Sequence record: NC_105512.1
Direction: 5' to 3' (one strand)
Length of the DNA: 64,000 nucleotides
Origin: Escherichia phage JLBYU43
In this document: positions 1 to 64,000 of the stretch, piece after piece
Layout of the letters: the number at the start of each line of letters is the position of its first letter
Numbering within the stretch: position 1 is the stretch's first letter
Notes under the pieces: model-generated
Databases searched by the model: none
Told to the model about the DNA's origin: nothing
Seen by the model: only the letters and a program-made list of their open reading frames with translations
Made by a program: the position numbers and the translations under genes

Positions 1-97
1 CAATTCAGGTTTAGTAAAGTAGTCATTGATTTTCCTCTTTCTCACTATTTCAGGAATATTATAGCAAATCTGGTAGCGATTAGCAAGTAAAATTTCA

Positions 98-132
98 AAG
101 AAAAAGGAGACCCGAAGATCTCCTTGTTTTTA
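98..132. terminator. bidirectional Rho-independent terminator downstream of nrdA
   Basis: stem AAGGAGA(104-110)/TCTCCTT(119-125), loop cccgaaga; T-runs on both strands. Confidence 0.6.
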
Positions 133-2463
133 TTAAATAGTACAACCACCGGATGCACAACCGGCTGCTTCTTCTCCAGCACCTCCACCATTTGCGGTAT
201 TGAAGTTTGCATAGTAGAAAGTTTTCCACCCATACTTAACAGCAGTCATGAAATCACGAACTACTACTGGGCCAGGAATGATTTCATTCTCAAACTTGGT
301 GTAGTCATAGTACATATTCGTACTGATAGACTGACTGAAGAATTTCTGCATAGTTGCTACCCATTTGATCCACTCGATACGATCTACATCATAAGCCAGT
401 TTATAGCTCATTAACGTTTCCCAATCAGTTGCACCTGGAGCAATTGCAATTACTTTATTAACTGCACTACCCTTGATAGATACAATCTTACGAGGTGGTT
501 CGATAGAGTTAGTAACACCTAACAGAACAGAAGAACTTTCTCCCGGCATCTGAGCAGTCAGAACAGAGTTACGCATACCATATTTCAGAATATCTGCACG
601 CAGAGACTCCCAATCCATTTCTAGACCTACAGATACCAGTTCATCAACAGTTTTCTTGTACGTGTCGATTACCAGAATTCCTTTAGACGGTTTAGTACGA
701 TCAAACCACTCACATGCACCCTGTTCTTTAGCTAGGCGTACAGAGGCTTTATGCAGGAAGTAAGACAGTTTTTCAGCCTCACGGTGGATCCAGTTACGGG
801 CTTCAATACCTTCATAAGCCAGACCTTCTGCTGCCATTGCACCTGCTGCGTTCATTAGGCCAATACCAACATTACGACGTTTCTTAGCCGTATATTCCAT
901 AGTTGGGAACGGATAATCCTGAATTTCAATAATTGTATCAACGAATTTCAGGAGGATGTAGCAAGTTTTTTCCCACTCAGCCAGAGATTCCATGCGTCCA
1001 AGTACAACACCACCTAAGTTACACAGAGATACTTCACCAATATCCTCCGGCTTCATTTGATCAAGCTGCTCTTTTGTCTTATACAGTTCTGTGATATGAT
1101 GGAACGGGCGTGTAGGCTGAGTAATTTCAACACAAAGGTTTGTCATACGGATCGGATCAAGGAAGTTACCATGACGATTAGATTCCCCGATGTGATGAGC
1201 ATACATACGTCCTGTTTCCATTCGGATACGTAGCCAAGTATCTAGGATTTCTTTTGCGGAAACTTTAGGAGCTGCTGGAACTGTTTTTCCTTCATGATCG
1301 ATCTTTGTAAGAGATGCCACACGTTTCTCCGCTGCCACGTAGATTTCTTCAAATTTAGCCTCGTCATCACTATAAAACGCTTCATGAACTTCTGGAGCAT
1401 AGAAGTATGACATTAGCGTAATATCTTCGTTTTTAAGATAACGTTTTAACAAAAGATTGTTAAAGCTCAGAGAATAATCCATCTTATCGATTTTATTCTC
1501 ATCTGTAGCACGTTGTTGCTTAACCTGCATCAATTGAATGATTTCAGGGTCGAAGTATGGATAAGACACTGTGGCAGAACCACCACGAGTTTGCTGAGTA
1601 TTGGCCTTTACTGAGCGGTCAATGTGTCGATAATATGGCAGTTTTCCGGAATGCGGGAATGCCCCATTTCGCACCGGATCAGCAATTGATCGGCTTTCAA
1701 GATGATACCCGATTCCCGCTCTGGCTGCGACCATTTTGAAGACGATGTGCTCGGCGGTGTCGATTGAATCCAACGTGTCAGTGGAATCCACGAGGCAGCA
1801 ACTAGCAAATCCACGGTCACTAGAGCGCAGACCAACCAGTGGCGGCGTAGGAACGTTGATTTTGTGGAGTGACATTGCGTTGTAGAGGTCGATTGCATCT
1901 AGAATTGTCCAGTTAGGTTGAGATAGCATCGCCATTGCCATACCCATGTAGGCAAACTGCGGAGTTTCGTAAATTTCACCAGTGGCTATGTTGCGACGGG
2001 AATACTTATCAAAGAACTGCTTCAGTCCACCACTAGTAAAAAGACGATCACGATCATGGTCGATAACCTGATTCAGAGCTTCAAATTGCTCATCGGTAAT
2101 CCATGCACTCATGTCTTCCCATGCACCTACGCTAACCATATGGTCATGGAAGAAGCGTAGAGAAGGTGGTTCGAAAGAGTCATAGAGGCGCTTACGCATT
2201 TGCGCAAGACGTAATTCCTTTGCTGGCACATCGTATGCTGGGTTATCTTTAATAAGACTTTCAGCAGCTTTAATTAATGCATCCATCAGAGTGTCGGAAT
2301 CTACAACCCCTTTAGGCAGAGTTTTTTGAGCAGCCATAGTAATGGCTGACCAACTTACATCAACTGTTTTGCAACCATACTCTGCCCAACCATTGATTTT
2401 TTCAGGAGCAAAGTCTTCTACAGTACCGTCACGTTTAATTACTTTTTCAATGCGATGGCTCAT
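133..2463 (-). CDS. nrdA: ribonucleotide reductase class Ia large subunit (NrdA), 776 aa
   Basis: ATP-cone N-terminus MSHRIEKVIKRDGT, catalytic core, Cys-rich C-terminal tail; start moved to ATG 2463 (RBS AAAGGAAAG) from track start 2568. Confidence 0.9.
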   Translation of the reverse strand: MSHRIEKVIKRDGTVEDFAPEKINGWAEYGCKTVDVSWSAITMAAQKTLPKGVVDSDTLMDALIKAAESLIKDNPAYDVPAKELRLAQMRKRLYDSFEPPSLRFFHDHMVSVGAWEDMSAWITDEQFEALNQVIDHDRDRLFTSGGLKQFFDKYSRRNIATGEIYETPQFAYMGMAMAMLSQPNWTILDAIDLYNAMSLHKINVPTPPLVGLRSSDRGFASCCLVDSTDTLDSIDTAEHIVFKMVAARAGIGYHLESRSIADPVRNGAFPHSGKLPYYRHIDRSVKANTQQTRGGSATVSYPYFDPEIIQLMQVKQQRATDENKIDKMDYSLSFNNLLLKRYLKNEDITLMSYFYAPEVHEAFYSDDEAKFEEIYVAAEKRVASLTKIDHEGKTVPAAPKVSAKEILDTWLRIRMETGRMYAHHIGESNRHGNFLDPIRMTNLCVEITQPTRPFHHITELYKTKEQLDQMKPEDIGEVSLCNLGGVVLGRMESLAEWEKTCYILLKFVDTIIEIQDYPFPTMEYTAKKRRNVGIGLMNAAGAMAAEGLAYEGIEARNWIHREAEKLSYFLHKASVRLAKEQGACEWFDRTKPSKGILVIDTYKKTVDELVSVGLEMDWESLRADILKYGMRNSVLTAQMPGESSSVLLGVTNSIEPPRKIVSIKGSAVNKVIAIAPGATDWETLMSYKLAYDVDRIEWIKWVATMQKFFSQSISTNMYYDYTKFENEIIPGPVVVRDFMTAVKYGWKTFYYANFNTANGGGAGEEAAGCASGGCTI

Positions 2464-2501
2464 TTGGCTTTCCTTTTTATAGTTATCAGGATTTAAGGAA
2501 T

Positions 2502-2530
2502 ATTCTACTTTATTATCGGTCATTAGGCAA
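2502..2530 (-). promoter_or_regulatory. candidate sigma70-type promoter for nrdA
   Basis: minus-strand TTGCCT-17-TAGAAT. Confidence 0.35.
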
Positions 2531-2605
2531 ATAAAATTTTCTGATAGAAAAGGCCCGAGTATTTTCATACCCAGGCCCTGTGTATTACCAGTCTAGCTTT
2601 TTAGC

Positions 2606-2827
2606 TTATTCAATTACTTTAGCTCTAGCTACTTCTTTTAATAGAATATCTATGGAGGTGCTCAGCTCGTTATAATTGAATGGTTTATTTGGATTTGAGG
2701 TTACAATTTTCCACGCTAGGGTTGTCTTAGGACTTTCTTCCCCTTCCTTACGTGTAATAATATTAGCAGCACTCAGTGAAGTACGATGTATTTTAGTTTT
2801 ACGGCTCAGATGAACGACGTTTCCCAT
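2606..2827 (-). CDS. hypothetical small protein (74 aa)
   Basis: ORF between phoH and nrdA; ATG 2827 with RBS GGAAGG, start abuts phoH stop. Confidence 0.4.
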   Translation of the reverse strand: MGNVVHLSRKTKIHRTSLSAANIITRKEGEESPKTTLAWKIVTSNPNKPFNYNELSTSIDILLKEVARAKVIE

Positions 2828-2828
2828 A

Positions 2829-3581
2829 TTACACCTTCCCCATGTCTTTAAAAATACCATAGAATGCTTTAGACTCAACAGAACGAACGTTATCAATCAA
2901 TTCGATCATTGAGAATGGGGCATTTTCATATTTCTCATAGACTTCCATAAGGAGTGCTAGACCTGAGTCACCTTTAATGTCTTTCTGAGCTATATCTCCG
3001 CAGATAATTAAACGGCAGTCTTGTCCTACACGAGTTAGGAGACAAATCATTGCCTCAACGGAAATATTCTGAGCTTCATCGACAATTACATAGGAGTTGT
3101 TGAAAGTTCTGCCACGAGCATGTTCGATAGCCAAAAATTTAATTTTCTGACGTTCGACATATCCCTTATATGCATGATCTCCGATGGCCCATTTCATACC
3201 ATCAGCTATTGGCTCCAACCAAGGCTCTAGCTTTTCCGCTAGATCACCAGGAAGCATACCAAGAGACTTACCTAGAGGTTCATTAGGACGTACGAGGATC
3301 ACTTGCTCAATATCTGAGTGAATGTCTACGAGTTCCTGAGCTGCAAGAACGGACGGAATAAAGGTTTTACCAGTACCTGGCTCACCGATACCCACAGTCA
3401 CTGTGTTGTTCTTGATCATATTGATATATGATTTTTGCTCGCGGTTTTTACCTACTAGGGATTTAGCAACTGGGTTAGCGTAATCATTAGAAAAATCAGC
3501 CTGAATTACGTTATTCTCATATTTGTTGCCACGCTTTCTTGAACCATTGCGGTTCTCTCTTTTTTGACGTGCTTTTCCCAT
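2829..3581 (-). CDS. phoH: PhoH-like ATPase
   Basis: Walker A GEPGTGKT, Walker B VIVDEAQN; ATG 3581 with RBS GGAG. Confidence 0.85.
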   Translation of the reverse strand: MGKARQKRENRNGSRKRGNKYENNVIQADFSNDYANPVAKSLVGKNREQKSYINMIKNNTVTVGIGEPGTGKTFIPSVLAAQELVDIHSDIEQVILVRPNEPLGKSLGMLPGDLAEKLEPWLEPIADGMKWAIGDHAYKGYVERQKIKFLAIEHARGRTFNNSYVIVDEAQNISVEAMICLLTRVGQDCRLIICGDIAQKDIKGDSGLALLMEVYEKYENAPFSMIELIDNVRSVESKAFYGIFKDMGKV

Positions 3582-3657
3582 AAATAACACTCCTATAGTG
3601 TACTTCGCTTCTAACAGAGGATCAACAAAAAGATCTTGTTTATCAACTTACAAATAT

Positions 3658-3686
3658 ATTATACCAATATATGTGGGAGAAAGCAA
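3658..3686 (-). promoter_or_regulatory. early promoter for phoH
   Basis: minus-strand TTGCTT-17-TATAAT. Confidence 0.5.
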
Positions 3687-3730
3687 CTACAATTTTAAAT
3701 AAGCATATGATATTGCATTTAAATAAAAAA

Positions 3731-3759
3731 TTTGCTTGCTTATAGAGGCAGAAATATGA
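3731..3759 (+). promoter_or_regulatory. early promoter
   Basis: TTGCTT-17-TATGAT, AT-rich upstream. Confidence 0.45.
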
Positions 3760-3823
3760 TACTAGATAATCATTTATTTATACGCAAAATATTACAGTAT
3801 TAGATGACGAAAGAAAATTTTAA

Positions 3824-3852
3824 TTGACATAGTGGATAATGTTTAGTATAAT
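3824..3852 (+). promoter_or_regulatory. consensus sigma70 promoter
   Basis: TTGACA-17-TATAAT. Confidence 0.6.
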
Positions 3853-3880
3853 AGGTGTAAAAATTCTGTGGAGAAGGGGA

Positions 3881-4744
3881 ATGCCGAAAAAATTAACTCA
3901 AGAAGAAGTAGATAAATGCCTAGCCGAACGTGGTTTTACTATGGTGGATAAGCCTTACCAAAATTCTAGGTATAGGCATACGTATCAGTGTGAATATGGT
4001 CATCAATGGACATCTAAATTTGATGCTATTAGGAATGGAAAGACCAATTGTCCTACTTGTTCTATTAATAGCCGTAAACTAGATATCGATAAAATTAATA
4101 CTGTATTACAGGGTAGGGGTATTACATTGTTGGAGGGCTATAAAAATAGTGCCGATATAAATACTAAATTTAGGTGTGTTTGTGGTCATGAGTGGGCTAC
4201 TACACTTAATAGTATAATTAATAGAGGTAGTGGCTGCCCCTCTTGTGCTATTAATAAACAAAAACTTAGTATTAATACTATAAACGATCGTCTTACTGCT
4301 AGGAATATTAGAATAGTAGGTGAATATAGTAATGCGAATATTAAGACCACCTTTCTCTGTGGTGCAGGGCATCAGTGGGAAGCTACTCCAGGATCCGTGT
4401 TAGGAGGAAATGGTTGTCCTTACTGTAAGTATAGGGATTTAGAAAATACTAAGGTATATATTATGCATAGCCCTTCACATGGTGTTAAAATAGGAAGGTC
4501 TAACAATCCAGAGCGCAGACTTTTACATATTAAATCTAGTAGTCACCTTACTGATCTGGAAGTAATTAAAGTATTTGAAATTGGAGAATATAGTGATGCT
4601 GTTCAAATCGAAAAATTAGCTCATAATTACTTTAAAGAACAGAATTGCCAATACAAAGATTTTGATGGTGCTACGGAATTCTTCAATATTGAGCCAGAAG
4701 TAGCTATAAAATTTATCGAGGAAATAATCAATGACAGAAAATGA
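3881..4744 (+). CDS. homing endonuclease-like protein (zinc-finger repeats plus T5orf172/GIY-YIG-like C-terminal domain)
   Basis: three Y-x-C-x-x-GH-x-W...CPxC repeats; C-terminal GVKIGRSNNPERRL...EFF; RBS GGAGAAGGGGA before ATG 3881; paralogs at 52203 and 57019. Confidence 0.6.
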   Translation: MPKKLTQEEVDKCLAERGFTMVDKPYQNSRYRHTYQCEYGHQWTSKFDAIRNGKTNCPTCSINSRKLDIDKINTVLQGRGITLLEGYKNSADINTKFRCVCGHEWATTLNSIINRGSGCPSCAINKQKLSINTINDRLTARNIRIVGEYSNANIKTTFLCGAGHQWEATPGSVLGGNGCPYCKYRDLENTKVYIMHSPSHGVKIGRSNNPERRLLHIKSSSHLTDLEVIKVFEIGEYSDAVQIEKLAHNYFKEQNCQYKDFDGATEFFNIEPEVAIKFIEEIINDRK

Positions 4745-6557
4745 ACTAATTGAAAATTGCAAAGGTTTACTTACTCTAACTGCTGACAAAGACTTGCAGC
4801 ATAATAATGCTAATAAACCTAGCGAGATGTTTCATACACAGAGGGACTTACTAGCTGGAGAAATCAACAAGTATTTAGTAGCACAAGAATTACCTAAACA
4901 TTTATTAGACGCCCATAATCTAGGTAAAATACACATCCATGATATGGATTATAGAGCACAGGGGTACACTAACTGTTGTTTAGTAGACCTAGGTGGTATG
5001 TTGAAAAATGGTACTAAAATTGGTAATGCGAATATTGAAACTCCTAAATCTATAACTACTGCATGTGCGATTACTGCTCAGATTATTGCTCAGGTATCAG
5101 GCGCTCAGTATGGGGGTACTTCTATTGATCGTATTGATGAAGTTCTAGCTCCGTATGTTAGGAAGTCCTACAATAAACATCTGGGGCGTGGCCTACGTTG
5201 GCTTAAGGATGAGAGAAAAGCTGCTGTATATGCTACTGAACTTACTGAAAAAGAATGTTATGATGCATTCCAAGCTCTAGAGTATGAAACTAATTCATTA
5301 TTTAACTCTAATGGGCAGACTCCTTTTATTACGCTGGGCTTTGGATTAGGGCAGGAGTGGGAGGAAAGGATGATTCAGAAAGCCATCCTCCAAAATCGTA
5401 TTAAAGGTTTAGGTGCTGCTGAGTCAACTCCTATCTTCCCTAAACTAGTATTCTCAGTTAAAGAAGGGTTAAATAAAAATCCAGGTGATCCTAACTATGA
5501 TATAAAACAACTAGCACTTGAGTGTTCTGCTACTCGTATGTACCCAGACTATTTAAGTTACGAGAAAGTTGTAGCTGTTACTGGTGATTTTAAAGCCCCT
5601 ATGGGTTGTCGTAGTTTTTTATCTGCCATCCCCTCTGGAGAAATTGCAGGACGTAATAATTTAGGTGTTGTGTCTATCAATCTACCTATGGTTGCTGCTG
5701 AGGCAGATGGAGTTTTTGAAGATTTCTGGGATATTCTAGACAAATATGTGGATGAGGCTTTTGAAGCACATGACTTCTTCTTAAACAGACTGAAGAAAGT
5801 TAAGGCTAAACAAGCCCCTATTCTTTATATGCACGGTGGTTTTGGTGTACGTTTAGAAGGAGAAGAATATGTATGGCCTATTTTTGAGGGTAGATCTTCT
5901 GTATCTCTTGGGTATATTGGGGTCTATGAGATGTGCCAAATAATGTTTAGTTTACCACAGACTCATAGGGACTGTATTGAATTTACAGAGGAAGTTCTCA
6001 CTCACCTAAAAAATCGTTGCGAAGTTAAAGCTACTGAAACTAATCTTGGGTTTAGCTTGTATGCTACTCCTAGTGAGTCTCTGTGTAATCGCTTTAATAA
6101 ACTACTGGAGCGTAGATTCCCAGAGTATTCTTGGTTAGCAGATAAAGGTTATCTTACTAATAGCCATCATTTGGACGTGAGGGAGAAGGTAGCTCCAGAT
6201 ACTAAATTTGAGTATGAGGCTCATTTTACTAAAATAGCTAATGGTGGTAATATATCATTTGTGGAACTACCTCAAATGAAAAAGTTCCACAAAGCTCTTG
6301 AGTATGTGGTGGATAAGGGGCTAGAATGTAGTCATTATATTGGTGTTAATATACCAATTGATGAGTGCTTCAATTGTGGGTATATGGGTGAATCTATTGC
6401 TTCTGAGCGTGGGTTTGTATGTCCAAGTTGTGGGTCTGAAGAAATAGAGGTTACACGTAGGGTTTGCGGGTACCTGGGATCCCCTGGCAGTAGGCCTTTC
6501 AATTCTGGGAAACAAAAAGAAGTTCTTGGTAGAGTAAAACACTTAAATTTCAAGTAA
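4731..6557 (+). CDS. nrdD: anaerobic ribonucleoside-triphosphate reductase (NrdD, class III)
   Basis: glycyl-radical motif RVCGYLG near C-terminus, Cys-rich zinc site CFNCGY...CPSCGS; RBS GAGGAA. Confidence 0.9.
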   Translation: MTENELIENCKGLLTLTADKDLQHNNANKPSEMFHTQRDLLAGEINKYLVAQELPKHLLDAHNLGKIHIHDMDYRAQGYTNCCLVDLGGMLKNGTKIGNANIETPKSITTACAITAQIIAQVSGAQYGGTSIDRIDEVLAPYVRKSYNKHLGRGLRWLKDERKAAVYATELTEKECYDAFQALEYETNSLFNSNGQTPFITLGFGLGQEWEERMIQKAILQNRIKGLGAAESTPIFPKLVFSVKEGLNKNPGDPNYDIKQLALECSATRMYPDYLSYEKVVAVTGDFKAPMGCRSFLSAIPSGEIAGRNNLGVVSINLPMVAAEADGVFEDFWDILDKYVDEAFEAHDFFLNRLKKVKAKQAPILYMHGGFGVRLEGEEYVWPIFEGRSSVSLGYIGVYEMCQIMFSLPQTHRDCIEFTEEVLTHLKNRCEVKATETNLGFSLYATPSESLCNRFNKLLERRFPEYSWLADKGYLTNSHHLDVREKVAPDTKFEYEAHFTKIANGGNISFVELPQMKKFHKALEYVVDKGLECSHYIGVNIPIDECFNCGYMGESIASERGFVCPSCGSEEIEVTRRVCGYLGSPGSRPFNSGKQKEVLGRVKHLNFK

Positions 6558-6564
6558 GCTAATC

Positions 6565-6600
6565 AGCCAGGTTGCTAGTCGACCTGGCTTTTATTTTATT
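6565..6600 (+). terminator. Rho-independent terminator after nrdD
   Basis: stem AGCCAGGT/ACCTGGCT then TTTTATTTTATTT. Confidence 0.7.
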
Positions 6601-6628
6601 TGCTTTCAGCTAAAAATTTATGTATAAT
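6600..6628 (+). promoter_or_regulatory. T5-type early promoter
   Basis: TTGCTT-17-TATAAT followed by AGATTTATAAATTTAAGAGGAGGG box. Confidence 0.7.
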
Positions 6629-6655
6629 AGATTTATAAATTTAAGAGGAGGGTAT

Positions 6656-7015
6656 ATGAAATTAAAACCATTTATTGTTGTATCTAAACTAGGGCATTAT
6701 CACGTAGGAGTAGATACAATTCAGGAAGCTATTTTTGCTGCTACAGGTGATTACTCATTACTAGAAGGTATTGGGTATCCTACACTACTAGGCGACTTCG
6801 TAGAGCAAGAACTAGATATTACTGTCTATAATCCTATATATGAAGAACCTGAATACTTAAAAGAGACTCTAGAATTTGTATATTGGAACCACTTACAAGT
6901 ATTTAATGTTACCTCTAATGGCACAGAGGATTTCTCTTCTGTTATTAAATGCCATATTAAACAAGTTTACTACGATTATTTCTACGAGGATATTGGAGCG
7001 GAGCTAAAAGTATGA
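6656..7015 (+). CDS. hypothetical early protein (119 aa)
   Basis: strong RBS GAGGAGGG; start moved from track 6620. Confidence 0.6.
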   Translation: MKLKPFIVVSKLGHYHVGVDTIQEAIFAATGDYSLLEGIGYPTLLGDFVEQELDITVYNPIYEEPEYLKETLEFVYWNHLQVFNVTSNGTEDFSSVIKCHIKQVYYDYFYEDIGAELKV

Positions 7016-7215
7016 AAAACGTAAAACATCTTAAATATCGCTTAATTTACAACGGACGTATGGAAACAGAAGATCTAGCACAGCTAGCGATCAATTCAGA
7101 TGAAGTTACAGTTCGTGCTTTGTCCATTGAGAAGCTGCGTGCTTCTTACGAAAATCGTATTATGGAATTAGAGGAGAAACTTTATGGCATTCTCGAGTCA
7201 GAAGCTACCAAGTGA
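7012..7215 (+). CDS. hypothetical protein (67 aa)
   Basis: ATGA overlap with upstream stop. Confidence 0.45.
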   Translation: MKNVKHLKYRLIYNGRMETEDLAQLAINSDEVTVRALSIEKLRASYENRIMELEEKLYGILESEATK

Positions 7216-7429
7216 AAATGTTAGTCTTATTGACCTGAGTAAACTCAATGTAGAGTTTCAGGGGGTTTTAATGAAGCACTGGGAAACTGGCTATAAGGAT
7301 GGTGTTGAATCCTGTGCTACTATGCTAGAATTTATTGCTAATACCTTAGTGGAGAAAGGCAATAAAGAATTAGCTGAGCTGTTAGACAGTATTGGGCAAA
7401 ACTTCAGAGAGCAGGTGAAAAATGCGTAG
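7184..7429 (+). CDS. hypothetical protein (81 aa)
   Basis: RBS GAGGAG before ATG 7184. Confidence 0.5.
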   Translation: MAFSSQKLPSENVSLIDLSKLNVEFQGVLMKHWETGYKDGVESCATMLEFIANTLVEKGNKELAELLDSIGQNFREQVKNA

Positions 7430-8198
7430 ACTAATCATTGTTAGTGGTGCTGGTTTAAGTGTTGATAGTGGTATCCGTGCATTCCGTACAGATACTGCTA
7501 GTGGTAAAGCAATGTGGGACGAGTACGATCTAGAAGAGGTGTGTGATATTCATGCTTTTCGTGGCCAGTTCTACTGGAAAACCCACGAGTTCTACAACAA
7601 GCGTCGTCAGGAGTTGCGGACTGTTGAACCTAACATTGCGCACCTTCGTATTGGGGAATGGTTCCAGCGGTATCCAGAAGCGGTACTAAACATTACTACT
7701 AACGTAGATGACTTGCTGGAAAGAGCTGGTGTGCCGAAAAGTGAGGTTCTCCACGTTCATGGCTATTTACCGGAAGTTCGTATTAAGGAATTGCCAGACC
7801 GAAAAGAGTACATCCTAGATGTGGGCTATACTGCTATTGATCCTGATGAATTTTATTGGGCAAAGCCTAACGTTGTATTCTTTGGTGAAGCAGCCCCCGA
7901 ATATGCTCTGATGCATGCCACTTTTGATAGTCTTACAGCTAACGATATGGTTATCGTGGTTGGGTGTAGTAACCAAGTTATCAACTTCAACTGGGAACTT
8001 TTTCCTGCACTAGCTCGTGGTACTAAGATGATGGTTGTTAACCCAACTATTAACTACTTGGAACAATCCCTGTACGAAGAGCGTGGTGTTACTGTATGGC
8101 GTGCTGGGGCTGCCGAAGTTTTCGGTAACAAACACTTTATTGGCCAGGTAGAAGCTTTTATGGAAGGAACTATTTATGCCCCAGAAAAGCATGTGTGA
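7422..8198 (+). CDS. SIR2-family (sirtuin-like) NAD-binding protein lacking a zinc ribbon
   Basis: GAGLSVDSGIRAFR (GAGIS-ESGIP-FR motif), TTNVDDL (TQNID-like), VLHVHG catalytic His, PNVVFFGE; no CxxC pairs; RBS AGGTGA. Confidence 0.75.
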   Translation: MRRLIIVSGAGLSVDSGIRAFRTDTASGKAMWDEYDLEEVCDIHAFRGQFYWKTHEFYNKRRQELRTVEPNIAHLRIGEWFQRYPEAVLNITTNVDDLLERAGVPKSEVLHVHGYLPEVRIKELPDRKEYILDVGYTAIDPDEFYWAKPNVVFFGEAAPEYALMHATFDSLTANDMVIVVGCSNQVINFNWELFPALARGTKMMVVNPTINYLEQSLYEERGVTVWRAGAAEVFGNKHFIGQVEAFMEGTIYAPEKHV

Positions 8199-8215
8199 TC
8201 TTTTAGTATGGCCGG

Positions 8216-8245
8216 ACGGTAGTTGGTGCTACCGTTTCGAATTTG
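8216..8245 (+). terminator. candidate terminator after SIR2 gene
   Basis: stem ACGGTAG/CTACCGT then TTCGAATTT. Confidence 0.4.
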
Positions 8246-8338
8246 CTACCGATGACTTCTCATGGAAAAGTGATGATTTCTGCGTTATCTAAGAGGATAC
8301 AGCAGAATGGAAAGAGTTCCTTATTAAGGAGGGAGAGT

Positions 8339-8524
8339 ATGGTGAAGAAGATTTTTAAGGGTATCTGGAAGGGTCTATTATGGTTTGTCAACCTAATCGG
8401 TATGATTACCATTTATTCTCTGTTCCTATCTGTTATGTGGGGTAAAGGTGAACTGAAGGTTCCAGTTCCTTTTACTGATGAAGTTAAAGTCTGGACGTGG
8501 GATGCTACTGGTGGAAATAAGTAA
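8339..8524 (+). CDS. small membrane protein (61 aa)
   Basis: RBS AAGGAGGGAGAG before ATG 8339; hydrophobic helix LLWFVNLIGMITIYSLFLSVMW. Confidence 0.45.
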   Translation: MVKKIFKGIWKGLLWFVNLIGMITIYSLFLSVMWGKGELKVPVPFTDEVKVWTWDATGGNK

Positions 8525-8714
8525 TACTCCTGTGATTTTCCTGGATATTGATGGGGTGCTCAATTCGAGCATCTCTCACCATCATGCTCGAGATAATGAA
8601 AAGCTGTTCTTTGGCAGTGATTGGGTTTATAAGCCATTACTCCAGGCTTTTCAGAACTTCCTCAAACCTTCTCCAATAATGATTGTTGGGGTATCTTCAT
8701 GGTTTTCTGTATGA
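8502..8714 (+). CDS. HAD-like phosphatase, N-terminal part (motif I), ends at in-frame TGA
   Basis: FLDIDGVL matches HAD/NT5C motif I; start uncertain (ATG 8478/8502 or GTG 8532). Confidence 0.4.
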   Translation: MLLVEISNTPVIFLDIDGVLNSSISHHHARDNEKLFFGSDWVYKPLLQAFQNFLKPSPIMIVGVSSWFSV

Positions 8715-8720
8715 AATGAA

Positions 8721-9017
8721 ATGGAGAACGTTCAGATTATGACCGGACTCGGTTTGATCGATCGTTTTCTTGGTACAACAGATTTTACTGGAGGTGGTTT
8801 ATCTAGGGGTAATTCTGTTTTACGTTTTGTCGAAAAATATAAGCTCAAACATTGGTGTGTGCTGGATGATGCCGGTGCTATGATGTATCAGTATCCAACG
8901 GTTATAGTCAATGGTAGAACTGGGATAAATCTTCAAGATTTAAGAGCTGTTAGCTATATGTTAGAATTTAGTCCAGATCTTGAAATGTGTAAAGCCCTAC
9001 AGCAATTTAAGGTGTAA
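8721..9017 (+). CDS. HAD-like phosphatase, C-terminal part (same frame as 8502-8714)
   Basis: CVLDDAG resembles HAD motif IV; in-frame continuation six nt after TGA 8712-8714. Confidence 0.4.
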   Translation: MENVQIMTGLGLIDRFLGTTDFTGGGLSRGNSVLRFVEKYKLKHWCVLDDAGAMMYQYPTVIVNGRTGINLQDLRAVSYMLEFSPDLEMCKALQQFKV

Positions 9018-9019
9018 AT

Positions 9020-9448
9020 ATGTTTAATAATGTATTCTCTAAAGAAGCTAACCCAATTTTGGTTAACTTTTGGCGTACTCTCCCAGCTAGCCTGTATAAT
9101 GAGGCTATTAACTCTTTGAAAATATGGTGTGAGAATAACGAAATCTCCTTTGCTTTTAAAGATGATATTGATGAGGCCCCTTGTATTGGTTTAATTGTTC
9201 AGGTAGAGGAGGGTCTTGAAGAGATTGTCGGCTGGAAAGAGTTAGATGAAATGGGCTTAGTTTTTGCATTAAATTATAAGCTGTTTATGCCTGCTAAGCA
9301 TCGCCTCGTTGTTAACTATAAAACTAGTGAGTCTCCTGGTTTTCAGGTTAATGAACGTGAGGGCTGGTCATATTCGCCCGAGGAAGTAAATGAAGGGATT
9401 CAGAAACTTCGTCGTTTCGGGTATATGATCCCAGGTTTAACTGCTTAA
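9020..9448 (+). CDS. hypothetical acidic protein, paralog A (142 aa)
   Basis: shares W-x-EL-x-MGL ... PGL pattern with 9458-9853. Confidence 0.55.
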   Translation: MFNNVFSKEANPILVNFWRTLPASLYNEAINSLKIWCENNEISFAFKDDIDEAPCIGLIVQVEEGLEEIVGWKELDEMGLVFALNYKLFMPAKHRLVVNYKTSESPGFQVNEREGWSYSPEEVNEGIQKLRRFGYMIPGLTA

Positions 9449-9457
9449 GGAGGCAGA

Positions 9458-9853
9458 ATGGAACAAGTATTTTGGCGTCAGATAGATCCTAGTTTGGTAG
9501 AGCGTGCTGAGGGGCTCCTTGCACATTGGTTGGGGGTTGACAAGGTTAGTGTAACATTTCCGTTTACTTCTGTAACAGACCCTAGTGTAGGTGTATTTGT
9601 GGACGAAGATGAAGATGATGGTTGGGAAGCTGACTGGAATGAATTGTCCAGCATGGGCTTGATTGTTGCCATCAACTTCTCTATATTCCATCCACGTGGC
9701 TTAGCCATTACACGTGACCCCGAAACTGGTGAATCCCCTTATCTTTTGCAAGTAGAAGATGATATTTGGGAGTACACCGAAGATATTCTCGAAGAAGCTA
9801 AAGGTCAATTAAATCGCATTGGGATCTATGTTCCAGGCCTAAATGATGATTGA
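9458..9853 (+). CDS. hypothetical acidic protein, paralog B (131 aa)
   Basis: RBS GGAGG; paralog of 9020-9448. Confidence 0.6.
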   Translation: MEQVFWRQIDPSLVERAEGLLAHWLGVDKVSVTFPFTSVTDPSVGVFVDEDEDDGWEADWNELSSMGLIVAINFSIFHPRGLAITRDPETGESPYLLQVEDDIWEYTEDILEEAKGQLNRIGIYVPGLNDD

Positions 9854-9876
9854 TTTTCATTAGCCCAATCCTGATT

Positions 9877-9902
9877 ACCGAGTCATTTTGGCTCGGTTTT
9901 CT
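9877..9902 (+). terminator. Rho-independent terminator
   Basis: stem ACCGAG/CTCGGT then TTTTCTCTG. Confidence 0.5.
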
Positions 9903-9944
9903 CTGTGCTCAAAGACACTGATAGCACCTTCGTAAAAAATTTTG

Positions 9945-9973
9945 TTGCACGATGCTCAAAATCTTGGTATAAT
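9945..9973 (+). promoter_or_regulatory. promoter reading into a ~590 bp ORF-free region
   Basis: TTGCAC-17-TATAAT with TG immediately upstream; downstream ATTTATATTGAATTGAGAGAC box. Confidence 0.5.
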
Positions 9974-10566
9974 ATTTATATTGAATTGAGAGACATTAGT
10001 AAAAATTGATTTTGCTAATTTTTCTTAGTGAAGCTGACAATGGATTTACGGCGAGAGTGGTCGATGACCCGTAAATAGCTGCATAAGGTACGTTGCTAGA
10101 GCTTTATGAAAAAGTTTTTCTTGTTTACAATCCGCGATACGGAACAGTTAGGCTGCCCCATTAAGGGTTGTTTTAACTATTACTAGTGTTTATATTGCAT
10201 TAGTTAATCTTCAATTAAGTGATCTGTGTACCCTGAATTCGGAAAGGTAAATCCAAACCGTGCATATTTAGCTCGTTATATAGGCAGAGCTTTATATGGG
10301 GGTGCGAACGAAAAGAGCAGCGAATGGCGGCACGTACAGTAGTCACCTACCAATAGGATAGCGAGGACAAATAGAATCGGCTTAGCGGCCAATGACCTAG
10401 GTTCTATTCTGTATATGAGCGAAGAGAGCACAGCACTGAGATATGATAACTTATTCATATTGTTTGATGATAATTGATGTTTACGTAAATAGTAGTAATA
10501 GTTGTTCTATTCTTTCTGAATAGTCCTAAAGAAAAGATTTCGATTAATCAACACAGGAGTATTGTT
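9974..10566 (+). other. non-coding region: candidate structured RNA, long leader or replication origin
   Basis: no plausible ORF, local GC rise 10270-10440, inverted repeats ATTTACGG/CCGTAAAT and AATAGAA/TTCTATT. Confidence 0.3.
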
Positions 10567-13356
10567 GTGTTTTCTATCCTCCAAGGTCACGCCGGGTTTT
10601 CTCGTGATTTAGCAACAGGTATTTGGCGAGAAATCAAAGCGGAAGATTATACCTTTGCCAAACGATTCTCGAAAGAGCATCCAGAAGGTAAACCAGCTTC
10701 TATGCCCTTCAAATTTGATGTAATAGAAGAGCACGACCCACAAAGCCTTGCTGAAATGTTACCACTTATGAGACGTTTAACGTCTGACCCTCATATCGTT
10801 GTGGTACGAGGTCGATGTCTTGCACCTAAAAATAATGTGCGACGTAAGAAAGGTAACTTTAATGTATCCAACCCTAGCAATATTATTGCTATGGACGTGG
10901 ATGGTATCCTGGATACCGGTGGGTACGACAAGTTTAATCTTGTAGGTATGGCCCGTCACATTATTAAGATGTTGAATAGTATTAGTGAGGACATGTTTCC
11001 TCTTGATGCAGGGTTTATTGCTCATGCATCGTCTTCGGCTGGCCTAAAACCAGGTATCCGAATGCACTTAATGCTAGAATCTAACGTCAAGGTAACTCAA
11101 GGTCAGTTAAAGTTCTTATTTACGTCTATCAATGATAGTAGTAAGCAAAAATTCGGTTTTGATATTGCCGACTTAGCTTATTATTCATCTGTCCAGCTTC
11201 ACTATTTTGCCGACCCTTTATTTAGCGATGGTATTGTTGATCCGTTTAAAGCGGAGAGTAAGCCACGTCTGGTGTATGTTAAAGGTTCGAAAGTAAATTT
11301 GCCTAATAATCTGGTTGACTATGAAACAACTAGAGGGGAGTTTAAGGAAGAGTTTTATTCTTTACTTGATCAAATTAAAGGCAAAAAGATTGCTTCTGAT
11401 AAAGTAGAAGAAACCATCAGCGAATTGGAAGAAGCTGAGGATGGGGTGTACTTGCGTATTATCCCCAAACTATACCATAGAGCATTAGAGGATGGTGTTG
11501 ATTTCGCATGGCTAGAACGTGAGATTAAACCCGCTTTATCTGAATATATTGCAACTAAAGATAACAGTCGTAATATTCAAGATTACTTTAATAACGGTCG
11601 TAAGCAGGCTCTCAAAGCGTTTGTTAATAATTCTAAACGCGAGATTCCATTAAATCTGAAAGGTGTTCCTCTTAAGAAATTAGAAGTGGATTCTCCACCA
11701 GAAGTTCCATACCTGAAGATTAACATTGTGCCCCCAAAAGGGCATATAACATTTGTTAAGGCAAGTCTTGGTACTGGCAAAACTACGGCAGTAACTAAAT
11801 GGCTGGACGCAGGTGTTCTTCCTGGCAACTTTTTAGCAGTTACAAATACTAGAGCGCTGGTATCTTCAAACGCTAAGAAATTTAGCGCAGGACAATATGA
11901 TAAGTCTGTAGATATGCTCAACTTTAAACGTGGAGCTATTGATCGTATGTCCACAACTATTCACTCTTTGCATAAGTTCAAGAGTTTTATTGGTCAAATT
12001 GATGCAATCTTTATCGATGAATGTGATGCTGTAATGAATGACCTATTATTCGCCCCGGTTGTTAAACAGCGTCGTGAATGTATTCAAGTTCTACGTGACA
12101 TCCTCATGACAGCTAAAACTGTAATTCTATCAGATGGTGATATTAGTGCCGAAACTATTGAAGCATATGGTTCTCTAATTGATTTTGATAAACCAGTAGC
12201 ATTTTATAATCATCACCGTAAAATGCTGTCAAAAGCTCATGCTTATGAGTTCCCTGACGAATCCAGTATTTGGGTTGCACTTCAAACATCTCTAGAGATG
12301 GGTGAGAAGTCAATCCTAGTATCTGACTGTGGACCTGATGAATTAAATGAAAAGGGAATGGCATTACGTCGTAATACCGGTGCGTTAGTTAAAGAAATTC
12401 ACTCAAACTCTACGTCTGATGTAGATATCCGACGTATTCTGGATTATACAACTAATGAGCTAATTGATCAACAGATTGATTGTTTGTTATGTAGTCCATC
12501 TGTAACGAGTGGTGTTGACTTTAACTATTTTGATAACGTATTCGTAATCACTAGAACCTCAAACCAAGCGCCAAACATGCGTTTCCAAGCAATCAGGCGC
12601 GACCGTGGTGCTCAGAACATTTATTATTTTATTGATAAATCTACGAGTGGATTTTCTGCAGGTTCCGAGCAATATAATATTGACGAGGGTTGGATTGAGT
12701 TAGCCCAACAACTGTACGCACGTCGTCGTGAGCTGGAATCTAGAAACTATACCAGTACTTTGCGTTATTATCTTCTCGATCAAGGTGCAACTATTGATAT
12801 CTTCAGTGAAAGCTGGGGGACTATCGAAGGTGCAGGCAAAGAGTATACAGAAGAGCGAATCAAAGCCATTTTGTATTCAACTCCTGATTATTGTGCTCCA
12901 CGCCATGCAGATGCGTATGAAGCTAAACTACTTCTTGTTCGCTATTATCATCTTGAGTCTATTAAAGATGTAACAGTTGAGCATGTTGAGCAATATATCA
13001 AGGATAAACCTAATGATCGAGCTGCATTCTTCCATAAAATGCACGAGATGTTCTGGGAAGATATTAAGAAGTGTTCAAATGTCACTATCAAACCATTCAT
13101 AGAAGCTCTGAAAGGTAAGAAGAAAGATTTCTTCCTTAAAACAGGTCAGAGTGCTAACCCAAAATACGCCAGAATGTATCTTGGTATGATGGGTATTGGT
13201 AAGGATATGAACACGGAGAATATTGTAGACTGGTACAGAACCTATTGTAAAATCGAATGTATGCCAATCCCGTATAAGTTTATGACTGATGAGGAGAAAC
13301 ATATGCATGATGAAGCAATGGCAGAGCTAGGCGCTAGAAATGACAGTGAAGAATAA
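10567..13356 (+). CDS. large replication ATPase/helicase (929 aa), possible N-terminal primase-polymerase-like domain
   Basis: GTG start with RBS ACAGGAG; Walker A SLGTGKTT, Walker B IFIDECD; N-terminal IIAMDVDG and SSAG...HLML motifs. Confidence 0.55.
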   Translation: MFSILQGHAGFSRDLATGIWREIKAEDYTFAKRFSKEHPEGKPASMPFKFDVIEEHDPQSLAEMLPLMRRLTSDPHIVVVRGRCLAPKNNVRRKKGNFNVSNPSNIIAMDVDGILDTGGYDKFNLVGMARHIIKMLNSISEDMFPLDAGFIAHASSSAGLKPGIRMHLMLESNVKVTQGQLKFLFTSINDSSKQKFGFDIADLAYYSSVQLHYFADPLFSDGIVDPFKAESKPRLVYVKGSKVNLPNNLVDYETTRGEFKEEFYSLLDQIKGKKIASDKVEETISELEEAEDGVYLRIIPKLYHRALEDGVDFAWLEREIKPALSEYIATKDNSRNIQDYFNNGRKQALKAFVNNSKREIPLNLKGVPLKKLEVDSPPEVPYLKINIVPPKGHITFVKASLGTGKTTAVTKWLDAGVLPGNFLAVTNTRALVSSNAKKFSAGQYDKSVDMLNFKRGAIDRMSTTIHSLHKFKSFIGQIDAIFIDECDAVMNDLLFAPVVKQRRECIQVLRDILMTAKTVILSDGDISAETIEAYGSLIDFDKPVAFYNHHRKMLSKAHAYEFPDESSIWVALQTSLEMGEKSILVSDCGPDELNEKGMALRRNTGALVKEIHSNSTSDVDIRRILDYTTNELIDQQIDCLLCSPSVTSGVDFNYFDNVFVITRTSNQAPNMRFQAIRRDRGAQNIYYFIDKSTSGFSAGSEQYNIDEGWIELAQQLYARRRELESRNYTSTLRYYLLDQGATIDIFSESWGTIEGAGKEYTEERIKAILYSTPDYCAPRHADAYEAKLLLVRYYHLESIKDVTVEHVEQYIKDKPNDRAAFFHKMHEMFWEDIKKCSNVTIKPFIEALKGKKKDFFLKTGQSANPKYARMYLGMMGIGKDMNTENIVDWYRTYCKIECMPIPYKFMTDEEKHMHDEAMAELGARNDSEE

Positions 13357-13573
13357 AAAATGGGAAACAAGGAAGTTTCCAGTAAAAGAGCGTAAAGTTC
13401 CTGTTTACGACACTTCGGAAAAGCTATGTAGGGTGGTACCACACAGATTAGCTGGCATCCCTAACATATCCGAGTGGTTACTTAAACAACGGAAAACTAA
13501 CGTGTCTCTTCGCATCGGCTTTGAGTTAGATAAAGTCTATGCTGAACTTGCTTCTTTGCTCAAGGAACAATAA
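13340..13573 (+). CDS. hypothetical small protein (77 aa)
   Basis: ORF only, weak RBS, overlaps neighbours. Confidence 0.3.
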   Translation: MTVKNKKWETRKFPVKERKVPVYDTSEKLCRVVPHRLAGIPNISEWLLKQRKTNVSLRIGFELDKVYAELASLLKEQ

Positions 13574-14145
13574 TGTTTATAAGAATTCCCGAATTTCCTG
13601 ACTATGCAGTGAATGAAAATGGAGATGTATACTCTTTTCTCTCCAACAAATTTCTTGCTCCAGGTCAAAATACTGCGGGGTACTTACAAGTTAACTTAAT
13701 GAAAGATGGCTCCCCTATAAATGTGAGAGTGCATAGGCTAGTGGCTTATTGTTTTGGTCTACTTCCTGAGTTAGAATCAGAGTTGGTAGTAGACCATATA
13801 AATGATAATAAGTTAGATCCTAGATTAGTTAACCTACAGGTATTAACCCACAAAGCTAATGCAATAAAATTCCATAATAAAAACTGGAGAGAACATCCAG
13901 ATTTCTTAGCAGAGATTAAGAAATTAGAAAGTATGGGTATAACTAAAGCAGCTGCATCTTATAGGTGTAGGGCTATGTTTAAATATAATGTGGTTATTCC
14001 TTCCGGTGATACTCTAACCTTAGAGTTAATAGAATCTACATATCAGAAAACCAATTCTTGGAGAAAAACCGCGAGAGTACTTGGATTTAAAAGCGCTCCT
14101 GCCATTCTTTATAGATATAACAAGCTGAAAGCAGCTTCTTTATAA
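13573..14145 (+). CDS. HNH homing endonuclease (NUMOD4/HNH_3-like)
   Basis: HRLVA...VVDHINDNKLDPRLVNLQVLTHKAN; TAATG overlap. Confidence 0.7.
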   Translation: MFIRIPEFPDYAVNENGDVYSFLSNKFLAPGQNTAGYLQVNLMKDGSPINVRVHRLVAYCFGLLPELESELVVDHINDNKLDPRLVNLQVLTHKANAIKFHNKNWREHPDFLAEIKKLESMGITKAAASYRCRAMFKYNVVIPSGDTLTLELIESTYQKTNSWRKTARVLGFKSAPAILYRYNKLKAASL

Positions 14146-14151
14146 ATTTAT

Positions 14152-14180
14152 TTGCTTTCAGGAAAAAATTTCTGTATAAT
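14152..14180 (+). promoter_or_regulatory. strong early promoter, near-identical to T5 PN25
   Basis: TTGCTT-17-TATAAT then AGATTCATAAATTTGAGAGAGGAGTT; matches remembered PN25 sequence. Confidence 0.85.
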
Positions 14181-14211
14181 AGATTCATAAATTTGAGAGA
14201 GGAGTTTAAAT

Positions 14212-14916
14212 ATGGCTGGTTCTCGTAGAAAGAAACACATTCATGAAATCCCGGATGAAGTCTTTAAAAAGGTTATAGAGCATCTGGAGAACGGCGGTAC
14301 TAAGAAAGCAGCATGTGAAATGCTCGGCGTATCATCCAATCCAACTATGGAAAGGATGATTGAGGAATGGCAAGACCGCCAAATTCAAGTTGCCGAGATG
14401 AAGAAAAAGAAACGTGGCACACTCATTGAAGGCATTGAGTTAGCTAACGTTATTGAGCAGTATTTATCTGGTGATTCTTTTGAAGAAATTGCCGATCGTA
14501 ATTATCGTTCTGTAGCAATGGTTAAATCTGTTTTGGAACGCTATGGTGCTCTGCTTCGTTTGAACGATATTGTAGATCCATTGAATCCTCCAATTATTCC
14601 TGATGATGCTGTAGCAGAAGAATTTGAGGTTGGAGAACTAGTTTGGGTTCCTGGATACCAGTGTATTGGTGAAATCAAAAAAGCAATGGATAATCCTGTT
14701 GGTTGTTACCGTGTATGGCTTCTATCAGAAGGCAAACAACAGAACGTCCATTATATGAATTACGAGCTGGCTTCTGTTAAACATCTGGAAAAGCTAGGGG
14801 TTGATGTAAAATCTCTAGGGTATAAATGGACTCGTGAAGAAATTATTACGTTGATTAATGAAGCTGTTAAGGCTGCCCTGAAACTTGATAAAGAAAAAGG
14901 AAAACGCCGTGAGTAA
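14212..14916 (+). CDS. early protein downstream of PN25-like promoter (234 aa)
   Basis: RBS GAGAGGAG; N-terminus MAGSRRKKHIHE. Confidence 0.7.
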   Translation: MAGSRRKKHIHEIPDEVFKKVIEHLENGGTKKAACEMLGVSSNPTMERMIEEWQDRQIQVAEMKKKKRGTLIEGIELANVIEQYLSGDSFEEIADRNYRSVAMVKSVLERYGALLRLNDIVDPLNPPIIPDDAVAEEFEVGELVWVPGYQCIGEIKKAMDNPVGCYRVWLLSEGKQQNVHYMNYELASVKHLEKLGVDVKSLGYKWTREEIITLINEAVKAALKLDKEKGKRRE

Positions 14917-15145
14917 GCTAACTGATTTGCTTAAAGATGGGGATGTAAAATATCTTCAACGGGATAGCTGGGAGAATAATAAAGAGTATACTGTACTGTT
15001 AAAATTTGACGTAGACAGCAATACTGTACGTCAATACGTGTGGATGCCTCCAGATACTACGCTGCTGCCTAGTGATGAAGAGGTTGAATTAACCCTAGAC
15101 GAAGCTCTAGCGGATGATTGGGAGATTGTTGAGCTAGATGTGTAG
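14909..15145 (+). CDS. hypothetical acidic protein (about 79 aa)
   Basis: GTG 14909 preferred (RBS AAAAAGGAAAA) over TTG 14885. Confidence 0.4.
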   Translation: MSKLTDLLKDGDVKYLQRDSWENNKEYTVLLKFDVDSNTVRQYVWMPPDTTLLPSDEEVELTLDEALADDWEIVELDV

Positions 15146-15165
15146 CAATTACCGAAAAATTTCAG

Positions 15166-15194
15166 TTGCTTAATCCTATAATTCTTGATATAAT
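15166..15194 (+). promoter_or_regulatory. early promoter
   Basis: TTGCTT-17-TATAAT. Confidence 0.6.
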
Positions 15195-15251
15195 ATTCTC
15201 ATAGTTTGAAAGAACTATTCTGTTTAATTCTTAATTAAGGAAATATAAAAT

Positions 15252-15662
15252 ATGACTACTCCAACTCAGTGGACTGATGAACTGTTCGAAAAAATGTCTT
15301 CCGAATACGTTGCTCGTATGGAGCAATTCCCAGAGGATGAACGTCCGGGTGTTAGCATGGAAATTGTTAGCGAAATTGCCCAGGAAAATGGTGTAACTCC
15401 GAACGGTTTTCGTATGAAGCTGACTAAAGCAGGTTTGTATATCAAGAAAGCTGCTGGCTCTGCTTCTAAATCTAGTGCATCTACTGGAGAAAAAGCTTCT
15501 GGTGGTTCTCGCACTTCTAAAGCTCAAGCCCATGCCGACCTTCGTTCAGCATTCTCTGATGCTGGCCTAGCACCAGATTTTCTGGATGATGCAATTATTG
15601 ACAAACTGACCGGTAAAGCGGCTGCTCATCTGGCAGAAGCAATCCGAGCTATCACTAAGTAA
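15252..15662 (+). CDS. hypothetical protein (136 aa), high-expression codon usage
   Basis: RBS AAGGAA; E. coli-optimal codons. Confidence 0.6.
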   Translation: MTTPTQWTDELFEKMSSEYVARMEQFPEDERPGVSMEIVSEIAQENGVTPNGFRMKLTKAGLYIKKAAGSASKSSASTGEKASGGSRTSKAQAHADLRSAFSDAGLAPDFLDDAIIDKLTGKAAAHLAEAIRAITK

Positions 15663-15698
15663 TTTTTAGATAAATCCACCAACAAAAGGAACACAGTT

Positions 15699-15995
15699 AT
15701 GACCAAAGCTGAAATTATCGCACAATGTGAAAAATTTGGTGAGTTTTATCTTCATTACGAGAAACTTCGTCAGAAAGGAACCACGTACCTTCAGGGTACG
15801 ATGGAATTTGATCCAGCCCAAGATAAATATCTGGCTGAGCGTATTAAACGTGAACGTATTCGTAAAGCGAAAGATGATGAGATCCTTGTCTTCTCTCGTA
15901 CTAATGATAGCTTCCGTTTTATTCCTGTCGAGAAAGTCCGTCGTGTGACTAGCCTCCAATCAGAGTTAGATCGTGCTTCTCCAGTAGGCCGATAA
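15699..15995 (+). CDS. hypothetical basic protein (98 aa)
   Basis: RBS AAAGGAA. Confidence 0.55.
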   Translation: MTKAEIIAQCEKFGEFYLHYEKLRQKGTTYLQGTMEFDPAQDKYLAERIKRERIRKAKDDEILVFSRTNDSFRFIPVEKVRRVTSLQSELDRASPVGR

Positions 15996-16005
15996 GAAAC
16001 CAATT

Positions 16006-16028
16006 AGCCCCTATATGGGGCTTTTTGT
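16006..16028 (+). terminator. Rho-independent terminator
   Basis: stem AGCCCC/GGGGCT, loop TATAT, then TTTTTGTGTATTT. Confidence 0.7.
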
Positions 16029-16045
16029 GTATTTGGGATATGTAA

Positions 16046-16354
16046 ATGAGCGAACAGGTAAATCAAAACTATGAAGGACACGTTGATGACCAGTCCATCA
16101 TACTTTGGGAGAAGGAGGGAGAACAAGTAAGATTAACAGTATCTGAATTTCGTGGGAATCTATACATGGGTATTCGTTACTGGCTTCTTGATATTAATGA
16201 TGAATGGTTTCCAACGAAATCTGGCTTCTCTTTTCCTTACACCCTAGAAACAACATCACAGCTTTTCTATGCGTTTACACAGATTCTTAGTGAATCTGAG
16301 GTTTTACATGAAGTACAGAAACGAGCTGAAGAACTCAAAGCCAAGAATGCCTAG
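16046..16354 (+). CDS. PC4-like ssDNA-binding protein
   Basis: RLTVSEFRG...YMGIRYW...PTKSGFSFP matches PC4 C-terminal domain pattern. Confidence 0.5.
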   Translation: MSEQVNQNYEGHVDDQSIILWEKEGEQVRLTVSEFRGNLYMGIRYWLLDINDEWFPTKSGFSFPYTLETTSQLFYAFTQILSESEVLHEVQKRAEELKAKNA

Positions 16355-16368
16355 TTCTTGGCTTTTTC
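16340..16368 (+). terminator. Rho-independent terminator (stop codon in loop)
   Basis: stem GCCAAGAA/TTCTTGGC then TTTTTCTTT. Confidence 0.65.
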
Positions 16369-16381
16369 TTTATAAATGTAT

Positions 16382-16410
16382 TTGCTTTCAACTCAGTTTT
16401 ATTATATAAT
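16382..16410 (+). promoter_or_regulatory. early promoter
   Basis: TTGCTT-17-TATAAT then ATTTATATAAATTGATGAGAG. Confidence 0.65.
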
Positions 16411-16441
16411 ATTTATATAAATTGATGAGAGATATAAATAA

Positions 16442-17413
16442 ATGACTAATGTAAAAGACTTTATTAAACGTTGCCAAGAAGCGTATTACCAGGGAATGTC
16501 TTTAATCTCTGACGAAGAATATGATCGTCTGATTAAAAGATTTCCGTTAGAAGAAGAGATCGGGCCTAAGGGCGATATTCCACATCTGTATCGTATGTAT
16601 TCTTTACAGAAAGTTTACTTTGATCGTGGTGATAAAGCTCCGTTTACTACCCTTGATGATGTAGAAACTGATAAGTTAGATGGTTGTGCAATTTCTCTAC
16701 TGTATATCGACGGAACGTTTGTTCAAGCATTAACTCGTGGTAATGGTATTCTAGGAAATGATGTCACAAGCAACGTTAGATTGCTGAACATCCCGAAAAA
16801 GATTTCCCAAAAAGTACCAACTCAAATCACTGGTGAAGTTCTTATCACTAAAGAAGTAGAAAACAAACGTAACTACGCTTCCGGTGCTATTAACTTAAAA
16901 GAAGAAGATGACTTCATCGAACGTATTGCAGAAGGTGGCTTGATTTTTGTAGCGTACGGTATTCAGTGTTCAGAGGATTCTGTAGGTATTACAGGTTCTT
17001 ACTTAGATGATATGTCTTGGTTGGCTAACGAAGATTTTATCACTGTAATGAACATTAAAAACTACTTTAATTGGTATCCAACGGATGGTAAAGTAGTTCG
17101 TATTAATGACAACAACAAATTCTTCCGTGAAGGTTGGACAAATAAACATCCTCGTGGTGCTTATGCAATCAAACAAGATGAAGAAGGCGAAATTACAACT
17201 CTTCTCAAAGTTGAATGGCAGGTAGGGGCTTCTGGTAAAGTAACTCCAGTTGGTTATTTCGAACCGGTAATTATTGATGATGCTACAATTGTTAAGGCGA
17301 CTCTTAATAACGTTGATTATATTAACTCTCTTGATCTAGAGATCGGTTGCCAGATTCGAGTAATTCGTGCTGGTGGTGTAATCCCGTGTATAGTAGAGCG
17401 AGTATACGATTAA
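16442..17413 (+). CDS. NAD-dependent DNA ligase, N-terminal subunit (adenylation + OB domains)
   Basis: KLDG active-site lysine motif, TRGNG...G-DVT. Confidence 0.8.
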   Translation: MTNVKDFIKRCQEAYYQGMSLISDEEYDRLIKRFPLEEEIGPKGDIPHLYRMYSLQKVYFDRGDKAPFTTLDDVETDKLDGCAISLLYIDGTFVQALTRGNGILGNDVTSNVRLLNIPKKISQKVPTQITGEVLITKEVENKRNYASGAINLKEEDDFIERIAEGGLIFVAYGIQCSEDSVGITGSYLDDMSWLANEDFITVMNIKNYFNWYPTDGKVVRINDNNKFFREGWTNKHPRGAYAIKQDEEGEITTLLKVEWQVGASGKVTPVGYFEPVIIDDATIVKATLNNVDYINSLDLEIGCQIRVIRAGGVIPCIVERVYD

Positions 17414-17463
17414 TACATAACCCTTTGCTACCCATCTACCATATCGGAATTATAAAGTGGTTA

Positions 17464-17492
17464 TTGACATTTTCGCCGCTTAGGTATATACT
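17464..17492 (+). promoter_or_regulatory. promoter inside the ligase split
   Basis: TTGACA-17-TATACT. Confidence 0.5.
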
Positions 17493-17556
17493 ATTATCAT
17501 TCAGTTGAGGGATAGAAAGTTATGGCGAGGGTAAGCAAAGTTAGTTAAAATTGTAG

Positions 17557-17585
17557 TTGCTAAATGCTTAAATACTTGCTATAAT
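17557..17585 (+). promoter_or_regulatory. promoter for ligase C-terminal subunit
   Basis: TTGCTA-17-TATAAT then ATTTATATAAATTGATAAGGAAG. Confidence 0.6.
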
Positions 17586-17615
17586 ATTTATATAAATTGA
17601 TAAGGAAGAAATTTG

Positions 17616-18395
17616 ATGAAAATCGAAATTCCAACACAATGTCCCTCTTGTGGTTCTAAGCTAGATCTTGTCAACGGACAATTATTCTGTCGGAATAAGT
17701 CCAACTGTCCAGCGCAATCAAGTAAGTTAATTGAGAACTTCTGTACAAAAATGAAGTTAAAGGGCTTTGGTCCAAAAACTATTGAGAAGCTGGAGCTGAC
17801 GAAGATTTCAGAACTATTTTACCTAACCGAAGAAGATTTGGTTAGAGCCGTGGGTAGCAAGGTTGCCGCTAAGTTAATTAGCGAATTAAATACTAAAGTT
17901 CGCGGAGACATTGACTTTGGTTCAGTTCTCGGTTCTTTAGGAATCCCTCTAATCGGAGAGGTTGCAGCAAAGAAATTATCCCAAAATTGCACTAGCTTCC
18001 ACGATGTGAAGGCTGACGGCAAGGCTGGAGAAAATTATAAAGCCTGGCTAAATTCCCCACAAGGCAAGGATGTTATCGAATTACCGTGGAAATTTTCAAC
18101 TGGTATTAGGGGCACTAAAGCTAATATCATCATTACAGATGAATTAGTTGCCCAGCCAAATGGAATCGCGGTATGTATTACCGGATCTTTGCAAGATTTT
18201 GCAAATCGAACGGATGCAACAAACTATTTAGAAAGTCTAGGGTATACGGTTAAGAAATCAGTTACTAAAGACGTCAAATACCTAATCTGTGAGGATGAAT
18301 CAAAACGTTCTTCCTCATCTTATAAGAAAGCCGAAACGAATGGGATAGAAATCCTGTCGATTAAAGAACTATTGGAGAAAAATAATAATGTCTAA
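17616..18395 (+). CDS. NAD-dependent DNA ligase, C-terminal subunit (Zn finger, HhH, BRCT)
   Basis: four-Cys zinc finger CPSCGS...CRNKSNC, BRCT-like IAVCITGSL; RBS AGGAAG. Confidence 0.75.
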   Translation: MKIEIPTQCPSCGSKLDLVNGQLFCRNKSNCPAQSSKLIENFCTKMKLKGFGPKTIEKLELTKISELFYLTEEDLVRAVGSKVAAKLISELNTKVRGDIDFGSVLGSLGIPLIGEVAAKKLSQNCTSFHDVKADGKAGENYKAWLNSPQGKDVIELPWKFSTGIRGTKANIIITDELVAQPNGIAVCITGSLQDFANRTDATNYLESLGYTVKKSVTKDVKYLICEDESKRSSSSYKKAETNGIEILSIKELLEKNNNV

Positions 18396-19155
18396 ACTGA
18401 ACTGGAACGTAGAAGGTGTAACCGAGTCTCTGAAAGCAAAAGCCACTGCTCTGGGTGTTGCTGTAATCTCTCAAGAACAAGTAGCTGCTATCGCTGCTGA
18501 ACTGGCCGCTGAAACTGGCAAAGATGTTACCGCTCGCTCTGTTGGCTCTAAACTGCGTAAAGAAGGTTTTGAAGTACAGAAAGCTAATGAAGTACAGAAA
18601 TCTCCGTGGACTCCTGAGCAGGAAGCTGAACTGGTTGATTTCCTGAACGCTCATGCTGGTCAGTATACCTATGCTGAAATCGCTGCTGCTGTAGCTGGTG
18701 GTCAGTTCGGTGCTAAGCAGGTACAGGGTAAGATTCTGAGCCTGGAAATGACCGCTTCTGTTAAGCCAACCGAAAAAGCTGCCGCTGTTCGTTCCTTCAC
18801 TCCGGATGAAGAAACTGATTTTGTTAATCAGGTTGTTGCTGGTGCTACTATTGAAGCTATCGCTGCTCACTTCGGTCGTAATATCAAGCAGATCCGTGGT
18901 AAAGCTCTGAGCCTGCTTCGTGAAGGTCGTATCGCTGCTATGCCGGTACAGGAAACCTCAAGTGCTAAAACTCGTGAAGATCTGTTAGAAGGTCTGGATT
19001 TGGTTAACATGACTGTTGCTGAGATCGCCGAGAAAACTGGTAAGTCTGAGCGCGGTGTTAAATCTATGCTGTCTCGTCGTGGTCTGGTTGCTAAGGACTA
19101 TGATGGTGCCGCTAAGCGTGCTAAACTGGATGCAAAAGCTGCGGCTGCTGAATAA
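18388..19155 (+). CDS. putative DNA-binding protein with four tandem HTH-like repeats, high-expression codon usage
   Basis: four ~50-aa internal repeats (e.g. TYAEIAAAVAGGQFGAKQVQGKILSL); ctg/cgt/gaa/ggt bias. Confidence 0.55.
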   Translation: MSKLNWNVEGVTESLKAKATALGVAVISQEQVAAIAAELAAETGKDVTARSVGSKLRKEGFEVQKANEVQKSPWTPEQEAELVDFLNAHAGQYTYAEIAAAVAGGQFGAKQVQGKILSLEMTASVKPTEKAAAVRSFTPDEETDFVNQVVAGATIEAIAAHFGRNIKQIRGKALSLLREGRIAAMPVQETSSAKTREDLLEGLDLVNMTVAEIAEKTGKSERGVKSMLSRRGLVAKDYDGAAKRAKLDAKAAAAE

Positions 19156-19172
19156 TCTGGTAAATTAAACCT

Positions 19173-19205
19173 AAGGGGAGGGGGCTATGCTCCTTCCCCT
19201 TTTTG
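19173..19205 (+). terminator. Rho-independent terminator
   Basis: stem AAGGGGAGG/CCTTCCCCTT then TTTTTG; contains the track ATG 19187. Confidence 0.6.
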
Positions 19206-19237
19206 CATTTAGAAGGCACGAAAGCGTGCAAAGGAGA

Positions 19238-20710
19238 ATGACCTTGTTTAACGTGCAAGCTGTAGTGTTGAAGATGCTTCTAGCTTCTGAACAGAAGCAA
19301 ATAGCATTGGAAACATTCTCAAAACTGCATAAAGATCATTTTAATGACGCTTTCTCCTCAATTTACCAAGCCGTCCAGAATTATTATAAAAAATATAACA
19401 CAATGCCGTCCATTGACGCACTGATGCTTGAGGCTAATAGGAACGCCCGTCTTTCTCAAGCTCTAGTCGTCTTAGCTAACACTCAAATTCCAGAAGTGAG
19501 CATGGAACAGGCACTTGAAGTCCTAGAAGCAGAATATACACAGGATTTATTCCTGAAGCTTCTAGAAACAGACGTGCTTCAAGATTTAACAATGCTGGAT
19601 CAGGGAGAAATTCTCAACCGAGTTGCCTCCCTTCACTTAAAATTAGAAGAGAAAGTAACGAATACTGGAAAAGTATTCAACGCAGATAACATGCGTATTT
19701 TCCAGAGAGAAGAAGATACCAAACTGAACTTAATCGCTCTTGGTATTTGTAATGAGTTCGACGCTCAAATTGGTTTAGCTCGCACAGAAACGTTACTGCT
19801 TGGTGGTTGGCGTGGTACTGGTAAATCCATTATCTGTTCAAACATACAGGTTCAGCAATATTTGAATGGAGATATTGCTCCATACTTCTCAATTGAGATG
19901 AAAGAACATGAAGTATTTAGACGTAATCTAGCCATGTTAGCTGGTGTATCAGCATTAGCAATGCGTAATAACACTCTTGAAGGTGCTGCTCTGTTGAGAT
20001 TAGCCAGAACTAGGGCTAGGATGTTTAATGGTGGTGAAGAGCTTTTCGATAACTTCGTTAAGCAATACACTATGGCTAAAATGAGTGACTTCTATGATAT
20101 GGAAAGTAAACTCCTTGAAGGCTATGAGCTTCACACTCCTATGATCATCGTTTACGATCCTGAACTGTCTATTACGACTGTTGACGTAGAATTAAATAAA
20201 CTAGTTGCTAAATATGGTGATAAGGTTACTGTAGCTCTTCTAGACTATATTAACCAAACAAGACTTCCAGATTCAAAGACCATTGACATGTATGACTGGA
20301 AAGAACAGATGGTCGTTAGTTCATCTTTCAAATCTATCTGCCAGAAACATAACGTGGCTGGTGTAGCTCCTTACCAGATCGATCAAGATGGTAGAACACG
20401 TATGTCAAAGGGGATTCTTGATTCCGCAGACATGGCTGCTAATCTTAATGCTGCAAAAGCTGATAATGGTCAAGGTGCTATTATGTTTGACTTCGTTAAG
20501 ACTCGTTCTTCTGATAGCGTGAAGTTTATGCCTAAAATGAACTGGGAAACTCTGCGAATGGATAACACTACCAACCTAGCAATGGAAGATATATCTCAAA
20601 TGGAAGCTGAGTTCGTTATCCCTATTGAGAAGGATAAGCCGGCTCAACCTAAACGTGCTAAGAAAGACAAAACTGAAAATTCAACAGGTGAACAGGCCAG
20701 CGATATATGA
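19238..20710 (+). CDS. RecA-fold replicative helicase (DnaB-like)
   Basis: Walker A GWRGTGKS; RBS AAAGGAGA; start moved from 19187. Confidence 0.6.
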   Translation: MTLFNVQAVVLKMLLASEQKQIALETFSKLHKDHFNDAFSSIYQAVQNYYKKYNTMPSIDALMLEANRNARLSQALVVLANTQIPEVSMEQALEVLEAEYTQDLFLKLLETDVLQDLTMLDQGEILNRVASLHLKLEEKVTNTGKVFNADNMRIFQREEDTKLNLIALGICNEFDAQIGLARTETLLLGGWRGTGKSIICSNIQVQQYLNGDIAPYFSIEMKEHEVFRRNLAMLAGVSALAMRNNTLEGAALLRLARTRARMFNGGEELFDNFVKQYTMAKMSDFYDMESKLLEGYELHTPMIIVYDPELSITTVDVELNKLVAKYGDKVTVALLDYINQTRLPDSKTIDMYDWKEQMVVSSSFKSICQKHNVAGVAPYQIDQDGRTRMSKGILDSADMAANLNAAKADNGQGAIMFDFVKTRSSDSVKFMPKMNWETLRMDNTTNLAMEDISQMEAEFVIPIEKDKPAQPKRAKKDKTENSTGEQASDI

Positions 20711-21240
20711 TAACACAGGAAAGGCTAAAAGAGTTATTTGATTACTCCCCAGAAACTGGGGAGTTTACTAGAAAAGTATCTAGAGGCAATCAGAAAGCTG
20801 GGAGTATAGTAAATAGAAAAGACTCTAATGGCTATATAATTATTGGCATAGATGGCAAGGATTACAAAGCTCATCGTATGGCTTTTCTATTTATGGAGAA
20901 TACACTGCCTGAAAAAGTAGACCATGTAAACAGAATACCATTCGATAACAGATGGTGTAATCTAAGAGATGCCACAGCCCAGGAAAATAGTAGAAATAAA
21001 ACAGCATGTAGTAAATCTGGATACTTAGGAGTTGCTTGGGATAAGAAAAATCAAAAATGGGAAGTTAGAGTCAGGGATTATTTAGGAAATAAAAAATATT
21101 TCGGAAGATTTAACTATCTGGATTTACAATCAGCTGTTGAGATAGCTAATAAGGCCAGACTACAGTTACACGGAGAACGTGCTGTTATAGAGATTTTTGA
21201 TATATATAATTATCCTGCACTAGAGGAGCTAAACTCATGA
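20707..21240 (+). CDS. HNH homing endonuclease with AP2-like domain
   Basis: HRMAF...VDHVNR...NRWCNL; paralogs at 31086, 62111, 63411. Confidence 0.75.
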   Translation: MITQERLKELFDYSPETGEFTRKVSRGNQKAGSIVNRKDSNGYIIIGIDGKDYKAHRMAFLFMENTLPEKVDHVNRIPFDNRWCNLRDATAQENSRNKTACSKSGYLGVAWDKKNQKWEVRVRDYLGNKKYFGRFNYLDLQSAVEIANKARLQLHGERAVIEIFDIYNYPALEELNS

Positions 21241-22127
21241 GTAGAATAACAGAACTACTTGATCTGAAAGGCATCGAATATAAAGATACAGGTGGTGATA
21301 TTCTTATATGCTGTCTCAATCCAGATCACGATGATAAACACCCAAGTTTGCGTATTGATCCTGAAACAGGCATTATGCACTGCTTGAGTTGTGGCTTCGG
21401 TAAAGGTATACCGAGCATTTACCATTATTTTAATGAGACTCAGTACCGACAGTCTCCAAGACTATCGCAGGTACGTAAAAAGATTTCAGAGATTAGGAAT
21501 GGATCTACGAATCTTGCAATTCCTGAATCTGCTTACCTTTTCGAAGGTGATTTCCGAGGTATAAGTTCTAAGACCTTGAAGAAATATTTTGCTTTCCAAC
21601 ACCAAGCAGACTGGGAAGGCAGAATTGTATTTCCAATCACAGATGCTGTTGGACGTAATATCCTATTTTTGGGTCGTTCTATAAACAGTTCTGCCCCTCC
21701 TAAATACTTAGTAAAACCAAAACAAGTTTCACCACCGATTTTCCCTGTACGATATAATACTCCAGTTCTTATCTTAGTTGAGGGTATCTTTGATATGCTG
21801 AACCTAGAGGATAATGGTATAGACTATGCTTCTTGCTGCTTTGGTACACATCAGTTCACTTCAGATAACATTGCAGATAAGTTCAGTCCTTATATTATTG
21901 CTGGTGTAAAAGTTGTTGTTATCTTACTAGATAATGATGCTTCTGGTAATAAAGCTGCACAAGCGTTGGCCAAGTTAATTCGTACAAAAACGCGTTTAAC
22001 ACCTGTAATTGCTAACTTTCTCCTACCTGAAGGCAAAGATCCAGGTGATTTAAACAAAGATGAAATTGATATGTTAGCAAAACGTATTGAAATTTTAGTT
22101 GCTGAATCGCTTAAAGATTTGGTATAA
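21237..22127 (+). CDS. DnaG-like DNA primase
   Basis: CHC2 zinc finger C-x-H...C-x-x-C near N-terminus, TOPRIM-like region. Confidence 0.75.
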   Translation: MSRITELLDLKGIEYKDTGGDILICCLNPDHDDKHPSLRIDPETGIMHCLSCGFGKGIPSIYHYFNETQYRQSPRLSQVRKKISEIRNGSTNLAIPESAYLFEGDFRGISSKTLKKYFAFQHQADWEGRIVFPITDAVGRNILFLGRSINSSAPPKYLVKPKQVSPPIFPVRYNTPVLILVEGIFDMLNLEDNGIDYASCCFGTHQFTSDNIADKFSPYIIAGVKVVVILLDNDASGNKAAQALAKLIRTKTRLTPVIANFLLPEGKDPGDLNKDEIDMLAKRIEILVAESLKDLV

Positions 22128-22153
22128 TAGTCCTAAATAACTGAGGAGCTACT

Positions 22154-22483
22154 ATGGAATATGTATATATTTATGAGGATGTTCCAGTGTATGATAGTAT
22201 AACACGCAAAGAGGTTAAACTAGAGCGGTTTACAACACTGGAGTCCCTTAACAAACGAAAGAATTTCCATTTATTTGGTGATCCTAAATTACCTGCATCT
22301 TATATTTACTTTAAAGTAAAAGATACAGGTCAAGAGGTATACCTAACATATGATTGGGCTGTTGTAGAAAATACTGAGCAATCTATGAAAGCGCTAGATG
22401 CTTTTCTGCGTATAGATGAAGAATTTCGGGTACTAGAAAAGCATCGCAATGAAATGCGTAAATTACTTCACACCTATAAATAG
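22154..22483 (+). CDS. hypothetical protein (109 aa)
   Basis: RBS GAGGAG. Confidence 0.5.
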   Translation: MEYVYIYEDVPVYDSITRKEVKLERFTTLESLNKRKNFHLFGDPKLPASYIYFKVKDTGQEVYLTYDWAVVENTEQSMKALDAFLRIDEEFRVLEKHRNEMRKLLHTYK

Positions 22484-22486
22484 TAT

Positions 22487-22515
22487 TTGCTATTATCCCA
22501 ATATTTTGATATAAT
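22487..22515 (+). promoter_or_regulatory. promoter upstream of DNA polymerase
   Basis: TTGCTA-17-TATAAT. Confidence 0.55.
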
Positions 22516-22576
22516 ATATTGGTAAGTTAGAGAAGAAACACTGAAGTTATACTTACTTACCAAGAGGAGATTAAAT

Positions 22577-25144
22577 TTGAAAATCGCAGTAGTTGATAAA
22601 GCTCTAAATAACACTCGTTATGATAAACATTTCCAGCTATACGGCGAGGAAGTTGATGTATTCCATATGTGTAACGAGAAGTTATCTGGTCGTTTGCTTA
22701 AAAAGCACATTACTATTGGAACACCAGAAAACCCATTTGATCCGAATGATTATGATTTTGTTATACTAGTAGGTGCTGAACCTTTCCTGTATTTCGCAGG
22801 TAAGAAAGGCATTGGTGACTATACTGGTAAACGTGTAGAGTATAATGGATATGCTAACTGGATTGCGAGTATCAGCCCAGCCCAGTTACACTTTAAGCCC
22901 GAAATGAAACCAGTTTTTGATGCAACAGTAGATAATATCCACGATATTATCAATGGTCGTGAGAAGATTGCAAAAGCTGGTGATTACCGCCCTATTACTG
23001 ACCCTGATGAGGCAGAAGAATATATCAAGATGGTGTATAATATGGTTATCGGACCTGTAGCATTCGACTCCGAAACCTCAGCACTATACTGTCGAGATGG
23101 TTATCTGCTTGGTGTTTCTATGTCTCACCAAGAGTATCAGGGTGTGTATATCGATTCTGATTGTCTCACAGAGGTTGCAGTATATTATCTCCAGAAAATT
23201 CTGGATAGTGAAAACCACACTATTGTTTTTCACAACCTGAAGTTTGATATGCACTTTTATAAGTACCATCTGGGACTTACTTTTGATAAAGCACATAAAG
23301 AACGCAGGCTTCATGATACTATGTTGCAGCATTATGTTCTAGATGAGCGTCGTGGTACTCATGGCTTGAAATCTCTAGCAATGAAGTATACCGATATGGG
23401 TGACTATGACTTTGAACTAGATAAGTTCAAGGAGGATTACTACAAAGCACATAAAATCAAGAAAGAAGATTTCACTTATGATTTAATTCCGTTTGATATT
23501 ATGTGGCCTTACGCTGCAAAAGATACCGATGCCACCATACGTTTGCACAACTTCTTCTTACCAAAAATTGAGAAGAATGAAAAACTTTGCAGTCTGTATT
23601 ATGATGTTCTAATGCCTGGTTGTGTATTCCTCCAGCGTGTTGAGGATCGTGGTGTACCAATTTCTATTGATCGCCTGAAAGAAGCACAGTACCAGTTAAC
23701 TCATAATCTGAATAAAGCTCGTGAAAAGCTGTATACTTACCCAGAAGTCGTTCAGCTAGAGAAAGATCAGAACGAAGCGTTTAACCCAAACTCTGTTAAA
23801 CAACTCCGTGTTCTTCTGTTTGATTATGTTGGGTTAACTCCAACAGGTAAATTGACAGATACTGGAGCGGACTCTACAGATGCAGAAGCTCTGAACGAAC
23901 TGTCTACGCAGCATCCAATTGCTAAAACTCTGCTAGAGATTCGTAAGCTGACTAAGCTGATCTCTACTTACGTTGAGAAGATTCTTCTGAGCATTGATGC
24001 TGATGGTTGCATTCGTACTGGCTTCCACGAACACATGACTACTTCTGGTCGTCTGAGTTCTTCTGGTAAACTGAACCTGCAACAGTTACCTCGTGATGAA
24101 TCTATTATCAAGGGTTGTGTAGTAGCTCCTCCCGGGTATCGTGTAATCGCATGGGACTTAACAACTGCGGAAGTTTATTATGCTGCTGTTCTATCTGGTG
24201 ATAGAAATATGCAACAAGTATTTATCAACATGAGAAATGAACCAGATAAATACCCTGACTTCCACTCTAACATCGCACACATGGTATTTAAGCTCCAATG
24301 CGAACCTCGTGATGTTAAAAAGTTATTCCCAGCCCTGCGTCAAGCAGCTAAAGCAATCACTTTTGGTATTTTGTATGGTTCTGGCCCGGCTAAAGTAGCT
24401 CATTCTGTTAATGAGGCTCTTTTGGAACAAGCTGCTAAGACAGGCGAACCGTTTGTAGAGTGTACTGTTGCAGATGCTAAAGAGTACATTGAAACTTACT
24501 TCGGCCAGTTCCCGCAGCTTAAGCGTTGGATTGATAAGTGCCACGATCAGATCAAGAATCATGGATTTATCTATAGTCACTTTGGTCGTAAACGTCGTCT
24601 GCATAATATCCACTCTGAAGACCGTGGTGTTCAGGGTGAAGAAATCCGTTCTGGATTTAACGCAATCATTCAGTCTGCTTCTTCTGATAGTCTCCTTTTA
24701 GGTGCTGTAGATGCAGATAATGAGATCATTTCTCTTGGCCTAGAACAAGAGATGAAGATTGTTATGCTGGTTCACGACTCAGTAGTTGCTATTGTTCGTG
24801 AGGATTTGATCGACCAATACAATGAAATCCTGATTCGTAATATCCAAAAAGACCGTGGTATCAGTATTCCTGGCTGTCCGATTGGTATTGATTCTGATTC
24901 TGAAGCTGGAGGTTCTCGTGACTACTCTTGTGGTAAGATGAAGAAGCAGCACCCATCAATCGCTTGTATTGATGATGATGAATATACTCGTTATGTCAAG
25001 GGTGTATTACTTGATGCAGAATTCGAGTATAAGAAATTAGCTGCAATGGATAAAGAGCATCCAGATCATAGCAAATACAAGGATGATAAGTTTATTGCTG
25101 TATGTAAAGATTTGGATAATGTGAGAAGGATTCTCGGTGCTTGA
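22577..25144 (+). CDS. family A DNA polymerase with 3'-5' exonuclease (T5-type, 855 aa)
   Basis: TTG start with RBS AAGAGGAGA; exo and pol motifs; N-terminus MKIAVVDKALNN as remembered for T5 pol. Confidence 0.95.
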   Translation: MKIAVVDKALNNTRYDKHFQLYGEEVDVFHMCNEKLSGRLLKKHITIGTPENPFDPNDYDFVILVGAEPFLYFAGKKGIGDYTGKRVEYNGYANWIASISPAQLHFKPEMKPVFDATVDNIHDIINGREKIAKAGDYRPITDPDEAEEYIKMVYNMVIGPVAFDSETSALYCRDGYLLGVSMSHQEYQGVYIDSDCLTEVAVYYLQKILDSENHTIVFHNLKFDMHFYKYHLGLTFDKAHKERRLHDTMLQHYVLDERRGTHGLKSLAMKYTDMGDYDFELDKFKEDYYKAHKIKKEDFTYDLIPFDIMWPYAAKDTDATIRLHNFFLPKIEKNEKLCSLYYDVLMPGCVFLQRVEDRGVPISIDRLKEAQYQLTHNLNKAREKLYTYPEVVQLEKDQNEAFNPNSVKQLRVLLFDYVGLTPTGKLTDTGADSTDAEALNELSTQHPIAKTLLEIRKLTKLISTYVEKILLSIDADGCIRTGFHEHMTTSGRLSSSGKLNLQQLPRDESIIKGCVVAPPGYRVIAWDLTTAEVYYAAVLSGDRNMQQVFINMRNEPDKYPDFHSNIAHMVFKLQCEPRDVKKLFPALRQAAKAITFGILYGSGPAKVAHSVNEALLEQAAKTGEPFVECTVADAKEYIETYFGQFPQLKRWIDKCHDQIKNHGFIYSHFGRKRRLHNIHSEDRGVQGEEIRSGFNAIIQSASSDSLLLGAVDADNEIISLGLEQEMKIVMLVHDSVVAIVREDLIDQYNEILIRNIQKDRGISIPGCPIGIDSDSEAGGSRDYSCGKMKKQHPSIACIDDDEYTRYVKGVLLDAEFEYKKLAAMDKEHPDHSKYKDDKFIAVCKDLDNVRRILGA

Positions 25145-25634
25145 TTTCAAATTGCCCGTATATGCTTTACGGGCATTTGTATCAATTGAGCAAGAAGGTG
25201 ATTATTCCGTAATTACAACAAGATATAATAAATATGTGCTAGATAACAGGAAGTTGCCTGGTACGTTTTCTCAACGTAGGCTTATTCTATTTGAGAAACG
25301 GAAAGAATTACCATACAAGCTCTATCCTATTAGAGGTAGAATATCAATGTTGTCTCAATTAGTTGGGTCAAAGCGTAGCCAATTTATAGATTCTGATGGA
25401 AATCTTATTAACTGGAAGAAAACTACGTTCTATGATGTTGTCACCTCTAAAGTTTTACATTCAGCTAGAATTTATAACGGAAAATACCAATGCTATGTAG
25501 CTAAAGTTCCATACCCATTTGTATTATCCTATGTTCCAGCTTATATAAGCTATATTCTGGTAAATAATAGCCCTGTTATTTATCAAGCCCATCAAGAGGA
25601 GCCTGAAATTCCTAGACTTAGAATAAAATTATGA
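25137..25634 (+). CDS. hypothetical protein (165 aa)
   Basis: GTG start, RBS GAGAAGGA. Confidence 0.4.
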   Translation: MLDFKLPVYALRAFVSIEQEGDYSVITTRYNKYVLDNRKLPGTFSQRRLILFEKRKELPYKLYPIRGRISMLSQLVGSKRSQFIDSDGNLINWKKTTFYDVVTSKVLHSARIYNGKYQCYVAKVPYPFVLSYVPAYISYILVNNSPVIYQAHQEEPEIPRLRIKL

Positions 25635-26983
25635 AGGTTGTTATATCTAATAAAGCCTATTTCAAGCCCGATGATGAACTTTGGGATTATTGTAGTAAGC
25701 AAACCACTTATCACATTGAGACAATGACTAGTAAATACCCTATTATGTATAAGAATAGTGGTGTTGTTGCCAAAGAGATTAAGTGGATTCCTATCACGCG
25801 TCTGGATTTATTAGATGCTAAAGGAGTAAAATACGAATTAGTTGATAAACGCACACTAGCTCCGGTAGATATACCAAAACCTAAGTTCAAACTGCGTGAA
25901 GAAGACCAGCTCCCAATATATGAAGAGTGTGATGATACCTGTATTATTAATGGTAAGCCTGGATTCGGTAAAACTATCCTAGCCCTTGCACTTGCATATA
26001 AATTTGGCCAGAAAACTTTGGTAATTTGTACTAACACATCTATTCGTGAAATGTGGGCGGCAGAAGTTCGTAAATGGTTTGGGTTTGAACCGGGTATCAT
26101 AGGTTCTGGGAAATACAATATTGATCCACCAATTGTGGTCAGTAATATTCAAACAGTGAATAAACATGCGAATAATCTTTCTAAAGTATTCGGTACTGTT
26201 ATAGTTGATGAAGTTCACCATTGTGTGGCTACAACTTTCACTAACTTCCTAGAAATATCATGTGCTCGCTATAAGATTGGACTATCTGGAACATTAAAAC
26301 GTAAAGATGGTCTACAAGTTATGTTCAAAGATTTCTTTGGATATAAGATCTTTAGCCCACCGGTTAATAATACTGTTGCACCTACAATCCATAGGTACTC
26401 CGTGCCTGTTGAGTTATCGGGAAACCAAAACGTACCATGGGCATTACGTGCTAATGATGTGTACAACCATCCTGAATATCGAGAGACTATTATAAATCTA
26501 GCACATTTATATGTGAATATGGGGCATAAGGTACTCATTGTAAGTGACAGAACAGAGTTAATCCAAACAGTACTAGAAGCTCTTGCACAGCGTGGTGTTA
26601 CAACATACGAAATTATAGGGGCAACCCACTTGGATGACCGATTAAAAATTCAGGAAGATATAGCAAAAGGTGGACCTTGTGTACTTGCAGCAGCTCAAAG
26701 TATCTTCTCTGAAGGTATTTCTCTTAATGAGTTGTCTTGTTTAATAATGGGAAGTCTCATTAATAATGAATCTCTCATTGAACAGCTTGCAGGTCGTGTT
26801 CAACGTATTGTTGAGGGTAAACTCGACCCGATTGTTGTAGATCTAATTATGAAAGGTGGCACTGGACTAAGGCAGGCTTCTGGACGTATGGCAGTATATC
26901 GTAACAACGGGTGGAAAACTATTACCATGACTCCGGAGAAAGCAGTTCAATTAGCTAAAATTGCATTTGGCAACAGCTCATAA
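25631..26983 (+). CDS. SF2 DNA helicase (T5 D10-like)
   Basis: Walker A GKPGFGKT, DEAH-like VIVDEVHH. Confidence 0.8.
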   Translation: MKVVISNKAYFKPDDELWDYCSKQTTYHIETMTSKYPIMYKNSGVVAKEIKWIPITRLDLLDAKGVKYELVDKRTLAPVDIPKPKFKLREEDQLPIYEECDDTCIINGKPGFGKTILALALAYKFGQKTLVICTNTSIREMWAAEVRKWFGFEPGIIGSGKYNIDPPIVVSNIQTVNKHANNLSKVFGTVIVDEVHHCVATTFTNFLEISCARYKIGLSGTLKRKDGLQVMFKDFFGYKIFSPPVNNTVAPTIHRYSVPVELSGNQNVPWALRANDVYNHPEYRETIINLAHLYVNMGHKVLIVSDRTELIQTVLEALAQRGVTTYEIIGATHLDDRLKIQEDIAKGGPCVLAAAQSIFSEGISLNELSCLIMGSLINNESLIEQLAGRVQRIVEGKLDPIVVDLIMKGGTGLRQASGRMAVYRNNGWKTITMTPEKAVQLAKIAFGNSS

Positions 26984-26995
26984 ATGATGTATAAT
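26967..26995 (+). promoter_or_regulatory. promoter, copy 1
   Basis: TTGGCA-17-TATAAT then ATATACATAAATTTGAGAGAG. Confidence 0.5.
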
Positions 26996-27068
26996 ATATA
27001 CATAAATTTGAGAGAGAGAAAGTTTCGGATTGATAAGAAAGTCCGAAGCAGAAAAATAAAAATTTTAG

Positions 27069-27098
27069 TTGCTAAATTCTCTCGAAATCTAGTATAAT
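27069..27098 (+). promoter_or_regulatory. promoter, copy 2
   Basis: TTGCTA-18-TATAAT then ATATACATAAATTCGAGGAG. Confidence 0.55.
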
Positions 27099-27205
27099 AT
27101 ATACATAAATTCGAGGAGAAAACAAAAATTAAATTCTTCGATTATGAAAAGCTATACTTACTAGCTAGAGGAAATTCCGACCTAATTATTAAGCTATTCA
27201 AAAGA

Positions 27206-27490
27206 ATGCTTACAGAGCCTGATGCTCACCAATTATTGGTCGGTCCCTCATTCATTTTGAATGAATCAACAATAGTTGATAATCCAAATAAATTGTCTAA
27301 TAGACAACTGGCAGAATATCTAGGAATTTTAAGTCTACGAAATTATGCCGAATACAAGTTTACAAACGATCCTAGTCTGGACATGCAATATGTTCCAGTA
27401 TGGATACCACGTTTAGTAATCGACACTAACCCACTAATCGCAATTAACAAATCGAAATTAATCTTTAAAGAGGAAATAAAATATGGCTAA
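27206..27490 (+). CDS. hypothetical protein (94 aa)
   Basis: ORF only, weak RBS. Confidence 0.3.
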   Translation: MLTEPDAHQLLVGPSFILNESTIVDNPNKLSNRQLAEYLGILSLRNYAEYKFTNDPSLDMQYVPVWIPRLVIDTNPLIAINKSKLIFKEEIKYG

Positions 27491-28256
27491 GTCTTGGGGC
27501 GAAACTACTGGTGGTTCTAACGATAAAATCGAATTCCTGAAGTTCAACAACGGTATCACTCGTGTTCGTATCGTTTCTGGTGTTCTTCCACGTTATGTTT
27601 ATTGGCTGACTAATAAAGATGGTAACGCAGCTCCTTTCGAATGTCTCCGTTTTAACCGTGACAAAGAGAGTTTTGTTCGTGGTAAAGCTGATCCGGTTCA
27701 TGAGATGGGCTTCTTCGAGAAAGAGCTGGATAAAGATGGTAATCGTGTTCCGCTGAAACCGAAGAAAAACTATATCGCTTTTGTTATTGACCGTTCTGAT
27801 AACAAACTGAAAGTAATGGAAGTTAAGGCTACTATTCTGAAAGGCATTCAGTCTATCATGAAGCAGTTGAGTCTGGCAACTCCGTTTGATATTGATATTT
27901 CTATCGAGAAAAAAGGTAAAGGTTTCGATACTGAGTATGATGTACAGCAGATTGCTGCTATGCAGTTCCAGATTAAGCTGCAAGATCCTAACAGTGCGGA
28001 ATCTAAGCAATATGCTGCGGATGTCGATCTGATCGGTGAAGCTATGTGTGATGAAGATGGCGACATCATTAAGTTCGAAAAAGTTCCTTCTCTGGAACAA
28101 ACCTATCCGGTTCCTACCTATGAAGAGCAGAAAGAAGCAATTCTAGCCTTCATGGAGGGTCGTGAGAATAAAGATGATGATGCCAAATCTGGTAATAGCA
28201 ATGCAGGTTCCCAGAAAGGTATTGACTCAGAAGCTGCAAGCGATCTGGACGACTAA
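27483..28256 (+). CDS. acidic-tailed protein, possible ssDNA-binding protein (D11 position)
   Basis: RBS AAAGAGGAAA; acidic C-terminus DSEAASDLDD; optimal codons. Confidence 0.5.
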   Translation: MAKSWGETTGGSNDKIEFLKFNNGITRVRIVSGVLPRYVYWLTNKDGNAAPFECLRFNRDKESFVRGKADPVHEMGFFEKELDKDGNRVPLKPKKNYIAFVIDRSDNKLKVMEVKATILKGIQSIMKQLSLATPFDIDISIEKKGKGFDTEYDVQQIAAMQFQIKLQDPNSAESKQYAADVDLIGEAMCDEDGDIIKFEKVPSLEQTYPVPTYEEQKEAILAFMEGRENKDDDAKSGNSNAGSQKGIDSEAASDLDD

Positions 28257-28263
28257 TAAATAG

Positions 28264-28287
28264 AGGGGCTTCGGCCCCTTTCTTTTT
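28264..28287 (+). terminator. Rho-independent terminator
   Basis: stem AGGGGC/GCCCCT, loop TTCG, then TTTCTTTTT. Confidence 0.75.
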
Positions 28288-28292
28288 AACCA

Positions 28293-29270
28293 ATGAGAAT
28301 ATTATTTAGTGCTGATCATCATATCAAACTAGGACAAGATAAAGTTCCAAAGGAATGGCAGAAGCGTCGCTTTCTGATGCTAGGAGAACGGTTAAATGAT
28401 ATATTCCATAATCATAACTGTGATCTTCATATTGCTGGTGGTGATATACTTGATGTTGCCGACCCGTCGTCAGAAGAAATAGAACTGCTTGAACAGTTCA
28501 TGTCAAGACTTGACCATCCAGGCAAAATCTTTACTGGAAATCATGAAATGTTAACTAAAACCATTTCATGTCTATATCATTATGCAGGAGTTATTAATAA
28601 AGTAACAAGTGGTAAGTGGGAAGTAATTACCAAACCATATCGTTCCCCTGAATTTGATATTGTTCCGTACGATGAAATCCATAAATCTAAGTGGAAACCA
28701 TCTGAATCAAAACTATGTTTCACGCATGTTCGTGGTGAAATCCCTCCACATGTAAAACCAGAAATTGATCTAACTAAGTACAACTGTTATGATACTGTAA
28801 TTGCTGGAGATTTACATTCTTATACTAATAGCCAGACTATCGGGTCTACTAGACTCCTCTACCCAGGGTCTCCATTAACTACATCGTTCCATAGAGAACG
28901 CACAAAAGGTACAAATGGTTGCTTTATCGTTGATACCGACACATTAAAAGTAGAATGGATTGAACTCGGTGATTTACCACAACTGATTCGTAAAACAATT
29001 GGAGCTGGTGAAGAGATGGAACCTAGTGATTATGATCGTGTAGTCTATGAAGTTACTGGTGACGTTGTTCAATTAAAGTCTATTAAAGACTCTGATTTAT
29101 TAGATAAGAAGATTAACCATCGAGTTACTAAAGATGCTAAGTTAAATCTTGTTGATCTTGATATGTTAGGTGAACTTGAACTTTACTTCCGTGAAGTCGA
29201 GAAGCTATCTCAAGGCGACATTGATAGAATCTTGGCTAGAGCTGCGAAATATGTCAAAGATTACAATTAA
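28293..29270 (+). CDS. SbcD/Mre11-like nuclease (T5 D12-like)
   Basis: phosphoesterase motifs DHH, GDILD, GNHE. Confidence 0.8.
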   Translation: MRILFSADHHIKLGQDKVPKEWQKRRFLMLGERLNDIFHNHNCDLHIAGGDILDVADPSSEEIELLEQFMSRLDHPGKIFTGNHEMLTKTISCLYHYAGVINKVTSGKWEVITKPYRSPEFDIVPYDEIHKSKWKPSESKLCFTHVRGEIPPHVKPEIDLTKYNCYDTVIAGDLHSYTNSQTIGSTRLLYPGSPLTTSFHRERTKGTNGCFIVDTDTLKVEWIELGDLPQLIRKTIGAGEEMEPSDYDRVVYEVTGDVVQLKSIKDSDLLDKKINHRVTKDAKLNLVDLDMLGELELYFREVEKLSQGDIDRILARAAKYVKDYN

Positions 29271-31089
29271 GACACTAAAATTTAGTAACGTTATGTCTTA
29301 CGGTAAGGACATCGTAATTCATTTCGATAAGAATCCAGTTACTCAACTAATTGGCGGCAATGGACTAGGGAAATCTACAATTGCCACTGTTATTGAAGAA
29401 CTCTTTTATAATAAGAACTCACGCGGTATTAAGAAGGATGCTCTGTTCTCCTGGTCTTCTCCGAAAAAAGAATACGATATGCACGCTTACTTCTCGAAAG
29501 ATGAAGATGAATACGAACTGCATAAAGTAGTTAAGTCAACTGCCAAAGTAACTCTTATTAAGAACGGAGAAGATATTAGTGGACACACGGCAACTCAAAC
29601 GTACAAGATGGTTGAAGAGATTATGGGAGGTGACTTCCAAACATTCACCAAACTAATTTATCAATCAGTGGGTTCCAATCTAGACTTTCTAAAAGCAACA
29701 GATGCAACACGTAAGGCTTTTCTTGTTAACTTGTTCAATCAAGAACAGTACAAAGAAATGTCAGAAACTATTAAGGCTGACCGTAAAGAAATAGCAAATA
29801 CCTTAAATAATTTGCAGGGCCAAATGGCTGTAATTACGAAAATCCTTAATGGGAAGAATAATCTGGGAACTTTGCAGGAACCGGTAGAAGTACCAGAGTT
29901 TGATGAAGAGCCATTAGCACAAGAACTTACTGAATCGAAAATTAAGGCGGCATTAGCCAAGTCTCAAGAGGCTAATATTACTAAATTGCGTAATTTGGAC
30001 AAAGCTGTACAAGTTGCCGAACAATCTTTCGAGCCTTTCAAAAATTTGCCTGCGCCCATTGACCAAAATGAAGAGATCTCAAGTGTTACGCGTGACCTAA
30101 CGATTGTGACCTCACGTGCGGGCGAAGTCAAGAAACGTTATCAGAAGTTCAAGCAAGAAGCTTCAAATACTGAATGTCCTACTTGTGGTACTCATCTGGA
30201 TACAACTGCTGCTCAAAAAGCAATGGATATGGCTAGAACAGAATATGATCCTCTGTTCAAAGAGAAGCAATCTCTTGAAACCAAGCTAGAACAACTGAAG
30301 AAAGAACAACTTGAGTACGTTGCATATACTAGAGCAAAGGATGCTTTGGATAAAGCAGTGGTAGCTAGAGACGAGTTCAAAAATTCAATGAGTGATGCTT
30401 CTTTTGAAGAACTCAATGTGCAAATCCTACAGGTGCAAATCCGACAATTAGAACAGGAAATCGCTGATGGCCGTTCTAAGGTTGCAATTGCCAAAGAGCA
30501 TAATGCAAATGTTGAATTAGCCAATGCAAAATATAAAGCGAAACTAGAACAGATTGAGAAAGCTGAGGCAGAAATGTCTGAGATTACTTCCAAACTGGAT
30601 GGAGTATCAGAAGCTGTTGCTGATCTCGATATTCTGATCGCCGCATTGAAAAATCTGGTAGGGTATAAACTAGAACATAGTGTGAAAGTATTTGAAGAGC
30701 TTATTAATAAATACCTTTCTATTATGACTGGTGGTAAATTCGCACTTGGATTTGAACTTGATGAAACAAAATTACAAGTAGTAATCTTCAATGATGGAAA
30801 CCGCACCAGTATGGAGAACTGCTCTACAGGTCAGCAGAGTAGAATTAACCTAGCAACTCTGTTAGCTATTCGAATGCTGTTAACATCTATTAGTAAAGTT
30901 AATATTAATCTTCTGTTCCTTGACGAAGTTATTAGCTTTATTGATACGAAAGGACTTGATACTCTCGTTGAATTATTAAATGAAGAAGATAGTCTGAATT
31001 CTATCATTGTTTCTCATGGGCACTCTCACCCGCTGGCCCATAAGATTACAGTTAAAAAAGATGCAGAAGGATTCTCCTATTTAGAATGA
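29251..31089 (+). CDS. SbcC/Rad50-like ATPase (T5 D13-like)
   Basis: Walker A GGNGLGKST, coiled-coil middle, C-terminal ABC signature; ATG 29251 preferred over track 29170. Confidence 0.7.
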   Translation: MSKITIKTLKFSNVMSYGKDIVIHFDKNPVTQLIGGNGLGKSTIATVIEELFYNKNSRGIKKDALFSWSSPKKEYDMHAYFSKDEDEYELHKVVKSTAKVTLIKNGEDISGHTATQTYKMVEEIMGGDFQTFTKLIYQSVGSNLDFLKATDATRKAFLVNLFNQEQYKEMSETIKADRKEIANTLNNLQGQMAVITKILNGKNNLGTLQEPVEVPEFDEEPLAQELTESKIKAALAKSQEANITKLRNLDKAVQVAEQSFEPFKNLPAPIDQNEEISSVTRDLTIVTSRAGEVKKRYQKFKQEASNTECPTCGTHLDTTAAQKAMDMARTEYDPLFKEKQSLETKLEQLKKEQLEYVAYTRAKDALDKAVVARDEFKNSMSDASFEELNVQILQVQIRQLEQEIADGRSKVAIAKEHNANVELANAKYKAKLEQIEKAEAEMSEITSKLDGVSEAVADLDILIAALKNLVGYKLEHSVKVFEELINKYLSIMTGGKFALGFELDETKLQVVIFNDGNRTSMENCSTGQQSRINLATLLAIRMLLTSISKVNINLLFLDEVISFIDTKGLDTLVELLNEEDSLNSIIVSHGHSHPLAHKITVKKDAEGFSYLE

Positions 31090-31595
31090 AAAAGCAAGAT
31101 ATAACTGTAGAGTTCCTACAGGATAGGTATGAAATTAGAGACGGTACTCTATTTCATAGAAAATCAGTAGGATCAGCTAAGAAAGGATCTAGAGTCGGAT
31201 CCCTGTCTAAAGATGGGTATTATAGAACAAGTATTAAAGGGACAGAATACAGAGTATACGATTTAATTTACTTTATGGCCAACGGTACCTGGGCAGACTC
31301 AGTGGATCATAAAGATAGAAATAGGCAAAATGATATTCCAGATAACTTACGTAATGCTTCTAAGTCTCAGCAAGCTCAAAATAGATCTTCTAGGTCTAAG
31401 GCTACTAAGTATAAAGGTTTAGATTTCCCTAACGGTAGAGATGGTAAACCCAGGGCTAGAATTAAGAACCCTAATACTGGTATTAGAGAAAACTTAGGAT
31501 CTTTTAATACTCTAGAGGAGGCCGCCAGAGCCTATGATATTAAAGCAAAAGAATACTTCGGAGATTTCGCAGTATTAAATTTCCCAGAGGAATAA
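31086..31595 (+). CDS. HNH homing endonuclease with AP2-like domain
   Basis: VDHKDRNRQNDIPDNL; ATGA overlap. Confidence 0.7.
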   Translation: MKKQDITVEFLQDRYEIRDGTLFHRKSVGSAKKGSRVGSLSKDGYYRTSIKGTEYRVYDLIYFMANGTWADSVDHKDRNRQNDIPDNLRNASKSQQAQNRSSRSKATKYKGLDFPNGRDGKPRARIKNPNTGIRENLGSFNTLEEAARAYDIKAKEYFGDFAVLNFPEE

Positions 31596-32077
31596 TGGCA
31601 ATTGATAGTAGAGAAAAAGGAAAGAGAGCAGAGTATCAAGTTAGGGATATTTTAAGAGAGCGTACAGGTCTTGAGTGGGAGCGTGTACCTGGCTCAGGTG
31701 CTTTCGGTCAAAGTCATGGGTTGAAAGGTGACATCTATCTCCCGCCCCAAACAGGTAAAATCAGCAAGTATTGTTTTGAAGTAAAACATTACAAAGATGA
31801 CGCATTATCAAGTAATTTATTTAATGTTGGTGAATCCACTTTAGAGAAGTGGTGGCAGCAGTGCTCACGTGAAGGTGAGCAGATGAACTCCAAACCTGCA
31901 TTAATATTCAAAAAAGACAGAGGACAGTGGTTAATAGCTTTGGATAGCTCAGACCCGATGGTTGACAACTTAATGAGTCGTACCCATATGGTGTTAAATA
32001 AGAAAGACATGGAAATCGTAATTGGTTTATTTGAGCCGTGGCTACATCATGCATCTGTTGAGGACTTAATTAAATAA
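31595..32077 (+). CDS. Hjc-like Holliday junction resolvase
   Basis: GKRAEYQVRDIL...GDIYLP...CFEVKH (E...D...E-x-K); RBS GAGGAA. Confidence 0.5.
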   Translation: MAIDSREKGKRAEYQVRDILRERTGLEWERVPGSGAFGQSHGLKGDIYLPPQTGKISKYCFEVKHYKDDALSSNLFNVGESTLEKWWQQCSREGEQMNSKPALIFKKDRGQWLIALDSSDPMVDNLMSRTHMVLNKKDMEIVIGLFEPWLHHASVEDLIK

Positions 32078-32952
32078 TGAGTAAATCCTGGGGAAAATTT
32101 ATTGAAGAAGAGGAAGCTGAAATGGCTTCCCGTCGTAACCTAATGATTGTCGATGGAACTAACTTAGGCTTTCGCTTCAAACATAACAATAGTAAAAAAC
32201 CATTTGCCTCAAGTTATGTTTCCACTATTCAGTCTCTTGCAAAATCTTATTCTGCTAGAACTACAATAGTTTTAGGAGATAAAGGGAAGTCTGCATTCCG
32301 CCTAGAGCATCTCCCCGAGTATAAAGGGAACCGAGATGAGAAGTACTCGCAGCGTACGGAGGAGGAGAAAGCGTTAGATGAGCAGTTCTTCGAGTATTTG
32401 AAAGATGCTTTCGAATTATGTGAAACTACATTCCCAACTTTCACTATTCGGGGCGTAGAAGCAGACGACATGGCAGCTTATATTGTTAAGCTCATCGGGC
32501 ATCTATATGATCACGTTTGGTTGATTTCTACTGACGGTGACTGGGATACTTTATTAACTGATAAAGTTTCTCGCTTCTCTTTCACAACACGTCGTGAATA
32601 TCATCTTCGTGATATGTATGAGCATCATAATGTTGACGATGTAGAGCAGTTTATCTCCCTGAAAGCAATTATGGGTGATTTAGGGGATAATATCCGAGGT
32701 GTTGAAGGTATTGGGGCAAAGCGTGGGTATAATATTATTCGTGAATTTGGTAACGTTCTGGATATTATTGATCAGCTCCCACTACCTGGAAAACAGAAAT
32801 ATATACAGAATTTAAATGCTTCAGAAGAATTGCTTTATCGAAACCTAATTCTGGTTGATTTACCTACCTACTGTGTGGATGCTATTGCTGCTGTAGGTCA
32901 AGATGTATTAGATAAGTTTACAAAAGATATTTTGGAGATTGCAGAACAATGA
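32077..32952 (+). CDS. 5'-3' flap endonuclease (T5 D15-like, 291 aa)
   Basis: MSKSWGKFIEEEEAEMASRRNLMIVDGTNLGFRFKH matches remembered T5 D15. Confidence 0.9.
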   Translation: MSKSWGKFIEEEEAEMASRRNLMIVDGTNLGFRFKHNNSKKPFASSYVSTIQSLAKSYSARTTIVLGDKGKSAFRLEHLPEYKGNRDEKYSQRTEEEKALDEQFFEYLKDAFELCETTFPTFTIRGVEADDMAAYIVKLIGHLYDHVWLISTDGDWDTLLTDKVSRFSFTTRREYHLRDMYEHHNVDDVEQFISLKAIMGDLGDNIRGVEGIGAKRGYNIIREFGNVLDIIDQLPLPGKQKYIQNLNASEELLYRNLILVDLPTYCVDAIAAVGQDVLDKFTKDILEIAEQ

Positions 32953-33395
32953 TTAAAATTAAATTAACTCATCCAGATTGTATGCCTAAGATTGGTTCCG
33001 AAGATGCCGCAGGTATGGATTTGCGAGCGTTCTTTGGTACTAATCCTGCCGCAGATTTACGTGCTATTGCACCAGGCAAATCCTTAATGATTGACACCGG
33101 TGTCGCGGTAGAAATTCCGCGAGGTTGGTTCGGTTTGGTAGTTCCTCGCAGCTCTTTAGGTAAGCGTAAACTAATGATCGCAAATACCGCAGGAGTGATC
33201 GACTCAGACTACCGTGGTACTATTAAGATGAACCTGTTTAACTACGGTTCTGAAATGCAAACTCTGGAGAATTTCGAGAGACTTTGTCAGCTAGTGGTAC
33301 TACCACACTACTCAACCCATCATTTTGAAATCGTTGACGAACTAGAGGAGACTGATCGTGGAGAAGGTGGCTTTGGAAGTTCAGGAAGCAAATAA
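32949..33395 (+). CDS. dut: dUTPase
   Basis: AGMDLRA, IANTAGVIDSDYRG, GEGGFGSSG motifs. Confidence 0.85.
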   Translation: MIKIKLTHPDCMPKIGSEDAAGMDLRAFFGTNPAADLRAIAPGKSLMIDTGVAVEIPRGWFGLVVPRSSLGKRKLMIANTAGVIDSDYRGTIKMNLFNYGSEMQTLENFERLCQLVVLPHYSTHHFEIVDELEETDRGEGGFGSSGSK

Positions 33396-33621
33396 TTTTA
33401 CTGATCCTAATACGGTAGGTGTTGATACTAATACATTAACTTACCAGAGTAAAACTACTGAACCAGAAACGTTTGTGCTAAAAACAGATAAAGAGGGTAA
33501 TGTTACCTTCTGGGATCCTGAAGGTTTTGTAGAGCTTTGTACTAATACAGATAATGAGCAGTTAAAATTACTACTAACTATTTATAATCTTGGTATTATA
33601 GAAGGTTGTAGAAGCGAATAA
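33358..33621 (+). CDS. hypothetical protein (87 aa), last early gene
   Basis: GTG start with RBS GAGGAG. Confidence 0.4.
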   Translation: MEKVALEVQEANNFTDPNTVGVDTNTLTYQSKTTEPETFVLKTDKEGNVTFWDPEGFVELCTNTDNEQLKLLLTIYNLGIIEGCRSE

Positions 33622-33625
33622 TAGA

Positions 33626-33665
33626 AAAACCCCAGTGGATTTTGTCCACTGGGGTTTCTCTTTTA
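33626..33665. terminator. bidirectional terminator at early/late boundary
   Basis: 11-bp stem ACCCCAGTGGA/TCCACTGGGGT, loop TTTTG, U-tracts on both strands. Confidence 0.8.
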
Positions 33666-36600
33666 TTGTGCCTTATTTGCTAGTAGAGAATTAACTACTA
33701 ACGTTAGGTCTGCAATTTGCTTTTTAAGATCAGATACTTCTGATTCTAGGGCTGTGATTCTGCTATCAGATTCTCTGCCTGCTTGTACTAACAGACCTGT
33801 TATAGCCGCATAGTCAACAGAATAGAAACGTTCCTCGCCAACTAGTTGCTCACCAGTAAGTGTAGGCCCTTCAAGATCTGTATATTTTGTAAATCCACTT
33901 ACAGCCTCCGGTAGCGCTTCCATCACTTCCTGAGCTATAACACCAGCGTAAGGCATCCCATTTTTCTTAAGGGTATAAGTATAGCCTTTCATTTTGCGCA
34001 ATGATTCAGTGGCGTTTTGGATTTCCTCAATATTATCCTTCAGATCTCTATCGGATGACTGAGTAATGTTTGTTACTTCAACGCTTCCATTAACATTAAA
34101 AACACGGGATCCATCAGTGCTTTGCTGAGCATAGAACAAATAACCATCTGGTAGCTTGCATTCAACAACAGATGGCCTAGTAGTACTACCCCATAGCAGG
34201 ATAGAAGCATTTTTTGCTGCCGTCATGGTATTCTCATATTTGAATTCACGACCATTACTTCTTCTAACGGAAATACCACTACCATCAGCAAATATTCCAC
34301 CGTTATAGCTAGGAGTTCTTAATGTGATATCATCACTTACAGTTAGAGTACTGCCGTTCATATCGTTATGTAGGATAACATCCTTAGCAGCCCCACCTTT
34401 TCCCACGTACCACAGTCTAGCAGAATCTGTTCTACATGCTAAATAACCAACTTGAGACGTATCGGTTCCGGTAAGTCTTATTGATAAGGCCTCACCAGCT
34501 TTAGCTATCGAAACAGGCACACCAAAATCAGCAAATTTATCTGTAATTAATCTGTTCCATGTTCCAATAGTACCGCCCTCAATACTTCTAGCCCAAAACT
34601 TGGAGTTACGGCCAGCAAATTGGGTAGCATAATTACCACTAAACCCTACATGAACTCCACCATATACAACATTATTTTCCGGAGTATTAACTTGACCCGC
34701 AATACCATAAAACTTATTGACAGTGTTATGTTGTGTATTCCAATCTACACCAGTGGAGGATAAAATACCGGAAGGAGCTGAAAAGGTCCCCTCTTTATTG
34801 AAATTAAAGAATTGGTGGTTAGTACCGGTGGGGTCTCTAACAACAACTTGACCCGCATTTTCACTAGCTCTAAACTCCGCACCATATACCGTATTTCCTA
34901 CTCTATACCTAGAATAGAAGGTGGCATTAGATACAGATATACCGTCAGCAATAACACCATTACCCGCCCCTATAGTACCGCTAAAACTAATCTTAGGAGC
35001 ATATAAAGACAGTTCATCTCCCACGTTCATACCATTAGAAAGAACTATACGCTCACCATTTCCTATATAGTAGTTTCCTTCCGTTGTTGCTTGATAGAAA
35101 CCTATACGGTTTAAAGAAAAATCAAACATAGTAAGAACATCAGTTGAATCTGTTGCAGGATTAGCGGTCCCCCATGCGTAAGTTGTATTTTTATACGTAA
35201 AGTTTGACGTTGGTACAGTTACCTCACAGAATGCAGGAACACGTAACTGGACAGGAAAACCACGGGCCTCAATATAAATTGCAACATATCTTTCAGCATC
35301 TTTGGAGGAAGAAAGAATACATTTCATTGCAATCTCATTTCTCGCATAGTTATTGAAGTATCCGTACCCACCATCTTTACTATCACTCCAACCCCCACAT
35401 CTAATAAAACCATTGAAACTACAACAGTTCATAGGGTCACTGCCTATAGAGGATCGTGTTTTTACATCAATAAAAGCTCCAGATGCATATAGTGAGCTAT
35501 AAGCAAGGTCAATAATAACAGGGTAGTATTTACCCTCCTCAACACCCGCAGGTGCATTAAGTGTTAACCATTCACCACCGCCTATAGATGGTATCTGAAG
35601 ATTTGTTTTGGCTTCAGATATAGATAAGCCTCCAGTACCCCCCTGAGTTATAGGTAGGGCTATAAGTCTTTTTAATTCTTTATCATAAGCCCCCCAATTT
35701 TTATTATCTGTAATAAAAATTTGAGCTGTACCGGCATGGTTTACTACATGTGTTTCACCTGTAGCCTGTACGAACCTATTTACCTGTAGGTTTACTTTAG
35801 AAGTGGCTACATCTGACAAGCTTATAGCATTACCAATAAAATTACCGTTTATCTGGAAATTACCGTCAATACTTAAGCCAGCATATTTATTGGTATTAGC
35901 ATCAGATTGTAGGTGTAGTGTCAACCAAGCTTTGTTATCCCCACGTATTTCTGAGTAAATCCTACTACGAGCTCTCTGTACTCCAGAAGTATCCCGTAAG
36001 AACTGACTAAGTATTCCAGAAGAAGCTTGTGCAGAGTCATTTTCAACAAGAAGCTGTAAATGCGCAAACGTTGGAGAACTGCTACGTCCTAATCCTAGAT
36101 TTGTACGAGCGTCATCGGTGGTAACTCCTCCCGTACCACCCTGAGCTACGGCGAGGGGTTGCCATCTACTAGCTTTAGGGTTAAACGCACCCCACTGACC
36201 ATCAGCATCAACCTGTAAGTAACAGCCGTCCTTCTGAACGTCAGTGGACAAAATGATAGTTCTTGTATCACTAGAACGCTGAAAACGGTTTATCTGTAGG
36301 TTATTTCTTGCTTCCGCAGCTGATCTACCTCCAGTACCTCCTTGTCCTACTGCAAGAGGTATATATGCTCTATTCTCTATATCATAAGCTCCCCAAAGTT
36401 TACCACTAGTAATAACGATTTTAGCATTATTGCCCGGGTTTAACAACTGGGTCTCAGAGCTAAGCTGTACAAGCCTGTTTACATCATCTATTCTAGCATT
36501 TTTAGTCCATAAGGGTCCACTCTCCGGTCTCCAGCGATATGAGTATATTGCTCTAGTAGATGAACCTACAAAGAGACCAGCAAAGGAAGGTACACCATCA

Positions 36601-37412
36601 GTACCTGAAATAAATCCGGTAAGAACTGTTTCACCTACTGCTATACTAGGAAAACCTGTAGCCGTTTCGTATATTCTTAGAAACCCCAGAAAATTGGAAG
36701 GATTACCAGAAATATCCGGACAATCTCTTGGGGATTCCCCAAGACCTATAGAGGCTTTCATACCAGAAGCTACATTTTCAGCTTTAGTAGCAGATGCCGC
36801 CGCATTAGTTTCTGATGTTTTAGCATTGGTTTCTGATTCTTTAGCAGCACTAGCACTGTTAGCAGCAGCAGTTTTACTACTATTAGCGTTAGTTTCAGAG
36901 GTTTTGGCCGCAGAAGCAGATGCTGCAGCATTAGTTTCTGAAGTTTTAGCAGCTGATGCAGAAGCAGCCGCAGCAGTTTTGCTACTATTAGCATTGGTCT
37001 CAGAAGTTTTAGCCGCTGTTTCACTAGCTTTTGCGTTAGTTTCTGAAGTTTTTGCAGCCGTCTCACTAGCTTTTGCATTGGTCTCAGAAGTCTTAGCAGC
37101 TTTAGCACTATTAGCAGAAGCAGTAGCAGAAGAAGCAGACTGAGTTGCAGATTGCTGGGAAGATGCCGCAGAAATTTCTGCTTCATTTTCAGAATCTTTG
37201 GCATTTAGTTCCGACTGTTTAGCATTAATCTCTGATTGTTTGGCTGCTGCAGCAGATGCTTTAGAGGACTCTATAGCAGAGGTTAGCTCCGCAGCAGTAA
37301 TAGAGCTAATTGTATTTCCCAGAACTATAGTATATTTAGGATACTTACTTGCAGTTACACTATTTTGGTCCATAGTGACCATTTGCTGTAGAATTATTTT
37401 AGTTATAGCCAT
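33663..37412 (-). CDS. ltf: L-shaped tail fibre (T5 pb1-like) with C-terminal intramolecular chaperone domain
   Basis: 1249 aa; N-terminal heptad repeats; C-terminal SDRDLKDNIEEIQNATESL S74-type chaperone motif. Confidence 0.8.
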   Translation of the reverse strand: MAITKIILQQMVTMDQNSVTASKYPKYTIVLGNTISSITAAELTSAIESSKASAAAAKQSEINAKQSELNAKDSENEAEISAASSQQSATQSASSATASANSAKAAKTSETNAKASETAAKTSETNAKASETAAKTSETNANSSKTAAAASASAAKTSETNAAASASAAKTSETNANSSKTAAANSASAAKESETNAKTSETNAAASATKAENVASGMKASIGLGESPRDCPDISGNPSNFLGFLRIYETATGFPSIAVGETVLTGFISGTDGVPSFAGLFVGSSTRAIYSYRWRPESGPLWTKNARIDDVNRLVQLSSETQLLNPGNNAKIVITSGKLWGAYDIENRAYIPLAVGQGGTGGRSAAEARNNLQINRFQRSSDTRTIILSTDVQKDGCYLQVDADGQWGAFNPKASRWQPLAVAQGGTGGVTTDDARTNLGLGRSSSPTFAHLQLLVENDSAQASSGILSQFLRDTSGVQRARSRIYSEIRGDNKAWLTLHLQSDANTNKYAGLSIDGNFQINGNFIGNAISLSDVATSKVNLQVNRFVQATGETHVVNHAGTAQIFITDNKNWGAYDKELKRLIALPITQGGTGGLSISEAKTNLQIPSIGGGEWLTLNAPAGVEEGKYYPVIIDLAYSSLYASGAFIDVKTRSSIGSDPMNCCSFNGFIRCGGWSDSKDGGYGYFNNYARNEIAMKCILSSSKDAERYVAIYIEARGFPVQLRVPAFCEVTVPTSNFTYKNTTYAWGTANPATDSTDVLTMFDFSLNRIGFYQATTEGNYYIGNGERIVLSNGMNVGDELSLYAPKISFSGTIGAGNGVIADGISVSNATFYSRYRVGNTVYGAEFRASENAGQVVVRDPTGTNHQFFNFNKEGTFSAPSGILSSTGVDWNTQHNTVNKFYGIAGQVNTPENNVVYGGVHVGFSGNYATQFAGRNSKFWARSIEGGTIGTWNRLITDKFADFGVPVSIAKAGEALSIRLTGTDTSQVGYLACRTDSARLWYVGKGGAAKDVILHNDMNGSTLTVSDDITLRTPSYNGGIFADGSGISVRRSNGREFKYENTMTAAKNASILLWGSTTRPSVVECKLPDGYLFYAQQSTDGSRVFNVNGSVEVTNITQSSDRDLKDNIEEIQNATESLRKMKGYTYTLKKNGMPYAGVIAQEVMEALPEAVSGFTKYTDLEGPTLTGEQLVGEERFYSVDYAAITGLLVQAGRESDSRITALESEVSDLKKQIADLTLVVNSLLANKAQ
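36767..37265 (-). repeat. 21-bp (heptad) tandem repeat array inside ltf
   Basis: about 15 units AKTSETN / AKASETA; explains spurious ORFs on both strands. Confidence 0.85.
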
Positions 37413-37834
37413 TATTGAGTTACCCCATCACTAATATAAACCTTGCCTTCCATAATACGGAAAGAACTAGCAGCACTACCAACAGCTGTTCTAGTAATAA
37501 TTACATCATAGTACCCAGCTAATCTCTGTCGAGGGTTATATCTATCTCTTTCTTTAGATGCTTTGGAAGCAATAGTAGTTACGGCATTAACAGGTAGACT
37601 TATAGATGCTACTCCTTGATTCGCATCAATAATAGATGTAGTAAAAGATGCTAAAGTTTCAGCTCCATCTTCTAAGCTACTTTTAATACTTCCCCTAAGA
37701 GAGAAGCCAGTAAGATCTACTGGCTTAGATGTAGCAGGATAAACACTATCATCTACATCCATAAATTGCATAAGTAAACCATAAGGTACGTTCTCATCTA
37801 CTACTAAATCAATAACTCTATTTTCTGTACTCAT
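37412..37834 (-). CDS. tail collar protein (p132-like, 140 aa)
   Basis: size and position between pb4-like and ltf; TAATG coupling. Confidence 0.5.
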
Positions 37835-37838
37835 TATT

Positions 37839-39896
37839 TTACCTTATATGGATATACCCGTTTTGCAGGTCTATCTTCATTTTGTAAGATCCCTCTGGAT
37901 TAGAGGATAGTGCTGCTGCACGATCATATATAATATTTACACCAATTTGTGATAAGAAAGCGTTATTAGCAACAATCTTACTAGCAGTTACTGTACCATT
38001 AACTATCATATCACCATGTAAAATCATTGCAGGGCTAGCCCATGCTGAACCATTCCATTGTCTAGTAAATGCTGTTTGCGGAGCATTACTATTAAACTCA
38101 GTTAATACATCGTATTTAACAGGTGGGGAACCAAAATTACTTTGGAAGAAGGAGTTAGCACGACTATCGTCCCATCCTCCTAACCCGGCCACTCCAAGAG
38201 AATACATGCCCGGACCTCTCTGGCCATCCGCACCAATAGTACCTTCAGTACCACTCCACTGAACCACATCAGACCAGCTAGTACCTTCAAGAAGTTTGTT
38301 AGTAACTGGGTCAAGTGTACCCGTAGTAGCATAGATATTTTGTGTCATATCTGTACGATTAGGTGGAGTTTTTGACCAACCAGGGGGTGGATAATCTTGT
38401 TCTAGCGGTTTAGCTGGTAGAGATGTTGCTAACTTATAAACAAATACTGTTTGTTTACCCTGTAATCCAGTACCAATATCTACGTCACCATTTGGTGTTC
38501 CAATTACTACACCACTAGAAATACGTAGGGTGGTACCATCATAACGTATCCATTGTGTAGCATTACCAATATCTAATTTAGCTTTGGCAGAGGTATTATC
38601 CACGCCCATCCAAATACCAGAGTTATTATCTCCCCAAGTTTTACCTTGAGTATAGATTGCTGGGTTATCTTGGCCAGTTAGATTAGTCATTACAAAGTTA
38701 GCAGCATTGATAGTTTTGGTTATAACACTACCATCAACGTTAACTATCTTTTTAATAGGATCGAAAGATATTGGTGCTTTTCCTTTTGCATCCAGAAGAC
38801 CTATATTAATAGCACCAGTAGCGGCATCAATTAAAAATGTTTGCTTCCACGTAGAGCCATCTTTAATCTTACCTTTAATATACGCATAGTTTACTTCGAT
38901 ACCAGTTTCATTAACAAAACTATTATCAAGAGGAGTATCCTCATTTAGTATAAAAGTCTGTACTGCAGAATCTGTTACATCTTTAGCATCTGGCCCCCAC
39001 GCTATAGAGGAGACTTTAAATTTATGCTCAATTTTCCACGGAAACGATATAATAGTTGCCGCTTGTGCAGCACCTACGTTAATTTTTTGGGCCTTAGTCC
39101 ATCCAGTTCTTGCAAATTCTGCGGAGTCTATATAAGAAACGACAAATTCACGAACATTGGCTCCAGACCCCCTATTCCAATCCCATTGCACACGTAAATC
39201 ATAACGTTCTTTACCATCTGCAATTCTTGCAGCCTTGAAGGTAATATTGCTAGGAGCAGTGGGAGGTACAAAGTTATACTCTACAACAAGAACTTTAGAA
39301 AACTCAAAGTATCCAGAGGAGTCTACAGTTACACCATCAGGCATAGTAACTTGCCCTGATATACGTACTTTATAATCCCCAATAGGAACACCACCAAATC
39401 TAATAGTTGGGGATAGTGGGCCTATATAATACTTTACCCACGGGCTATTTGAAGGTTGAGTACTTTTTAACTCAATAGTACAATAACTAGCTTCTCCTGT
39501 AGTTTCTATAACTACTATAGGAGCACCTACGCCCACATCTACTGGATCAGCTTCTGATCTAGCGGCAGTAATAGTAGGTTTTCTCTTAGTACTAAAGGTA
39601 GTTTTATTGGATAAGTTTATACCAATTTTAGCCTCTAGTAATTCAGAATCTATAATAGAATCATAAAAAGCCCCTTGAACTTCATAAGAGGTTGAAGGGG
39701 TTAGATTATTAATCATTACGAAGAAAGTATCTATACCAGTATAATCACGTCTATCTATACTTTCTCCTATCTTTAACCAAAATGATCTACCAATAACGTC
39801 ATAGTCAGTATATATAGAGTGCTGGACATACGCCATTGTATATCCAGTCATTATACTATTTAAGACCATTTTGGCTGGTGCATTATTCGAAATCAT
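37839..39896 (-). CDS. baseplate/tail-tip protein (pb4-like)
   Basis: 685 aa from ATG 39896 (TAATG with pb3 stop); track GTG 39911 alternative. Confidence 0.6.
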
Positions 39897-42745
39897 TAAA
39901 TGGATGCCCACTCCACAGACTGTTCTCCATCATCTCCTTCTGCTCTAATACGAAAATATAGTTTTCTATTGATCCCTAGAGCACCACTGTTATGAAGAGC
40001 AAAATCTGCCTTATTATACATTAATAAATAGTCATAAGTATATTGATTTTCAATGCGTACACTTCTTAGCATTCTATTCTGAGAATCATAGATCTCCAGA
40101 GTGTAGAATATACTTTCTATTATATCTTCTTCCGGTATCCTATCCCAAGCTAGTTTTACATCCGGGCCGACAAACTCAGTTACATCTCCAGAGGCCGTAT
40201 TAGTTACTCTAAAATTAGATACTACGCTTAGGTTTTTAGCAGAGTTAAGTTCTATAGATAATGTTACTGGAGAACTTCTTCTACCGTTTATATCCACAGC
40301 TCTTATTTCAAATATTGCTAAACCTGCAGGCTCTCCAATTATCTCTTGGATCATGCGTTCATTGGGATTTGTTTCTAGTTGCTGCACAATATAAGGCTCA
40401 GCATGACCGGAATGCACAATAGAGTAATAAACTACGTTATTAGTTAAACTTGGAAGCCAAGATAGCTCACCATTTTTTCCTATAGAGCCAACTAAACCAC
40501 CGGGTGTAGGAGTATATTTAAAATCTCTAGGAGGAAGAACATTGTTACTAATATCTGGTATATCATTACCACTATTATCTACTTGATCAGAGTTGATAAA
40601 TACATCTTCTCCATACTCCTGTAGGGTGACGTTTATCTTTCCTTCTCTAGAGTTTTCTACTTCATCTACTAAAAAGTATTTCTTATCCCATCCATAACGG
40701 TCATATGTAAATGCAATAGCATCATTAGGCTCAATACCAATGAATTGATATGGCAAAGAAAATGAGAGGGTTCTAGAATATCTAGATTTTTTAAGCTCTC
40801 TGTCTGCAAAACTTCTAGCAGTATAGTAGTTAGTTATATTTGCAAAAGATAACTGTAATTTTTTGTCTAGATTTTTATCTTGCTCTTTATATTTAGAGTT
40901 GTAAAAGGTAATAGCATTAGTTTTCCAGCTAAGAGCAGGATCTACGATAGATGCTTGAACTGAGTTGAATTTATTTCTACCAGTAGTATCTGATAGCTCT
41001 AAATCACCATAAGTATCCAGAAAATTAATCTCTAATGGAGTATTAGAGTATTTTTCTACAGTAATCCTATACTGGCCAGATAAGTTGTTAATAGCCCCAC
41101 CGTAGGACTCTAGCAAACCTTGCACGTTTTTAAATACTGATTCAGACGTATCTAGAATAGTATTCATCTGTACTATTTGTCTATTTTCTGCTAATGGATC
41201 AGTCCACCCAACATATCTCCAGTATGGCTGCCAGGATACTTGGTAAGATTCATCTATAATATCTAAGATAGCAGCTTCTTGTACCAATTGTTGGAGAGGG
41301 AACTGATCAATAGCAATGTTTGCACCATACCTATCTGAAGTTAAGTAGTCAAGTGTTTGCCAAATACCGTTTAAACTAGTATTATTAGCAGTTACTCTAC
41401 CATCAGAATGATAGATTTTTATCTTCTTACCCTGAATCTCAGCACTAACTTCTGGAATCTCAGTTCTATTTTCATTAATAGTAAAGCGTACTACCGCGTA
41501 TGCAGTATCTAATAGTTTATATCTAGCATCCCAGTACTCAGGCCCATTACCGTTCATATTTTGGAGGTAGAACCCACGTTCCTTCGCTATATTTACTAAT
41601 ACTTCAGAAGCCGTTTGATCAGCTTTTCCATGATAAGTCCAAATCCTTATATCACCATTACCATCATTATACTTATATTCCTGACCATGCACAGAATGAC
41701 TACTAGAAGATATTCCTGACGCTATTCTTTGCATGGTGTCTCCGGCTACTTTTTTAACACCGAAGCAGGTTCTAGCAGAGCTATCATTAGAATCCATACA
41801 AATCATGGGATTATCACCAAAGGAAAAGTCAAGAAAACCGTCTATCTCTCCTTCAGCAAAAGCATATACTACATAAACTATATTAGGATTGTGTAATTCC
41901 GTATCCGCAAAAATAGGTATTCCCGGTATTTTCTGTACACCATAAACTACTGGTATATACTTAGCAGCAAGGTTAAAATCTATATCTACTTCTTTAGTAA
42001 CAGTCTCGTAATACTTTTTAAGACTATAACTTCTAGATAGTCCAAATAGCTTTTTCTTAGACTTTAGCTTGTATCTTTCTTCCTGTACCTGATACTTTGC
42101 TAGAATAGAGATACTTTTATTGGCGTGAAAGAAACCGTAGTCTTCTTGGTACTCAAGTCTTTTAGCCCCATTAGATGGAACTAATTGCCCTGCTACAACC
42201 TCAAGCCCCCTATGAGAAGCATCATCAGTAAATCTACCGTTAACCCTATCAAAATCATAGAATTGGTTAGAACAATTCCAAGTAATTGTAGAGGTTCCAA
42301 CCCCAGAAGTACTAATATTGTCCTTAATACCTCCACCAGTAATTCTCCCTCTAAAGTATAATAAAGGGCCATTTGTGTCTGGGTCTACAGGTAAAATAGA
42401 ACCATCCTCTGTAATAATTGCTTGGTGGATTGATACTAGTCTATCTAAAAAGGATACACCATTCTGCACTAATTTCAGTACTTCATCCTGTGCTGTACCT
42501 GTAATAGTAAAAGATAGGCTGCCAATAGATAAATCTCTATTTTGTTTATGTGTGCTAATAGACTTAACTTTACCGGCCTGGTACAAAATACCATTATATA
42601 GTACATCTCTAAAATAGTCAGTTAAGTAAATAAAAGCAGTACTAGTACCAGTAGAGCCGGGTAATTCTAGAGAAATTAGACTAGCAGTTTTTATTCTGCT
42701 ATTATTTTTTAAGTAGTTTCTAGCACTATCTAATATTTTTTTCAT
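39896..42745 (-). CDS. baseplate hub protein (pb3-like, 949 aa)
   Basis: size and position between Dit and pb4. Confidence 0.7.
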   Translation of the reverse strand: MKKILDSARNYLKNNSRIKTASLISLELPGSTGTSTAFIYLTDYFRDVLYNGILYQAGKVKSISTHKQNRDLSIGSLSFTITGTAQDEVLKLVQNGVSFLDRLVSIHQAIITEDGSILPVDPDTNGPLLYFRGRITGGGIKDNISTSGVGTSTITWNCSNQFYDFDRVNGRFTDDASHRGLEVVAGQLVPSNGAKRLEYQEDYGFFHANKSISILAKYQVQEERYKLKSKKKLFGLSRSYSLKKYYETVTKEVDIDFNLAAKYIPVVYGVQKIPGIPIFADTELHNPNIVYVVYAFAEGEIDGFLDFSFGDNPMICMDSNDSSARTCFGVKKVAGDTMQRIASGISSSSHSVHGQEYKYNDGNGDIRIWTYHGKADQTASEVLVNIAKERGFYLQNMNGNGPEYWDARYKLLDTAYAVVRFTINENRTEIPEVSAEIQGKKIKIYHSDGRVTANNTSLNGIWQTLDYLTSDRYGANIAIDQFPLQQLVQEAAILDIIDESYQVSWQPYWRYVGWTDPLAENRQIVQMNTILDTSESVFKNVQGLLESYGGAINNLSGQYRITVEKYSNTPLEINFLDTYGDLELSDTTGRNKFNSVQASIVDPALSWKTNAITFYNSKYKEQDKNLDKKLQLSFANITNYYTARSFADRELKKSRYSRTLSFSLPYQFIGIEPNDAIAFTYDRYGWDKKYFLVDEVENSREGKINVTLQEYGEDVFINSDQVDNSGNDIPDISNNVLPPRDFKYTPTPGGLVGSIGKNGELSWLPSLTNNVVYYSIVHSGHAEPYIVQQLETNPNERMIQEIIGEPAGLAIFEIRAVDINGRRSSPVTLSIELNSAKNLSVVSNFRVTNTASGDVTEFVGPDVKLAWDRIPEEDIIESIFYTLEIYDSQNRMLRSVRIENQYTYDYLLMYNKADFALHNSGALGINRKLYFRIRAEGDDGEQSVEWASI

Positions 42746-43356
42746 AGACTTTCCCGTAAATTTAATGAGATGTTGGAGTATGTTCCGTTATTATTTAGTG
42801 TAGATCCAAAAGCATCACCATTCATGAGTTTTGTTCTAAATAGTATTCCATTAAATACTGGCTTCTCCGCTCCAGTAGTAGTTATAAATAAATCAGGATA
42901 TAAGTTTATGTACCATGTATTACCTGATTTGCTGAATGATGTTATTTTATATACTTTTGGGTGGCTAGACAGTTTAAATAAATCCCCAGGTTTTGGAGTA
43001 CCTGTGAGAAGTCCCTTTGTATCCATGGTTATATTAGAACCTTTCTGTCCAGCAGGTATATTTACTAGATTAGTATTACCTCTAACTCTGAAAGCTTCGT
43101 ATTGAGGTAGTATAACATCTATATAACCACCAGTCCTTTTGTACTCTAGAATAAAAGCATCTAGAACACTATATTCATCTGGAAATAATTCTGGATAAGA
43201 AATATTTATACCCCAGTATTGAGCAGATACCTTAACTTCGTTAACTTTACCATTTGGTAACTCATCACGAATTACTGGGTCATTATCAATCAGGTTAACA
43301 CTTTCGAATCCTAATCCTGAAAGTTCTGGATTCGTGTATGGGTCTGGTAATCTCAT
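42742..43356 (-). CDS. distal tail protein Dit (pb9-like, 204 aa)
   Basis: follows tape measure gene; RBS AAAGAGGAGAAA. Confidence 0.6.
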   Translation of the reverse strand: MRLPDPYTNPELSGLGFESVNLIDNDPVIRDELPNGKVNEVKVSAQYWGINISYPELFPDEYSVLDAFILEYKRTGGYIDVILPQYEAFRVRGNTNLVNIPAGQKGSNITMDTKGLLTGTPKPGDLFKLSSHPKVYKITSFSKSGNTWYINLYPDLFITTTGAEKPVFNGILFRTKLMNGDAFGSTLNNNGTYSNISLNLRESL

Positions 43357-43383
43357 AGTTAATTTCTCCTCTTTAATAACAAT

Positions 43384-43412
43384 ATTATAATAGTATTAGA
43401 AAATTTTATCAA
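43384..43412 (-). promoter_or_regulatory. candidate promoter upstream of Dit gene
   Basis: minus-strand TTGATA-17-TATAAT. Confidence 0.35.
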
Positions 43413-43426
43413 GAAATTTTTATTTT

Positions 43427-43457
43427 TCCATAAAGAAAAGGAGGACTCAAAGTCCTC
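43427..43457 (-). terminator. Rho-independent terminator after tape measure gene
   Basis: stem GGAGGACT/AGTCCTCC then TTTTCTTTATGG on minus strand. Confidence 0.6.
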
Positions 43458-43465
43458 CTCCAGTT

Positions 43466-46400
43466 TTAAGAATTCCCTAATGTTTTCAGACTAGCACCGT
43501 TCTCATTCAGAGCTAATTCTACTGCGTCTCTTAGAGCACCACTATTACTAGAAGCAAACTCTCTAAAACTTGCAGCATCCATAGCACTAATATTCAAGAT
43601 GATAGGTCTTCCTGAAGTTGAGTTAGATGAGGTTTTTAGCTCATCATTAGGTGTAGCTTTCATAGGAACCATAGGTGTAACTACTTCTGTACCATGCTCA
43701 CCCATTTGATAGCTAACCCCAGGGTACATATTACCGCCCTCAGCACGAGGAACGAAAGAGTTAGCACCACCTATACCTTTATCGCCTCTGATATAAGATA
43801 ATTCACCAGCATTAGCAGACATAGACACATCTATATTCTTCTGACGTTCTCCTAAGGTTAGGTAACTAGTTGTATCCGCTCCAGAATCAGCAATACTTGA
43901 CATACTAGAAGCAGAAGATGCTTGAGCAAGAGCTAAGGCACCCGCCAAACCTGCCGCAACCATTAGTGGAATAGAGAACGGATATGGAACAGCGGTGGCC
44001 GCCTGCATTACAGCTACTGCAGTTTGGATAATAATCTGCTTCTTAGCTGCGTCTTGTTGAATCTTCAACTTTTCAGCTTCTAGTTTCTTCAACTTAGCTT
44101 TAGATGCTTCTGATTTACCATCACGTTTCTGCTCTGCTGCAATAGCCTGATCAATTGCACTAACCTGTTGACTAGTACTATATTGAATCATAGAGGCCAC
44201 AGTCTGCATACCTGCTGCGATAGTGGAAGTAGTGTCTAAAGACCCCATAGAGAACTGAATCATAGCATTGGTTAAATTACCAATGCTTTGAGCTACAGCA
44301 GTTGCTTCGGAATTTAACTCAGATAGTTTAGAAATTGCCTGATCATAAGAAGCCATTCTATTTCCCATATCAGCAAAATCTTTATCTTCTCCAGATAGTC
44401 CAGTTGTAGGGGTGTACACAGCACCTAAAGAAGATCCAACAGAAGCTTGCATCTCCGCATTTCTCTGTGCCCTTAAACCTGCTAGTTGTGCCCTAGTTTC
44501 AGCTATCTTTTTATTATATTCCGCTTGTGCCGCAGCATTACCTAATGTTTTCTGCTTTAAGTCTTCATATAATTTTAGCTGTTCCTGTAAGCGCTCCGCA
44601 TTTCCCATTAATGGTTTAGCAGTAAATTGTCTTTGCTGTTCTTCCTCTCTACCAGCAGCCATTGAAGCAATCTGATCTTGGCGGAATTTCCAGATTTCAC
44701 GTTCAATTTGGGCTTGAGCACGTCTAGACTGCTCCATCTTAGCTTGGCCATTTTCTTGTTTAGAATATAGCTCAGTTTTTTCCCTCTCTAACTGTAGCTC
44801 TAGGTTTAGCTGTGCTAAACGATACTGAGTATCAGTCATAGTACGGTTATTTAAAAGGGCTATTTCTCTATCAACGCCAAGAATTTTATCTGTCTGATCT
44901 TTAACTTTCTTAGCATTCTCGAATCCCTGGGCTTTAGTATTAAGAATTTCTGTCTCTATCTTAGCCACCTGTTTTAATGCCTCAGGATCATTAGGGTTAA
45001 TGGCTAGCAACGCTTTTGCTGCCGTAAGCTGTTCTTGTTGTTGACGTAATAATACTTCTCTAGCTGCTGCCTCAGCCTTAGCCTTATCCTTAGTCTGGGC
45101 GTAAACCTCATCCTTACGTTTAGCTACCTCTAGTGCATTCTGCTCAGTTTTATCCATAGCAGCTGCATACTCTGCTAGACCTTTCTGAGTAGTCTTCATT
45201 TGGTCTAGATTTTGAAAACCTAGATTTAGATTCTTAACTAAAGTATCTGTACTTTGTCCAGTTACTTTAGCAGTATCTTCTACTGCTTTTATAGAACTAG
45301 CTAAGTCACCGGCAGCTTTTTTAGCGTTAGTAATATTACCTGCCGCCATTTTTATATTATTTGCAGTATCACTAGAGCTTTTCTTTAGTTGGTCATAGTT
45401 CTTCTGTATCTCTGCAACAGCTTTGAGATTCTTAGGATCAACTTCGAATACTCCTGTTTCTCCCGGAATAGCAGTGGCAGCATACTTCATATTAGCTCCT
45501 AACTGCTTAGCTAGATTGCCATTACGTAGCAACGCCTCTCCAGTATCCTGCACTGCTTGTTTTAGAATCTTCTCAGTTTGAGCGCGTTCTTCTATTTCTT
45601 GGTTTTGACGAGCCAATTCATTAGTAAGTTGTACTACTAACTTATTACTTTCATCACCACCAATACCAAAAGCAGTCAATGCGTTGGCGAAAGGAGCAGT
45701 AGCCGCTTGTTTTGCTTTAAGATCATCTAACTGCTGTTTAATCTCCTGAGCTTTCTTAATACGAGCGTCACTTTCCTTAAGGTATGTATCTAGATCTTCT
45801 TGAGCCCCTACAGCATTCTCTATGAGAGCCGTAACATTTTCAGTAGGAGTGGTTTTAGCAGATGCACTACGTGCCATCGCAGAAACCCTCATCTGGGAAG
45901 ATTTAGTTTGGTACAAGAAAGTATTGATAGTATCAATAACTGGAGTTAAGTATGTTGCAGCACTTTGCTGTAGGCTTCTTAGGGCAGAGTTGGCGTTAGT
46001 AGCAAATTGTTCCCAAGAAGTTGCTCTAAGAGCATCATCTAGGTATCCAAATCTACGAGTAGACTCTGCAATAACTTCATTTGCGTACGCCTGTTGTCTC
46101 TGATATGTAGTTAAGCTATCCACAGTATATTTAATACCTGTACTAGTAGCATTTAACTGTTTAACGTAGTTTGCATACGCATCGTTAAGACGAATAGTAA
46201 CACCAAGTTCATCCAGAAGTTCAATTTCTTGTTTTGATACACCCTTAATTACACGGTTAAGTGCATCAGTCATATCAACACCAAGAACAGCGGCAGCACG
46301 ACGAGCTACTAAACCAAACTGCTCTAATTGCTCACTGTCAAATCCGTAGGCTGAAGCAGTAGATGCTTGACGCATAGCTTCTTCAAAGGATACAGCACCA

Positions 46401-47125
46401 TTAGTAGCATTTTGTAGTGCTAGAGCTAGTGTCTGTACTGGTGTACCTGTCATAGAGCCAACAATAGTACCAAACTGTTCCAATCTGTTTAGCTGATCAC
46501 CTACTTTTAGATTATCAAGAGCAGACTGAAGAACGAATATATTAGAAGCAAAAGCTGCGTATAATATAGGTAAACCACCACCTACTTTAGCCATTGCTGC
46601 GAAGTCACGAGTAGCTCCGCGTGCTGAACCAGAAGTATTACCAATAGCTCTAGAAGCTCTACTTGCGGCACCTGCTGTGTTATTAAATCCTTTAGCAGTA
46701 CCACCTAAAACCCTGTTAGTATCGTATAATCTATCATAGACTTTTTCTGTTGCAGCTGCAACATCATTACCCATTGCTTTAACAGACCTAGATACTCCAT
46801 TAAATCCAACTTCTAGTTTGTCTGCTACTTCAATCATTGTAATAGCTAAGTCATCCAGCTTAGCACCTATATCATTAATAGATTTAGTAACGCTAAGCAT
46901 ACCTCTACTAGCTTGCATTTTAGTAAGACTTTTTGCTGCTCTATCCGCTGCCCTCTCAATGGAGTAAAGGGTTTTGGGCATTTTACCTAACTGCTCATTT
47001 GTCAGTTCGGAAGCAGCAGCAGCATTTTCCAACGCATCAGATACGTTTTCAATAGACTTTGCAGTACGAGTTGCCCCCTTCTGTTTAACGTCTATTAGTA
47101 ATTCTCGTATTAGCTTATCAGTCAT
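43466..47125 (-). CDS. tail tape measure protein (pb2-like, 1219 aa)
   Basis: long coiled-coil protein, Gly/Ala-rich hydrophobic segment near C-terminus. Confidence 0.85.
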   Translation of the reverse strand: MTDKLIRELLIDVKQKGATRTAKSIENVSDALENAAAASELTNEQLGKMPKTLYSIERAADRAAKSLTKMQASRGMLSVTKSINDIGAKLDDLAITMIEVADKLEVGFNGVSRSVKAMGNDVAAATEKVYDRLYDTNRVLGGTAKGFNNTAGAASRASRAIGNTSGSARGATRDFAAMAKVGGGLPILYAAFASNIFVLQSALDNLKVGDQLNRLEQFGTIVGSMTGTPVQTLALALQNATNGAVSFEEAMRQASTASAYGFDSEQLEQFGLVARRAAAVLGVDMTDALNRVIKGVSKQEIELLDELGVTIRLNDAYANYVKQLNATSTGIKYTVDSLTTYQRQQAYANEVIAESTRRFGYLDDALRATSWEQFATNANSALRSLQQSAATYLTPVIDTINTFLYQTKSSQMRVSAMARSASAKTTPTENVTALIENAVGAQEDLDTYLKESDARIKKAQEIKQQLDDLKAKQAATAPFANALTAFGIGGDESNKLVVQLTNELARQNQEIEERAQTEKILKQAVQDTGEALLRNGNLAKQLGANMKYAATAIPGETGVFEVDPKNLKAVAEIQKNYDQLKKSSSDTANNIKMAAGNITNAKKAAGDLASSIKAVEDTAKVTGQSTDTLVKNLNLGFQNLDQMKTTQKGLAEYAAAMDKTEQNALEVAKRKDEVYAQTKDKAKAEAAAREVLLRQQQEQLTAAKALLAINPNDPEALKQVAKIETEILNTKAQGFENAKKVKDQTDKILGVDREIALLNNRTMTDTQYRLAQLNLELQLEREKTELYSKQENGQAKMEQSRRAQAQIEREIWKFRQDQIASMAAGREEEQQRQFTAKPLMGNAERLQEQLKLYEDLKQKTLGNAAAQAEYNKKIAETRAQLAGLRAQRNAEMQASVGSSLGAVYTPTTGLSGEDKDFADMGNRMASYDQAISKLSELNSEATAVAQSIGNLTNAMIQFSMGSLDTTSTIAAGMQTVASMIQYSTSQQVSAIDQAIAAEQKRDGKSEASKAKLKKLEAEKLKIQQDAAKKQIIIQTAVAVMQAATAVPYPFSIPLMVAAGLAGALALAQASSASSMSSIADSGADTTSYLTLGERQKNIDVSMSANAGELSYIRGDKGIGGANSFVPRAEGGNMYPGVSYQMGEHGTEVVTPMVPMKATPNDELKTSSNSTSGRPIILNISAMDAASFREFASSNSGALRDAVELALNENGASLKTLGNS

Positions 47126-47140
47126 GTTTTATTTTTCCCA

Positions 47141-47173
47141 ATAAAAAAGGCTCTGGGCAAATCACCCAGAGCC
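47141..47173 (-). terminator. Rho-independent terminator
   Basis: stem GGCTCTGGG/CCCAGAGCC then TTTTTTATT on minus strand. Confidence 0.65.
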
Positions 47174-47208
47174 AAGCCTCATCGTGGAACGCCCATTGGA
47201 GGAAACTT

Positions 47209-47577
47209 TTACCGTGCACGAGATCTAGCATGTGGCTTAACGTTAGGAATCCTTCCGTTTTGCGGTTTATGCTTCTCAGCACGTTTACGTGCAGCATCTA
47301 CAGCTTTAGCATCAAATATATTGATAATGTGTAGAACAAATTCTTTTTCTATAGGATCAGTAATCCCATAAATATCAAATAAAACACCTAGAGCAGCTTT
47401 GTCTTTACCTATAAAGATAGGGAAGTCACCAGGTATGAAACAGTCAATTAGACTATTATAAATATTCATACTAGTAGCTACAATAGGTGGAAAGTCTTCA
47501 AGTTCAACAGGCATGGCCTTAGGATCAGGCTCTATACCCATTGATTCACAAAGTATTAAATATTGTTGTTTAGTCAT
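47209..47577 (-). CDS. putative tail assembly chaperone, T-like ORF
   Basis: immediately upstream of tape measure; no SD; frame open upstream to 47664. Confidence 0.4.
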   Translation of the reverse strand: MTKQQYLILCESMGIEPDPKAMPVELEDFPPIVATSMNIYNSLIDCFIPGDFPIFIGKDKAALGVLFDIYGITDPIEKEFVLHIINIFDAKAVDAARKRAEKHKPQNGRIPNVKPHARSRAR

Positions 47578-47638
47578 TTTAGATGCTGAGCTTTTAATAC
47601 ACTTATCTGCAAAATCAGCAACAGCATCTAGTAATTCT

Positions 47639-48043
47639 TTACGCTTTTGAGCTACGAAAAGTATCTAAGTGGAACACTGTCTGGTTGATCCAAGAATCAA
47701 ACGCAGCAGAGTTCTGCATAAGCATTACAGCATTATCACGACTAAATGGAACTTCAGTAGCAGGATCGGCATCTGTTTCGATCAGCATCAGTTTTTCAAC
47801 GTCACCTACGGTCAAACCAGTCCAACCTTTAATCGCAGCATCAACGAAGGCTTCAATGAACTTATCATCATCCTGTACCTGAATCAAAGTACCATTAACC
47901 CACTCATCACGCTTAGCAGAAGTGATAACTCGTTTAGAAGTAGCACGAGACATATAATTAAGCTCTAGCTTAAAGTTCGGCATACCTGGGTATGAAAGAG
48001 TGACAGTACGAGTTTCAAGGGTAATATCTTTTAAATTGATCAT
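47639..48043 (-). CDS. putative tail assembly chaperone, G-like ORF (134 aa)
   Basis: position between tail tube region and tape measure; ATGA coupling. Confidence 0.45.
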   Translation of the reverse strand: MINLKDITLETRTVTLSYPGMPNFKLELNYMSRATSKRVITSAKRDEWVNGTLIQVQDDDKFIEAFVDAAIKGWTGLTVGDVEKLMLIETDADPATEVPFSRDNAVMLMQNSAAFDSWINQTVFHLDTFRSSKA

Positions 48044-48939
48044 TTCTTTATTTCTCCAAAGAAGTCGATTCTTACCGGATCAGAGTCTGCAGTAGGGATT
48101 ACATCCCATTCAACTCTGTATATATCCGAGAATTGTAGGCGTTTTGTTATACGTGCTGAAGGGAAGTCAATCGAAATATGTTCATTCCGGATGGTTAATG
48201 GTATGTCAGTTTCGGGTTCAATATTATAAAACATATCACCAGCAAATCGCTTAGTGTAGTAAAATGCAATTGTTGCCGAAGCATTCATTTCATTAACATA
48301 AGCTCTCTTATTATTATATATTTTGTTTATGTCAAATACGCTTTTATCTTCCCTCCAAGAACATTGTTGCTGGAATGACATAGAAGCGGATAAAAGAGCT
48401 GGTAAAACATTACTATTGGTGGATACTCTAGGAGGACTATATGATATAACTTCACCCTGAACAATAGAACCAGCAGGATTAAAAGTAGACACCTCAGAGA
48501 ACTTACCAGATTCAATTCCTACGTTTAGGATAGGAACGCTTTTGTCTAGAGAAAAGTCTACAGTAGATACATAGCAATTCTCAAAGTACACACAGTTATT
48601 ATCTTTATTAACTATGTATATATTAAACATTGTTGGCTCAATATTTGTACTATAAAGTGGTAGTAAGAATGTATTACCCTCTCGGTCAAAGCCCATCCAT
48701 TCAAAGAAGTTAGCTTCAGTAAGGGTATTACTAAAATTTATAGCCAGTGATATTGAAGATGGAGTTTGTGCATTAATAATAGAGTCAGCATAGTTGGTTC
48801 TACGATGGATAGTCCTACGAAGAGTTTTAAATTCCTCATAGGACGTATTGATATCATAATTTGACAGGGCATCAAAATGATACGCCCTGCCATCGTATTC
48901 GACAACTATTTTAGACTCTCGCATGAGAGCATAAAACAT
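48040..48939 (-). CDS. tail protein (p140-like, 299 aa)
   Basis: position just downstream of tail tube gene. Confidence 0.45.
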   Translation of the reverse strand: MFYALMRESKIVVEYDGRAYHFDALSNYDINTSYEEFKTLRRTIHRRTNYADSIINAQTPSSISLAINFSNTLTEANFFEWMGFDREGNTFLLPLYSTNIEPTMFNIYIVNKDNNCVYFENCYVSTVDFSLDKSVPILNVGIESGKFSEVSTFNPAGSIVQGEVISYSPPRVSTNSNVLPALLSASMSFQQQCSWREDKSVFDINKIYNNKRAYVNEMNASATIAFYYTKRFAGDMFYNIEPETDIPLTIRNEHISIDFPSARITKRLQFSDIYRVEWDVIPTADSDPVRIDFFGEIKK

Positions 48940-48949
48940 TATTTATTCC

Positions 48950-50347
48950 TTAAGCAGTAATGGTGATAATCTTAGTACCCTTAACACCAGAACCGTCTTT
49001 AGCTAGAGCTTGAACAGTTACTGTACCAGTCTTCGTAGCATCAGCGGATAGCATACCAGTAGTACTGATAGTAGCTGCGGTGCCACTAACGATAGACCAA
49101 GTTACAGTCTTATTAGTAGCTCCAGCAGGTTCAACAGCAACACTCATCTGAAGAGTTTGGCTATTCCGAAGAGTAGCTACATTACCAGCAGAATTAACAG
49201 TAATCTTAGTTACTGCAATGGGTCCTGATTTACCGCCGTCACCAGTTGCAATCAGATTTGCAATAGTAGTTTTGGTGTACTTATTAGAGAAACCAAGGTA
49301 ACCTTCATCACCAGTATCCAGATCAGTAGGAATTGCTTTGAATTCTACAGAAGTACCAAGTACATCGTCAGTCTCAATAGTCGGGATGTTGACGTGAGCT
49401 TGCTTAGCAACTAGAACAGCAGCAGGGCGCTCATCATCATATTCACCACCAAGTACTAGAGCTATTTCGAAACGGTTAACTACTTTCAGGGTCTTAGCTA
49501 GATCTTTGTACAGATCCATAGAACCTAGAGCTTTATCGTTAAGATACGCAGTTAGAGAACCAGTTAATTCGAATGCACCAGTGAATGAACCAATTGGGAT
49601 GTTAACACGGGACATGACGTTAGGAGTCAGATAGGTGATGTTGTTGTTGATTGTAAAGCTACCACCAGTGATCGGAATGTCATATGCCTTACCAGTATCC
49701 ATATCCTTAATTTTGAGGATAGTCAGTTTGTTCTTGATATAAGAACCCTGGATAGTCATGTAAGTTTCATCATCAATACCTACAGTATCAGGATCAAATG
49801 GAGCAGCATCCAGAGGGATCAGCTGGTTACCATTACCTGACCAAGTTACACGACCGATATCTTCAATATCAACGTTTACTTCAGCCTGGTTGATCTGACA
49901 GGAATCAATATAGCTCCATGCTCTATCAGTAAGGATGTAAATATGTAGCATTGCCAGCTCGTGGTATGCGTTATCCTTAAAGTTAACCATGAAGTTAGCT
50001 CCATTAGTGTGAGCACCTGTATCACCATCTAGGTTGATAGGCTTACCACTAGAAAGAGCATGCCACAGCATGTAGTCCGGAACGATCTGCTTACTAGTAG
50101 TCTTATCTAAGTAAGGCAGTATGTAAGTAGAGAAACTCCACTCAGCTGCGTTCAGGGAGTCGTTGAAACGTTTTGAACCACGAGTTGGACGCGGACCAGC
50201 TTCACTAACAGTAATATCGGTTGAGTTACTGTCCTGACCCCAAGAAATATCATCTTGAACTAGAATCTCTTGCGTGTTGGTCTTATTGTGACCAGTCTTA
50301 ACCGTAGACACGAAGATTCGAGTATTACGTAATAGTTGTAAAGACAT
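48950..50347 (-). CDS. major tail tube protein (pb6-like) with C-terminal Ig-like domain
   Basis: 465 aa; C-terminal Big_2-like segment. Confidence 0.75.
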   Translation of the reverse strand: MSLQLLRNTRIFVSTVKTGHNKTNTQEILVQDDISWGQDSNSTDITVSEAGPRPTRGSKRFNDSLNAAEWSFSTYILPYLDKTTSKQIVPDYMLWHALSSGKPINLDGDTGAHTNGANFMVNFKDNAYHELAMLHIYILTDRAWSYIDSCQINQAEVNVDIEDIGRVTWSGNGNQLIPLDAAPFDPDTVGIDDETYMTIQGSYIKNKLTILKIKDMDTGKAYDIPITGGSFTINNNITYLTPNVMSRVNIPIGSFTGAFELTGSLTAYLNDKALGSMDLYKDLAKTLKVVNRFEIALVLGGEYDDERPAAVLVAKQAHVNIPTIETDDVLGTSVEFKAIPTDLDTGDEGYLGFSNKYTKTTIANLIATGDGGKSGPIAVTKITVNSAGNVATLRNSQTLQMSVAVEPAGATNKTVTWSIVSGTAATISTTGMLSADATKTGTVTVQALAKDGSGVKGTKIITITA

Positions 50348-50373
50348 TTATTTATATTCTCCTAATCTGTAAC

Positions 50374-50862
50374 TTATCTGCGAAGTGACCTACGTGGAGG
50401 CTGATACCTCACTGTTACATTTATTTCCGCTAAACCATATGGGGCCAGTAGACCCTCATCTGTAGCTACTGAGGTGATGCTCATATCAGTTGCCTCACAT
50501 GGGAAGGTCGATCCATTAGGTTTACTAACAGTATATTCTAAATTTCCACCTGTGTCAATGACGGTTTTTATGTCAGCTACGAGTTTTTCCAGAGAAGTTT
50601 GAATATCACCATCTTTCTCTTTGTCATACACGAGGATTGGAAGTTCTAAAAACATCCACTGTTGGCCTGAGGGAAGATACTGCCCAGTTTCAGTTCCGAT
50701 ATGGACTGCCACATAAGGAAATTCTCGGATTTCCTCGAATTTATAAGTTTGACGAGAAACGTTTCCATAAAGGTTATTGAAATACTCGTCAGGTTGTGAA
50801 CCATCCATTTGTGTGGCGATTCGGTCAACCACTGCTTGTGCAATACTTGTTCTGTGATCCAT
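50374..50862 (-). CDS. tail terminator/completion protein
   Basis: position between neck and tube genes. Confidence 0.4.
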   Translation of the reverse strand: MDHRTSIAQAVVDRIATQMDGSQPDEYFNNLYGNVSRQTYKFEEIREFPYVAVHIGTETGQYLPSGQQWMFLELPILVYDKEKDGDIQTSLEKLVADIKTVIDTGGNLEYTVSKPNGSTFPCEATDMSITSVATDEGLLAPYGLAEINVTVRYQPPRRSLRR

Positions 50863-50865
50863 TTA

Positions 50866-51633
50866 TTAGGTTCCTTGATTAACCTTGATTTTATATCTAG
50901 AGTGAATCAGGTCTCTTGCAGCTTTTGCGATTGCTTCCCCAATAAGTTTTTGAGGGTTTCGAGCGCCAGGGTAAGGTCGTAGAGAAAGTCTTCGATATGT
51001 AGAAACTGCGGGGTTGAACACAGAGTAAGGACGAACCATATAGTTATACGTCACATTCAGCTCTGGAGCACCTTTACTAGTTTCTGCATCACGTAGCATA
51101 ACGTCTTTAATCTTTAAGGAGTTAGCAAAGCGACCAGTTCTGAACTTCAATGGTGCCCCTGCTTTTTTCATATCCTTGATTAAATATTCCTTAGCTACTA
51201 TCTCAAGAATAGCACGCATGTTACTATTTGATACGAAACGACCGGAAGCACCTGTTACTGCACCTGAATAGCCATCTTCAGTATCTCTAGGATCTCCAAA
51301 GTTTACTTGAACTCTACCGGTAGAACGTTTTTTACCAACAGCAGAACGTTTGCCTGCGGTTGCTTGAATTAAATTCTCTAGAGCGCCTAAATCACCGGAA
51401 AGATCTAAGTTAGAAGAAACAGCCTTCAGTATAGATGCTGTCCTAACATTTAATAAGTCTTGTGATACTGGTTTTGAGAATTTGAAAGATACCTGTGCAA
51501 CTGTGCCATCTCTTGTAGGATCCTTCAAACCAGTCTCAACTGTATATACAACAGTATTCTTATTATTCTCAGATCGTCCTGCAGTATCTAGCTGCTCTTT
51601 AATAATTTGTCTAGCTAGATCAGAAAGAGCCAT
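50866..51633 (-). CDS. neck/head-completion protein
   Basis: position in connector module. Confidence 0.4.
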   Translation of the reverse strand: MALSDLARQIIKEQLDTAGRSENNKNTVVYTVETGLKDPTRDGTVAQVSFKFSKPVSQDLLNVRTASILKAVSSNLDLSGDLGALENLIQATAGKRSAVGKKRSTGRVQVNFGDPRDTEDGYSGAVTGASGRFVSNSNMRAILEIVAKEYLIKDMKKAGAPLKFRTGRFANSLKIKDVMLRDAETSKGAPELNVTYNYMVRPYSVFNPAVSTYRRLSLRPYPGARNPQKLIGEAIAKAARDLIHSRYKIKVNQGT

Positions 51634-52145
51634 TACACTCTCCTATATACTTCGACGATTGTACGAATATGTTCTGGAATACCAGACTTAGTACTATTAA
51701 ACGTAATTGTCTCCCCGCCAATAGTCTTAGCTTGACGATAATCTTGCTTATGCCAGTGATCTACTAACAGGCATGCTGCCAGCTTAAGATCTTCAGGCAT
51801 TGGATTGAAACCACCTTGAGTATATTCTACATCCATATACCCTTCTGGTGGACTAAATTTAAGGAGAATAACACCATCTGGGTACAGCTTAAACTGTTCT
51901 GAGGCTATTTCATTCTCATTAATAGTCATCTTTGTAATAGATGTGGCTGAAGGAGAACTCAGGAAATATTTCCTACGGCTAGGTTTTGTGGTAATTAATT
52001 GATCTACCGCATCTGCATCATCCATACCTAGAAGGCTTGTAATCAGCGTATTGGCAGCTTTAATCATCATCTCAACCTGAGTTTCCATATCAGGACGTTT
52101 TAAATTCCCATATAGTTTATAATCTTCAACAGTGATGATTTGCAT
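51633..52145 (-). CDS. head-tail adaptor protein
   Basis: RBS AGGAAA; position. Confidence 0.45.
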   Translation of the reverse strand: MQIITVEDYKLYGNLKRPDMETQVEMMIKAANTLITSLLGMDDADAVDQLITTKPSRRKYFLSSPSATSITKMTINENEIASEQFKLYPDGVILLKFSPPEGYMDVEYTQGGFNPMPEDLKLAACLLVDHWHKQDYRQAKTIGGETITFNSTKSGIPEHIRTIVEVYRRV

Positions 52146-52160
52146 TTATTTTTCCTAATA

Positions 52161-52188
52161 ATAAAAAAGGAGAGCCGAAGCTCTCCTT
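52161..52188 (-). terminator. Rho-independent terminator after inserted endonuclease gene
   Basis: stem AAGGAGAGC/GCTCTCCTT, loop TTCG, then TTTTTTATT on minus strand. Confidence 0.7.
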
Positions 52189-52202
52189 ATCGGCTGAAAA
52201 GC

Positions 52203-52802
52203 CTAACTAAACATATAGTCATAAACTATTTCTTTTATATCTGGTAAATATTTTTCTAAACAAGTCTCAGTATACCCATCAGGTAGTAAAGCAGGTGTAA
52301 GAAAGGATGAAGGGATTATTTCCTTTACTATATTTTCTATATCTAGAGCGTACTCCTTACTATATAATTCTATAGCAAAGATTATGTTATGAGTATACTT
52401 TGAATTCTTAGACTGTTCTGAAAGTCTCTTTTCTACACTTCTAGTAGTAATCCCATACTTTAAGGCTGAGTGTGAAGTACAACTTAATTTTTGTAAATAA
52501 AAGTAAGTGGGAGTAGAGTTAGTATTTATATTCTTACAATTAGTATTTAATAAGCATCTATTTTGAAAGCATTTCGGGCATCTAGATCCATTAGTAATAA
52601 AATTACGAATACTAGGAGTCCATACATTTCCATCAATGTTACATTTAAGTTGTATTTTAGACTCTGCATTTTTAAAAGTATATACTAGTCCTTCATAAGT
52701 ATAATTCTCTTTAGTGCATATATCTAAAATCTGAGATTCTCTAATCTCGTACGGAATTGCTTTTCCAGACATTAGTGTTATATCCTTAATGTTAGTATAC
52801 AA
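52203..52802 (-). CDS. homing endonuclease-like protein (T5orf172-like) inserted between capsid and adaptor genes
   Basis: CPKC zinc motif, LKYGITTRSVEKRLSEQ; track start is TTG 52802, ATG 52772 with RBS AAGGA is the alternative. Confidence 0.5.
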   Translation of the reverse strand: MYTNIKDITLMSGKAIPYEIRESQILDICTKENYTYEGLVYTFKNAESKIQLKCNIDGNVWTPSIRNFITNGSRCPKCFQNRCLLNTNCKNINTNSTPTYFYLQKLSCTSHSALKYGITTRSVEKRLSEQSKNSKYTHNIIFAIELYSKEYALDIENIVKEIIPSSFLTPALLPDGYTETCLEKYLPDIKEIVYDYMFS

Positions 52803-52850
52803 TAGCTACTAAATATAATAGCTATTGTATACACCTCTTATAAGAGGTGT
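52795..52850. repeat. two adjacent perfect palindromes
   Basis: 14-bp inverted repeat GTATACAATAGCTA / TAGCTATTGTATAC (10-nt spacer), then 20-bp palindrome ACACCTCTTATAAGAGGTGT. Confidence 0.8.
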
Positions 52851-52859
52851 ATTTTATTA

Positions 52860-54236
52860 TTAAGATGCAGCGTAAGCACCAGATACAACGCCGTTTTCGA
52901 AGTAACGTTGCAGGTTAACACGCTGGGTAACGTAGTATGCGTCACGCTGTTTGCCAGCTTGGCGCTCACGTTCAACAGTAACGGCACGCTGACGCGGCAT
53001 TACAAAGTTATCTTTATAAACAATAACTGCGAATTCAGCGGAAGCAGCTTTAGCTGGGAAGTACTCAGAAACTACAACCGGCAGACCGTAAATACGACCA
53101 ACCTGACCCTGCAGTTTAACAGCATCGTTACCAACCTGGGCAACATCCTGCCATTCTTCATCTTCCAGCAGATCGTAGTAAGCATCCATAGATACGATCA
53201 GTACCAGTTTGCTCAGTTTCAGACCGTGACGGCCCAGTTTACGACGCAGCTTGGAGATAGTCTTAGCAGTTACCAGAACAGAACCGTCAGCTTTAGCTTC
53301 GGTAACAACCTTAGCACCATCATCAGCAGCCAGTTTCAGCAGACCCTTAGGCTGACCAGTACCATTACCGGACATGAAAGCTTCTTCGATAGAAACAGCG
53401 TGTGCTTCGATCAGACGCTTACGCAGCAGAGGCAGCAGGGAGAAGATTGCATCTTCTTCAGTTTCATCAGTGATGAAGGATTTAGCAGCCAGCTTGTAAG
53501 TTTTGAAGCTGATTTCAGTCAGTTGACCTTTAACTTCGTCACCAACAGTTTCGTCAGTACCGAATTTGGAAGCATCTACCCAAGTAGCACGACCAGCTTC
53601 TGGTTCAACGAGCATAGTAAGGATTTTGCTGGACATTGGCAGTTCATCGAACAGTGCACCAACTACCAGTTCCTTCTGCAGGTCACGGATAATACGGGTA
53701 GAGAAGATAGTTTCGTATGCTTCGCTAGACATGGAAACGGAAGAAGAACCGTTAACAGCTTTAACGTGAGCCTTACCATGTTCAGTTTCAAATACGTCCT
53801 TCTCCATCATATAAGACAGAAGAACCAGTTTTTCAACTTCATCTTCAAAAGCTTCCTGAGTACCATACAGTGCTTTAGCTACGCTATCACCGACGAAGGA
53901 ACGTCCTTCACGAGCTGCCAGCAGAGATTTGATTTCGTCCTGAAGACCAACAATAGTTTCCTGCTGTTTTTCTACAGTCTGTGCAAACAGTTCTGCGCTC
54001 TTCTTAGATTTTTCATCCAGGGATTTAACCAGTTCCAGAGCTTCTTCTAGCTTCTGACGATCTTCGCCAACTGCTTTAGAAACCAGATCATTCATACGAG
54101 CCAGTTCTTTTTCTTCCTGCTCTTTACGCATACGTTCAGCTTCAGCAGCTTTCTGAGCAGCGGTAAGACCTTCCAGAGATTTAGCCAGATCACCCAGACC
54201 AAGTTCTTCTTTCAGCTTATTAATATCAATAGTCAT
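52860..54236 (-). CDS. major capsid protein precursor (HK97 fold, pb8-like, 458 aa)
   Basis: N-terminal coiled-coil scaffold-like segment, HK97-like core; optimal codons. Confidence 0.9.
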   Translation of the reverse strand: MTIDINKLKEELGLGDLAKSLEGLTAAQKAAEAERMRKEQEEKELARMNDLVSKAVGEDRQKLEEALELVKSLDEKSKKSAELFAQTVEKQQETIVGLQDEIKSLLAAREGRSFVGDSVAKALYGTQEAFEDEVEKLVLLSYMMEKDVFETEHGKAHVKAVNGSSSVSMSSEAYETIFSTRIIRDLQKELVVGALFDELPMSSKILTMLVEPEAGRATWVDASKFGTDETVGDEVKGQLTEISFKTYKLAAKSFITDETEEDAIFSLLPLLRKRLIEAHAVSIEEAFMSGNGTGQPKGLLKLAADDGAKVVTEAKADGSVLVTAKTISKLRRKLGRHGLKLSKLVLIVSMDAYYDLLEDEEWQDVAQVGNDAVKLQGQVGRIYGLPVVVSEYFPAKAASAEFAVIVYKDNFVMPRQRAVTVERERQAGKQRDAYYVTQRVNLQRYFENGVVSGAYAAS

Positions 54237-54253
54237 TTTTAAATAATTCTCCG

Positions 54254-54886
54254 TTATTCTTTAACGTAGCCTAAAGCTATCGCAAGTTTTTCTAGTTCAG
54301 AAAGATTACGTTCTTGAGCTGGGACAGCTTTAGAACTTATTGCAGTAAAAGATTTACGCCATTCAGTATAATCATGACCATTCATACTCTTAGCGAGGTT
54401 GAATGTTGAGTCCTGATTACAAGGTACAGAAACTACCGAAACTTCGTATAGTTCTAAATCTTTAATAATAAATATATCAGTAGCTTCATCCCACTCTGCA
54501 TCTAGGCAGCGGAATCCGATACTAAAAGTTTTCAGTACACCGTTTTTAATTAGTGAAAAGATAGCCGGATCAGAACTTTCATAGATCTCGCATTCGATTT
54601 CGAGACCCATTTCAGTAGGGTTAAGATCAATACACTTGCCGATTGGACGACGATGGTCGTGTCCGAAAAGAATAATCGGGTTTTTCATGTAGTTAGCAAG
54701 TGCATTAGATGTTTTCCATGCCGAAGCAGGAATTACATCACCAGCGCGATCTTTACTAATTGTATTAGCGAATCCACGGATTTTTACAACACCCTCTTTG
54801 GATTCGCTATCAATAGATTTAATATAAGCATCTAAATGAACCGGTGCTGATTTTAACTTGTTATAGTCAATAGCAGCTTGTGTCAT
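54254..54886 (-). CDS. prohead protease (pb11-like, 210 aa)
   Basis: HK97-family protease pattern with GHDH. Confidence 0.8.
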   Translation of the reverse strand: MTQAAIDYNKLKSAPVHLDAYIKSIDSESKEGVVKIRGFANTISKDRAGDVIPASAWKTSNALANYMKNPIILFGHDHRRPIGKCIDLNPTEMGLEIECEIYESSDPAIFSLIKNGVLKTFSIGFRCLDAEWDEATDIFIIKDLELYEVSVVSVPCNQDSTFNLAKSMNGHDYTEWRKSFTAISSKAVPAQERNLSELEKLAIALGYVKE

Positions 54887-54889
54887 TTA

Positions 54890-55378
54890 TTAGCCTCCAA
54901 CACCAGGTGCAGTTGGGGTAGCTTTTACTGCTGCAGACTTAGTAGATTCTCCCGCCCCATTAACAGCTACTGCCTGGAAAGTATACTCTTTTGCTTCTAG
55001 GGTAGAAATAGTACCTGTTTTAGAAGACCCAGAATTATGGGTTTTTGGAGTAGTTCCATCAGTATAGTATACTTTATACTGGGTGATTGGTGAGCCGGTA
55101 TTAGTACCATCAGTAATTGTATAAGTTACTGAGTTTTCACCCGGAGTTACCTGCAACGTAGGGGCTCCAGGGACAACGTCTACTGGACCAGCCTTACCAT
55201 AAGCCTCTACAAATTTCTTCCATACTTTGCGGTTAGTATGCGCAGATGAAAGTCCCAATTCTCTACGCAGAAAAGCATAGCTAGGAACATATTTATGCGC
55301 AGCAACCGTAGCAAAGAAGATATGAGATTCTGGCAGTTTTTCACCAAAAATGGTCTTTAGACCACTATAATCAATCAT
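54890..55378 (-). CDS. head decoration protein (pb10-like)
   Basis: C-terminal Ig/FN3-like Thr/Gly-rich domain. Confidence 0.55.
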   Translation of the reverse strand: MIDYSGLKTIFGEKLPESHIFFATVAAHKYVPSYAFLRRELGLSSAHTNRKVWKKFVEAYGKAGPVDVVPGAPTLQVTPGENSVTYTITDGTNTGSPITQYKVYYTDGTTPKTHNSGSSKTGTISTLEAKEYTFQAVAVNGAGESTKSAAVKATPTAPGVGG

Positions 55379-56592
55379 TCTTTATCTCCCTCGGTGGAAC
55401 CTTGAGGTCTACCACCTTCTTGACCAGATACGCCTGTTGCAGAACCAGCAACGTTAGCAGGAATACGAATCTTATTCATCTGCTCATCATCTAAAGGTTC
55501 AAGGTTCAGCTCTAAACGAGCTTCGTTACCAGTTATAATACCATTATTAACCAATGAGGTTAAATGTTTAGCCTCAGATTCTTTATCTGGTGTTAATGCA
55601 GCTACTTCCTTAGTATTAGGAGTAATCTTATAACCAAAAAAGAAAGTAAGAGAACTAGTCAGTTTGTTCAGCATAGGGATGATAGTCATATAATAGAACA
55701 GTTCGATGTTTGGTCGAATGTTCGCATTATTACCCCCATCAAGTAGCACCTGCGGAACACCAAAGGCTAGACAGATAGATTTATTAAATCCTTCGATGTC
55801 TTCCTTAAAGTCTAGATCTTTAAAAGAGGATATTTGGGAGTACGGTTTAGCTTTCATACCACCATCTAGAATCAGGACAGAGGACTGACCAGTACTAGGA
55901 TTATAATCTAGTTGTAATTCTTCTTGTTTACGCTCACGCAATTTCTTGTTCAGGATTTCATCCGTCTCAAGAATAAGACCAATCACGGTTCCGTTATCTA
56001 GGAACTTCTCTTTAAAGTTAAGCATCTTAGAACGCTTCTCCAGAGAATCAATAACAGTAGCAACACGAGATTGTCCAGAAATTTGAGAATTTGTGCCGCA
56101 CACGTAACTGTTATCCTTTATAAAGATAATCTCATCTACGCGATAGTCTATCTGATTATTAAATATAAATTTTTTGATAAACTTATTGGCATCTGCCTCT
56201 ACTTGCATTAATGCAGCAGGGACATGGTAAAGTGCTGTGCCATCCCAATAGATGTATGCACAACCTTCAAAAAGTAGGTCAGTGACTACAAGTCTACGGA
56301 ATGTGCTTATATCCATGAATGGATTAGGTCGTACATTTAAGAGAGTGTCTAGAGTCTTTGCCTTGACGCCGTTAGCGTACGTGACAATATTATATTTATC
56401 TCCGACAGTATAAGAACACTCCGCCGCACTATCTATAACCATATTAGCAGTTCTATTGAGAATCTCAATTTTACTGTAGGCTTGTCCAGTGGTAAAAGGC
56501 TTACGGTTAGTGCGATGACTAACTGGTTCCATGTCTCTTATAATACGTTGACCCGGATTTAGCTTTTCAGTAATCCAGCTTTTAAAACCCAT
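55375..56592 (-). CDS. portal protein (pb7-like, 405 aa)
   Basis: size and position between terminase and protease. Confidence 0.8.
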   Translation of the reverse strand: MGFKSWITEKLNPGQRIIRDMEPVSHRTNRKPFTTGQAYSKIEILNRTANMVIDSAAECSYTVGDKYNIVTYANGVKAKTLDTLLNVRPNPFMDISTFRRLVVTDLLFEGCAYIYWDGTALYHVPAALMQVEADANKFIKKFIFNNQIDYRVDEIIFIKDNSYVCGTNSQISGQSRVATVIDSLEKRSKMLNFKEKFLDNGTVIGLILETDEILNKKLRERKQEELQLDYNPSTGQSSVLILDGGMKAKPYSQISSFKDLDFKEDIEGFNKSICLAFGVPQVLLDGGNNANIRPNIELFYYMTIIPMLNKLTSSLTFFFGYKITPNTKEVAALTPDKESEAKHLTSLVNNGIITGNEARLELNLEPLDDEQMNKIRIPANVAGSATGVSGQEGGRPQGSTEGDKE

Positions 56593-57029
56593 TATAAGAA
56601 CCTTGCGAATCCTGATTTTGTTTCAGTCTTGACTTGTGTCTTTTCTTGAGGATTCTGTAATTTGTCTTTCTGCTTTTGAACCCACACTTTTTGCTTATTA
56701 GCAGAAAATAAAGGAGGTTCTTTTGTGTAAACCTTATGTAATAATTGGTGATGATGCTGGCATAATGTTACTACGTCTCTAACTAATTCATGCTCATATT
56801 TCTTATAGAATGCTTCCCTATTTGAAAGGACGATATTCTCATCAGTGAAATCCAGCTGGAGTTCTTTAGCAAAATTTTTAATTAGTTGAGATATAGTATG
56901 ATAGTGATGAAGTTCTAGGGCTTCATCACTACCGCATATAGCACAGCAACCATCCTTACTATACCTAGATTTTATACCATCCCTCATTATGGAAATGGCA
57001 TCACGTTTGTACTTAGTATTAGTGGCCAT
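56592..57029 (-). CDS. HNH endonuclease
   Basis: CAICGS...LELHHYH...CQHHHQLLH; ATG 57029 with RBS GGAGG. Confidence 0.7.
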   Translation of the reverse strand: MATNTKYKRDAISIMRDGIKSRYSKDGCCAICGSDEALELHHYHTISQLIKNFAKELQLDFTDENIVLSNREAFYKKYEHELVRDVVTLCQHHHQLLHKVYTKEPPLFSANKQKVWVQKQKDKLQNPQEKTQVKTETKSGFARFL

Positions 57030-57693
57030 ATTCCTCCAATCCAAAGTTACTTAGAAAGACTACTATATCCTCTGGAGCAACATTAAAAAATTCTGTGCTT
57101 CCTGTAAATTTTGAAAACCCACAGTTTTTATTATAATATTCTCTATGGACTTCTTTTTCTAAATCTAGAGCAGTTTCTCTATCAGGTAAGTGATACGTGG
57201 TAAATAAGTATAGATCTGAAAATCCAGACTCTCTTTTAACCTCGTTCAATCGCTTCTCGGGGTATAAACTTATACCTACTTTAGTACCCATAGAAGAGGA
57301 CATGATATAGAGAAATCCACCATTATCCCATTTAAGGGAGCAATAAGGACATCTTCTACCTTGCGTCAACCCATCTAAGGTAATATAGCATTCATGACCA
57401 TTATTACAGCGTAGATGTAGTTTTGTTTTTGCATTAGTATAGTTATTTAACAGTGTATACCCTATACTGGATATCCTGTTATTAACTTCATCTAGCAATA
57501 TAGTATTAGGTGCGCAGTGTGGGCAACCCCTCTTAATATGGAGTATAGAATGTGGCGTTGCTTCCCAAACGTGTGCTCTTTGGCACTTAAATACTGTTTT
57601 TGTACGTTGGTTTACATATTCACCGACAATTTGGATTCCACGATCAGCTAATCTAGTATTTATATCTTTTATTGTTAGCTTTTGTCGACCCAT
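57019..57693 (-). CDS. homing endonuclease-like protein (zinc-finger repeats + T5orf172-like domain)
   Basis: CPHC/CPYC motifs, C-terminal GTKVGISLYPEKRL...EFFNV; paralog of 3881-4744. Confidence 0.6.
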   Translation of the reverse strand: MGRQKLTIKDINTRLADRGIQIVGEYVNQRTKTVFKCQRAHVWEATPHSILHIKRGCPHCAPNTILLDEVNNRISSIGYTLLNNYTNAKTKLHLRCNNGHECYITLDGLTQGRRCPYCSLKWDNGGFLYIMSSSMGTKVGISLYPEKRLNEVKRESGFSDLYLFTTYHLPDRETALDLEKEVHREYYNKNCGFSKFTGSTEFFNVAPEDIVVFLSNFGLEEYGH

Positions 57694-57826
57694 AGAATCT
57701 CCTACACTCCGTATAGAGCACTAATTTTTCTTGTTTACGTTCTATTAGGGGAGAAGTTCTCCCGATCAATGAATATAGTATACATAATCATGTCGAATTT
57801 GTAAAGGGGATTTTAAAATGCAGGAA

Positions 57827-57852
57827 TGGGATACCAACTGAGTAGTATCCCA
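57827..57852 (-). terminator. hairpin downstream of terminase gene
   Basis: 8-bp stem TGGGATAC/GTATCCCA; weak U-tract. Confidence 0.3.
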
Positions 57853-57864
57853 TCCTATACTTAC

Positions 57865-59181
57865 TTATTTACCACGGGAAATAGAGTAAATTCCGTAGCG
57901 CAGCGCATCACAAAGGTGAGAGTTAGCATCATGACGTGGTTTTTCACGTGATAATTTTTCCTCACCTTCTTGGAAATCCCACTTATAGTTCTGCAATGCA
58001 TGGATTAGTGAGGAACATGAAGCATCTACAATAATCTTACCCTGTTGGAATAGTGCTTGTAAACATGCTAGACCGTCTAGGACAGACTTTTTAGCTGGAG
58101 CTGATGCAATTTCATGTTCATAGGCTAAGTCCTGGCGGAACTGAGCTGCGGCAGAGTCAACAAAAACACGATCAACTTTATAGCGATCTATGCAGTGCTG
58201 AATATAAGCAGCATGCTGAGCTGTAGTTTTCTCTGCCTGCTGGTACTCTTCTAGTACATAGTAAGTATCTGTATCATAATGATACTTGATAGTAAGAACT
58301 GCTGTAGGATCACGATAACCAACGTCAATACCAAGCAACGTTTCGAATGCTTCATCATCTTTAAAGAAGTGACGCATACCTTTAAGGTCTTTAACATGAT
58401 CAATAGCATTAAAGGTATCAAAGATCTGACCTTCGAATACAGAGAAGTCAGCCTCGTATTCTTGGCGGAAGTAGTTTTTACTAACAGTACGACGTGCTTC
58501 CTCAATATCATTCAGGTCAGCACGTGGATTATCACGATATGTACCATGAATAGATACCCAGTTAGGCAACGTATCATCAAACCCATAGGCATAAAATTCT
58601 TTAAACCAGTTACCGCCACGAGGGGTAGAGATAAATAGAGCCTTAGAATTAGGTTTATCTAGGGTAGGACGCAACTGAACCCTGAAGGCATCACCACCCA
58701 CATCAGAAATTGCCGCCTCGTCAAAGATGATAAAGTCATATGAACGTCCAACTGCGGAGTCAGCCTGAGCTGCAGAAGCTAGTTTAAACAGTGAGCCGTT
58801 TGCCAACTCAATTTCTTTATCTTTAGCATTCTCACGTTCAGTTTGTAGGCCGTACTTTTTAATAAGACCACGAATCTGAGACCACCCGATGTTGGCCAGT
58901 GAGTAGTTAGGGGCAACTACTAGCACCTTCACATTAGGTTCCAGCAATTTTAGGAACCCAAGGGTATACGCGATGAAGGATTTACCTACACGGCGTGATA
59001 CACACGCTGTTACAAAACGATGTCTAGGGTCCTCTAGAGCATTAATAATTGCTATTTGAGGACCATTAGGTGTAATACCTTCTTGTGCTAGTATTCCCGA
59101 AACAGGTAGACGAAAGAAACGTTTATCTATTCCGAAATCAATAACATCTACTGTGTTAACGTAGGGTCTTGATACTTCCAT
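57865..59181 (-). CDS. terminase large subunit (438 aa)
   Basis: Walker A VSRRVGKS, C-terminal nuclease fold. Confidence 0.9.
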   Translation of the reverse strand: MEVSRPYVNTVDVIDFGIDKRFFRLPVSGILAQEGITPNGPQIAIINALEDPRHRFVTACVSRRVGKSFIAYTLGFLKLLEPNVKVLVVAPNYSLANIGWSQIRGLIKKYGLQTERENAKDKEIELANGSLFKLASAAQADSAVGRSYDFIIFDEAAISDVGGDAFRVQLRPTLDKPNSKALFISTPRGGNWFKEFYAYGFDDTLPNWVSIHGTYRDNPRADLNDIEEARRTVSKNYFRQEYEADFSVFEGQIFDTFNAIDHVKDLKGMRHFFKDDEAFETLLGIDVGYRDPTAVLTIKYHYDTDTYYVLEEYQQAEKTTAQHAAYIQHCIDRYKVDRVFVDSAAAQFRQDLAYEHEIASAPAKKSVLDGLACLQALFQQGKIIVDASCSSLIHALQNYKWDFQEGEEKLSREKPRHDANSHLCDALRYGIYSISRGK

Positions 59182-59663
59182 TACTTCTTACCTCCCGTAG
59201 CTAGGGAAGTAATTAAGTCCATATAGTTTTGATCCCCAGCTCCAGCAATAATATTATTCTGGATGTTGGTCTGATTGGCTGGAGTACGGGCTGCTGCCTT
59301 CACTTTCTCCAATTCTACCATCATTTTCATCTCTTCCATCTTCATTTTATGTGCTTTCCAGAGAATATCCATAATATCTTGGTCAGAACCCATGCCGGTT
59401 TCTTCCAGTTCCTCCAGCTTACGCTTAATAACTTCATCCAGAACACCGAACAAACGGTCTCTGTTACGGAAACCACTCTCCATAAAAATATCATTTAAGT
59501 AGTTCTTAACTTCACTACGATTCATAATATCTCGGAAAGCAATTTCTGACATTCCAAGACTACGTGCGGCAGAAGGCACATCGCTGCCACACTGTAAATA
59601 AGCTTCAATCACATCCATCCCTTCAGGGGACATAAGATCTGGTACTAATACATCATTTGCCAT
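59181..59663 (-). CDS. putative terminase small subunit
   Basis: HTH-like [20 protein letters not shown]; immediately upstream of TerL. Confidence 0.45.
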
Positions 59664-59673
59664 ATTTCCTCCT

Positions 59674-61431
59674 TTAGGTAAGGCGTTGAACTGTTACTCT
59701 TAATCTAGGTAGGAAAACCGCACTACCTAAACTTACGTGCATAACTACCCCTAACTCTACATTCCCATTTCCTAGATTTTTAACTGTATATATGAAACTA
59801 TTCCTACTTAGTGCGTTATTAGGTGTGTATCTAAATGCAGATGTAGTATGAAATGGTACTAAGTAACCTACAGGTAGCGTTAAAATCTGGTGGAATATTG
59901 CATCTCCATTACTATAGCTATAAGCCCTTCTTCCCTGCACCTGAAATACACCGTTATTCCATGTATTAGCCGGAACACCTGCACAGTTAAGATTACCAGA
60001 TATAACTTCAGTAGTAAGAATAACAGTAGCATTACCTCCTGGAATTCCTAGTCCAATAGTAGATAGAGCCACGTATCTATCTCCAGTTCCGGGGTAGTAA
60101 GGAGTAATATCATCTCCCATGTAAGAACTACCAACATTTCCACTAAAAAGTCTCAGAGGAACTGAAGAAGGTCCCCAAACAACACCATGTTCGTTACCAA
60201 TAGTATTATTACTTGAGTTTACGTACCATTGCTTACCAGCTCCGAATTTGTAAATACTAATTTGAGACTTAGCCCCTCCATAGTCTACAGGAGACCATAA
60301 ACTCCCGTTACTAGAACCTACAAGTTCGCACCTTGCGGTGGTATCTCCAAAGGCTCCAGTGTACGCTGCGTTATTTCCGACGTATTCCATATCTGGCCTA
60401 TAACCTAAGTTACCAAAAGCATTCTGGTTAATAAACTTATACCCAGTATTAGGAAGACTAACCCCTTTTATAGTAAAATTAGAGGGTGAGATAAGAATAT
60501 CTGAACCAGTAAAAGGATTACCAGAGATACCCATATTACCATTAGAATACCTCAGATTAAGTACATACCAAATAACCTTAGTAGGAGTTATGTTATACCA
60601 ATCCTGTAGTATTGTAGAATCACCAGATTGATTAGCTAAATTAGTTGTAGAACCCCTACAAACAAATCTGTTACCCCCATCGTGGTACATAGTATTTACA
60701 TTGCCAGGAAGACCTTGTCTTACCCCGCCATACCCACGTATGTTAGAGCTACAAACATAGAACCAATCGTGTCCTCTGTGTGCTGATCCTAAAGGAGACA
60801 TCCATCCCGGGTCCCAGTAATATTGGTTATTACCATCTATAGGTACTGTACTACTATTAGTAGGAAAACCCAACTGTGCAAAAGCTTTTGCAACAGTAAT
60901 ACCTACTGGAGCTTCTGCACCTGGCCTAACTATACCATGATAAGTACTATGTAGGGTAGTTCCCCCAGTACCATTTCTAGAGATAGATTCTTCATGCCCT
61001 ATAGATGGGTTATAGTTATATGTTCCAGATGCCAGGCTATTACCAAATGCAAATCCACTAGTTTGGGAAACGCTAGCAAAAGATCTAAAAGGATCTGCTT
61101 GAGTGGCAACTATAGTTTGACCAACTTTACTCTGAGTACCATTAAGAAAAGCTCTGTGAGTACCATTTATCTCAATAGCAGTTAGTATAACTCTACCAGG
61201 ATCGTTAGATTTAATATTTATTATGTCAGCGGGCATTTGACATACAAAAAACCCATTACCGGCATCACCTAATCCAGACTCATAAGTACCATCAACTAGG
61301 ACGAAAGGCATATCGGAGTGGAAGATACTATTAGTATTTGGAGAATAGTGCTCACCAGTATCACCACCATTAGCAGCGTTTAGAGATAATACAGTTTTAC
61401 CATCACTAAATTTTCCTGCGAAAAAACTCAT
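59674..61431 (-). CDS. receptor-binding tail protein (pb5-like, 585 aa)
   Basis: N-terminus MSFFAGK; divergent orientation to llp; RBS AAGGAGA. Confidence 0.7.
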
Positions 61432-61455
61432 ACAATCTCCTTCTTTAAAAATGTA

Positions 61456-61484
61456 TTTGCTTAGATCCCTCTATTTTGCTATAA
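61456..61484 (+). promoter_or_regulatory. promoter for llp
   Basis: TTGCTT-17-TATAAT. Confidence 0.6.
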
Positions 61485-61514
61485 TATATTTATAAATTAA
61501 ACAGAGGAACGATT

Positions 61515-61781
61515 ATGAAAAAGTTACTAGCTATCGTAGTTGCAGCAGTAGTGTTGACTGGTTGTGTACCAGCTCCCGAGCCATTCTGTAAGGCATACGT
61601 GAAGTCTTATGGACATGTTGGTGAAGAACACTACGCTTTAGATATTCGAGAAGCACGTACTGTGGGCTACCGATTCCCTAAAACTCAGTTACGCACTAAG
61701 TTTGGGTGGTGGGATTTGTCACAGTTTGATCTCAAATATGGTGATTGCAAATTTAAACTAGAACAATCTGGTCACTTGTAA
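61515..61781 (+). CDS. llp: Llp-like lipoprotein (superinfection exclusion)
   Basis: signal peptide with lipobox LTGC; RBS GAGGAA; divergent from RBP gene. Confidence 0.7.
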   Translation: MKKLLAIVVAAVVLTGCVPAPEPFCKAYVKSYGHVGEEHYALDIREARTVGYRFPKTQLRTKFGWWDLSQFDLKYGDCKFKLEQSGHL

Positions 61782-62110
61782 TTAGTATAAAGTAAAAAGA
61801 TCTCGAAGTAAACAAAAATTTTTATTTCTGGGATGAGGTACAGGTAGCAAACACAATGCAAGATGAAGAAAAGTCCTTTCAGGAACCTGTTAACTTTGAA
61901 ATAAATCCCAGGAATAAAAAGCAATACATGATGCAATTGATGAAATCATTCAAGACGTCATAGAAGATACAGTAGAAGACGTGATGGGAACATCCTTCTT
62001 ACTAGAAGAATCCGGCTTCGACGAAGTAATGGATCTAATCGGGACAGTCGTAATGGTTCGTGCAATTGCTAGGGTATTCCAAATACCAGGACTACAGGAG
62101 AAGCAAAGAG

Positions 62111-62650
62111 ATGTCAGACGATAATAGAAGAAGGCAAGAGGAATTAAAAAGACTCTATGACTATAATCCAGAGACGGGAATTTTTATCCAGAAAACTACA
62201 CGTGGAGGTAAAATAGCAGGTAGTATTGCTGGATCACTCCACTCTAGTGGGTATATACATATAAGGTTTGAGGGCAAGCCTCAGAAAGCACATAGATTAG
62301 CCTTCCTATTTATGGAAGGATATATCCCAGAAGAAGTTGATCATATAAATAGAGTACGTAATGATAATAGATGGACTAACTTAAAAGAATCCTCCAGGTC
62401 TGAAAACAATAGTAATGTAAAACGTAAAAACAAATCTGGATATTCAGGAGTTCACTGGAATAAGAGAGATTTAGGATGGCAAGTCACCATTAGGAAAAAG
62501 GGAATTAGTTATTCAAATGGATTTTTTGAATACTCTGAACTACCACAAGCGGTTGAAGCTGCTAATAAACTTAGGTTAGATTTATATGGCAAATCAGCTC
62601 TGATAGAAGAATTCGACGGAAAGTTACCAAGTATTGAGGATTTAGTATGA
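62111..62650 (+). CDS. HNH homing endonuclease with AP2-like domain
   Basis: ATG 62111 with RBS AGGAGAA; VDHINR...NRWTNL. Confidence 0.7.
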   Translation: MSDDNRRRQEELKRLYDYNPETGIFIQKTTRGGKIAGSIAGSLHSSGYIHIRFEGKPQKAHRLAFLFMEGYIPEEVDHINRVRNDNRWTNLKESSRSENNSNVKRKNKSGYSGVHWNKRDLGWQVTIRKKGISYSNGFFEYSELPQAVEAANKLRLDLYGKSALIEEFDGKLPSIEDLV

Positions 62651-62751
62651 AAAAGGTAATAGATGCGTGGATAAATAGTTTCGGATTCGGAACTGTATTA
62701 TTCTTTATCTTTGTACTCTTTTGGTTAGCAGCTATGGCGGGGTGGATTTAA
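62647..62751 (+). CDS. tiny membrane protein 1 (34 aa)
   Basis: ATGA overlap with HNH stop; hydrophobic FGFGTVLFFIFVLFWLAAMAGW. Confidence 0.35.
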   Translation: MKKVIDAWINSFGFGTVLFFIFVLFWLAAMAGWI

Positions 62752-62906
62752 TGGAATGGGTAATTATTGGCATATTCGTCTTATTGATACTTCTCTTTGT
62801 AGGCTTACGTGTAATAGATACCTCTGTAACCCAAACAGAAATTAAATTAATGCAGTTGAGCAATAGATTATCTAGAATTGAAACTTTATTAGAGGAGCGT
62901 AAATAA
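62751..62906 (+). CDS. tiny membrane protein 2 (51 aa)
   Basis: TAATG overlap; RBS GGGGTGGA; MEWVIIGIFVLLILLFVGL...RIETLLEERK. Confidence 0.45.
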   Translation: MEWVIIGIFVLLILLFVGLRVIDTSVTQTEIKLMQLSNRLSRIETLLEERK

Positions 62907-63013
62907 TGGAATGGGTAATTATTGCACTACTGGGGATTGTGATTATTGGGCAGTGTATTCTAGATAATCACTTAGCTAGAATTGAAACCTTACTATCGGA
63001 GAAACGTAAATGA
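62906..63013 (+). CDS. tiny membrane protein 3 (35 aa)
   Basis: TAATG overlap; first 19 nt identical to protein 2; RIETLLSEKRK. Confidence 0.4.
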   Translation: MEWVIIALLGIVIIGQCILDNHLARIETLLSEKRK

Positions 63014-63204
63014 TGGAAGTGGCAATTACACTAATGGTAATATTAGTCTGGGTAATCCTCATTGTCTCTCGTATCGTGTATCTCCGCCTAAAAACTCTAG
63101 AAGCCCAGGTAAAACAACAACAAGTTATTCTAGAAAAGCTAGTACTACTGCAACGTTGTGATAGCACCCGTATTCTGCAAATTGAGAGGGAATTAGATGT
63201 TTAG
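63013..63204 (+). CDS. tiny membrane protein 4 (63 aa)
   Basis: TGATG overlap; MEVAITLMVILVWVILIV then coiled charged tail. Confidence 0.45.
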   Translation: MEVAITLMVILVWVILIVSRIVYLRLKTLEAQVKQQQVILEKLVLLQRCDSTRILQIERELDV

Positions 63205-63421
63205 TATTGTAATTGCTTTTATTATCGGGATACTCGCGGGAGTTTTCGGGACGACTGCGGCAATTAACAAGCATCGTAAATATATTGCGGGAGTGTCGCG
63301 GGAAATTGCGGAAAGGGAGCGGAAGTTTGATGAGAAACGTGCGGAGTTTGAGCGAGAATGGTCGGATGGATCTCGGGCGTCGCGGAGGAGATTTAGGGCA
63401 AAGGTGAGCGATGAAGAATAA
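63197..63421 (+). CDS. tiny membrane protein 5 (74 aa), GC-rich codons
   Basis: RBS GAGAGGGAA; FSIVIAFIIGILAGVF then Arg/Glu-rich tail; gcg/cgg/ggg codons atypical for this genome. Confidence 0.45.
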   Translation: MFSIVIAFIIGILAGVFGTTAAINKHRKYIAGVSREIAERERKFDEKRAEFEREWSDGSRASRRRFRAKVSDEE

Positions 63422-63947
63422 CTTAAGTATACAGGACATAGAAGAAGCATTTGCTTATGATCCCGAAACTGGAGTTTTCACCTGGAAAAGCGGCAATCGT
63501 AAGGATAAAGAAGCAGGTACTTTAAATAGGGGGTATAGGCAGCTTAAATATCGAGGATTTAAAGCTTATGCACATCAAGTAGCTTTTGTTATTATGGAAA
63601 ATAGGTGGCCAGAGGAATGTGTAGACCATATAGATAGGAATAAGCTAAATAATAGGTGGTCAAATCTGCGAGAAGCTACAATTACGGAAAATAATCGTAA
63701 CGGTAGAACCTCAAAAACATCCTCAGGCTACCTAAATGTTACGTGGCATAAGGGACTTCAGAAATGGATGGTAAGATTACATGATAAGCATGGACTTATA
63801 AATGGTACTACTAAGTATTTTTCCTATGACAGATTGGAAGACGCAGTAAATTATGCGAATTTACTAAGAAAGAAATTTCATGGCAGCTTTGCAGTACAAG
63901 AGGCATTCAAAGGGAATATACCAGATGTTGTTCAGTTAAACAGTTAA
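63411..63947 (+). CDS. HNH homing endonuclease with AP2-like domain
   Basis: RBS AAAGGTGAG; VDHIDRNKLNNRWSNL; C-terminal half similar to 20707-21240. Confidence 0.7.
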   Translation: MKNNLSIQDIEEAFAYDPETGVFTWKSGNRKDKEAGTLNRGYRQLKYRGFKAYAHQVAFVIMENRWPEECVDHIDRNKLNNRWSNLREATITENNRNGRTSKTSSGYLNVTWHKGLQKWMVRLHDKHGLINGTTKYFSYDRLEDAVNYANLLRKKFHGSFAVQEAFKGNIPDVVQLNS

Positions 63948-64000
63948 TTAGCACTAAAATGACTTTTGCCAAATTCTTTGGATTACGTACGCGTGGGTGG

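Follow-up and report, generated by a model that had tools for sequence, protein, structure and literature searches.

The capsid/adaptor junction and the inserted gene

The DNA analysed was a 64,000-nt stretch (the window) of the genome of a T5-like phage. A homing-endonuclease gene lies in its late structural operon, as originally predicted, between the gene for the major capsid protein, the ortholog of T5 D20-21/pb8, and a head-completion/adaptor gene (Table 1). The mechanical list of open reading frames runs this gene out to a TTG at 52802, and its real start is the ATG at 52772; its TAG stop spans the right junction of an inserted cassette. The left edge of the insertion site is the capsid stop codon TAA (52860-52862). 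The cassette occurs in four lineages (A to D), with genes 63-77% identical at the nucleotide level, and the window carries lineage A.

Table 1. Coordinates of the genes, junctions and structural elements at the capsid/adaptor junction, numbered from the first base of the window.
Feature	Position	Strand	Remarks
Head-completion/adaptor gene (context)	51633-52145	minus	Pfam HCP, 4.7e-77
Right-hand co-conversion tract	52120-52204		Identity 100% in 5 of 6 lineage-A genomes compared; FGS017 95.3%
Resident intrinsic terminator of the capsid gene	52157-52188	minus	Stem-loop 52167-52188, tail to 52157; terminator scan and empty-site genomes
Small resident hairpin, GGCU-UUUC-AGCC	52192-52203	minus	Directly right of the insertion point, within the presumed target region
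Homing-endonuclease gene, 189 aa	52203-52772	minus	Start ATG at 52772, stop TAG at 52203-52205
Inserted homing-endonuclease cassette, 653 nt	52205-52857	minus	Junction against empty sites of 118970_sal2, AKM_ECS, Gostya9 and T5
Shine-Dalgarno (SD) AAGGA of the endonuclease gene	52783-52787	minus	Predicted unpaired in the window lineage
Hairpin 2 (hp2)	52795-52832	minus	AU-rich 17-bp stem, 4-nt loop, -21.3 kcal/mol
Hairpin 1 (hp1)	52829-52852	minus	Perfect 24-nt palindrome; RNA 10-bp stem, 4-nt loop, -12.9 kcal/mol
A-rich spacer 3' of the capsid stop	52853-52859	minus	Read from the sequence; lineage A only
Left-hand flank	52858-52892		Identical in the window, PHZ191 and RUS_R2
Major capsid protein gene (context)	52860-54236	minus	Pfam Phage_capsid 3.7e-23; phrog_10 major head protein 4.7e-50

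The encoded protein begins with a CapR-type zinc-finger DNA-binding domain (residues ~11-68; PF21817, 41 bits against a cut-off of 24.2), which was matched in 52 of 56 homologues and whose cysteines (C19, C44, C65 and C68) are invariant among T5-like homologues. The C-terminal part (residues ~88-175) is a divergent GIY-YIG nuclease domain of the T5orf172/MUG113-like kind. The Y, K-x-G, R and E that are invariant in the 56 homologues are all present in an intact reading frame, and the predicted C-terminal fold is nearest to that of the GIY-YIG nuclease SLX1 (protein model of moderate confidence, pLDDT 67), so that the predicted domain has what defines the superfamily: a beta-beta-alpha-beta-alpha core with a conserved Tyr, Tyr/Lys-x-Gly, Arg and Glu. 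The original description of the gene as T5orf172-like was borne out only in part: scores lie below the Pfam gathering thresholds for both T5orf172 (PF10544; 14.1 bits, threshold 20) and MUG113 (PF13455; 16 bits, threshold 22.3). Two other genes in the window exceed these thresholds. Among the 56 homologues, MUG113 was matched in 9 and T5orf172 in 3 at E < 1e-3; the lineage-C gene gave a sub-threshold match to MUG113 only, and no match to either profile was found at E <= 0.1 for the lineage-B gene or for T5.141. Alignment with the two bona fide T5orf172 proteins of the window by hhalign was weak (probabilities 57% and 72%), the 72% match spanning the zinc finger only. A profile search of PDB sequences with the endonuclease gave zero matches, and just four close relatives came back from a word-indexed protein search. 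According to published work, T5-like phages are rich in T5orf172 endonuclease genes, and a CapR domain occurs in about 40% of genes of this kind (PMC10448857, PMC8096241). From its domains and predicted fold, the protein is a putative site-specific nuclease of the allele that lacks the gene.

Insertion boundaries and recent mobility of the cassette

The junction comparison with relatives lacking the endonuclease, proposed with the original prediction, fixed the boundaries of the insert to the base. In the empty-site sequence a single C (that between TAA TA and AGGCTTTTC) stands where the cassette lies in the window, and the GC content of the cassette, 28-31%, compares with 39-49% in the flanks. 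In the empty sites of T5, Gostya9, 118970_sal2 and AKM_ECS the order is TAA-TACAGGCTTTTCAGCC-terminator (59-63 nt in total), with just TAATACAGGCTTTTCAGCC between the capsid stop and the terminator. An endonuclease gene is present at the capsid/terminator junction in 31 of 524 matching phage records; the others, ~490, lack it and align over the 59-nt terminator segment only. The relatives are thus collinear apart from the cassette, which is either present or absent at a single fixed position. Scans of viral and metagenome contigs added just two cassette-A loci, one from each collection, and one cassette-B locus, from the metagenome scan. The palindromes upstream of the gene belong to the insert: they are absent from every endonuclease-less relative, and the 103-nt palindrome region was matched in full length by only four phage records, all with the same cassette type. 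The self-contained mobile cassette that had been proposed was borne out in this respect, and the refuting condition set with the original prediction, the same palindromes in genomes lacking the endonuclease, was not encountered.

The strong terminator that had been placed at 52161-52188 was confirmed, with the limits given in Table 1, and its attribution to the endonuclease gene was not. It has a GC-rich stem of nine pairs (five of them G-C) closed by a short loop (AAGGAGAGC-UUCG-GCUCUCCUU) and followed by the U-tract UUUUAUUAUU, and it stands at the end of a transcription unit. The same element, 95-100% identical, lies directly 3' of the capsid gene where the site is empty, and the annotations of T5 and AKM_ECS list it as a terminator. 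By this comparison it is the capsid terminator, pushed 653 nt downstream by the insertion; it lies outside the insert and was co-inherited with it only as part of a flanking co-conversion tract. A 14-nt inverted repeat (52153-52166/52852-52865) was considered as a pair of terminal repeats and rejected, being confined to lineage A, mostly A/T and partly capsid-coding.

The flanks are mosaic. Between the window and RUS_R2, identity is 99.4-100% across 52120-52892 (99.4% for the cassette itself), against 84-92% in the flanks overall (84-90% in the adaptor gene and 90% at the 3' end of the capsid gene). Against the empty-site phage 118970_sal2, the window is 100% identical at 51936-52119 and at 52860-52892 and 99% identical at 52893-53100, so that ~400 nt of flanking sequence are 99-100% identical to a genome without the cassette. 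The right-hand tract carries the terminator tail variant ATTATTAGG, where the local backbone type is ATTGGG. On the left, the identity of RUS_R2 to the window declines from 52893 on. In the adaptor-gene patch at 51936-52119 the window is 85% identical to PHZ191, which has donor-type (RUS_R2-like) sequence there, its donor-type tract being longer and extending to 51936. The cassette is thus more alike between genomes than its flanks are, and the co-converted flanks vary in length; aligned in this way, the genomes carry the signature of homing and mark the cassette as recently mobile.

Two abutting hairpins in the cassette leader

The original prediction described two contiguous perfect palindromes at 52795-52850. 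Both are present and hp1 is perfect; hp2 contains one mismatch (14 perfect pairs, the mismatch, then 2 further pairs), and the two share 4 nt (52829-52832), so that the 17-bp hp2 stem abuts the 10-bp hp1 stem with zero spacer. The hp2 mismatch is a U.G wobble in minus-strand RNA and C.A on the plus strand, and therefore pairs on the sense strand only. The hp2 hairpin ends 22 nt upstream of the SD-AUG region. The 103-nt minus-strand leader RNA was predicted to fold at -33.3 kcal/mol, compared with -13.8 +/- 2.7 for shuffled sequences (z = -7.2; none of 200 shuffles as stable). Only six perfect hairpins whose stems reach 10 bp or more occur in the window (shuffle mean 1.15), and the adjacent pair accounts for two of the six. 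The leaders of the other two T5orf172 genes in the window have no comparable structure (fold z of -0.8 and -0.1). A search of 51900-53100 against Rfam at a permissive E-value gave only chance-level matches (best match 25 bits, gathering score 52).

As had been noted from the outset, no U-tract follows hp1 or hp2 on the minus strand; none was found in any of the four lineages, and the terminator scan made no minus-strand call at 52795-52852, so that the palindromes are not canonical terminators on the sense strand. Read on the plus strand, hp1 and the TTTTATTATT after it score as terminator-like, a feature absent from lineages B-D. Scans of the leaders, covering sigma-70 consensus sites only, gave no score as high as 9/12 in any of the lineages. 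All lineages have the hexamer TATACT where the 3' side of the hp2 stem ends, but it lacks a -35 partner, and an internal promoter of the sigma-70 type in the leader was rejected on these grounds. T5 early and late promoters have been described as of the sigma-70 type (PMC7472727).

All four lineages have two abutting hairpins of differing sequence, with an hp1 stem of 8-11 bp and 4-nt loop and an hp2 stem of 13-20 bp; the hp2 equivalents of B, C and D lie at the same position and are unrelated in sequence. Leader fold z-scores were -7.2, -3.8, -6.8 and -5.2 for A, B, C and D, respectively, and six of the 11 hp1 pairs show compensatory changes, being altered on both sides (observed covariation score reached by 0 of 500 shuffles), although the lineages are few and related and shuffle controls of this kind overstate significance. 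Since hp2 cannot be aligned between lineages, its conservation is one of architecture and not formally measured covariation. The 44 stem columns are invariant within lineage B, where 12 of the 45 other columns vary, and the frameshifted endonuclease gene of HildyBeyeler still has both hairpins intact. Taken across these alignments, the two-hairpin structure is conserved. Almost every pair in the stems is Watson-Crick, and the DNA is perfectly palindromic at hp1 and, in lineages C and D, at hp2 also; such stems are equally compatible with a feature acting at the DNA level, or with a template-switch bias that perfects palindromes. In three lineages, close relatives carry the hp1 loop in exact reverse complement.

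The lineages differ in the predicted accessibility of the SD. Its mean probability of being unpaired was 0.92 in the window, where the SD is thus predicted not to be occluded in a read-through transcript, compared with 0.12-0.48 in lineages B-D. In B, C and partly D, a predicted closing helix pairs nt 4-18 past the capsid stop with the SD region; it is lacking in lineage A and unstable across lineage-B variants, and a C-to-U change in YJin preserves one of its pairs as G.U. The spacers that follow the capsid stop in lineages B-D are unlike that of lineage A, which reads UAA UAA UAA AA on the sense strand and so adds two in-frame stops past that of the capsid gene.

A counterpart of hp1 was found in the T4-like phage RB16. 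The hp1 region aligns with the leader of the RB16 homologue with a score of 34 that was reached by none of 2,000 shuffles, and an hp1 covariance model found the window and RB16 only, with no other copies in the window, the T5 loci or the loci of distant homologues. The RB16 protein (RB16p203, encoded between gp14 and gp15) is homologous to that of the window (34% identity), and its gene likewise directly follows the stop of a structural gene, with a leader of two abutting hairpins of which the second aligns with hp1. In RB16 the 3' arm of the hp1 equivalent, GAGGGG, serves as the SD itself, at 8 nt from the AUG, and is paired in the predicted minimum-energy fold; in the T5-like cassettes, hp1 is separated from the start codon by hp2 and a new SD. 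The 3' arm of hp1 in the window, AAGAGGUG, is SD-like, and the 5' arm, ACACCUCUUA, looks like the 16S rRNA 3' terminus. It is thus probable, from this alignment, that hp1 derives from an RBS-occluding hairpin of the endonuclease family. The possibility that hp2 serves as a spacer bringing the SD-like arm of hp1 near the AUG was rejected, as ~20 nt would remain after folding.

Proposed function of the leader and relation to known elements

Endonuclease genes of T-even phages are controlled by RBS hairpins, internal terminators and RNase E processing, and the cassette was compared with the set comprising I-TevI/II/III, T4 segB, Aeh1 mobE and seg43(25) of Aeromonas phage 25 (Edgell, Gibb and Belfort 2010, PMC2988022). 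Like these genes, whether free-standing or intron-borne, it lies within an essential operon, would be transcribed by read-through and has a very stable RNA hairpin directly 5' of its RBS. As in seg43(25), the window hairpin stops just short of the RBS without occluding it, while in lineages B-D and in the RB16 homologue SD occlusion is predicted, as in the T-even genes. Unlike those genes, the cassette has two abutting hairpins sharing 3-7 nt instead of one, no detectable embedded promoter in its leaders and, in the window, a predicted free SD; its host is T5-like with sigma-70 late promoters.

In its protein and its setting, the cassette resembles the T5orf172 genes of ICP1 and other phages (Barth, Dunham and Seed 2023, PMC10448857; Netter et al. 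2021, PMC8096241), which also encode a CapR zinc finger followed by a GIY-YIG-clan nuclease and lie, with mosaic flanks, at boundaries of genetic exchange between related phages. It differs from them in its sub-threshold nuclease domain and single CapR repeat. Both papers, searched for the words hairpin, palindrome and terminator, gave no mention of a structured leader, and the Salmonella phage Tennessee paper, searched for the same words, gave no description of this one. Phage T5 has a paralogue, T5.141, that shares 37% identity across the CapR and nuclease domains. It too was inserted into the late structural region, where it lies between the tape-measure gene and that of the tail assembly chaperone. 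It differs in having two CapR repeats and no double hairpin and in sitting 3' of a canonical terminator (GGCTCTGGG...CCCAGAGCC, then a T-tract); no T5.141 orthologue was found in the window. Altogether, the cassette belongs to a known kind of element, of which it is a clear and recently mobile case, and is not a new class of system.

Intercistronic stem-loops can stabilise the upstream mRNA, as do the REP elements in malEFG and the RNase III hairpins of T7. The cassette hairpins are like these in being stable, lacking a U-tract and lying between a highly expressed upstream gene and a downstream gene that would be weakly expressed. They differ in being borne by a mobile cassette and not by the host operon, and the likeness is purely one of analogy.

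The explanation that we consider probable is that of a free-standing homing-endonuclease cassette whose leader hairpins serve as an insulator and dampener at the RNA level. In a mixed infection, the enzyme would cut the cassette-less allele around TAATACAGGCTTTTCAGCC, and repair off a cassette-bearing genome would copy the cassette together with flanks of variable length, as the sequence comparisons suggest. Since no promoter was detected in the leader, the endonuclease gene is most likely expressed by read-through from the very heavily transcribed capsid gene, and transcripts would finish at the resident terminator that now lies 3' of the endonuclease gene. The palindromes would be the 5' leader of the cassette itself, folding in the sense RNA as two abutting stem-loops right after the capsid stop; they would leave the capsid message with a stable structured boundary after decay of the AU-rich endonuclease segment, and would hold endonuclease output low. 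By analogy with the hairpin-regulated endonuclease genes of T-even phages, this action on capsid read-through transcripts is the most likely role. Since the SD of lineage A is predicted to be free, dampening there would operate through RNA stability or processing; RBS occlusion, the best-documented mechanism, is inapplicable to the window as it stands. The hairpins may work as a site for processing by RNase III or another enzyme, as a 3' stabiliser of the capsid mRNA, as first suggested, or as a brake on translation.

Two other readings also place the function of the hairpins in RNA, and both appear unlikely. The hairpins could be a substitute partial terminator or attenuator, restoring the drop in transcription once imposed right after the capsid gene: they sit directly past the capsid stop, where empty sites have the resident terminator, the GC-containing stem and 4-nt loop of hp1 resemble the phage's own terminators, and an internal terminator within the T4 endonuclease gene mobE halts ~30% of transcripts (PMC2988022). 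However, the recognised terminators of the phage are canonical, the cassette hairpins have no sense-strand U-tract in any lineage, hp2 directly follows hp1, and the resemblance of hp1 to a terminator is confined to the antisense strand of lineage A. About as improbable is that the hairpins gate translation by occluding the RBS on read-through RNA, as in I-TevI, segB and Aeh1 mobE, with relief by a hairpin-internal promoter or by ribosomes that terminate at the capsid stop and melt the closing helix. That mechanism is documented in T-even phages (PMC2988022), the closing helix covers the SD in B, C and partly D, the YJin change keeps its pair, and hp1 aligns with the RBS-occluding hairpin of RB16. 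Against it, lineage A has no closing helix and an open SD, the helix is not stable across lineage-B variants, no credible internal promoter was found in the sigma-70 scans, and no start codon lies at a usable distance from the SD-like arm of hp1.

The remaining readings would take the function out of RNA or deny one. It is very unlikely that the hairpins are functionless by-products of template switching in AT-rich foreign DNA that hitch-hike on the cassette. The loops have flipped repeatedly, which shows active template switching or small inversion at the hairpins, and quasi-palindrome correction yields perfect rather than G.U-containing stems; yet the same layout and position recur in four lineages whose genes differ by 23-37%, stems have acquired zero substitutions within lineages while neighbouring leader positions vary, the hp1 homologue is retained in RB16, and hairpins of this kind are rare in the 64 kb. 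About as unlikely is an action of the palindromes as DNA, whether as a recognition, cleavage or operator site of the endonuclease (compare the autorepression of I-TevI) or as cruciforms or hairpins promoting recombination at the cassette edge. Perfect palindromes of 24-40 nt, loop flips that point to DNA hairpin events, the structure-specific nuclease activity of SLX1 proteins (the structural neighbours of the nuclease domain) and the binding of promoter DNA by CapR domains (PMC8096241) would fit such a role. Hairpin sequences are nevertheless wholly different between lineages while the DNA-binding domains are ~60-90% similar; the recognition site envisaged in the original prediction is thus unlikely as a sequence-specific one, the lineages sharing architecture and not sequence. 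In addition, hp2 of the window pairs better as sense RNA than as DNA, and any perfect inverted repeat should undergo loop flips, function not being needed. Characterised GIY-YIG homing enzymes, to our knowledge, act as monomers on asymmetric sites. We regard as least probable of all that the palindromes extrude as DNA hairpins or cruciforms that are bound or cut by the SLX1-like nuclease, giving structure-directed mobility or copy-choice with the hp1 loop flips as its footprint.

The locus is a clean natural example of a selfish endonuclease gene settled between a phage's most heavily expressed gene and its terminator. Its value lies in base-exact boundaries, an almost isogenic empty-site relative and donor tracts of varied length. 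Should its proposed role be confirmed, the leader would offer a compact insulator that could be transferred when T5-like therapeutic phages are engineered, and the enzyme with its target would be a marker-rescue tool for the capsid/neck junction. A leader structure kept in four diverged lineages, and traceable to a T4-like RBS hairpin, suggests that cassettes of this kind may come with portable RNA modules which keep down the burden on the host operon, an idea documented so far for T-even phages.

Position and boundaries of the insertion

The region is that of a T5-like phage (family Demerecviridae), and the closest record to the window was Salmonella phage PHZ191 (98% identity). All genes at the locus lie on the minus strand, which is therefore the sense strand throughout. 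The ORF was absent from ~490 related phage records, including T5, Gostya9, DT57C, Stitch and 118970_sal2, in which the gap between the capsid and adaptor genes (the empty site) was just 59–63 nt and read, on the sense strand, TAA TACAG GCTTTTCAGCC GAT AAGGAGAGC-TTCG-GCTCTCCTT TTTTATT..GGAAAAATAAATG. In the window, 653 extra nt (52205-52857) stand in place of the single C in TA/C/AGGC. The GC content was 28–31% in this insert vs 39–49% outside it, and the enzyme would cut the empty site near TAATACAGGCTTTTCAGCC.

Features of the capsid/adaptor junction in the window
Feature	Coordinates	Strand	Details
Major capsid protein gene	52860-54236	minus	
Hairpin 1	52829-52852		perfect 24-nt palindrome
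Hairpin 2	52795-52832		14 perfect pairs, one mismatch, then 2 more pairs
Endonuclease ORF	ATG start 52772, stop 52203-52205	minus	189 aa; SD AAGGA
Canonical intrinsic terminator	52157-52188		
Head-completion/adaptor protein gene	51633-52145	minus	

These boundaries place both palindromes inside the insert, assemble the endonuclease stop codon (TAG) across the right junction, and identify the terminator as the resident capsid terminator, shifted downstream by the insertion. The strong terminator noted downstream of the gene was present, but its assignment to the endonuclease gene was incorrect, the same element being annotated as a terminator in T5 and AKM_ECS.

The two contiguous palindromes described upstream of the gene were both found; hairpin 1 was perfect as claimed, whereas hairpin 2 carried one mismatch, and the two overlapped by 4 nt. 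As sense RNA the mismatch becomes a U.G wobble (C.A on the other strand), and the stem then spans 17 bp with a loop of 4 nt, so that full pairing is reached only as sense RNA. The hairpin region had a fold z-score of -7.2, with 0 of 200 shuffles folding as well, and the adjacent pair accounted for two of the six perfect hairpins in the 64-kb window whose stems reach 10 bp or more (vs ~1 in shuffles). The hairpins are far beyond chance. As to whether the palindromes occur in genomes lacking the endonuclease, full-length matches to the 103-nt palindrome region came from only four phage records, all with a cassette of the window's type (lineage A of the four cassette types, A–D, at this junction).

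Two further features were observed in lineage A. Two extra in-frame TAA codons follow the capsid stop (UAA UAA UAA; window 52853-52862). A 14-nt inverted repeat (52153-52166 and 52852-52865, 13/14 complementary), seen only in this lineage, brackets the terminator, gene and hairpins, making hairpin 1 and its T-tract an opposite-strand mirror image of the resident terminator tail; the repeat is A/T-only and may be due to chance.

The enzyme and its recent mobility

A CapR homology zinc-finger domain was detected at residues 11–68 (Pfam, 41 bits vs a cut-off of 24.2). Over the C-terminal half, the scores for T5orf172 (14.1 bits vs 20) and MUG113 (16 vs 22.3) fell below the Pfam thresholds, which places the protein outside strict Pfam membership. 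The AlphaFold model (mean pLDDT 67, nuclease domain ~73–79) gave the nuclease domain a beta-beta-alpha-beta-alpha topology. A full HMMER scan returned 2576 homologues. Alignment of 56 of these showed Y92, K105, G107, R116, E146, G166 and E169 to be invariant; at E < 1e-3, nine of the 56 reached MUG113 and three reached T5orf172. From the domain scores, fold and invariant residues, the enzyme belongs, as a divergent branch, to the CapR-plus-T5orf172 family, which was described in ICP1 and noted to be abundant in T5-like phages (PMC10448857, PMC8096241). The label "T5orf172-like" in the original prediction holds only in part, with a T5orf172 score below the Pfam cut-off. The T5 paralogue T5.141 occupies a different late-region site, behind a canonical terminator.

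Other likely mobile genes were observed in the window. Two are arranged in tandem, with the large terminase gene on one side and the portal gene on the other: 57019-57693 (-) encodes 224 aa in which two zinc-finger repeats accompany an above-threshold T5orf172 domain (6.4e-9), and has a 171-nt upstream spacer with a hairpin and a TTTACA-17-TATACT promoter-like site, without a double hairpin; 56592-57044 (-) encodes 150 aa in which an HNH-like Cys/His pattern can be seen by eye, without a Pfam match. A third T5orf172 endonuclease gene (3839-4744 (+), 301 aa, three zinc-finger repeats, T5orf172 6e-12) is directly upstream of a large ORF resembling an anaerobic ribonucleotide reductase gene and overlaps its start.

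Compared with Salmonella phage RUS_R2, the window had 4 mismatches in 773 nt over 52120-52892, while outside this tract the adjoining adaptor gene was 84–90% and the capsid 3' end 90% identical. Compared with Tequintavirus FGS017, the cassette was 95% and the adaptor gene 78–83% identical. The empty-site phage 118970_sal2 matched the window at 100% identity over 51936-52119 and 52860-52892 and at 99% over 52893-53100. PHZ191, elsewhere almost identical to the window, was 98.9% identical to RUS_R2 over 51936-52119 and only 84.8% identical to the window there; this switch, in the 5' part of the adaptor gene, marks a recombination boundary directly beside the cassette. The flank identities in PHZ191, RUS_R2 and 118970_sal2 thus place the same cassette in different backbones with donor tracts of differing length, a pattern that would be expected from double-strand-break repair homing. 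Nuclease genes have been reported to mark the limits of genetic exchange among phages (PMC10448857), and the mosaic flanks match that role. The self-contained mobile cassette originally proposed is borne out by these comparisons, which indicate that it has moved recently.

Four cassette lineages with a common leader architecture

A homologue was present at the capsid/adaptor junction in 31 phage records: four of lineage A (PHZ191, RUS_R2, FGS017 and FGS029), to which the window also belongs, and 27 of lineages B, C and D (SelmaRatti-like, NR01-like and SP3/Kenya-like). Gene nucleotide identity was 63–66% between A and B/C/D and 75–77% among B, C and D. The Tennessee gene (L026; L-numbers denote loci of relatives) is a B/D chimera, with its first ~420 nt (~three-quarters) 90–100% identical to lineage B and its last ~120 nt 100% identical to lineage D, so the lineages recombine within the ORF. 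Two short records labelled "Listeria phage" (OR846901.1 and OR848485.1) contain T5-like sequence for the capsid, endonuclease and adaptor genes that does not differ from that in phages of Salmonella and E. coli; these host labels look unreliable, and OR844781.1 (Escherichia phage ECO111 5-P), from the same submission series, is flagged UNVERIFIED_ORG.

The layout after the capsid stop was common to all lineages: a spacer of 10–14 nt, hairpin 1, hairpin 2, and ~20 nt containing the SD and AUG. Hairpin 1 has an 8–11 bp stem and a 4-nt loop, its 5' arm being rich in C/U and its 3' arm containing GAGG; hairpin 2 abuts it or overlaps it by 3–7 nt and has a 13–20 bp AU-rich stem, which in lineages C and D forms a perfect palindrome of 38–40 nt. 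The leader sequences themselves differ. In the alignable hairpin 1, six of 11 pairs were changed on both sides (covariation score reached by 0/500 shuffles), and hairpin 2, not alignable between lineages, retained a near-perfect stem in every one. Leader fold z-scores ranged from -3.8 to -7.2. Among seven distinct lineage B leaders, 0 of 44 stem columns varied vs 12 of 45 other columns, and in HildyBeyeler (L003) the gene is frameshifted with both hairpins intact.

The hairpin 1 loop occurred as its exact reverse complement in near-identical relatives of three lineages (AAAA/TTTT, TAAT/ATTA and GATA/TATC; L002 vs L003/L028, L007 vs L024 and L008 vs L025; equivalent to window 52839-52842), in lineage B on two different leader backgrounds. 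Such flips are what repeated small inversions of the DNA, or template switching, leave behind at a perfect inverted repeat; because the loop of the window is its own reverse complement, a flip there could not be seen. In HildyBeyeler and Tennessee, an ATG in the 3' arm of hairpin 2 shares the reading frame of the endonuclease gene and lengthens it by 9 codons; in Tennessee it is annotated as the gene start. In SelmaRatti (L002) the same ATG opens an 8-codon mini-ORF ending TAA/ATG, and the equivalent position in the window (52800-52802) is a TTG, also in frame.

On the target side, lineage A carries the ancestral terminator sequence with the Gostya9-type tail ATTATTAGG, and a single variant was found throughout lineages B, C and D, GGCTCTTTAGCC GAAAGAGAGC-TTCG-GCTCTC TTTTTT, in which one stem pair is lost by a matched deletion on both arms and a small upstream loop is also changed (equivalent of window 52146-52204; L002, L003, L007, L008, L024-L030). 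The variant was 100% identical across the three lineages despite their diverged genes (75–77%), and was found in 27/27 occupied B/C/D records; no empty site had it. The variant may represent a target allele that resists cleavage, or a co-conversion tract that became fixed.

Expression and proposed role of the hairpin leader

The T4-like phage RB16 (L035, 122-178) has a homologous gene between the genes for neck protein gp14 and gp15, and hairpin 1 aligned with its leader; the family thus recurrently occupies junctions in late structural operons. The RB16 gene has its own two-hairpin leader, the second hairpin containing the SD, and there the 3' arm equivalent to that of hairpin 1, GAGGGG, serves as the functional SD and lies 8 nt ahead of the AUG. 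Local alignment of the RB16 and lineage B leaders scored 34 (0/2000 shuffles), and a hairpin 1 covariance model matched only the window and RB16. In the window, one arm of hairpin 1 is SD-like (AAGAGGUG) and pairs with the other, ACACCUCUUA, which looks like a copy of the 16S rRNA 3' end. In lineage C, a C-to-U change retains a closing-helix pair as G.U. Together, the strand-specific wobble, the G.U change, the RB16 match and the SD-like arm favour a gene-borne leader acting as RNA.

A scan for sigma-70-type promoters scoring at least 9/12 found none in the leader of any lineage; T5 early and late promoters have been described as sigma-70 type (PMC7472727). Expression of the gene therefore most likely depends on transcription reading through from the capsid gene. 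In the predicted folds of lineages B and C, and partly of D, pairing between the post-stop spacer and the SD region closes a three-way junction around the hairpins, with a predicted probability of 0.12–0.48 that the SD is unpaired in lineages B–D; lineage A is without the closing helix, and its SD is predicted to be free (0.92). Since just the two hairpins are common to all lineages, RBS occlusion itself is probably not their shared role.

Analysis of the leaders suggests that the hairpins are most likely an RNA insulator or dampener; less likely rivals are a partial terminator, translational gating, a DNA-level site and a functionless by-product. The hairpins would place a stable, structured border just behind the capsid ORF, which could shield the capsid message when the AU-rich segment of the endonuclease comes under attack, and would lower endonuclease output from a transcript made at capsid-gene levels. 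The same logic is documented for T-even endonuclease genes, whose control involves hairpins at the RBS, internal terminators and processing by RNase E; in one of them, seg43(25), a strong hairpin stops just short of the RBS and leaves it unoccluded (PMC2988022).

Neither the gene family nor hairpin control as a general idea is new. No description of this specific leader, its compensatory conservation or the link to the T4-like RBS hairpin of RB16 was found in the literature searched, where all three appear to be undescribed. The locus is a real and well-defined homing-endonuclease cassette of the GIY-YIG/CapR type that has moved recently and carries a two-hairpin leader conserved in structure; it is situated upstream of the resident capsid terminator.

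Follow-up and report, generated by a model that had tools for sequence, protein, structure and literature searches.

The window analysed here, a 64,000-nucleotide stretch of Escherichia phage JLBYU43 (NC_105512.1), contains a receptor-binding protein (RBP) gene and a divergent lipoprotein gene (llp). Very likely, these genes encode an RBP of the BtuB class and an Llp that blocks the same receptor, and the pair is recombinant; receptor use is predicted from relatives. Judged by its sequence, the RBP-Llp pair is the known BtuB-class module of T5-like phages (Markadamsvirinae) and not a new receptor class. The new detail is that, according to the sequence comparisons, the module is a recombinant of two known variants.

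Overall organization of the RBP-llp locus

The RBP and lipoprotein ORFs, a 585-aa one and a divergent 88-aa one as the earlier note had described, are both present in the ORF list (Table 1). They are real genes and not chance ORFs, as the products match PHROG 4815 ("receptor binding tail protein"; RBP residues 1-585, E 2.5e-271) and PHROG 1119 (Llp, E 1.2e-23) over their full length. The two start codons face apart and are separated by 83 bp in our reading of the sequence. The same arrangement, with the RBP gene immediately upstream of terS/terL and divergent from llp, is found in AKFV33, faergetype, DT57C, T5, and BF23.

Table 1 Features of the RBP-llp locus and its surroundings (positions in the window)
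Feature	Coordinates	Strand	Basis or remark
terL	57865-59181		ORF list
terS	59181-59663		ORF list
RBP gene (pb5/Hrs homologue, predicted BtuB class), 585 aa	59674..61431	-	ORF list; product starts MSFFAGK
AKFV33/Bas31-type RBP part, codons ~48-585 (core and predicted receptor-binding distal half)	59674..61288	-	
EPS7/faergetype-type RBP 5' end, codons 1-~43	61303..61431	-	
Epseptimavirus-type recombination patch, ~1.45 kb, in Tequintavirus-like backbone	61303..~62745		
Divergent regulatory region, RBP gene/llp	61432..61514	both strands	read from sequence
RBP gene RBS AAGGAG	61437-61442	-	
llp -35 TTGCTT	61457-61462	+	sequence reading
llp -10 TATAATA	61480-61486	+	17-nt spacer after -35
llp RBS GAGGA	61504-61508	+	
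llp, EPS7/Epseptimavirus allele, 88-aa lipoprotein precursor	61515..61781	+	ORF list; starts MKKLLAIVVAAVVLTGC
Llp signal peptide	codons 1-16	+	
Llp lipobox L14-T15-G16-C17	61563-61565 (codon of lipid-modified Cys17)	+	
Free-standing HNH homing-endonuclease gene	62060..62650	+	Pfam HNH_3, E 3.2e-13; likely start ATG ~62111

The RBP is homologous to T5 pb5, with the PDB chains 8b14_B and 8a8c_B matching at E 1.7e-47. A Pfam search with the RBP gave no match, and an exact-protein look-up in the protein collection found no record. The product has the MSFFAGK start and diverges quickly from T5 pb5, as first noticed, with an identity of ~31-33%, and it is indeed shorter (585 versus 640 aa; T5.157, 108427-110349). 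In an alignment of ten RBPs, the invariant columns are located in the N-terminus (M1, F4, G6 and on to I36-M41), the region 283-335, and the C-terminal QRLT, and residues 46-300 form the most variable part. This pattern of conserved apical elements and a variable distal half agrees with the published pb5 analysis, in which residues 1-37 of T5 pb5 belong to the pb4-binding subdomain and residues 37-45 form a linker (bioRxiv 10.1101/2022.09.22.509047). The HMMER alignment of the two proteins is collinear across RBP codons 1-~43.

The intergenic stretch is almost invariant across five phages, and both of its strands carry annotated promoters in the T5 and BF23 records. The llp promoter, identified by eye and by conservation, fits the T5 consensus TTGCTT-N17-18-TATAATA, which is annotated at the same place in AKFV33. 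A generic sigma-70/terminator scan of 61250-62150 returned one weak antisense site only and no terminator. The scan missed the llp promoter because TTGCTT shares three of six positions with TTGACA.

The lipoprotein and its allele

The Llp precursor starts with MKK-LLAIVVAAVV-LTGC, containing the lipobox signal peptide that had been pointed out before, and after its removal 72 aa remain. Residues 1-17 match Pfam LPAM_1 (E 0.0025; at 18.6 bits slightly short of the 20-bit cut-off), and Phage_lipoprotein matches below threshold (E 0.022); T5 Llp has no Pfam match. The proposal of an Llp-type lipoprotein holds, as PHROG 1119 also covers the full length of T5 Llp (E 1.1e-19) and BF23 Llp (E 1.8e-26). 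Pairwise BLASTP against T5 Llp is not significant (E 0.059). An identical (100%) Llp is found in at least 132 phage records, including Bas26 GreteKellenberger and Bas30 TrudiRoth, and identity is 99% to EPS7, 68% to BF23, AKFV33, and Bas31, and 21% to T5.

Cysteines C17, C25, and C78 do not vary among 11 homologues. The latter two correspond to mature positions 9 and 62; BLASTP pairs C25 with T5 C26 (mature C11), and C78 is retained throughout the alignment containing T5 Llp. In T5 Llp, the C11-C58 disulfide is intramolecular and needed for receptor binding. C25 and C78 are a conserved pair like that of T5 Llp and would form a corresponding, putative bond. The AF2 model of Llp has a pLDDT of 82.7, and AF2 is known to be inaccurate on free Llp. 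Using this model, Foldseek found no match with E < 0.2 in the PDB, T5 Llp not being retrieved, and its BFVD matches were limited to the phiR2-01 blocker (E 1e-10) and a CEC_Kaz_2018 SE protein (E 2e-3), again without T5 Llp. A PDB sequence search with Llp gave nothing, even at E 10. Since T5 Llp is not retrieved by fold, a mechanism shared with it rests on the profile match and the cysteine pattern.

The 88-aa protein is thus predicted to be a receptor-blocking, superinfection-exclusion lipoprotein. When the DT57C/BF23-type Llp is expressed, BtuB phages plate more than 100-fold less efficiently and T5 is unaffected (PMC4728585); the BF23/DT57C allele, with which this blocking was demonstrated, is 68% identical to the EPS7-type allele present here. 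The two alleles might not be equivalent, and their swap might be adaptive, changing the hosts whose BtuB is blocked or the competitors that are excluded. In line with this, the EPS7-type Llp occurs mainly in Epseptimavirus (mostly isolated on Salmonella) and the BF23-type mainly in Tequintavirus, and the allele differences are concentrated in mature residues 1-40. However, the EPS7-type is also carried by the E. coli K-12 isolates Bas26 and Bas30, so it is not limited to Salmonella phages. Moreover, the target of Llp is the receptor rather than the RBP, so a protein that blocks BtuB should exclude every BtuB phage, and the DT57C Llp excluded BF23 (PMC4728585). We therefore regard an adaptive swap as unlikely.

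The RBP gene is a mosaic

Informative sites divide the RBP gene into two parts. Left of position 61288, 109 of 114 sites are AKFV33/Daisy-type, and right of 61303, 228 of 243 are faergetype-type, placing the left breakpoint at 61288-61303, inside the RBP gene at codons 43-48. In 100-nt windows, the DNA of the larger part is 91-100% identical to AKFV33 versus 50-85% to faergetype. The protein follows the same division: over residues 46-585, identity is 97-99% with AKFV33 and 96-97% with Bas31, and residues 1-45 are closer to faergetype (93%) than to AKFV33 (80%). The patch, which comprises RBP codons 1 to ~43, the promoters, llp, ~1 kb of downstream sequence, and the HNH gene, is 96-98% identical to faergetype up to ~62745, beyond which the sequence is ECOP18-like at 91-100%. 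The terminase side is AKFV33-type (Tequintavirus). Aligned to T5 pb5, the imported 5' end encodes the N-terminal strand that belongs to the pb4-binding apical subdomain, together with the linker.

Over the 32 loci used for comparison, the Llp allele always varies together with RBP residues 1-45, and only JLBYU43 joins an AKFV33-type body to an EPS7-type N-terminus and Llp. The combination of AKFV33-type body and EPS7-type patch was found in no phage of the searched collections, and the exact 56-mer spanning the left junction is absent from IMG/VR. The earlier note regarded the pair as a swappable host-range and exclusion cassette. The module is of a well-described kind. In JLBYU43 the pair did not arrive as one cassette: a breakpoint falls within RBP codons 43-48. 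Because each parental allele serves BtuB and the crossover falls in the linker that follows the pb4-binding strand, the recombinant should be fully functional.

Such a mosaic could also arise in assembly, if at conserved stretches the contig jumped from one of two co-occurring T5-like phages to the other; the combination would then exist in no real phage. Both breakpoints do fall in conserved sequence, the combination is absent from other records, and the exact RBP is absent from the protein collection. Assembly k-mers are usually longer than ~13-14 bases, and at the left breakpoint representatives of the parental types share only ~13-14 identical bases on each side of a mismatch, a stretch shorter than such k-mers. 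In addition, every ORF is intact and in frame across the mosaic. The patch has a boundary at either end and contains a homing-endonuclease gene, a natural driver of such patches that is established for T-even phages and would act likewise here. The same kind of natural recombinant is documented in the isolates DT57C and BF23 (PMC4728585). An artefact thus appears very unlikely, and we take the mosaic as natural recombination.

Origin of the recombination patch

The HNH gene is inserted within the patch, at the 5' end of a small membrane-protein gene. Neither faergetype nor ECOP18 contains its body (62121-62650); Salmonella phage Tennessee does, at 97.9% identity and with a homing-endonuclease annotation. 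As the HNH gene lies inside the imported patch, the patch most likely originated by gene conversion tied to endonuclease homing, a reading on circumstantial grounds.

A broader reading, which we put forward only tentatively, is that the RBP-Llp pair, described as inherited only as an entity, is routinely split by HNH-linked gene conversion. The endonuclease adjoining llp would have moved the Epseptimavirus llp allele, the promoters, and the pb4-docking RBP N-terminus into a Tequintavirus, leaving the receptor-binding RBP body behind. If so, homing endonucleases would drive the shuffling of host-range and exclusion modules. The two Llp alleles might then have different exclusion ranges.

Receptor class of the RBP

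The RBP is 97% identical to ORF158 of AKFV33 and 95% identical to that of the BASEL phage Bas31 DaisyDussoix, which is listed under BtuB in the BASEL table. Identity to other BtuB phages is 72% (DT57C), 67% (BF23), and 57% (phiR2-01). The receptor of DT57C was identified as BtuB by genetics (PMC4728585), and phiR2-01 is a BtuB phage (PMC8624392). In an identity matrix and NJ tree, the RBP adjoins AKFV33 and Bas31 in the BtuB cluster, far from T5, FFH1, and H8 (~30% identity). Such clusters, three in T5-like phages, predict the receptor (BASEL paper, PMC8594841). In addition, a 2026 screen describes 23 BtuB-binding Demerecviridae with RBPs ~30% identical to pb5. Among the phages sharing the identical Llp, Bas26 is BtuB-dependent, and the btuB dependency of Bas30 was confirmed by complementation (BASEL).

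The earlier note had held that the receptor could not be assigned from sequence, and comparison with relatives refines this point. As the RBP is close to Bas31 within the BtuB cluster and the neighboring Llp is an allele of BtuB phages, identical to that of Bas26 and Bas30, the receptor is assignable, and we predict with high confidence that it is BtuB. The broader expectation of a receptor other than FhuA is borne out by this position in the BtuB cluster, as is the mention of BtuB and FepA as precedents, of which BtuB fits. A high identity to T5 pb5 and Llp, named beforehand as evidence against the proposal, was looked for and is absent. An FhuA class was rejected on the low identity to both T5 proteins (31-33% for pb5 and 21% for Llp), and a FepA class on that to the H8 RBP (27% by BLASTP, 30% in the multiple alignment; the H8 sequence compared is a 637-aa ORF upstream of terS).

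FhuA has been proposed for Cit2, whose RBP is 95% identical to that of JLBYU43 (PMC12980165). The Cit2 RBP is only 30% identical to genuine T5 pb5, which conflicts with this proposal, and in the Llp tree of the same paper Cit2 is located beside SPC35 and BF23, i.e., with the BF23-type allele. The FhuA labels given to this RBP type by some records and one paper are probably wrong. It is extremely improbable that the RBP binds FepA, FhuA, or a new outer-membrane protein instead of BtuB: the distal half does vary inside the BtuB cluster (residues 46-300 only 57-71% identical to BF23 and DT57C) and the Cit2 proposal points to FhuA, but residues 46-585 are as close to BtuB-listed Bas31 as given above, the FhuA and FepA types are only 27-31% identical, the Llp next to it is an allele that BtuB-dependent phages carry, and the Cit2 proposal is contradicted by the comparison with genuine pb5.

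Proposed mode of action

From homology to pb5 and the receptor phenotypes of RBPs that are 57-95% identical, the following mechanism may be proposed for a BtuB-binding RBP. A single copy of the RBP would sit at the end of the central tail fibre, docking on the pb4 spike through its conserved N-terminus and apical loops. The variable distal half would bind the vitamin-B12 transporter BtuB in the outer membrane irreversibly, and this binding would lead to tail opening and DNA ejection. Llp would in turn bind BtuB and render it unusable for further phage adsorption, so that the infected cell is spared superinfection and progeny are not lost on cell debris. Llp may act by periplasmic "jamming" of the receptor, by analogy with T5 Llp on FhuA, the only pair for which jamming has been demonstrated.

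The module itself is ordinary and already known, and recombination between hrs and llp was previously reported for DT57C. The predicted BtuB receptor is of use in cocktail design, as resistance through btuB loss would be common to many BtuB-dependent T5-like phages. The junction adds a further natural case in which receptor-binding body, tail-docking N-terminus, and exclusion lipoprotein appear separately exchangeable, a property useful for host-range engineering of T5-like phages.

Comparison with known systems

Hrs and Llp of BF23, studied by Mondigler et al. in 1996 and 2006, are the prototype BtuB-specific module of T5-like phages. BF23 (genome OR083247) has the same gene order and divergent orientation upstream of terS/terL, the same PHROG families (67% identity for the RBP and 68% for Llp), a likewise 88-aa Llp, and the BtuB class. 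It differs in its RBP of 595 aa, only 57% identical in the distal half (residues 46-300), and in carrying the other (Tequintavirus) Llp allele. AKFV33 ORF158 and the Bas31 RBP likewise have 585 aa, whereas identity is only 80% in the first 45 residues and 68% for the Llp of these phages, which is of the BF23 type. In the group of EPS7, faergetype, Bas26, and Bas30, Llp is 99-100% identical, and the intergenic region with the first ~43 RBP codons is 92-99% identical in DNA. The RBP of this group, in contrast, has 593 aa and a body of 65-74% identity by segment (~68% over residues 46-585), and faergetype lacks the HNH gene downstream of llp.

T5 pb5 (Oad; structures 8B14, 8A8C) belongs to the same RBP family and occupies the same genomic position. 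It shares the conserved apical half, with MSFFAGK...IFHSDM at the N-terminus, WYV.NL... in the centre, and QRLT at the C-terminal end. T5 Llp (77 aa; FhuA-Llp structure, PMC9586334) is, as Llp of JLBYU43, a small outer-membrane lipoprotein of PHROG 1119 with a Cys pair. T5 differs in the length of pb5 (640 aa), in identity (31-33% for pb5, 21% for Llp), and in its receptor, which is FhuA rather than the BtuB predicted here.

The closest precedent for the recombination is provided by DT57C and DT571/2, which combine a BtuB-type RBP of divergent body with an Llp almost the same as that of BF23 (PMC4728585). The recombination point in DT57C was set between hrs and llp, and its Llp still blocks (Golomidova et al. 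2016, PMC4728585). In JLBYU43, by comparison, the crossover lies within the RBP gene, the imported allele is that of Epseptimavirus, and the patch contains a homing-endonuclease gene.

Gene layout and identity of the pair

The receptor-binding protein (RBP, a tail-tip homologue of T5 pb5/Hrs) and the receptor-blocking lipoprotein (Llp) are encoded by divergently transcribed genes whose start codons lie 83 bp apart. The ORF listing reproduces exactly the interval 59674-61781 and the MSFFAGK start proposed in the earlier note, and the LTGC lipobox it described in the adjacent divergent 88-aa ORF is present, with the Cys17 codon at 61563-61565. Both ORFs can be taken as real genes, because the RBP matches PHROG 4815 ("receptor binding tail protein") over its full length (E 2.5e-271) and the 88-aa protein matches PHROG 1119 (E 1.2e-23). 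All sequence-testable features of the pb5/Hrs RBP family and the Llp/Cor lipoprotein family are found in the pair. The T5 proteins measure 640 aa (pb5, in line with the note) and 77 aa (Llp).

The llp promoter agrees with the T5 promoter consensus, for which the authors of AKFV33 give an annotation at the same place, and the intergenic stretch is nearly invariant in an alignment of five phages. In the T5 and BF23 records, promoters are annotated on both strands of this region. A generic sigma-70 scan did not report the TTGCTT-TATAATA site. T5 llp is reported as early-expressed (Decker et al. 1994).

Features of the RBP-llp region and its surroundings
Feature	Coordinates	Strand	Description
150-aa ORF	56592-57044	-	Cys/His motifs; position of T5.153/SciA nicking endonuclease
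224-aa ORF	57019-57693	-	T5orf172/MUG113 and zinc-finger domains (GIY-YIG-like endonuclease relatives)
Large terminase gene	57865-59181		Downstream of RBP gene
Small terminase gene	59181-59663		Downstream of RBP gene
RBP gene	59674..61431	-	585-aa ORF, starts MSFFAGK; PHROG 4815 match
llp promoter	-35 61457-61462; -10 61480-61486	+	TTGCTT, 17-nt spacer, TATAATA, then GAGGA and llp ATG; in 83-bp intergenic stretch
llp	61515..61781	+	88-aa ORF, starts MKKLLAIVVAAVVLTGC; PHROG 1119 match
Split small ORF	61857-62124		Downstream of llp; 35 aa (MQDEEKSF...), then 47-aa ORF 61981-62124
HNH_3 homing-endonuclease ORF	62060-62650		Likely start ATG ~62111; about 280 bp downstream of llp; HNH_3 E 3e-13
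Second HNH_3 ORF	63411-63947		178 aa; Pfam E 1.1e-12

Receptor class of the RBP

The 2.1-kb RBP-llp module has DNA-level matches in 342 phage records. At the protein level, the RBP is closest to AKFV33 ORF158 (97% identity) and Bas31 DaisyDussoix (95%), followed by DT57C and faergetype (both 72%), BF23 (67%) and phiR2-01 (57%). Identity falls to about 31-33% for T5 pb5 and 27-30% for the RBP of H8. In a neighbour-joining tree of ten RBPs, it adjoins AKFV33 and Bas31 within a cluster holding every tested BtuB phage, apart from the FhuA cluster (T5, FFH1) and the FepA representative H8.

BtuB is the receptor of BF23 (PMC10644984), of phiR2-01 (PMC8624392) and of DT57C, the last from btuB mutations in resistant clones (PMC4728585). 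The BASEL collection table likewise lists BtuB for Bas26, Bas30 and Bas31, with btuB complementation given for Bas30 (PMC8594841 supplements), and its authors state that three RBP clusters predict the terminal receptor (PMC8594841). In addition, a 2026 genome-wide screen reported 23 BtuB-binding Demerecviridae with RBPs about 30% identical to pb5. The identities and tree, the phenotypes of the relatives and the cluster statement together assign the RBP to a predicted BtuB class.

This alignment against FhuA-, BtuB- and FepA-type RBPs, which the earlier note had proposed, places the protein in the BtuB cluster at 57-95% identity to its tested members. It supports the reading of a pb5-like RBP with an Llp-type blocker and a receptor other than FhuA (31-33% to T5 pb5, 21% to T5 Llp). 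Of the two precedents named there, BtuB is supported and FepA is not (27-30% to the H8 RBP); the view that the receptor cannot be assigned from sequence gives way, since comparison with relatives predicts BtuB.

The lipoprotein

At least 132 phage records, among them those of faergetype, Stitch, Bas26 and Bas30, carry a protein 100% identical to the window Llp. The Llp shares 99% identity with EPS7, 68% with the BF23/AKFV33/Bas31 protein, 65% with phiR2-01 and 21% with T5 Llp, and pairwise BLASTP against T5 Llp is not significant (E 0.059). PHROG 1119, from which the RefSeq name "Cor superinfection exclusion protein" derives, is matched full length by the T5, BF23 and window proteins. Two cysteines other than the lipid-modified Cys17, namely Cys25 and Cys78, do not vary in 11 of 11 homologues from a search of 5.8 billion proteins; they are the counterparts of the C11-C58 disulfide pair in mature T5 Llp (PMC9586334; bioRxiv 10.64898/2026.03.26.714494). 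A Foldseek search of the AlphaFold model (pLDDT 82.7) gave no significant match in the PDB; its hits in predicted viral structures were limited to the phiR2-01 blocker (E 1e-10) and a superinfection-exclusion protein of phage CEC_Kaz_2018 (E 2e-3).

Function has been demonstrated with the sister allele: when DT57C llp, one residue away from BF23 llp, is expressed, DT57C, DT571/2 and BF23 plate more than 100-fold less efficiently and T5 is unaffected (PMC4728585). Receptor blocking by the window Llp is predicted by analogy. Its mechanism may resemble that of T5 Llp, which binds FhuA at its plug and periplasmic face and causes two extracellular loops to turn inwards and cover the site for pb5 (PMC9586334).

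In the unannotated draft record of phage H8 (AC171169), no lipoprotein ORF of at least 50 aa occupies 6613-6736, immediately beside the 637-aa RBP gene; the next listed ORF (6736-7062) is homologous to the small ORF that follows llp in the window. A draft-sequence error could explain this, or the FepA type may truly lack llp or have it elsewhere.

A recombination junction within the RBP gene

The closest relatives of the window RBP carry the other Llp allele, and phages with an identical Llp carry a 70%-identical RBP. In three- to five-way DNA alignments, the window follows AKFV33 over 57950-61288 (91-100% in 100-nt windows, vs 50-94% to faergetype). Since 109 of 114 sites separating AKFV33 and Bas31 from faergetype are AKFV33-type in 60900-61288, and 228 of 243 separating sites are faergetype-type from 61303 rightwards, the left crossover falls within 61288-61303, which corresponds to RBP codons 43-48 and the conserved ...VLVDGTYE... 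patch. An assembly artefact is an unlikely source of this mosaic, as identity between the parental types at the left junction runs to only about 13-14 bases either side of a mismatch. To the right, faergetype-like DNA (96-98%) extends to about 62745, beyond which the sequence resembles the Tequintavirus ECOP18 (91-100%). Bounded in this way, the patch is about 1.45 kb of Epseptimavirus-type DNA within a Tequintavirus-like backbone.

The apical subdomain that extends the pb4 spike is built in T5 pb5 from residues 1-37 together with three internal loops; residues 37-45 are a linker, and the variable distal half carries the receptor contacts (bioRxiv 10.1101/2022.09.22.509047). Because the HMMER alignment with pb5 is collinear over the first 140 residues, the imported piece would comprise the tail-docking N-terminal strand and linker on this subdomain map. 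Residues 46-585 are 97-99% identical to AKFV33 and 96-97% to Bas31, and all parts predicted to touch the receptor belong to this allele. The recombinant pair should be functional, because both Llp alleles come from BtuB phages and Llp acts on the receptor.

Linkage was surveyed in GenBank isolates and IMG/VR, 32 loci in total. An AKFV33-type body (residues 46-585 at least 93.7% identical) occurs at 16 of them, each time with an 80-82% identical N-terminus and a BF23-type Llp (66-69%); an EPS7-type Llp occurs at five, each time with a 93%-identical N-terminus and a 66-69% identical body. By this co-occurrence, the N-terminus and llp travel together, the body being the exchangeable unit.

Endonuclease genes around the module

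The stretch 62121-62650, absent from faergetype and ECOP18, shares 97.9% identity with a gene that carries a homing-endonuclease annotation in Salmonella phage Tennessee. Its insertion site, inside the Epseptimavirus-type patch, is the 5' end of a gene for a small single-TM membrane protein. Converted flanks around a free-standing homing-endonuclease gene are what homing with co-conversion classically leaves behind. The patch therefore likely arose in this way, and the HNH ORF inside it may have driven the process.

The second HNH_3 ORF is common to ECOP18 (91% DNA identity; a putative homing endonuclease there) and is absent at that position in faergetype and Tennessee. On the other side of the module, the 224-aa ORF, placed between terL and the portal side, has syntenic counterparts in AKFV33 (orf155) and T5 (T5.154, "endonuclease"). 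With the 150-aa ORF there and the HNH genes opposite, endonuclease genes thus flank the host-range module on both sides. The small ORF downstream of llp is also split in faergetype, owing to a 2-nt difference from Tennessee (one annotated 101-aa ORF) and H8 (a 108-aa ORF). Possibly the gene is frameshifted or has become a pseudogene.

Relation to known phages

No INPHARED record (August 2025 release) exceeds 92% over the junction-spanning 421 nt or 91.8% over the first 110 RBP residues, IMG/VR lacks a 56-mer that spans the junction, and the public assembly collections searched have no entry for the exact RBP. For the RBP-llp module, the phage collection searched has no relative above about 92%. 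For the last 20 kb (44000-64000), the August 2025 INPHARED release contains no phage above about 90% DNA identity at a coverage of 78% or more; the best matches are the Tequintavirus phages SHSML-45, ECOP18, SA001 and AKFV33. The phage is probably an undescribed Tequintavirus-like species.

Two published labels look wrong by comparison. The RBP of Citrobacter phage Cit2 (OP745948, 8561-10318) is 95% identical to the window RBP and only 30% to T5 pb5. It was reported as 96.9% identical "to T5", with FhuA inferred and RBP-Llp "decoupling" described; the other identities given, 67-73% to BtuB phages and 27.7% to H8 (PMC12980165), fit a BtuB-type RBP. Phage Sepoy (MK728825) has a 70%-identical RBP annotated "FhuA receptor-binding tail protein".

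By homology, the pair is placed as a BF23/EPS7-class (BtuB) host-recognition and exclusion module. This class is already known, first described in 1996-2006 and present in hundreds of genomes; what appears new is solely that these alleles, unrecorded together so far, are combined and have a homing-endonuclease gene associated with them. In DT57C, a divergent hrs stands beside a BF23-like llp; this phage was described as a recombinant whose junction falls within the "functional module" of Mondigler et al. 2006, and its Llp was shown to work still (Golomidova et al. 2016; PMC4728585). It thus provides a precedent for recombination within the RBP-llp module, as in the window.

Follow-up and report, generated by a model that had tools for sequence, protein, structure and literature searches.

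A probable recently inactivated pseudogene of a small accessory gene directly downstream of llp in a T5-like phage

Introduction

Does the short interval between the llp gene and an HNH endonuclease gene of Escherichia phage JLBYU43 hold a gene, and in what condition? The window analysed here is a 64,000-nucleotide stretch of record NC_105512.1 (38.8% GC); the phage is T5-like and belongs to the genus Epseptimavirus. In this interval the first-pass annotation had noted an acidic open frame with a start codon only far inside it, overlapped by a 35-codon ORF in another frame, and had proposed a decayed or frameshifted small gene next to an endonuclease insertion. Comparison with related phages leads us to conclude that the region is very probably a recently inactivated pseudogene of a small T5-like accessory gene, a member of family phrog_16810 that lies directly after llp and whose product, ~88-104 aa long, is acidic and predicted to be all-helical.

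Results

The locus and its neighbours

The features on which the argument rests are the following, with positions given in the window.

59674-61431, minus strand: pb5-type receptor-binding protein gene
61515-61781, plus strand: llp, the gene for a Cor-type superinfection-exclusion lipoprotein of 88 aa (lipoprotein signal; phrog_1119 match, E 1e-23)
61835-61845, plus strand: Shine-Dalgarno-like GAGG (61835-61838) and AGGT (61842-61845), 5' of ATG 61856 (read from the sequence)
61856-61918, plus strand: codons 1-21 of the phrog_16810 gene (MQDEEKSFQEPVNFEINPRNK), its 5' segment, still in the original frame (alignment; phrog_16810 positions 1-22)
61916-61920, plus strand: lesion, an A5 run with two extra A's that also creates AAA-AAG (alignments with relatives)
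61921-62124, plus strand: 3' segment, codons 22-88 (AIHDAIDEII...QRDVRR) and TAA, now in the -1 frame (alignment; phrog_16810 profile match)
61922-61963, plus strand: out-of-frame tail of the 35-codon ORF (QYMMQLMKSFKTS and TAG), a by-product of the frameshift
62111-62650, plus strand: HNH homing endonuclease gene, 179 aa (PF13392 and phrog_99)
62647-62751, plus strand: remainder of a phrog_8596 small membrane-protein gene with the new start MKKVIDAW... (phrog_8596 positions 12-42 of 42)

The upstream neighbour at 61515-61781 fixes the synteny of the remnant; this slot is labelled llp or receptor-blocking protein in the Sepoy, DT57C and TrudiRoth records. The remnant itself occupies 61856-62124, the gene position right after llp, and is followed by the HNH gene, the phrog_8596 remainder and small membrane-protein genes. 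The homologue of its AGGT motif is the annotated ribosome-binding site in the Sepoy record. A scan of the llp-to-remnant interval for promoters and terminators gave nothing above shuffle expectation, which is compatible with co-transcription of the remnant with llp. Among the membrane-protein genes, those at 62751-62906 and 62906-63013 are tandem paralogous single-pass mini-genes, both phrog_6369; the first carries an internal insertion of ~16 aa, and TrudiRoth has a single phrog_6369 copy at the matching position.

Two open frames and their ancestral gene

The acidic frame at 61918-62124 is as first described: its 69 codons comprise 68 sense codons and TAA, and it translates as KAIHDAIDEIIQDV...QRDVRR* (in full, KAIHDAIDEIIQDVIEDTVEDVMGTSFLLEESGFDEVMDLIGTVVMVRAIARVFQIPGLQEKQRDVRR). 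Its acidic character also holds (pI 4.3; 15 D+E against 7 K+R), and its first start codons are indeed GTG 61981 and, directly after it, ATG 61984. The 35-codon ATG ORF at 61856-61963 (MQDEEKSFQEPVNFEINPRNKKQYMMQLMKSFKTS) overlaps it as noted, and relative to this ORF the acidic frame is the -1 frame. One alternative is a chance open frame without coding history. In AT-rich DNA, 69 codons without a stop are nothing unusual (at the window composition, P ~0.009 for each starting point), and a few such runs are expected in 64 kb read in six frames, so that length alone is weak evidence of coding.

It is homology, and not length, that leads us to accept a coding history for the acidic frame. Against the phrog_16810 profile, the 35-aa ORF matched positions 1-22 (E 5e-8) and the 47-aa GTG-started ORF matched positions 42-88 (E 2e-27); when both pieces were joined at the junction, the frame-corrected 89-aa protein matched positions 1-88 of 104 (E 6e-54). 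In a codon-by-codon alignment the 5' segment lines up with the intact genes of Sepoy, SuperGirl, S114, S124, Shivani and BB1, and the start-less frame opens at 61918, one codon before the 3' segment begins. The intact genes themselves show an excess of synonymous changes. With profile matches of E 2e-27 and 6e-54 and this codon-for-codon alignment, we give the chance reading no credence. The remaining part of the 35-codon ORF, its tail at 61922-61963, has no homologue, and the profile match of that ORF ends at residue 22. Few contigs came up in exact-protein look-ups with the mini-ORFs, as gene callers usually pass over such ORFs.

In the relatives the ancestral gene is a single intact ORF of 88-108 codons that shares the position of ATG 61856 (Sepoy, SuperGirl, S114, S124, Shivani and BB1); the EPS7 gene is likewise intact. 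The product of Sepoy gp068 (YP_009845377.1) reads MQDVEKSFQEPVNFEIDPRTKAIHDAINEIIQDV...QRDVRRQQKKEQTRGSVRKLDK. The order of llp, phrog_16810 slot and phrog_8596 gene is shared by Sepoy, SuperGirl, S114, BB1 and TrudiRoth. Homologues fall into 29 protein clusters, all from T5-like phages and all at least 67% identical, and most of the family's invariant columns fall within residues 43-79. The ancestral protein contains no Pfam domain. An AlphaFold model predicted a four-helix arrangement with moderate confidence (pLDDT 71.5); nothing in the PDB shared this fold (best E ~7), and the model retrieved only its own family from BFVD. The Pfam, homologue, PDB and BFVD comparisons thus yielded no functional inference for the protein.

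The lesion and its distribution

Alignment with the orthologous regions of relatives, which have one intact homologous gene at the same ATG, supports the earlier proposal of a decayed or frameshifted small gene. In the DNA alignment the only structural difference between the window and the intact relatives is +2 nt at 61916-61920: relatives read ...CCC AGG ACT AAA GCA ATA CAT..., and the window reads ...CCC AGG AAT AAA AAG CAA TAC AT.... The window copy retains the end-to-end profile match and the synteny of phrog_16810 without its single uninterrupted ORF, and since the two nucleotides split it into two frames, we regard it as a disrupted and not a functional member of the family.

The most plausible course of events is that insertion of two A's in ACT AAA GCA displaced codons 22-88 to the -1 frame. 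Translation from ATG 61856 would then give 35 residues, namely 21 native ones, a lysine from the junction codon AAG and 13 nonsense residues, before the stop TAG at 61961-61963. The 68 downstream codons would still look gene-like because stops have had too little time to build up in the window copy.

The lesion lies in an A run, which raises the possibility of a homopolymer sequencing or assembly error in a phage whose gene is really intact. The 343-nt region has matches in 225 phage records at 80% identity or more, and searches with exact junction 30-mers found AAT AAA AAG in 61 records and ACT AAA AAG in 27. The frameshift allele is therefore present in ~88 of the ~231 phage records that hold the full region, and its carriers represent at least 8 ICTV species from numerous laboratories and countries. 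Occurrence of the same lesion in ~88 records of such varied origin marks the allele as genuine rather than a product of sequencing; moreover, the difference is of two bases, not one, and the identical junction recurs in 88 independent records on two haplotype backgrounds. The probability of such an error is, in our judgement, next to nil.

The ACT form of the junction equals the Sepoy-type sequence plus AA, so the insertion probably happened first, in a gene of that type, with the C-to-A change coming later. In KKP 3953, the AA insertion sits on a background whose protein is otherwise identical to that of the intact Sepoy gene. This arrangement suggests that KKP 3953 may carry the earliest form of the lesion, or that the lesion may have spread by recombination between phages.

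Signs of decay in carriers

To compare carriers with intact copies, lesions and substitutions were tallied in 24 of the ~88 carriers, including the window, and in 22 intact copies, a sample drawn from the ~231 records; the sampled sequences are related, and the counts approximate events only. Scans of IMG/VR yielded 5 loci by protein pattern and 3 by DNA pattern, and a single metagenome scan yielded 3. Further disabling changes were found in 13 of the 24 sampled carriers: loss of 1 nt immediately after ATG-43 (PMBT31, bombadil and saus176N), gain of 1 nt at codon ~71 (SE19 and vB_SenS-3), ATG to AGG together with Q2* (two metagenome contigs), Q80* (nine carrier sequences) and R88* (SH9). Q80* removes only the variable C-terminal tail and may be tolerated. 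Broken frames were absent from all 22 intact-type copies, each of which measured exactly 264 nt over codons 1-88 at a divergence of up to 22%, with the qualification that 12 of the 22 had been retrieved via the intact protein and were thereby unable to show lesions.

The substitutions told a similar story. Over codons 1-83, carrier-private changes numbered 1 synonymous and 12 nonsynonymous, small counts from related sequences that are compatible with the neutral synonymous fraction computed for this gene (0.21-0.26). Intact-private substitutions, at 52 synonymous to 42 nonsynonymous, departed strongly from neutrality, and the two sets differed with Fisher p 0.002, a value to be read in the knowledge that the sequences are not independent. 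Equally shallow intact copies gave an underpowered comparison, with 0 synonymous to 3 nonsynonymous private changes and, in the folded counts, 10 to 6 against 15 to 27 in carriers.

The window copy itself shows no secondary lesion; its ATG, its ribosome-binding site and the entire -1 frame are intact. Taken together, the locus combines intact orthologues and a frame-breaking lesion with relaxed selection and added lesions in carriers, the latter two in small numbers of non-independent sequences. All of this fits a recently inactivated pseudogene, from which presumably no useful level of full-length protein is made, while spontaneous slippage on AAA-AAG could still yield a trace of it.

Could a shorter or recoded product survive?

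Internal initiation, or termination followed by reinitiation, at GTG 61981 or ATG 61984 would produce a C-terminal peptide of 46-47 aa that might be functional. Both codons are in frame, they lie 18-21 nt past the TAG of the 35-codon ORF, the resulting ORF is annotated in several GenBank records, and the peptide would hold most of the invariant family residues (columns 43-79). However, the preceding sequence, agaagacgtg, provides no Shine-Dalgarno motif; a peptide begun here would be without the first, long helix of the predicted bundle; secondary lesions also damage this ORF, namely the loss of 1 nt directly after the ATG, the gain of 1 nt at codon ~71 and Q80*; and intact relatives never have a separate gene there. 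We therefore consider a functional internal start highly improbable. Non-canonical starts in the -1 frame, ATA 61924 (10 nt after AGGA) and ATT 61936, were also considered and set aside, being very weak at best and opposed by the secondary lesions.

A second way to rescue the gene would be compensatory or programmed -1 frameshifting, in which some of the ribosomes slip back by one base on AAA-AAG (61916-61921) and continue into GCA ATA CAT. The product would be an 89-aa protein with one extra lysine relative to the ancestor (junction ...NPRNKKAIHDAIDEI...), and the indel would then lower expression instead of abolishing it. Several features of the site agree with this reading: TAA 61915-61917 lies just before the slip site, so that the -1 frame is open from precisely there; the protein so predicted gives a full-length match to phrog_16810; and the allele persists in ~88 genomes. 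The junction AAU AAA AAG contains A_AAG, which in E. coli is the tetramer of highest efficiency and the A-site motif most prone to shift (PMC4066793), and there are precedents for a 'savior indel' (PMC5009743).

Set against these features, U_AAA_AAG (61915-61921) is not a canonical X_XXZ_ZZN heptamer, and the P-site tRNA would have to re-pair on UAA. Under the motif definition of PMC4066793, only the A-site tetramer A_AAG of this heptamer qualifies, and tetramers free of stimulators shift at ~0.15% against a background of 0.11% (PMC4066793). RNA folds of 61922-61990 and 61900-62020 had stabilities typical of shuffled sequence (z 0.17 and -0.5), and an Rfam search returned no element. The only Shine-Dalgarno-like sequence, AGGA (61910-61913), ends 2 nt before the AAA AAG hexamer. 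Stimulation of -1 shifting by such sequences needs a 5' spacing of ~10-14 nt. In addition, over half of the carriers sampled, several sub-lineages among them, have acquired new breaks in the -1 frame, and carrier-private changes run at 1 synonymous to 12 nonsynonymous. Programmed -1 sites are recognised by a canonical heptamer, a stimulator and conservation of both frames together with the site, and this locus shows none of the three.

Compensatory or programmed frameshifting is thus very unlikely. The bolder version, a low-output 'savior indel' gene whose 89-aa protein with the extra lysine arises by a -1 slip on AAA-AAG and whose down-tuning explains the spread of the allele to more than one third of sequenced Epseptimavirus genomes, strikes us as extremely doubtful. 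Transcriptional slippage was rejected: the run has only 5 A's, against the runs of ~9 for which efficient bacterial slippage has been described (PMC5009743). A recently inactivated pseudogene remains our preferred interpretation of the locus.

The neighbouring HNH insertion

The position beside an endonuclease insertion was correctly noted in the first-pass annotation, as the HNH gene at 62111-62650 adjoins the remnant and overlaps its last 14 nt, but any connection with the lesion did not hold. An HNH gene at the matching site occurs only in Tennessee and PS3-1 (2 of 433 matching records); it is the same HNH, and in both phages the upstream phrog_16810 gene is intact. Conversely, all sampled frameshift carriers other than the window are without the HNH. 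The lesion and the HNH insertion are therefore unrelated events.

The insertion has its own structure. TrudiRoth and relatives encode an uninterrupted 44-aa phrog_8596 protein, MSDDNRRKNRRGEVYESWINSFGFG...; in the window the HNH protein begins MSDDNRRRQEEL..., and the displaced phrog_8596 remainder restarts as MKKVIDAWINSFGFG... at 62647. The HNH gene was inserted in frame in the 5' end of the phrog_8596 gene, reusing its first seven codons (MSDDNRR), and the new ATG of the remainder overlaps the HNH stop. A synonymous GAC-to-GAT change in the HNH cassette creates the TAA that ends the remnant at DVRR. A second HNH gene, a paralogue of that at 62111-62650, lies ~760 nt downstream of it at 63411-63947 (phrog_99, 178 aa), and homing endonucleases seem to favour the stretch from llp to the terminal repeat as an insertion site.

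Independent losses in relatives

The frameshift is not the only form of damage at this slot. In DT57C (NC_027356, 1201-1376) only 176 nt separate llp from the next gene; this interval reads ATG TAA GAA AAG TAG..., carries further stops and a ~190 nt internal deletion, and still has a recognisable 3' end. In some 180 records the match to the query is confined to its first ~104 nt. The DT57C-type loss is independent of the window lesion and more advanced, and the window copy represents an early stage of gene loss. Since the phrog_16810 gene has been lost by different routes, we infer that it is dispensable.

Discussion

Our analysis indicates that the start-less acidic frame downstream of llp is very probably the 3' part of a phrog_16810 gene that a 2-nt insertion recently separated from its start. 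The locus reveals no new mechanism; it is best described as an ordinary, young and widespread pseudogene. What it offers is a decay series within one phage group, from intact through frameshifted and multiply damaged copies to a deletion relic. A literature search on the locus returned nothing relevant.

The practical value lies in annotation clean-up, as ~88 public T5-like phage genomes have the split gene called as two or three meaningless mini-ORFs or left blank. Copies or fragments in S124 (YP_009806208.1), BB1 (YP_012134670.1), H8 and JLBYU43 bear the label 'receptor blocking protein'. The phrog_16810 protein matches neither Pfam nor phrog_1119 and does not classify as an Llp lipoprotein, for which a signal peptide with a lipobox and a match to the Cor/Llp family would be required. 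The label looks mis-propagated, the real llp being the upstream gene at 61515-61781.

How does the window copy compare with known systems? Sepoy gp068, EPS7 AGC_0169, Stitch162 and SuperGirl bas29_0207 occupy the same slot, after llp and before the phrog_8596 gene, with the same start codon and ribosome-binding site, and their products are 90-98% identical in amino acids to the frame-corrected window protein. These genes are uninterrupted ORFs of 88-108 codons, whereas the window copy is split by +2 nt; its 3' end stops at DVRR, like the 88-aa S114 and atrejo forms. The frameshift allele is shared with 1-23, PHZ191, SB13, TrudiRoth, bux and further Epseptimavirus carriers, whose junction AAT AAA AAG is identical to that of the window at 98-99.7% nucleotide identity. 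Annotation at the locus in other carriers amounts to two tiny hypothetical ORFs or nothing, and many of them bear extra lesions (Q80*, 1-nt indels) absent from the window copy. The Tequintavirus relic of the DT57C type shares the llp-to-phrog_8596 locus and recognisable ends with the window, but is much further decayed.

Recoding sites of the dnaX, IS911 and IS3 type (A_AAA_AAG) share with the window the AAA-AAG lysine pair, the shifty tRNA-Lys(UUU) and an open -1 frame. Unlike them, the window heptamer begins with U and not A, and it has neither a downstream hairpin or pseudoknot nor a properly spaced Shine-Dalgarno sequence. In contrast to the dnaX, IS911 and IS3-type systems, moreover, carriers of the window type show no purifying selection on the -1 frame.

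Follow-up and report, generated by a model that had tools for sequence, protein, structure and literature searches.

The chain of small single-helix membrane-protein genes beside llp in Escherichia phage JLBYU43 is a local form of the T5 orf1-orf4 block and possibly an accessory envelope module

Near the right end of its unique region, the genome of Escherichia phage JLBYU43 carries a lipoprotein gene of the llp type, five very short open reading frames (ORFs) and two HNH endonuclease genes. The window analysed here is a stretch of 64,000 nucleotides of this genome (NC_105512.1), and these features, listed below, lie at its right edge. We refer to the five short ORFs together as the array.

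61515-61781, plus strand: llp-type lipoprotein gene (phrog_1119, 'Cor superinfection exclusion protein', E = 1.2e-23)
61856-62124, plus strand: gene remnant (full length about 100 aa) lying between llp and the array, placed by alignment with phages Tennessee and L025
62111-62650, plus strand: HNH homing endonuclease 1 (HNH1; phrog_99, E = 2.2e-56)
62647-62751, plus strand: ORF1, 34 aa, orthologue of T5.159/orf1 (phrog_8596, E = 4e-18)
62751-62906, plus strand: ORF2, 51 aa, accessory paralogue of ORF3 (phrog_6369, E = 1.5e-16)
62906-63013, plus strand: ORF3, 35 aa, orthologue of T5.160/orf2 (phrog_6369, E = 3.8e-26)
63013-63204, plus strand: ORF4, 63 aa, orthologue of T5.161/orf3 (phrog_5851, E = 1.9e-30)
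63197-63421, plus strand: ORF5, 74 aa, orthologue of T5.162/orf4 (phrog_6447, 'membrane protein', E = 5.9e-44)
63236-63385, plus strand: GCGG array inside ORF5, eight motifs with a consensus of about TBGCGGRAR
63411-63947, plus strand: HNH homing endonuclease 2 (HNH2; phrog_99, E = 3.6e-52)
63948-64000, no strand assigned: last 53 nt of the unique region, base 64000 being the final base before the terminal direct repeat

An earlier note on this DNA, made from the letters without database searches, had described five consecutive ORFs here, and all of them are present on the plus strand with the lengths that it gave; ORF4 has an alternative ATG at 63010, from which its product would be 64 aa long. 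Each of the five proteins matches a PHROG family (E = 4e-18 to 6e-44), and these families are the ones given for T5.159-162 in supplementary file 8 of PMC11879866. The ORF1 match covers only positions 12-42 of the phrog_8596 profile; the homologues of ORF1 are 42-63 aa long, and those of ORF5 have 81 aa and alternative tails. Pooled pN/pS ratios of the array genes lie between 0.19 and 0.44 (0.19 for ORF1, 0.25 for ORF3 and 0.40 for ORF5), third codon positions are the most variable, and the indels in the ORF5 tail are all in frame. Judged by comparison among homologues, the five ORFs are demonstrably genuine protein-coding genes.

The array is the local form of the T5 orf1-orf4 / T5.159-T5.162 block, to which one duplicated copy, ORF2, has been added. 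As such it is already catalogued, having been in the databases since 1994 as T5 orf1-4 (X75922) and later as T5.159-162 (AY543070). The T5 proteins are orthologous to those of the array at 75-94% amino-acid identity, and the two blocks agree in gene order, strand, overlapping junctions and site between llp and the right terminal repeat. T5, however, is without ORF2, the extra ORF3 paralogue being a feature of the JLBYU43 window; ORF1 has 34 aa in the window against 42 in T5, as a result of the HNH gene in its 5' end, and ORF5 has 74 against 81, an HNH gene having taken the place of its tail. The GenBank notes for T5.159-T5.162 read 'contains single transmembrane domain'. Our literature search found no mention of T5.159-162 in the text of a paper, and neither the Llp structure paper nor the BF23 genome paper discusses the ORFs downstream of llp.

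The rightward unit that contains the array begins with llp, the product of which has an N-terminus of the lipobox type (MKKLLAIVVAAVVLTGC); the syntenic genes of ECOP18 and Bas33 are labelled 'receptor blocking protein' or 'superinfection exclusion protein'. Behind llp, a 2-nt indel splits the gene remnant into ORFs of 35 and 47 aa; the same gene is intact in phage Tennessee and L025, at 100-104 aa. The earlier note had set the array between two HNH endonuclease genes. These do flank it; they are not, however, its native frame but later insertions that clipped ORF1 and ORF5. Alignment to the endonuclease-free ORF1 of L017 and L025 places HNH1 within the 5' end of ORF1, where it has taken over the ribosome-binding site and start codon that belonged to that gene, together with its first seven codons (MSDDNRR); ORF1 is thereby truncated N-terminally and restarts through an ATGA overlap. 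HNH2 was inserted at codon 66/67 of ORF5, replaced the native tail past residue 66 and overlaps the new stop codon by 11 nt. The two endonucleases are 37% identical to one another, and HNH2 is missing from T5 and from most loci, the same spot being held by other HNH types in other phages. Both are present in a minority of loci, at fixed insertion points with sharp boundaries inside ORF1 and ORF5, as homing endonucleases would be. By this comparison, the HNH genes are selfish later insertions, each of which remade a start/stop overlap and left the interrupted gene with an intact frame. The 53 nt that follow HNH2 recur identically in ECOP18, where they run straight into a sequence beginning GTCCACTGCCTCCGG, the left end of the T5 genome and its terminal repeat.

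The array was found in 443 phage records, a number equal to that of the records with a terminase gene at least 80% identical, which makes it more than a set of chance ORFs among the T5-like genomes compared. Its carriers are T5-like phages of the Escherichia/Salmonella type, in which it occupies the right end of the unique region, with llp on one side and the terminal repeat on the other. Among the 27 loci compared, ORF3 is present in all; ORF4 is optional (missing from 7), and ORF2 occurs in 4, each time between ORF1 and ORF3. By tblastn, ORF2 is present in 33 records, always at 90% identity or above; its overall frequency is about 7-12% of records. The ORF4 homologues form 245 protein clusters that are T5-like without exception. 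Since the array variants in the 27 loci are independent of the llp type, any function of the array should not be receptor-specific. A blastn search of 5,426 complete E. coli genomes returned no copy, so the array is not a prophage moron. Searches for remote homologues in Pfam, NCBIfam, PADLOC and PDB sequences gave only T5-like phage proteins or sub-threshold families with a transmembrane (TM) helix plus coil; a word-indexed search of 5.8 billion proteins with ORF4 and ORF5 detected no relatives outside T5-like phages, and an ORF5 profile, run exhaustively against 1.84 billion representatives, returned T5-like clusters only. None of these profile and sequence searches found a characterised protein homologous to the array products. 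In a more distant Klebsiella T5-like phage, the same position, adjoining the receptor-binding protein gene, holds two non-homologous genes that encode a TM helix followed by a coiled coil.

The earlier proposal that the array grew by tandem duplication holds for a single pair. The identical 19-nt 5' end of ORF2 and ORF3 is real, extending to 21 nt with the preceding TA, as is the RIETLL motif in both products, which are related at BLASTP E = 3e-7 and belong to the same PHROG. ORF2 is 16 residues longer than ORF3, the extra residues being placed by the alignment in two gaps of 3 and 14, and a 30-nt block at the 3' ends is 83% identical. By sequence comparison these two are the only demonstrable paralogues in the array. 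Comparison of profiles by hhalign gave a probability of 42% over 8 columns for ORF3 with ORF4, and of 0.5% for ORF4 with ORF5; neither value establishes a common origin. A 35-nt junction unit that recurs, 71-77% identical, where ORF2, ORF3 and ORF4 start is no more than a hint of common descent for these three genes.

The overlapping junctions on which the note had based its claim of coupled translation were borne out: HNH1/ORF1 share ATGA, ORF1/ORF2 and ORF2/ORF3 each TAATG, and ORF3/ORF4 ATGATG, or TGATG when the conserved second ATG is taken. Missing from its list were an 8-nt overlap between ORF4 and ORF5 (ATGTTTAG) and the overlap of ORF5 with HNH2 described above. Overlapping junctions, with a Shine-Dalgarno sequence upstream of each start, are kept in 26 of the 27 loci, and this conservation fits coupled translation, which we infer from it. 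The array genes would be read from one mRNA, on the strand that they share with llp; given one mRNA, start/stop overlaps and a Shine-Dalgarno site for each start, the products would be made together. The llp promoter is the only one annotated on the array strand in X75922 and AY543070, and within the window there are no terminator-like sites between llp and the array. A terminator-like hairpin inside ORF1 (62675-62696) was discounted as being at chance level (1 found, 1.3 expected). Promoter scans of the region gave counts below or near the shuffle expectation, a promoter candidate upstream of T5.159 is not conserved in the window, and an Rfam scan of 61400-64000 returned nothing meaningful.

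Phage Bas33, in which the layout of the five-gene array is identical, provides transcription data. At 20 min, RNA-seq that was not strand-specific (four count columns, taken as two control and two daunorubicin replicates) gives TPM values of about 130-460 for ORF2 and ORF4 and similar values for llp; ORF1 and ORF3 received hardly any, probably as a result of being shorter than the read length. The array transcripts disappear if infection is stopped after the first-step transfer, and the array region of Bas33 is transcribed after second-step DNA transfer.

TM prediction found one strongly hydrophobic segment in each ORF, with summed Hessa dG values of -1.75 to -4.94 compared with +7.65 for an HNH protein taken as control. 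The layout attributed to all five, an N-terminal hydrophobic helix with a charged tail, applies to ORF2-ORF5; in ORF1 it is reversed, a polar, basic N-terminus preceding a hydrophobic C-terminus (TM segment at residues 18-34, dG -2.87), and the charged tail is absent. The N-terminal TM helix is followed in ORF2 by an amphipathic tail, in ORF3 by a short helix ending in ARIETLLSEKRK, in ORF4 by some 40 helical residues in a pattern rich in leucine and isoleucine, and in ORF5 by a highly charged Glu/Arg/Lys helix; these tails measure 16-57 residues. AlphaFold2 models ORF4 as a single helix over residues 2-63 (pLDDT 94) and ORF5 as a single helix over residues 2-73 (pLDDT 73). From the bias of flanking Lys and Arg residues (the positive-inside rule), ORF2-ORF5 are predicted to be N-out/C-in, with their helical tails in the cytoplasm, and ORF1 to be N-in/C-out with a C-terminal TM helix.

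The composition of ORF5 requires separate consideration. It is as GC-rich as the note had claimed, with GC 0.48 and GC3 0.47, compared with GC 0.39 for the window and a mean GC3 of 0.30 (maximum 0.39) for the 43 long window ORFs used as reference. The separate origin that the note had read into this did not survive: high GC3 is common to all 26 homologues compared, with codons conserved by position, and because the unusual codons are conserved family-wide a foreign origin is rejected. GC3 is high because GCG, CGG and TCG codons, which supply 6 of the 9 Ala, 4 of the 11 Arg and 3 of the 6 Ser codons of ORF5 but 8%, 1% and 2% of those for the same amino acids in long window ORFs, form the array of GCGG motifs. 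The 225 nt of ORF5 hold eight GCGG where the window mean is 0.27, which is the single maximum in the 64 kb, and none on the minus strand; across the family there are 8-9 motifs, in two codon phases, with positions kept in the 26 homologues. Tandem Repeats Finder reported no repeat in ORF5. An antisense gene was considered and rejected: two antisense frames are open in 23-27 of the 27 loci, because the sense strand is purine-rich, yet the variation fits the sense frame. T5 nick sites were likewise rejected, the consensus in the T5 record being Pu-pGCGC and GCGC being absent from ORF5.

Our best guess at the role of the array, offered tentatively and with low confidence, is that it is an inner-membrane accessory envelope module complementing Llp. 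In the infected cell, its products would come together in the cytoplasmic membrane and act beside the outer-membrane receptor blocker, for instance by guarding the inner membrane against damage or DNA entry from superinfecting phage, and the module would be dispensable on a permissive laboratory host. The suggested link to superinfection exclusion comes solely from gene neighbourhood: throughout the loci compared, the array is adjacent to and co-oriented with llp, its immediate same-strand neighbour and probably part of the same transcript, and the two genes of the Klebsiella phage described above hold the equivalent position beside the receptor-binding protein gene. In the CRISPRi-ART screen, all four of T5.159-162 and likewise llp scored 'Not Fit', that is, dispensable (PMC11879866, supplementary file 16); an accessory role would fit these scores and the variable presence of ORF4 and ORF2. 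Llp/Cor proteins and array proteins are unrelated in sequence. Llp, a lipoprotein, acts at the outer membrane, where it binds the receptor (PMC9586334); the array ORFs, by contrast, are without a lipobox and have predicted inner-membrane helices.

It is also possible, though doubtful, that the array proteins are host-takeover or anti-defence factors, which through membrane helix contacts and cytoplasmic tails would modulate inner-membrane proteins of the host; possible targets are envelope regulators of the FtsH/LapB type, divisome components and membrane-acting abortive-infection effectors. Dispensability on a defence-poor K-12 host and a variable gene content, as is typical of accessory counter-defence loci, are consistent with such a role, and the T5-type ORF5 (81 aa) matches Pfam LapA_dom (PF06305) at 22.5 bits (E = 1.1e-4), a family that was hit by 0 of 8 segment-preserving shuffles. 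Weaker matches are to the ZapG/YhcB-like model PF06295 (16.4 bits) and to FtsL (16.2 bits), families with the same architecture as ORF5, one TM helix followed by a cytoplasmic helix. All of these scores nonetheless lie under the curated thresholds (28, 33.5 and 50 bits, respectively); for LapA_dom the window ORF5 reaches 21.0 bits, and what is shared is one helix. Moreover, PADLOC, which covers known anti-phage defence proteins, gave no match for any of the five proteins at E <= 1, and the array sequences are highly conserved though the phage hosts differ greatly in their defence repertoires.

Exclusion at the inner membrane has precedents in T4 Imm, T4 Sp and HK97 gp15, small inner-membrane proteins with proven exclusion phenotypes; like them, the array proteins are small, membrane-anchored, non-essential and expressed in infection, a likeness that would make them functional analogues only. 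A more elaborate reading, which we consider unlikely, is that the coupled micro-proteins form one hetero-oligomeric helical complex as the inner-membrane half of T5 'lytic conversion': with the outer-membrane receptor jammed by Llp, this complex would block superinfecting T5-like phages, whatever their receptor, at the stage of channel formation or DNA entry, and the ORF5 sequence would double as a cis GCGG element beside the boundary of the terminal repeat. T5 DNA entry is not known to involve an inner-membrane host factor that such proteins could block, which counts against an exclusion reading.

Rather improbable, in our estimate, is a role in lysis timing, as antiholin-like or holin-accessory partners of the T5 holin. 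This holin belongs to the T4 t family (phrog_860), which in T4 is controlled by small accessory proteins; single-TM small proteins are typical among lysis regulators, and the syntenic Klebsiella phage proteins have weak matches to Rz-like spanin and holin PHROGs (E = 0.004-0.09). Against this, none of the five window proteins matches a lysis PHROG at E <= 0.1, and the array lies about 90 kb from the T5 lysis genes T5.040/041 (lys/C1) and the PseT.2/PseT.3-like spanin genes T5.044/045; the tails, which are predicted to lie in the cytoplasm, are not long enough to cross the periplasm, and the screen scored holin C1, but not the array genes, as 'Fit'. At that distance from lys/C1, membership of the holins or antiholins is improbable too. 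Identity as Rz-type i-spanins, which likewise have an N-terminal TM helix followed by a coiled-coil-like helix, was rejected: spanin PHROGs gave no match at E <= 0.1, ORF2-ORF5 are predicted to be C-in with tails of the lengths given above, the neighbouring lipoprotein is a receptor blocker of the Llp/Cor type and not an o-spanin, and the T5 spanin genes are elsewhere.

Very improbable is the view that the peptide is secondary and that the main selected feature is a cis-acting nucleic-acid element, the GCGG array by the boundary of the terminal repeat, which might be recognised during packaging or the formation of ends, or might be an RNA element. Its motifs lie on one strand at conserved positions and are built from codons that are rare elsewhere in the window, and synonymous sites inside them vary less than others (mean minor-allele frequency 0.039 against 0.152; one-sided Mann-Whitney p = 0.03). 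In T5, the motifs end about 100 nt short of the terminal repeat, throughout which GCGG is enriched 3- to 4-fold. Nonetheless, the ORF5 protein is under purifying selection, with the pN/pS ratio given above, third positions most variable and only in-frame indels; HNH insertions push the motifs about 540 nt farther from the repeat edge and viability is kept. Their spacing of about 10.5 nt could merely mirror the 3.5-residue periodicity of a helix, they form no tandem repeat, and the idea is silent on ORF1-ORF4.

Least probable of all is a role in the virion or in tail assembly, suggested by the labels 'tail fiber protein' (ORF3) and 'tail assembly protein' (ORF4) in ECOP18, GEC_vB_N3, SP15 and several UniRef entries and by the nearby receptor-binding protein gene: no basis is stated for these labels, in place of which other records have 'hypothetical' or 'membrane protein', the dispensable array shares its strand with the early gene llp and not with the late structural operon, and TM proteins of 35-64 aa are implausible tail components.

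The array leaves current understanding unchanged for now. As a dispensable cassette of small size and clear limits, its locus lends itself readily to deletion or expression. Should the array prove to be an inner-membrane exclusion or counter-defence module, the well-studied Llp system would acquire a second layer, and a function would be gained for four or five genes of the Escherichia/Salmonella T5-like phages, many of which are under development for the biocontrol of Salmonella and E. coli.

The five small open reading frames (ORF1 to ORF5) lying in a row near the right end of the window are real genes, and the earlier note's description of them was confirmed as an observation and partly supported as an interpretation. 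All five were found on a single strand and with the lengths claimed, as were the junctions ATGA, TAATG, TAATG and ATGATG; absent from that description were two overlaps, of 8 nt between ORF4 and ORF5 and of 11 nt between ORF5 and the downstream homing endonuclease gene (HNH2). Shine-Dalgarno-like sequences (GAGGA, GGGGTGGA, GAGGAG, GGAGA and GAGAGGGA) are situated 6-12 nt 5' of every start, within the last codons of the preceding gene, so that part of each "charged tail" (EERK and EKRK, for instance) doubles as the next gene's ribosome-binding site. The locus is composed as follows.

59674-61431, minus strand: pb5-type receptor-binding protein gene, upstream of the array
61515-61781, plus strand: Llp/Cor-type lipoprotein gene (llp), divergent from the pb5-type gene (phrog_1119, E = 1.2e-23)
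61856-62124: gene of about 100 aa between llp and the array, split in the window, intact in phage Tennessee and in locus L025
62111-62650, plus strand: homing endonuclease gene HNH1
62647-62751, plus strand: ORF1 (34 aa)
62751-62906, plus strand: ORF2 (51 aa)
62906-63013, plus strand: ORF3 (35 aa)
63013-63204, plus strand: ORF4 (63 aa)
63197-63421, plus strand: ORF5 (74 aa)
63411-63947, plus strand: homing endonuclease gene HNH2
63948-64000: final stretch of the window, abutting the terminal direct repeat

The window covers the rightmost 64 kb of the unique region in the genome of a T5-like phage (Tequintavirus). A 2-kb query around the array matched 435 phage records, which come mainly from T5-like phages of Salmonella and Escherichia. 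Base 64000 is the final base preceding the terminal direct repeat; in ECOP18, sequence identical to the window's end continues directly into GTCCACTGCCTCCGG..., the left end of T5. Since the window ends exactly at the repeat's left edge, it is the 3' end of a repeat-collapsed genome record. The gene that follows llp is broken by a 2-nt indel into ORFs of 35 and 47 aa, both in the window and in one other compared locus (L017), and is either a pseudogene or a sequencing error.

The array is already known as a set of annotated genes with no assigned function. In T5, llp (T5.158) and the right terminal repeat flank the block T5.159-T5.162, each gene of which is annotated "contains single transmembrane domain"; the block entered GenBank as orf1-orf4 together with the llp sequence (X75922), where the llp promoter is the only one annotated on the array's strand. 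The five window proteins were assigned to PHROGs 8596, 6369 (twice), 5851 and 6447, the last a "membrane protein". The T5 early region (T5 12510-16000 and elsewhere in positions 1-50000) has further runs of small ORFs annotated with 1 or 2 transmembrane domains (T5.020-021 and T5.027-031 among them), and strings of tiny membrane-protein genes are thus not unique to this locus.

The array is conserved among the related phages. In 27 loci (the window, three GenBank records and 23 IMG/VR contigs), ORF1, ORF3 and ORF5 are always present, ORF4 occurs in 20 and ORF2 in 4, and the overlapping junctions are kept in all but one, which has a premature stop in ORF4. The third codon position varies most in the pooled alignments, and pooled pN/pS values from ORF1 to ORF5 are 0.19, 0.19, 0.25, 0.44 and 0.40. 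The indels in the ORF5 tail are exclusively in frame, removing 7, 11 or 17 residues or, in one case, adding 4; as they fall in the charged helix of natural variants, the exact length of the tail is seemingly not critical. By blastn the array is carried by 443 phage records, and 443 likewise have a terminase gene that matches the window's at 80% identity or more; a further 463 more distant relatives (phages of Vibrio, Klebsiella, Proteus and others) gave no DNA match to the array, and no copy was present among 5,426 complete E. coli genomes.

In each of the five proteins the summed Hessa dG is negative over one segment of 17 residues (-1.75 to -4.94, vs. +7.65 for the HNH control). The hydrophobic start and charged tail previously attributed to all five do not apply to ORF1, which has a polar N-terminus and a hydrophobic C-terminus. 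Lys and Arg are restricted to the C-terminal side of the helix in ORF2-ORF5 and to its N-terminal side in ORF1, from which the predicted topology would be N-out/C-in for the former and N-in/C-out for the latter. AlphaFold2 models both ORF4 (pLDDT 94) and ORF5 (pLDDT 73) as one uninterrupted helix.

Phage Bas33 (HildyBeyeler) has the same five-gene array, and RNA-seq data taken 20 min after infection are available (PMC13250531, Dataset S1). With their four count columns taken, on our own reading, as two control and two daunorubicin replicates of a library that is not strand-specific, TPM in the controls is 219/127 for llp, 162/137 for ORF2, 462/408 for ORF4, 22/13 for ORF5 and 525/444 for the HNH gene downstream of the array. 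All are approximately zero, with the columns so read, once daunorubicin stops infection after first-step transfer (PMC13250531), which implies that transcription of the region begins only once the second transfer step has taken place and reaches levels comparable with those of llp. Hardly any reads fell on the genes of 108 and 129 nt, probably because the read length of 150 nt exceeds theirs. In T5, CRISPRi-ART scored T5.159, T5.160, T5.161, T5.162 and llp all as "Not Fit", that is, on the laboratory host phage fitness was not lowered by knock-down (PMC11879866, source data Fig. 6a). We are confident that the array is a conserved, co-expressed and dispensable operon of micro-proteins, each with one predicted transmembrane helix.

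The suggestion that the array grew by tandem duplication holds for one pair of genes. ORF2 and ORF3 both match phrog_6369 and share 19 identities over 51 columns (E = 3e-7), ORF2 being longer by 16 residues, but profile comparison detected no relationship between ORF3 and ORF4 or between ORF4 and ORF5. A 35-nt junction unit, 71-77% identical, is common to the starts of ORF2, ORF3 and ORF4, and as a possible trace of duplication is suggestive only. ORF2 was found by tblastn in 33 records, at least 90% identical in each; at least 80% of the array is covered in 52 of the 443 blastn records. Its place is always between ORF1 and ORF3, as in the 4 loci of the 27 that have it.

HNH1 and HNH2, which are 37% identical, are later insertions at the two ends of the array.

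62111-62760: HNH1 insertion within the 5' end of ORF1
63392-63947: hotspot at ORF5 codon 66/67 (also in L002, L005, L010, L011, L016, L018, L020 and L026 of the compared loci)

The usual ORF1 has 42-63 aa and begins MS(D/N)..RK.RRGEVY. In phage Tennessee as in the window, the in-frame HNH1 insertion replaces about 27 nt of ORF1 and holds its ribosome-binding site, ATG and first seven codons (MSDDNRR); the remainder restarts through the ATGA overlap as MKKVIDAW, whose new MKK N-terminus retains positive charge N-terminal of the helix. The usual ORF5 has 81 aa, and its tail beyond residue 66 varies with the downstream content: EFRPEHRFDDPSMR or MSESGDKPVDRRSS where no endonuclease gene follows, AKVSDEE where HNH2 does and IDGKS where the HNH gene is of another type. 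Codon 66/67, near the terminal-repeat boundary, is a hotspot with at least three HNH gene types and two alternative native tails.

The functional searches yielded little. Pfam, NCBIfam and PADLOC gave no match above curated threshold for the five proteins, and the PDB sequences no convincing one (best E = 0.049). Relatives of ORF4 (245 clusters) and ORF5 (81 clusters, each at least 67% identical) all belong to T5-like phages, and when 1.84 billion representatives were searched exhaustively with an ORF5 profile, the five clusters that emerged were all of the same family. The only functional lead is a putative resemblance of ORF5 to LapA_dom, sub-threshold at 22.5 bits (cut-off 28) and reproduced by none of eight segment-preserving shuffles. 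At the position syntenic to the array, the T5-like Klebsiella phage vB_Kpn24-P2 (L029 4688-5370) has two adjacent genes of 74 and 151 aa between a receptor-binding protein gene and a dmp-like gene. In both proteins a coiled coil follows an N-terminal transmembrane helix, neither has detectable homology to ORF4 or ORF5, and this position contains no lipoprotein gene; this hints that the gene class at the array's position is older than detectable sequence similarity.

A tentative reading is that the operon may be an envelope-level accessory module. That its proteins modulate host membrane proteins or serve counter-defence is a rival reading only slightly less likely; the PADLOC search, which gave no match, speaks against it. 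Control of lysis timing by such small membrane proteins is unlikely; T5 carries a T4-t-type holin, an endolysin and PseT.2/PseT.3-like genes elsewhere in its genome, so the array is not required to complete a lysis cassette.

The composition of ORF5 bears on another alternative. Its GC3 of 0.47 exceeds that of every one of the 43 long ORFs in the window, and the earlier note took its GC-rich codons as a hint of separate origin. Because high GC3 is common to all ORF5 homologues (mean 0.49), it is not accounted for by a recent foreign origin; it stems from a set of eight GCGG motifs.

63236-63385, plus strand: GCGG array inside ORF5
63236, 63257, 63287, 63298, 63308, 63319, 63341 and 63382, plus strand: the GCGG motifs

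Against a window mean of 0.27 per 225 nt, ORF5 is the single maximum in the 64 kb. The motifs occur in two codon phases; GCG encodes 6 of the 9 Ala residues, CGG 4 of the 11 Arg and TCG 3 of the 6 Ser, vs. 8%, 1% and 2%, respectively, in the window's long ORFs. Their positions are kept in 26 T5-like ORF5 homologues, and synonymous sites within them are less variable than elsewhere (mean minor-allele frequency 0.039 vs. 0.152; one-sided Mann-Whitney p = 0.03, n = 7 vs. 36). The spacings (21, 30, 11, 10, 11, 22 and 41 nt) approximate multiples of 10.5, a pattern compatible with motifs on one face of the DNA helix or with a protein helix of 3.5-residue periodicity. That ORF5 is chiefly a cis-acting element, as this constraint might suggest, is nonetheless quite improbable for a gene whose indels all stay in frame. 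In T5 (counted in L028, positions 1-50000, and L003), the terminal repeat shows a 3- to 4-fold excess of GCGG, with 5.9 motifs per kb on its plus strand and 3.6 on its minus strand, vs. 1.3 elsewhere, despite nearly equal GC contents (40.0% vs. 38.6%).

A part in virion assembly is hardly credible: the names "tail fiber protein" and "tail assembly protein" given to ORF3 and ORF4 homologues in ECOP18, GEC_vB_N3, SP15 and, for ORF4, UniRef have no visible support and are probably propagated mis-annotations.

The present analysis adds to the record of this locus the anatomy of both endonuclease insertions, shows how far the duplication claim holds and how the optional genes ORF2 and ORF4 are distributed, and traces the GC-rich codons of ORF5 to a GCGG motif array. 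As an accessory module of the envelope, the operon would act at the inner membrane and complement Llp, the lipoprotein that blocks the receptor.
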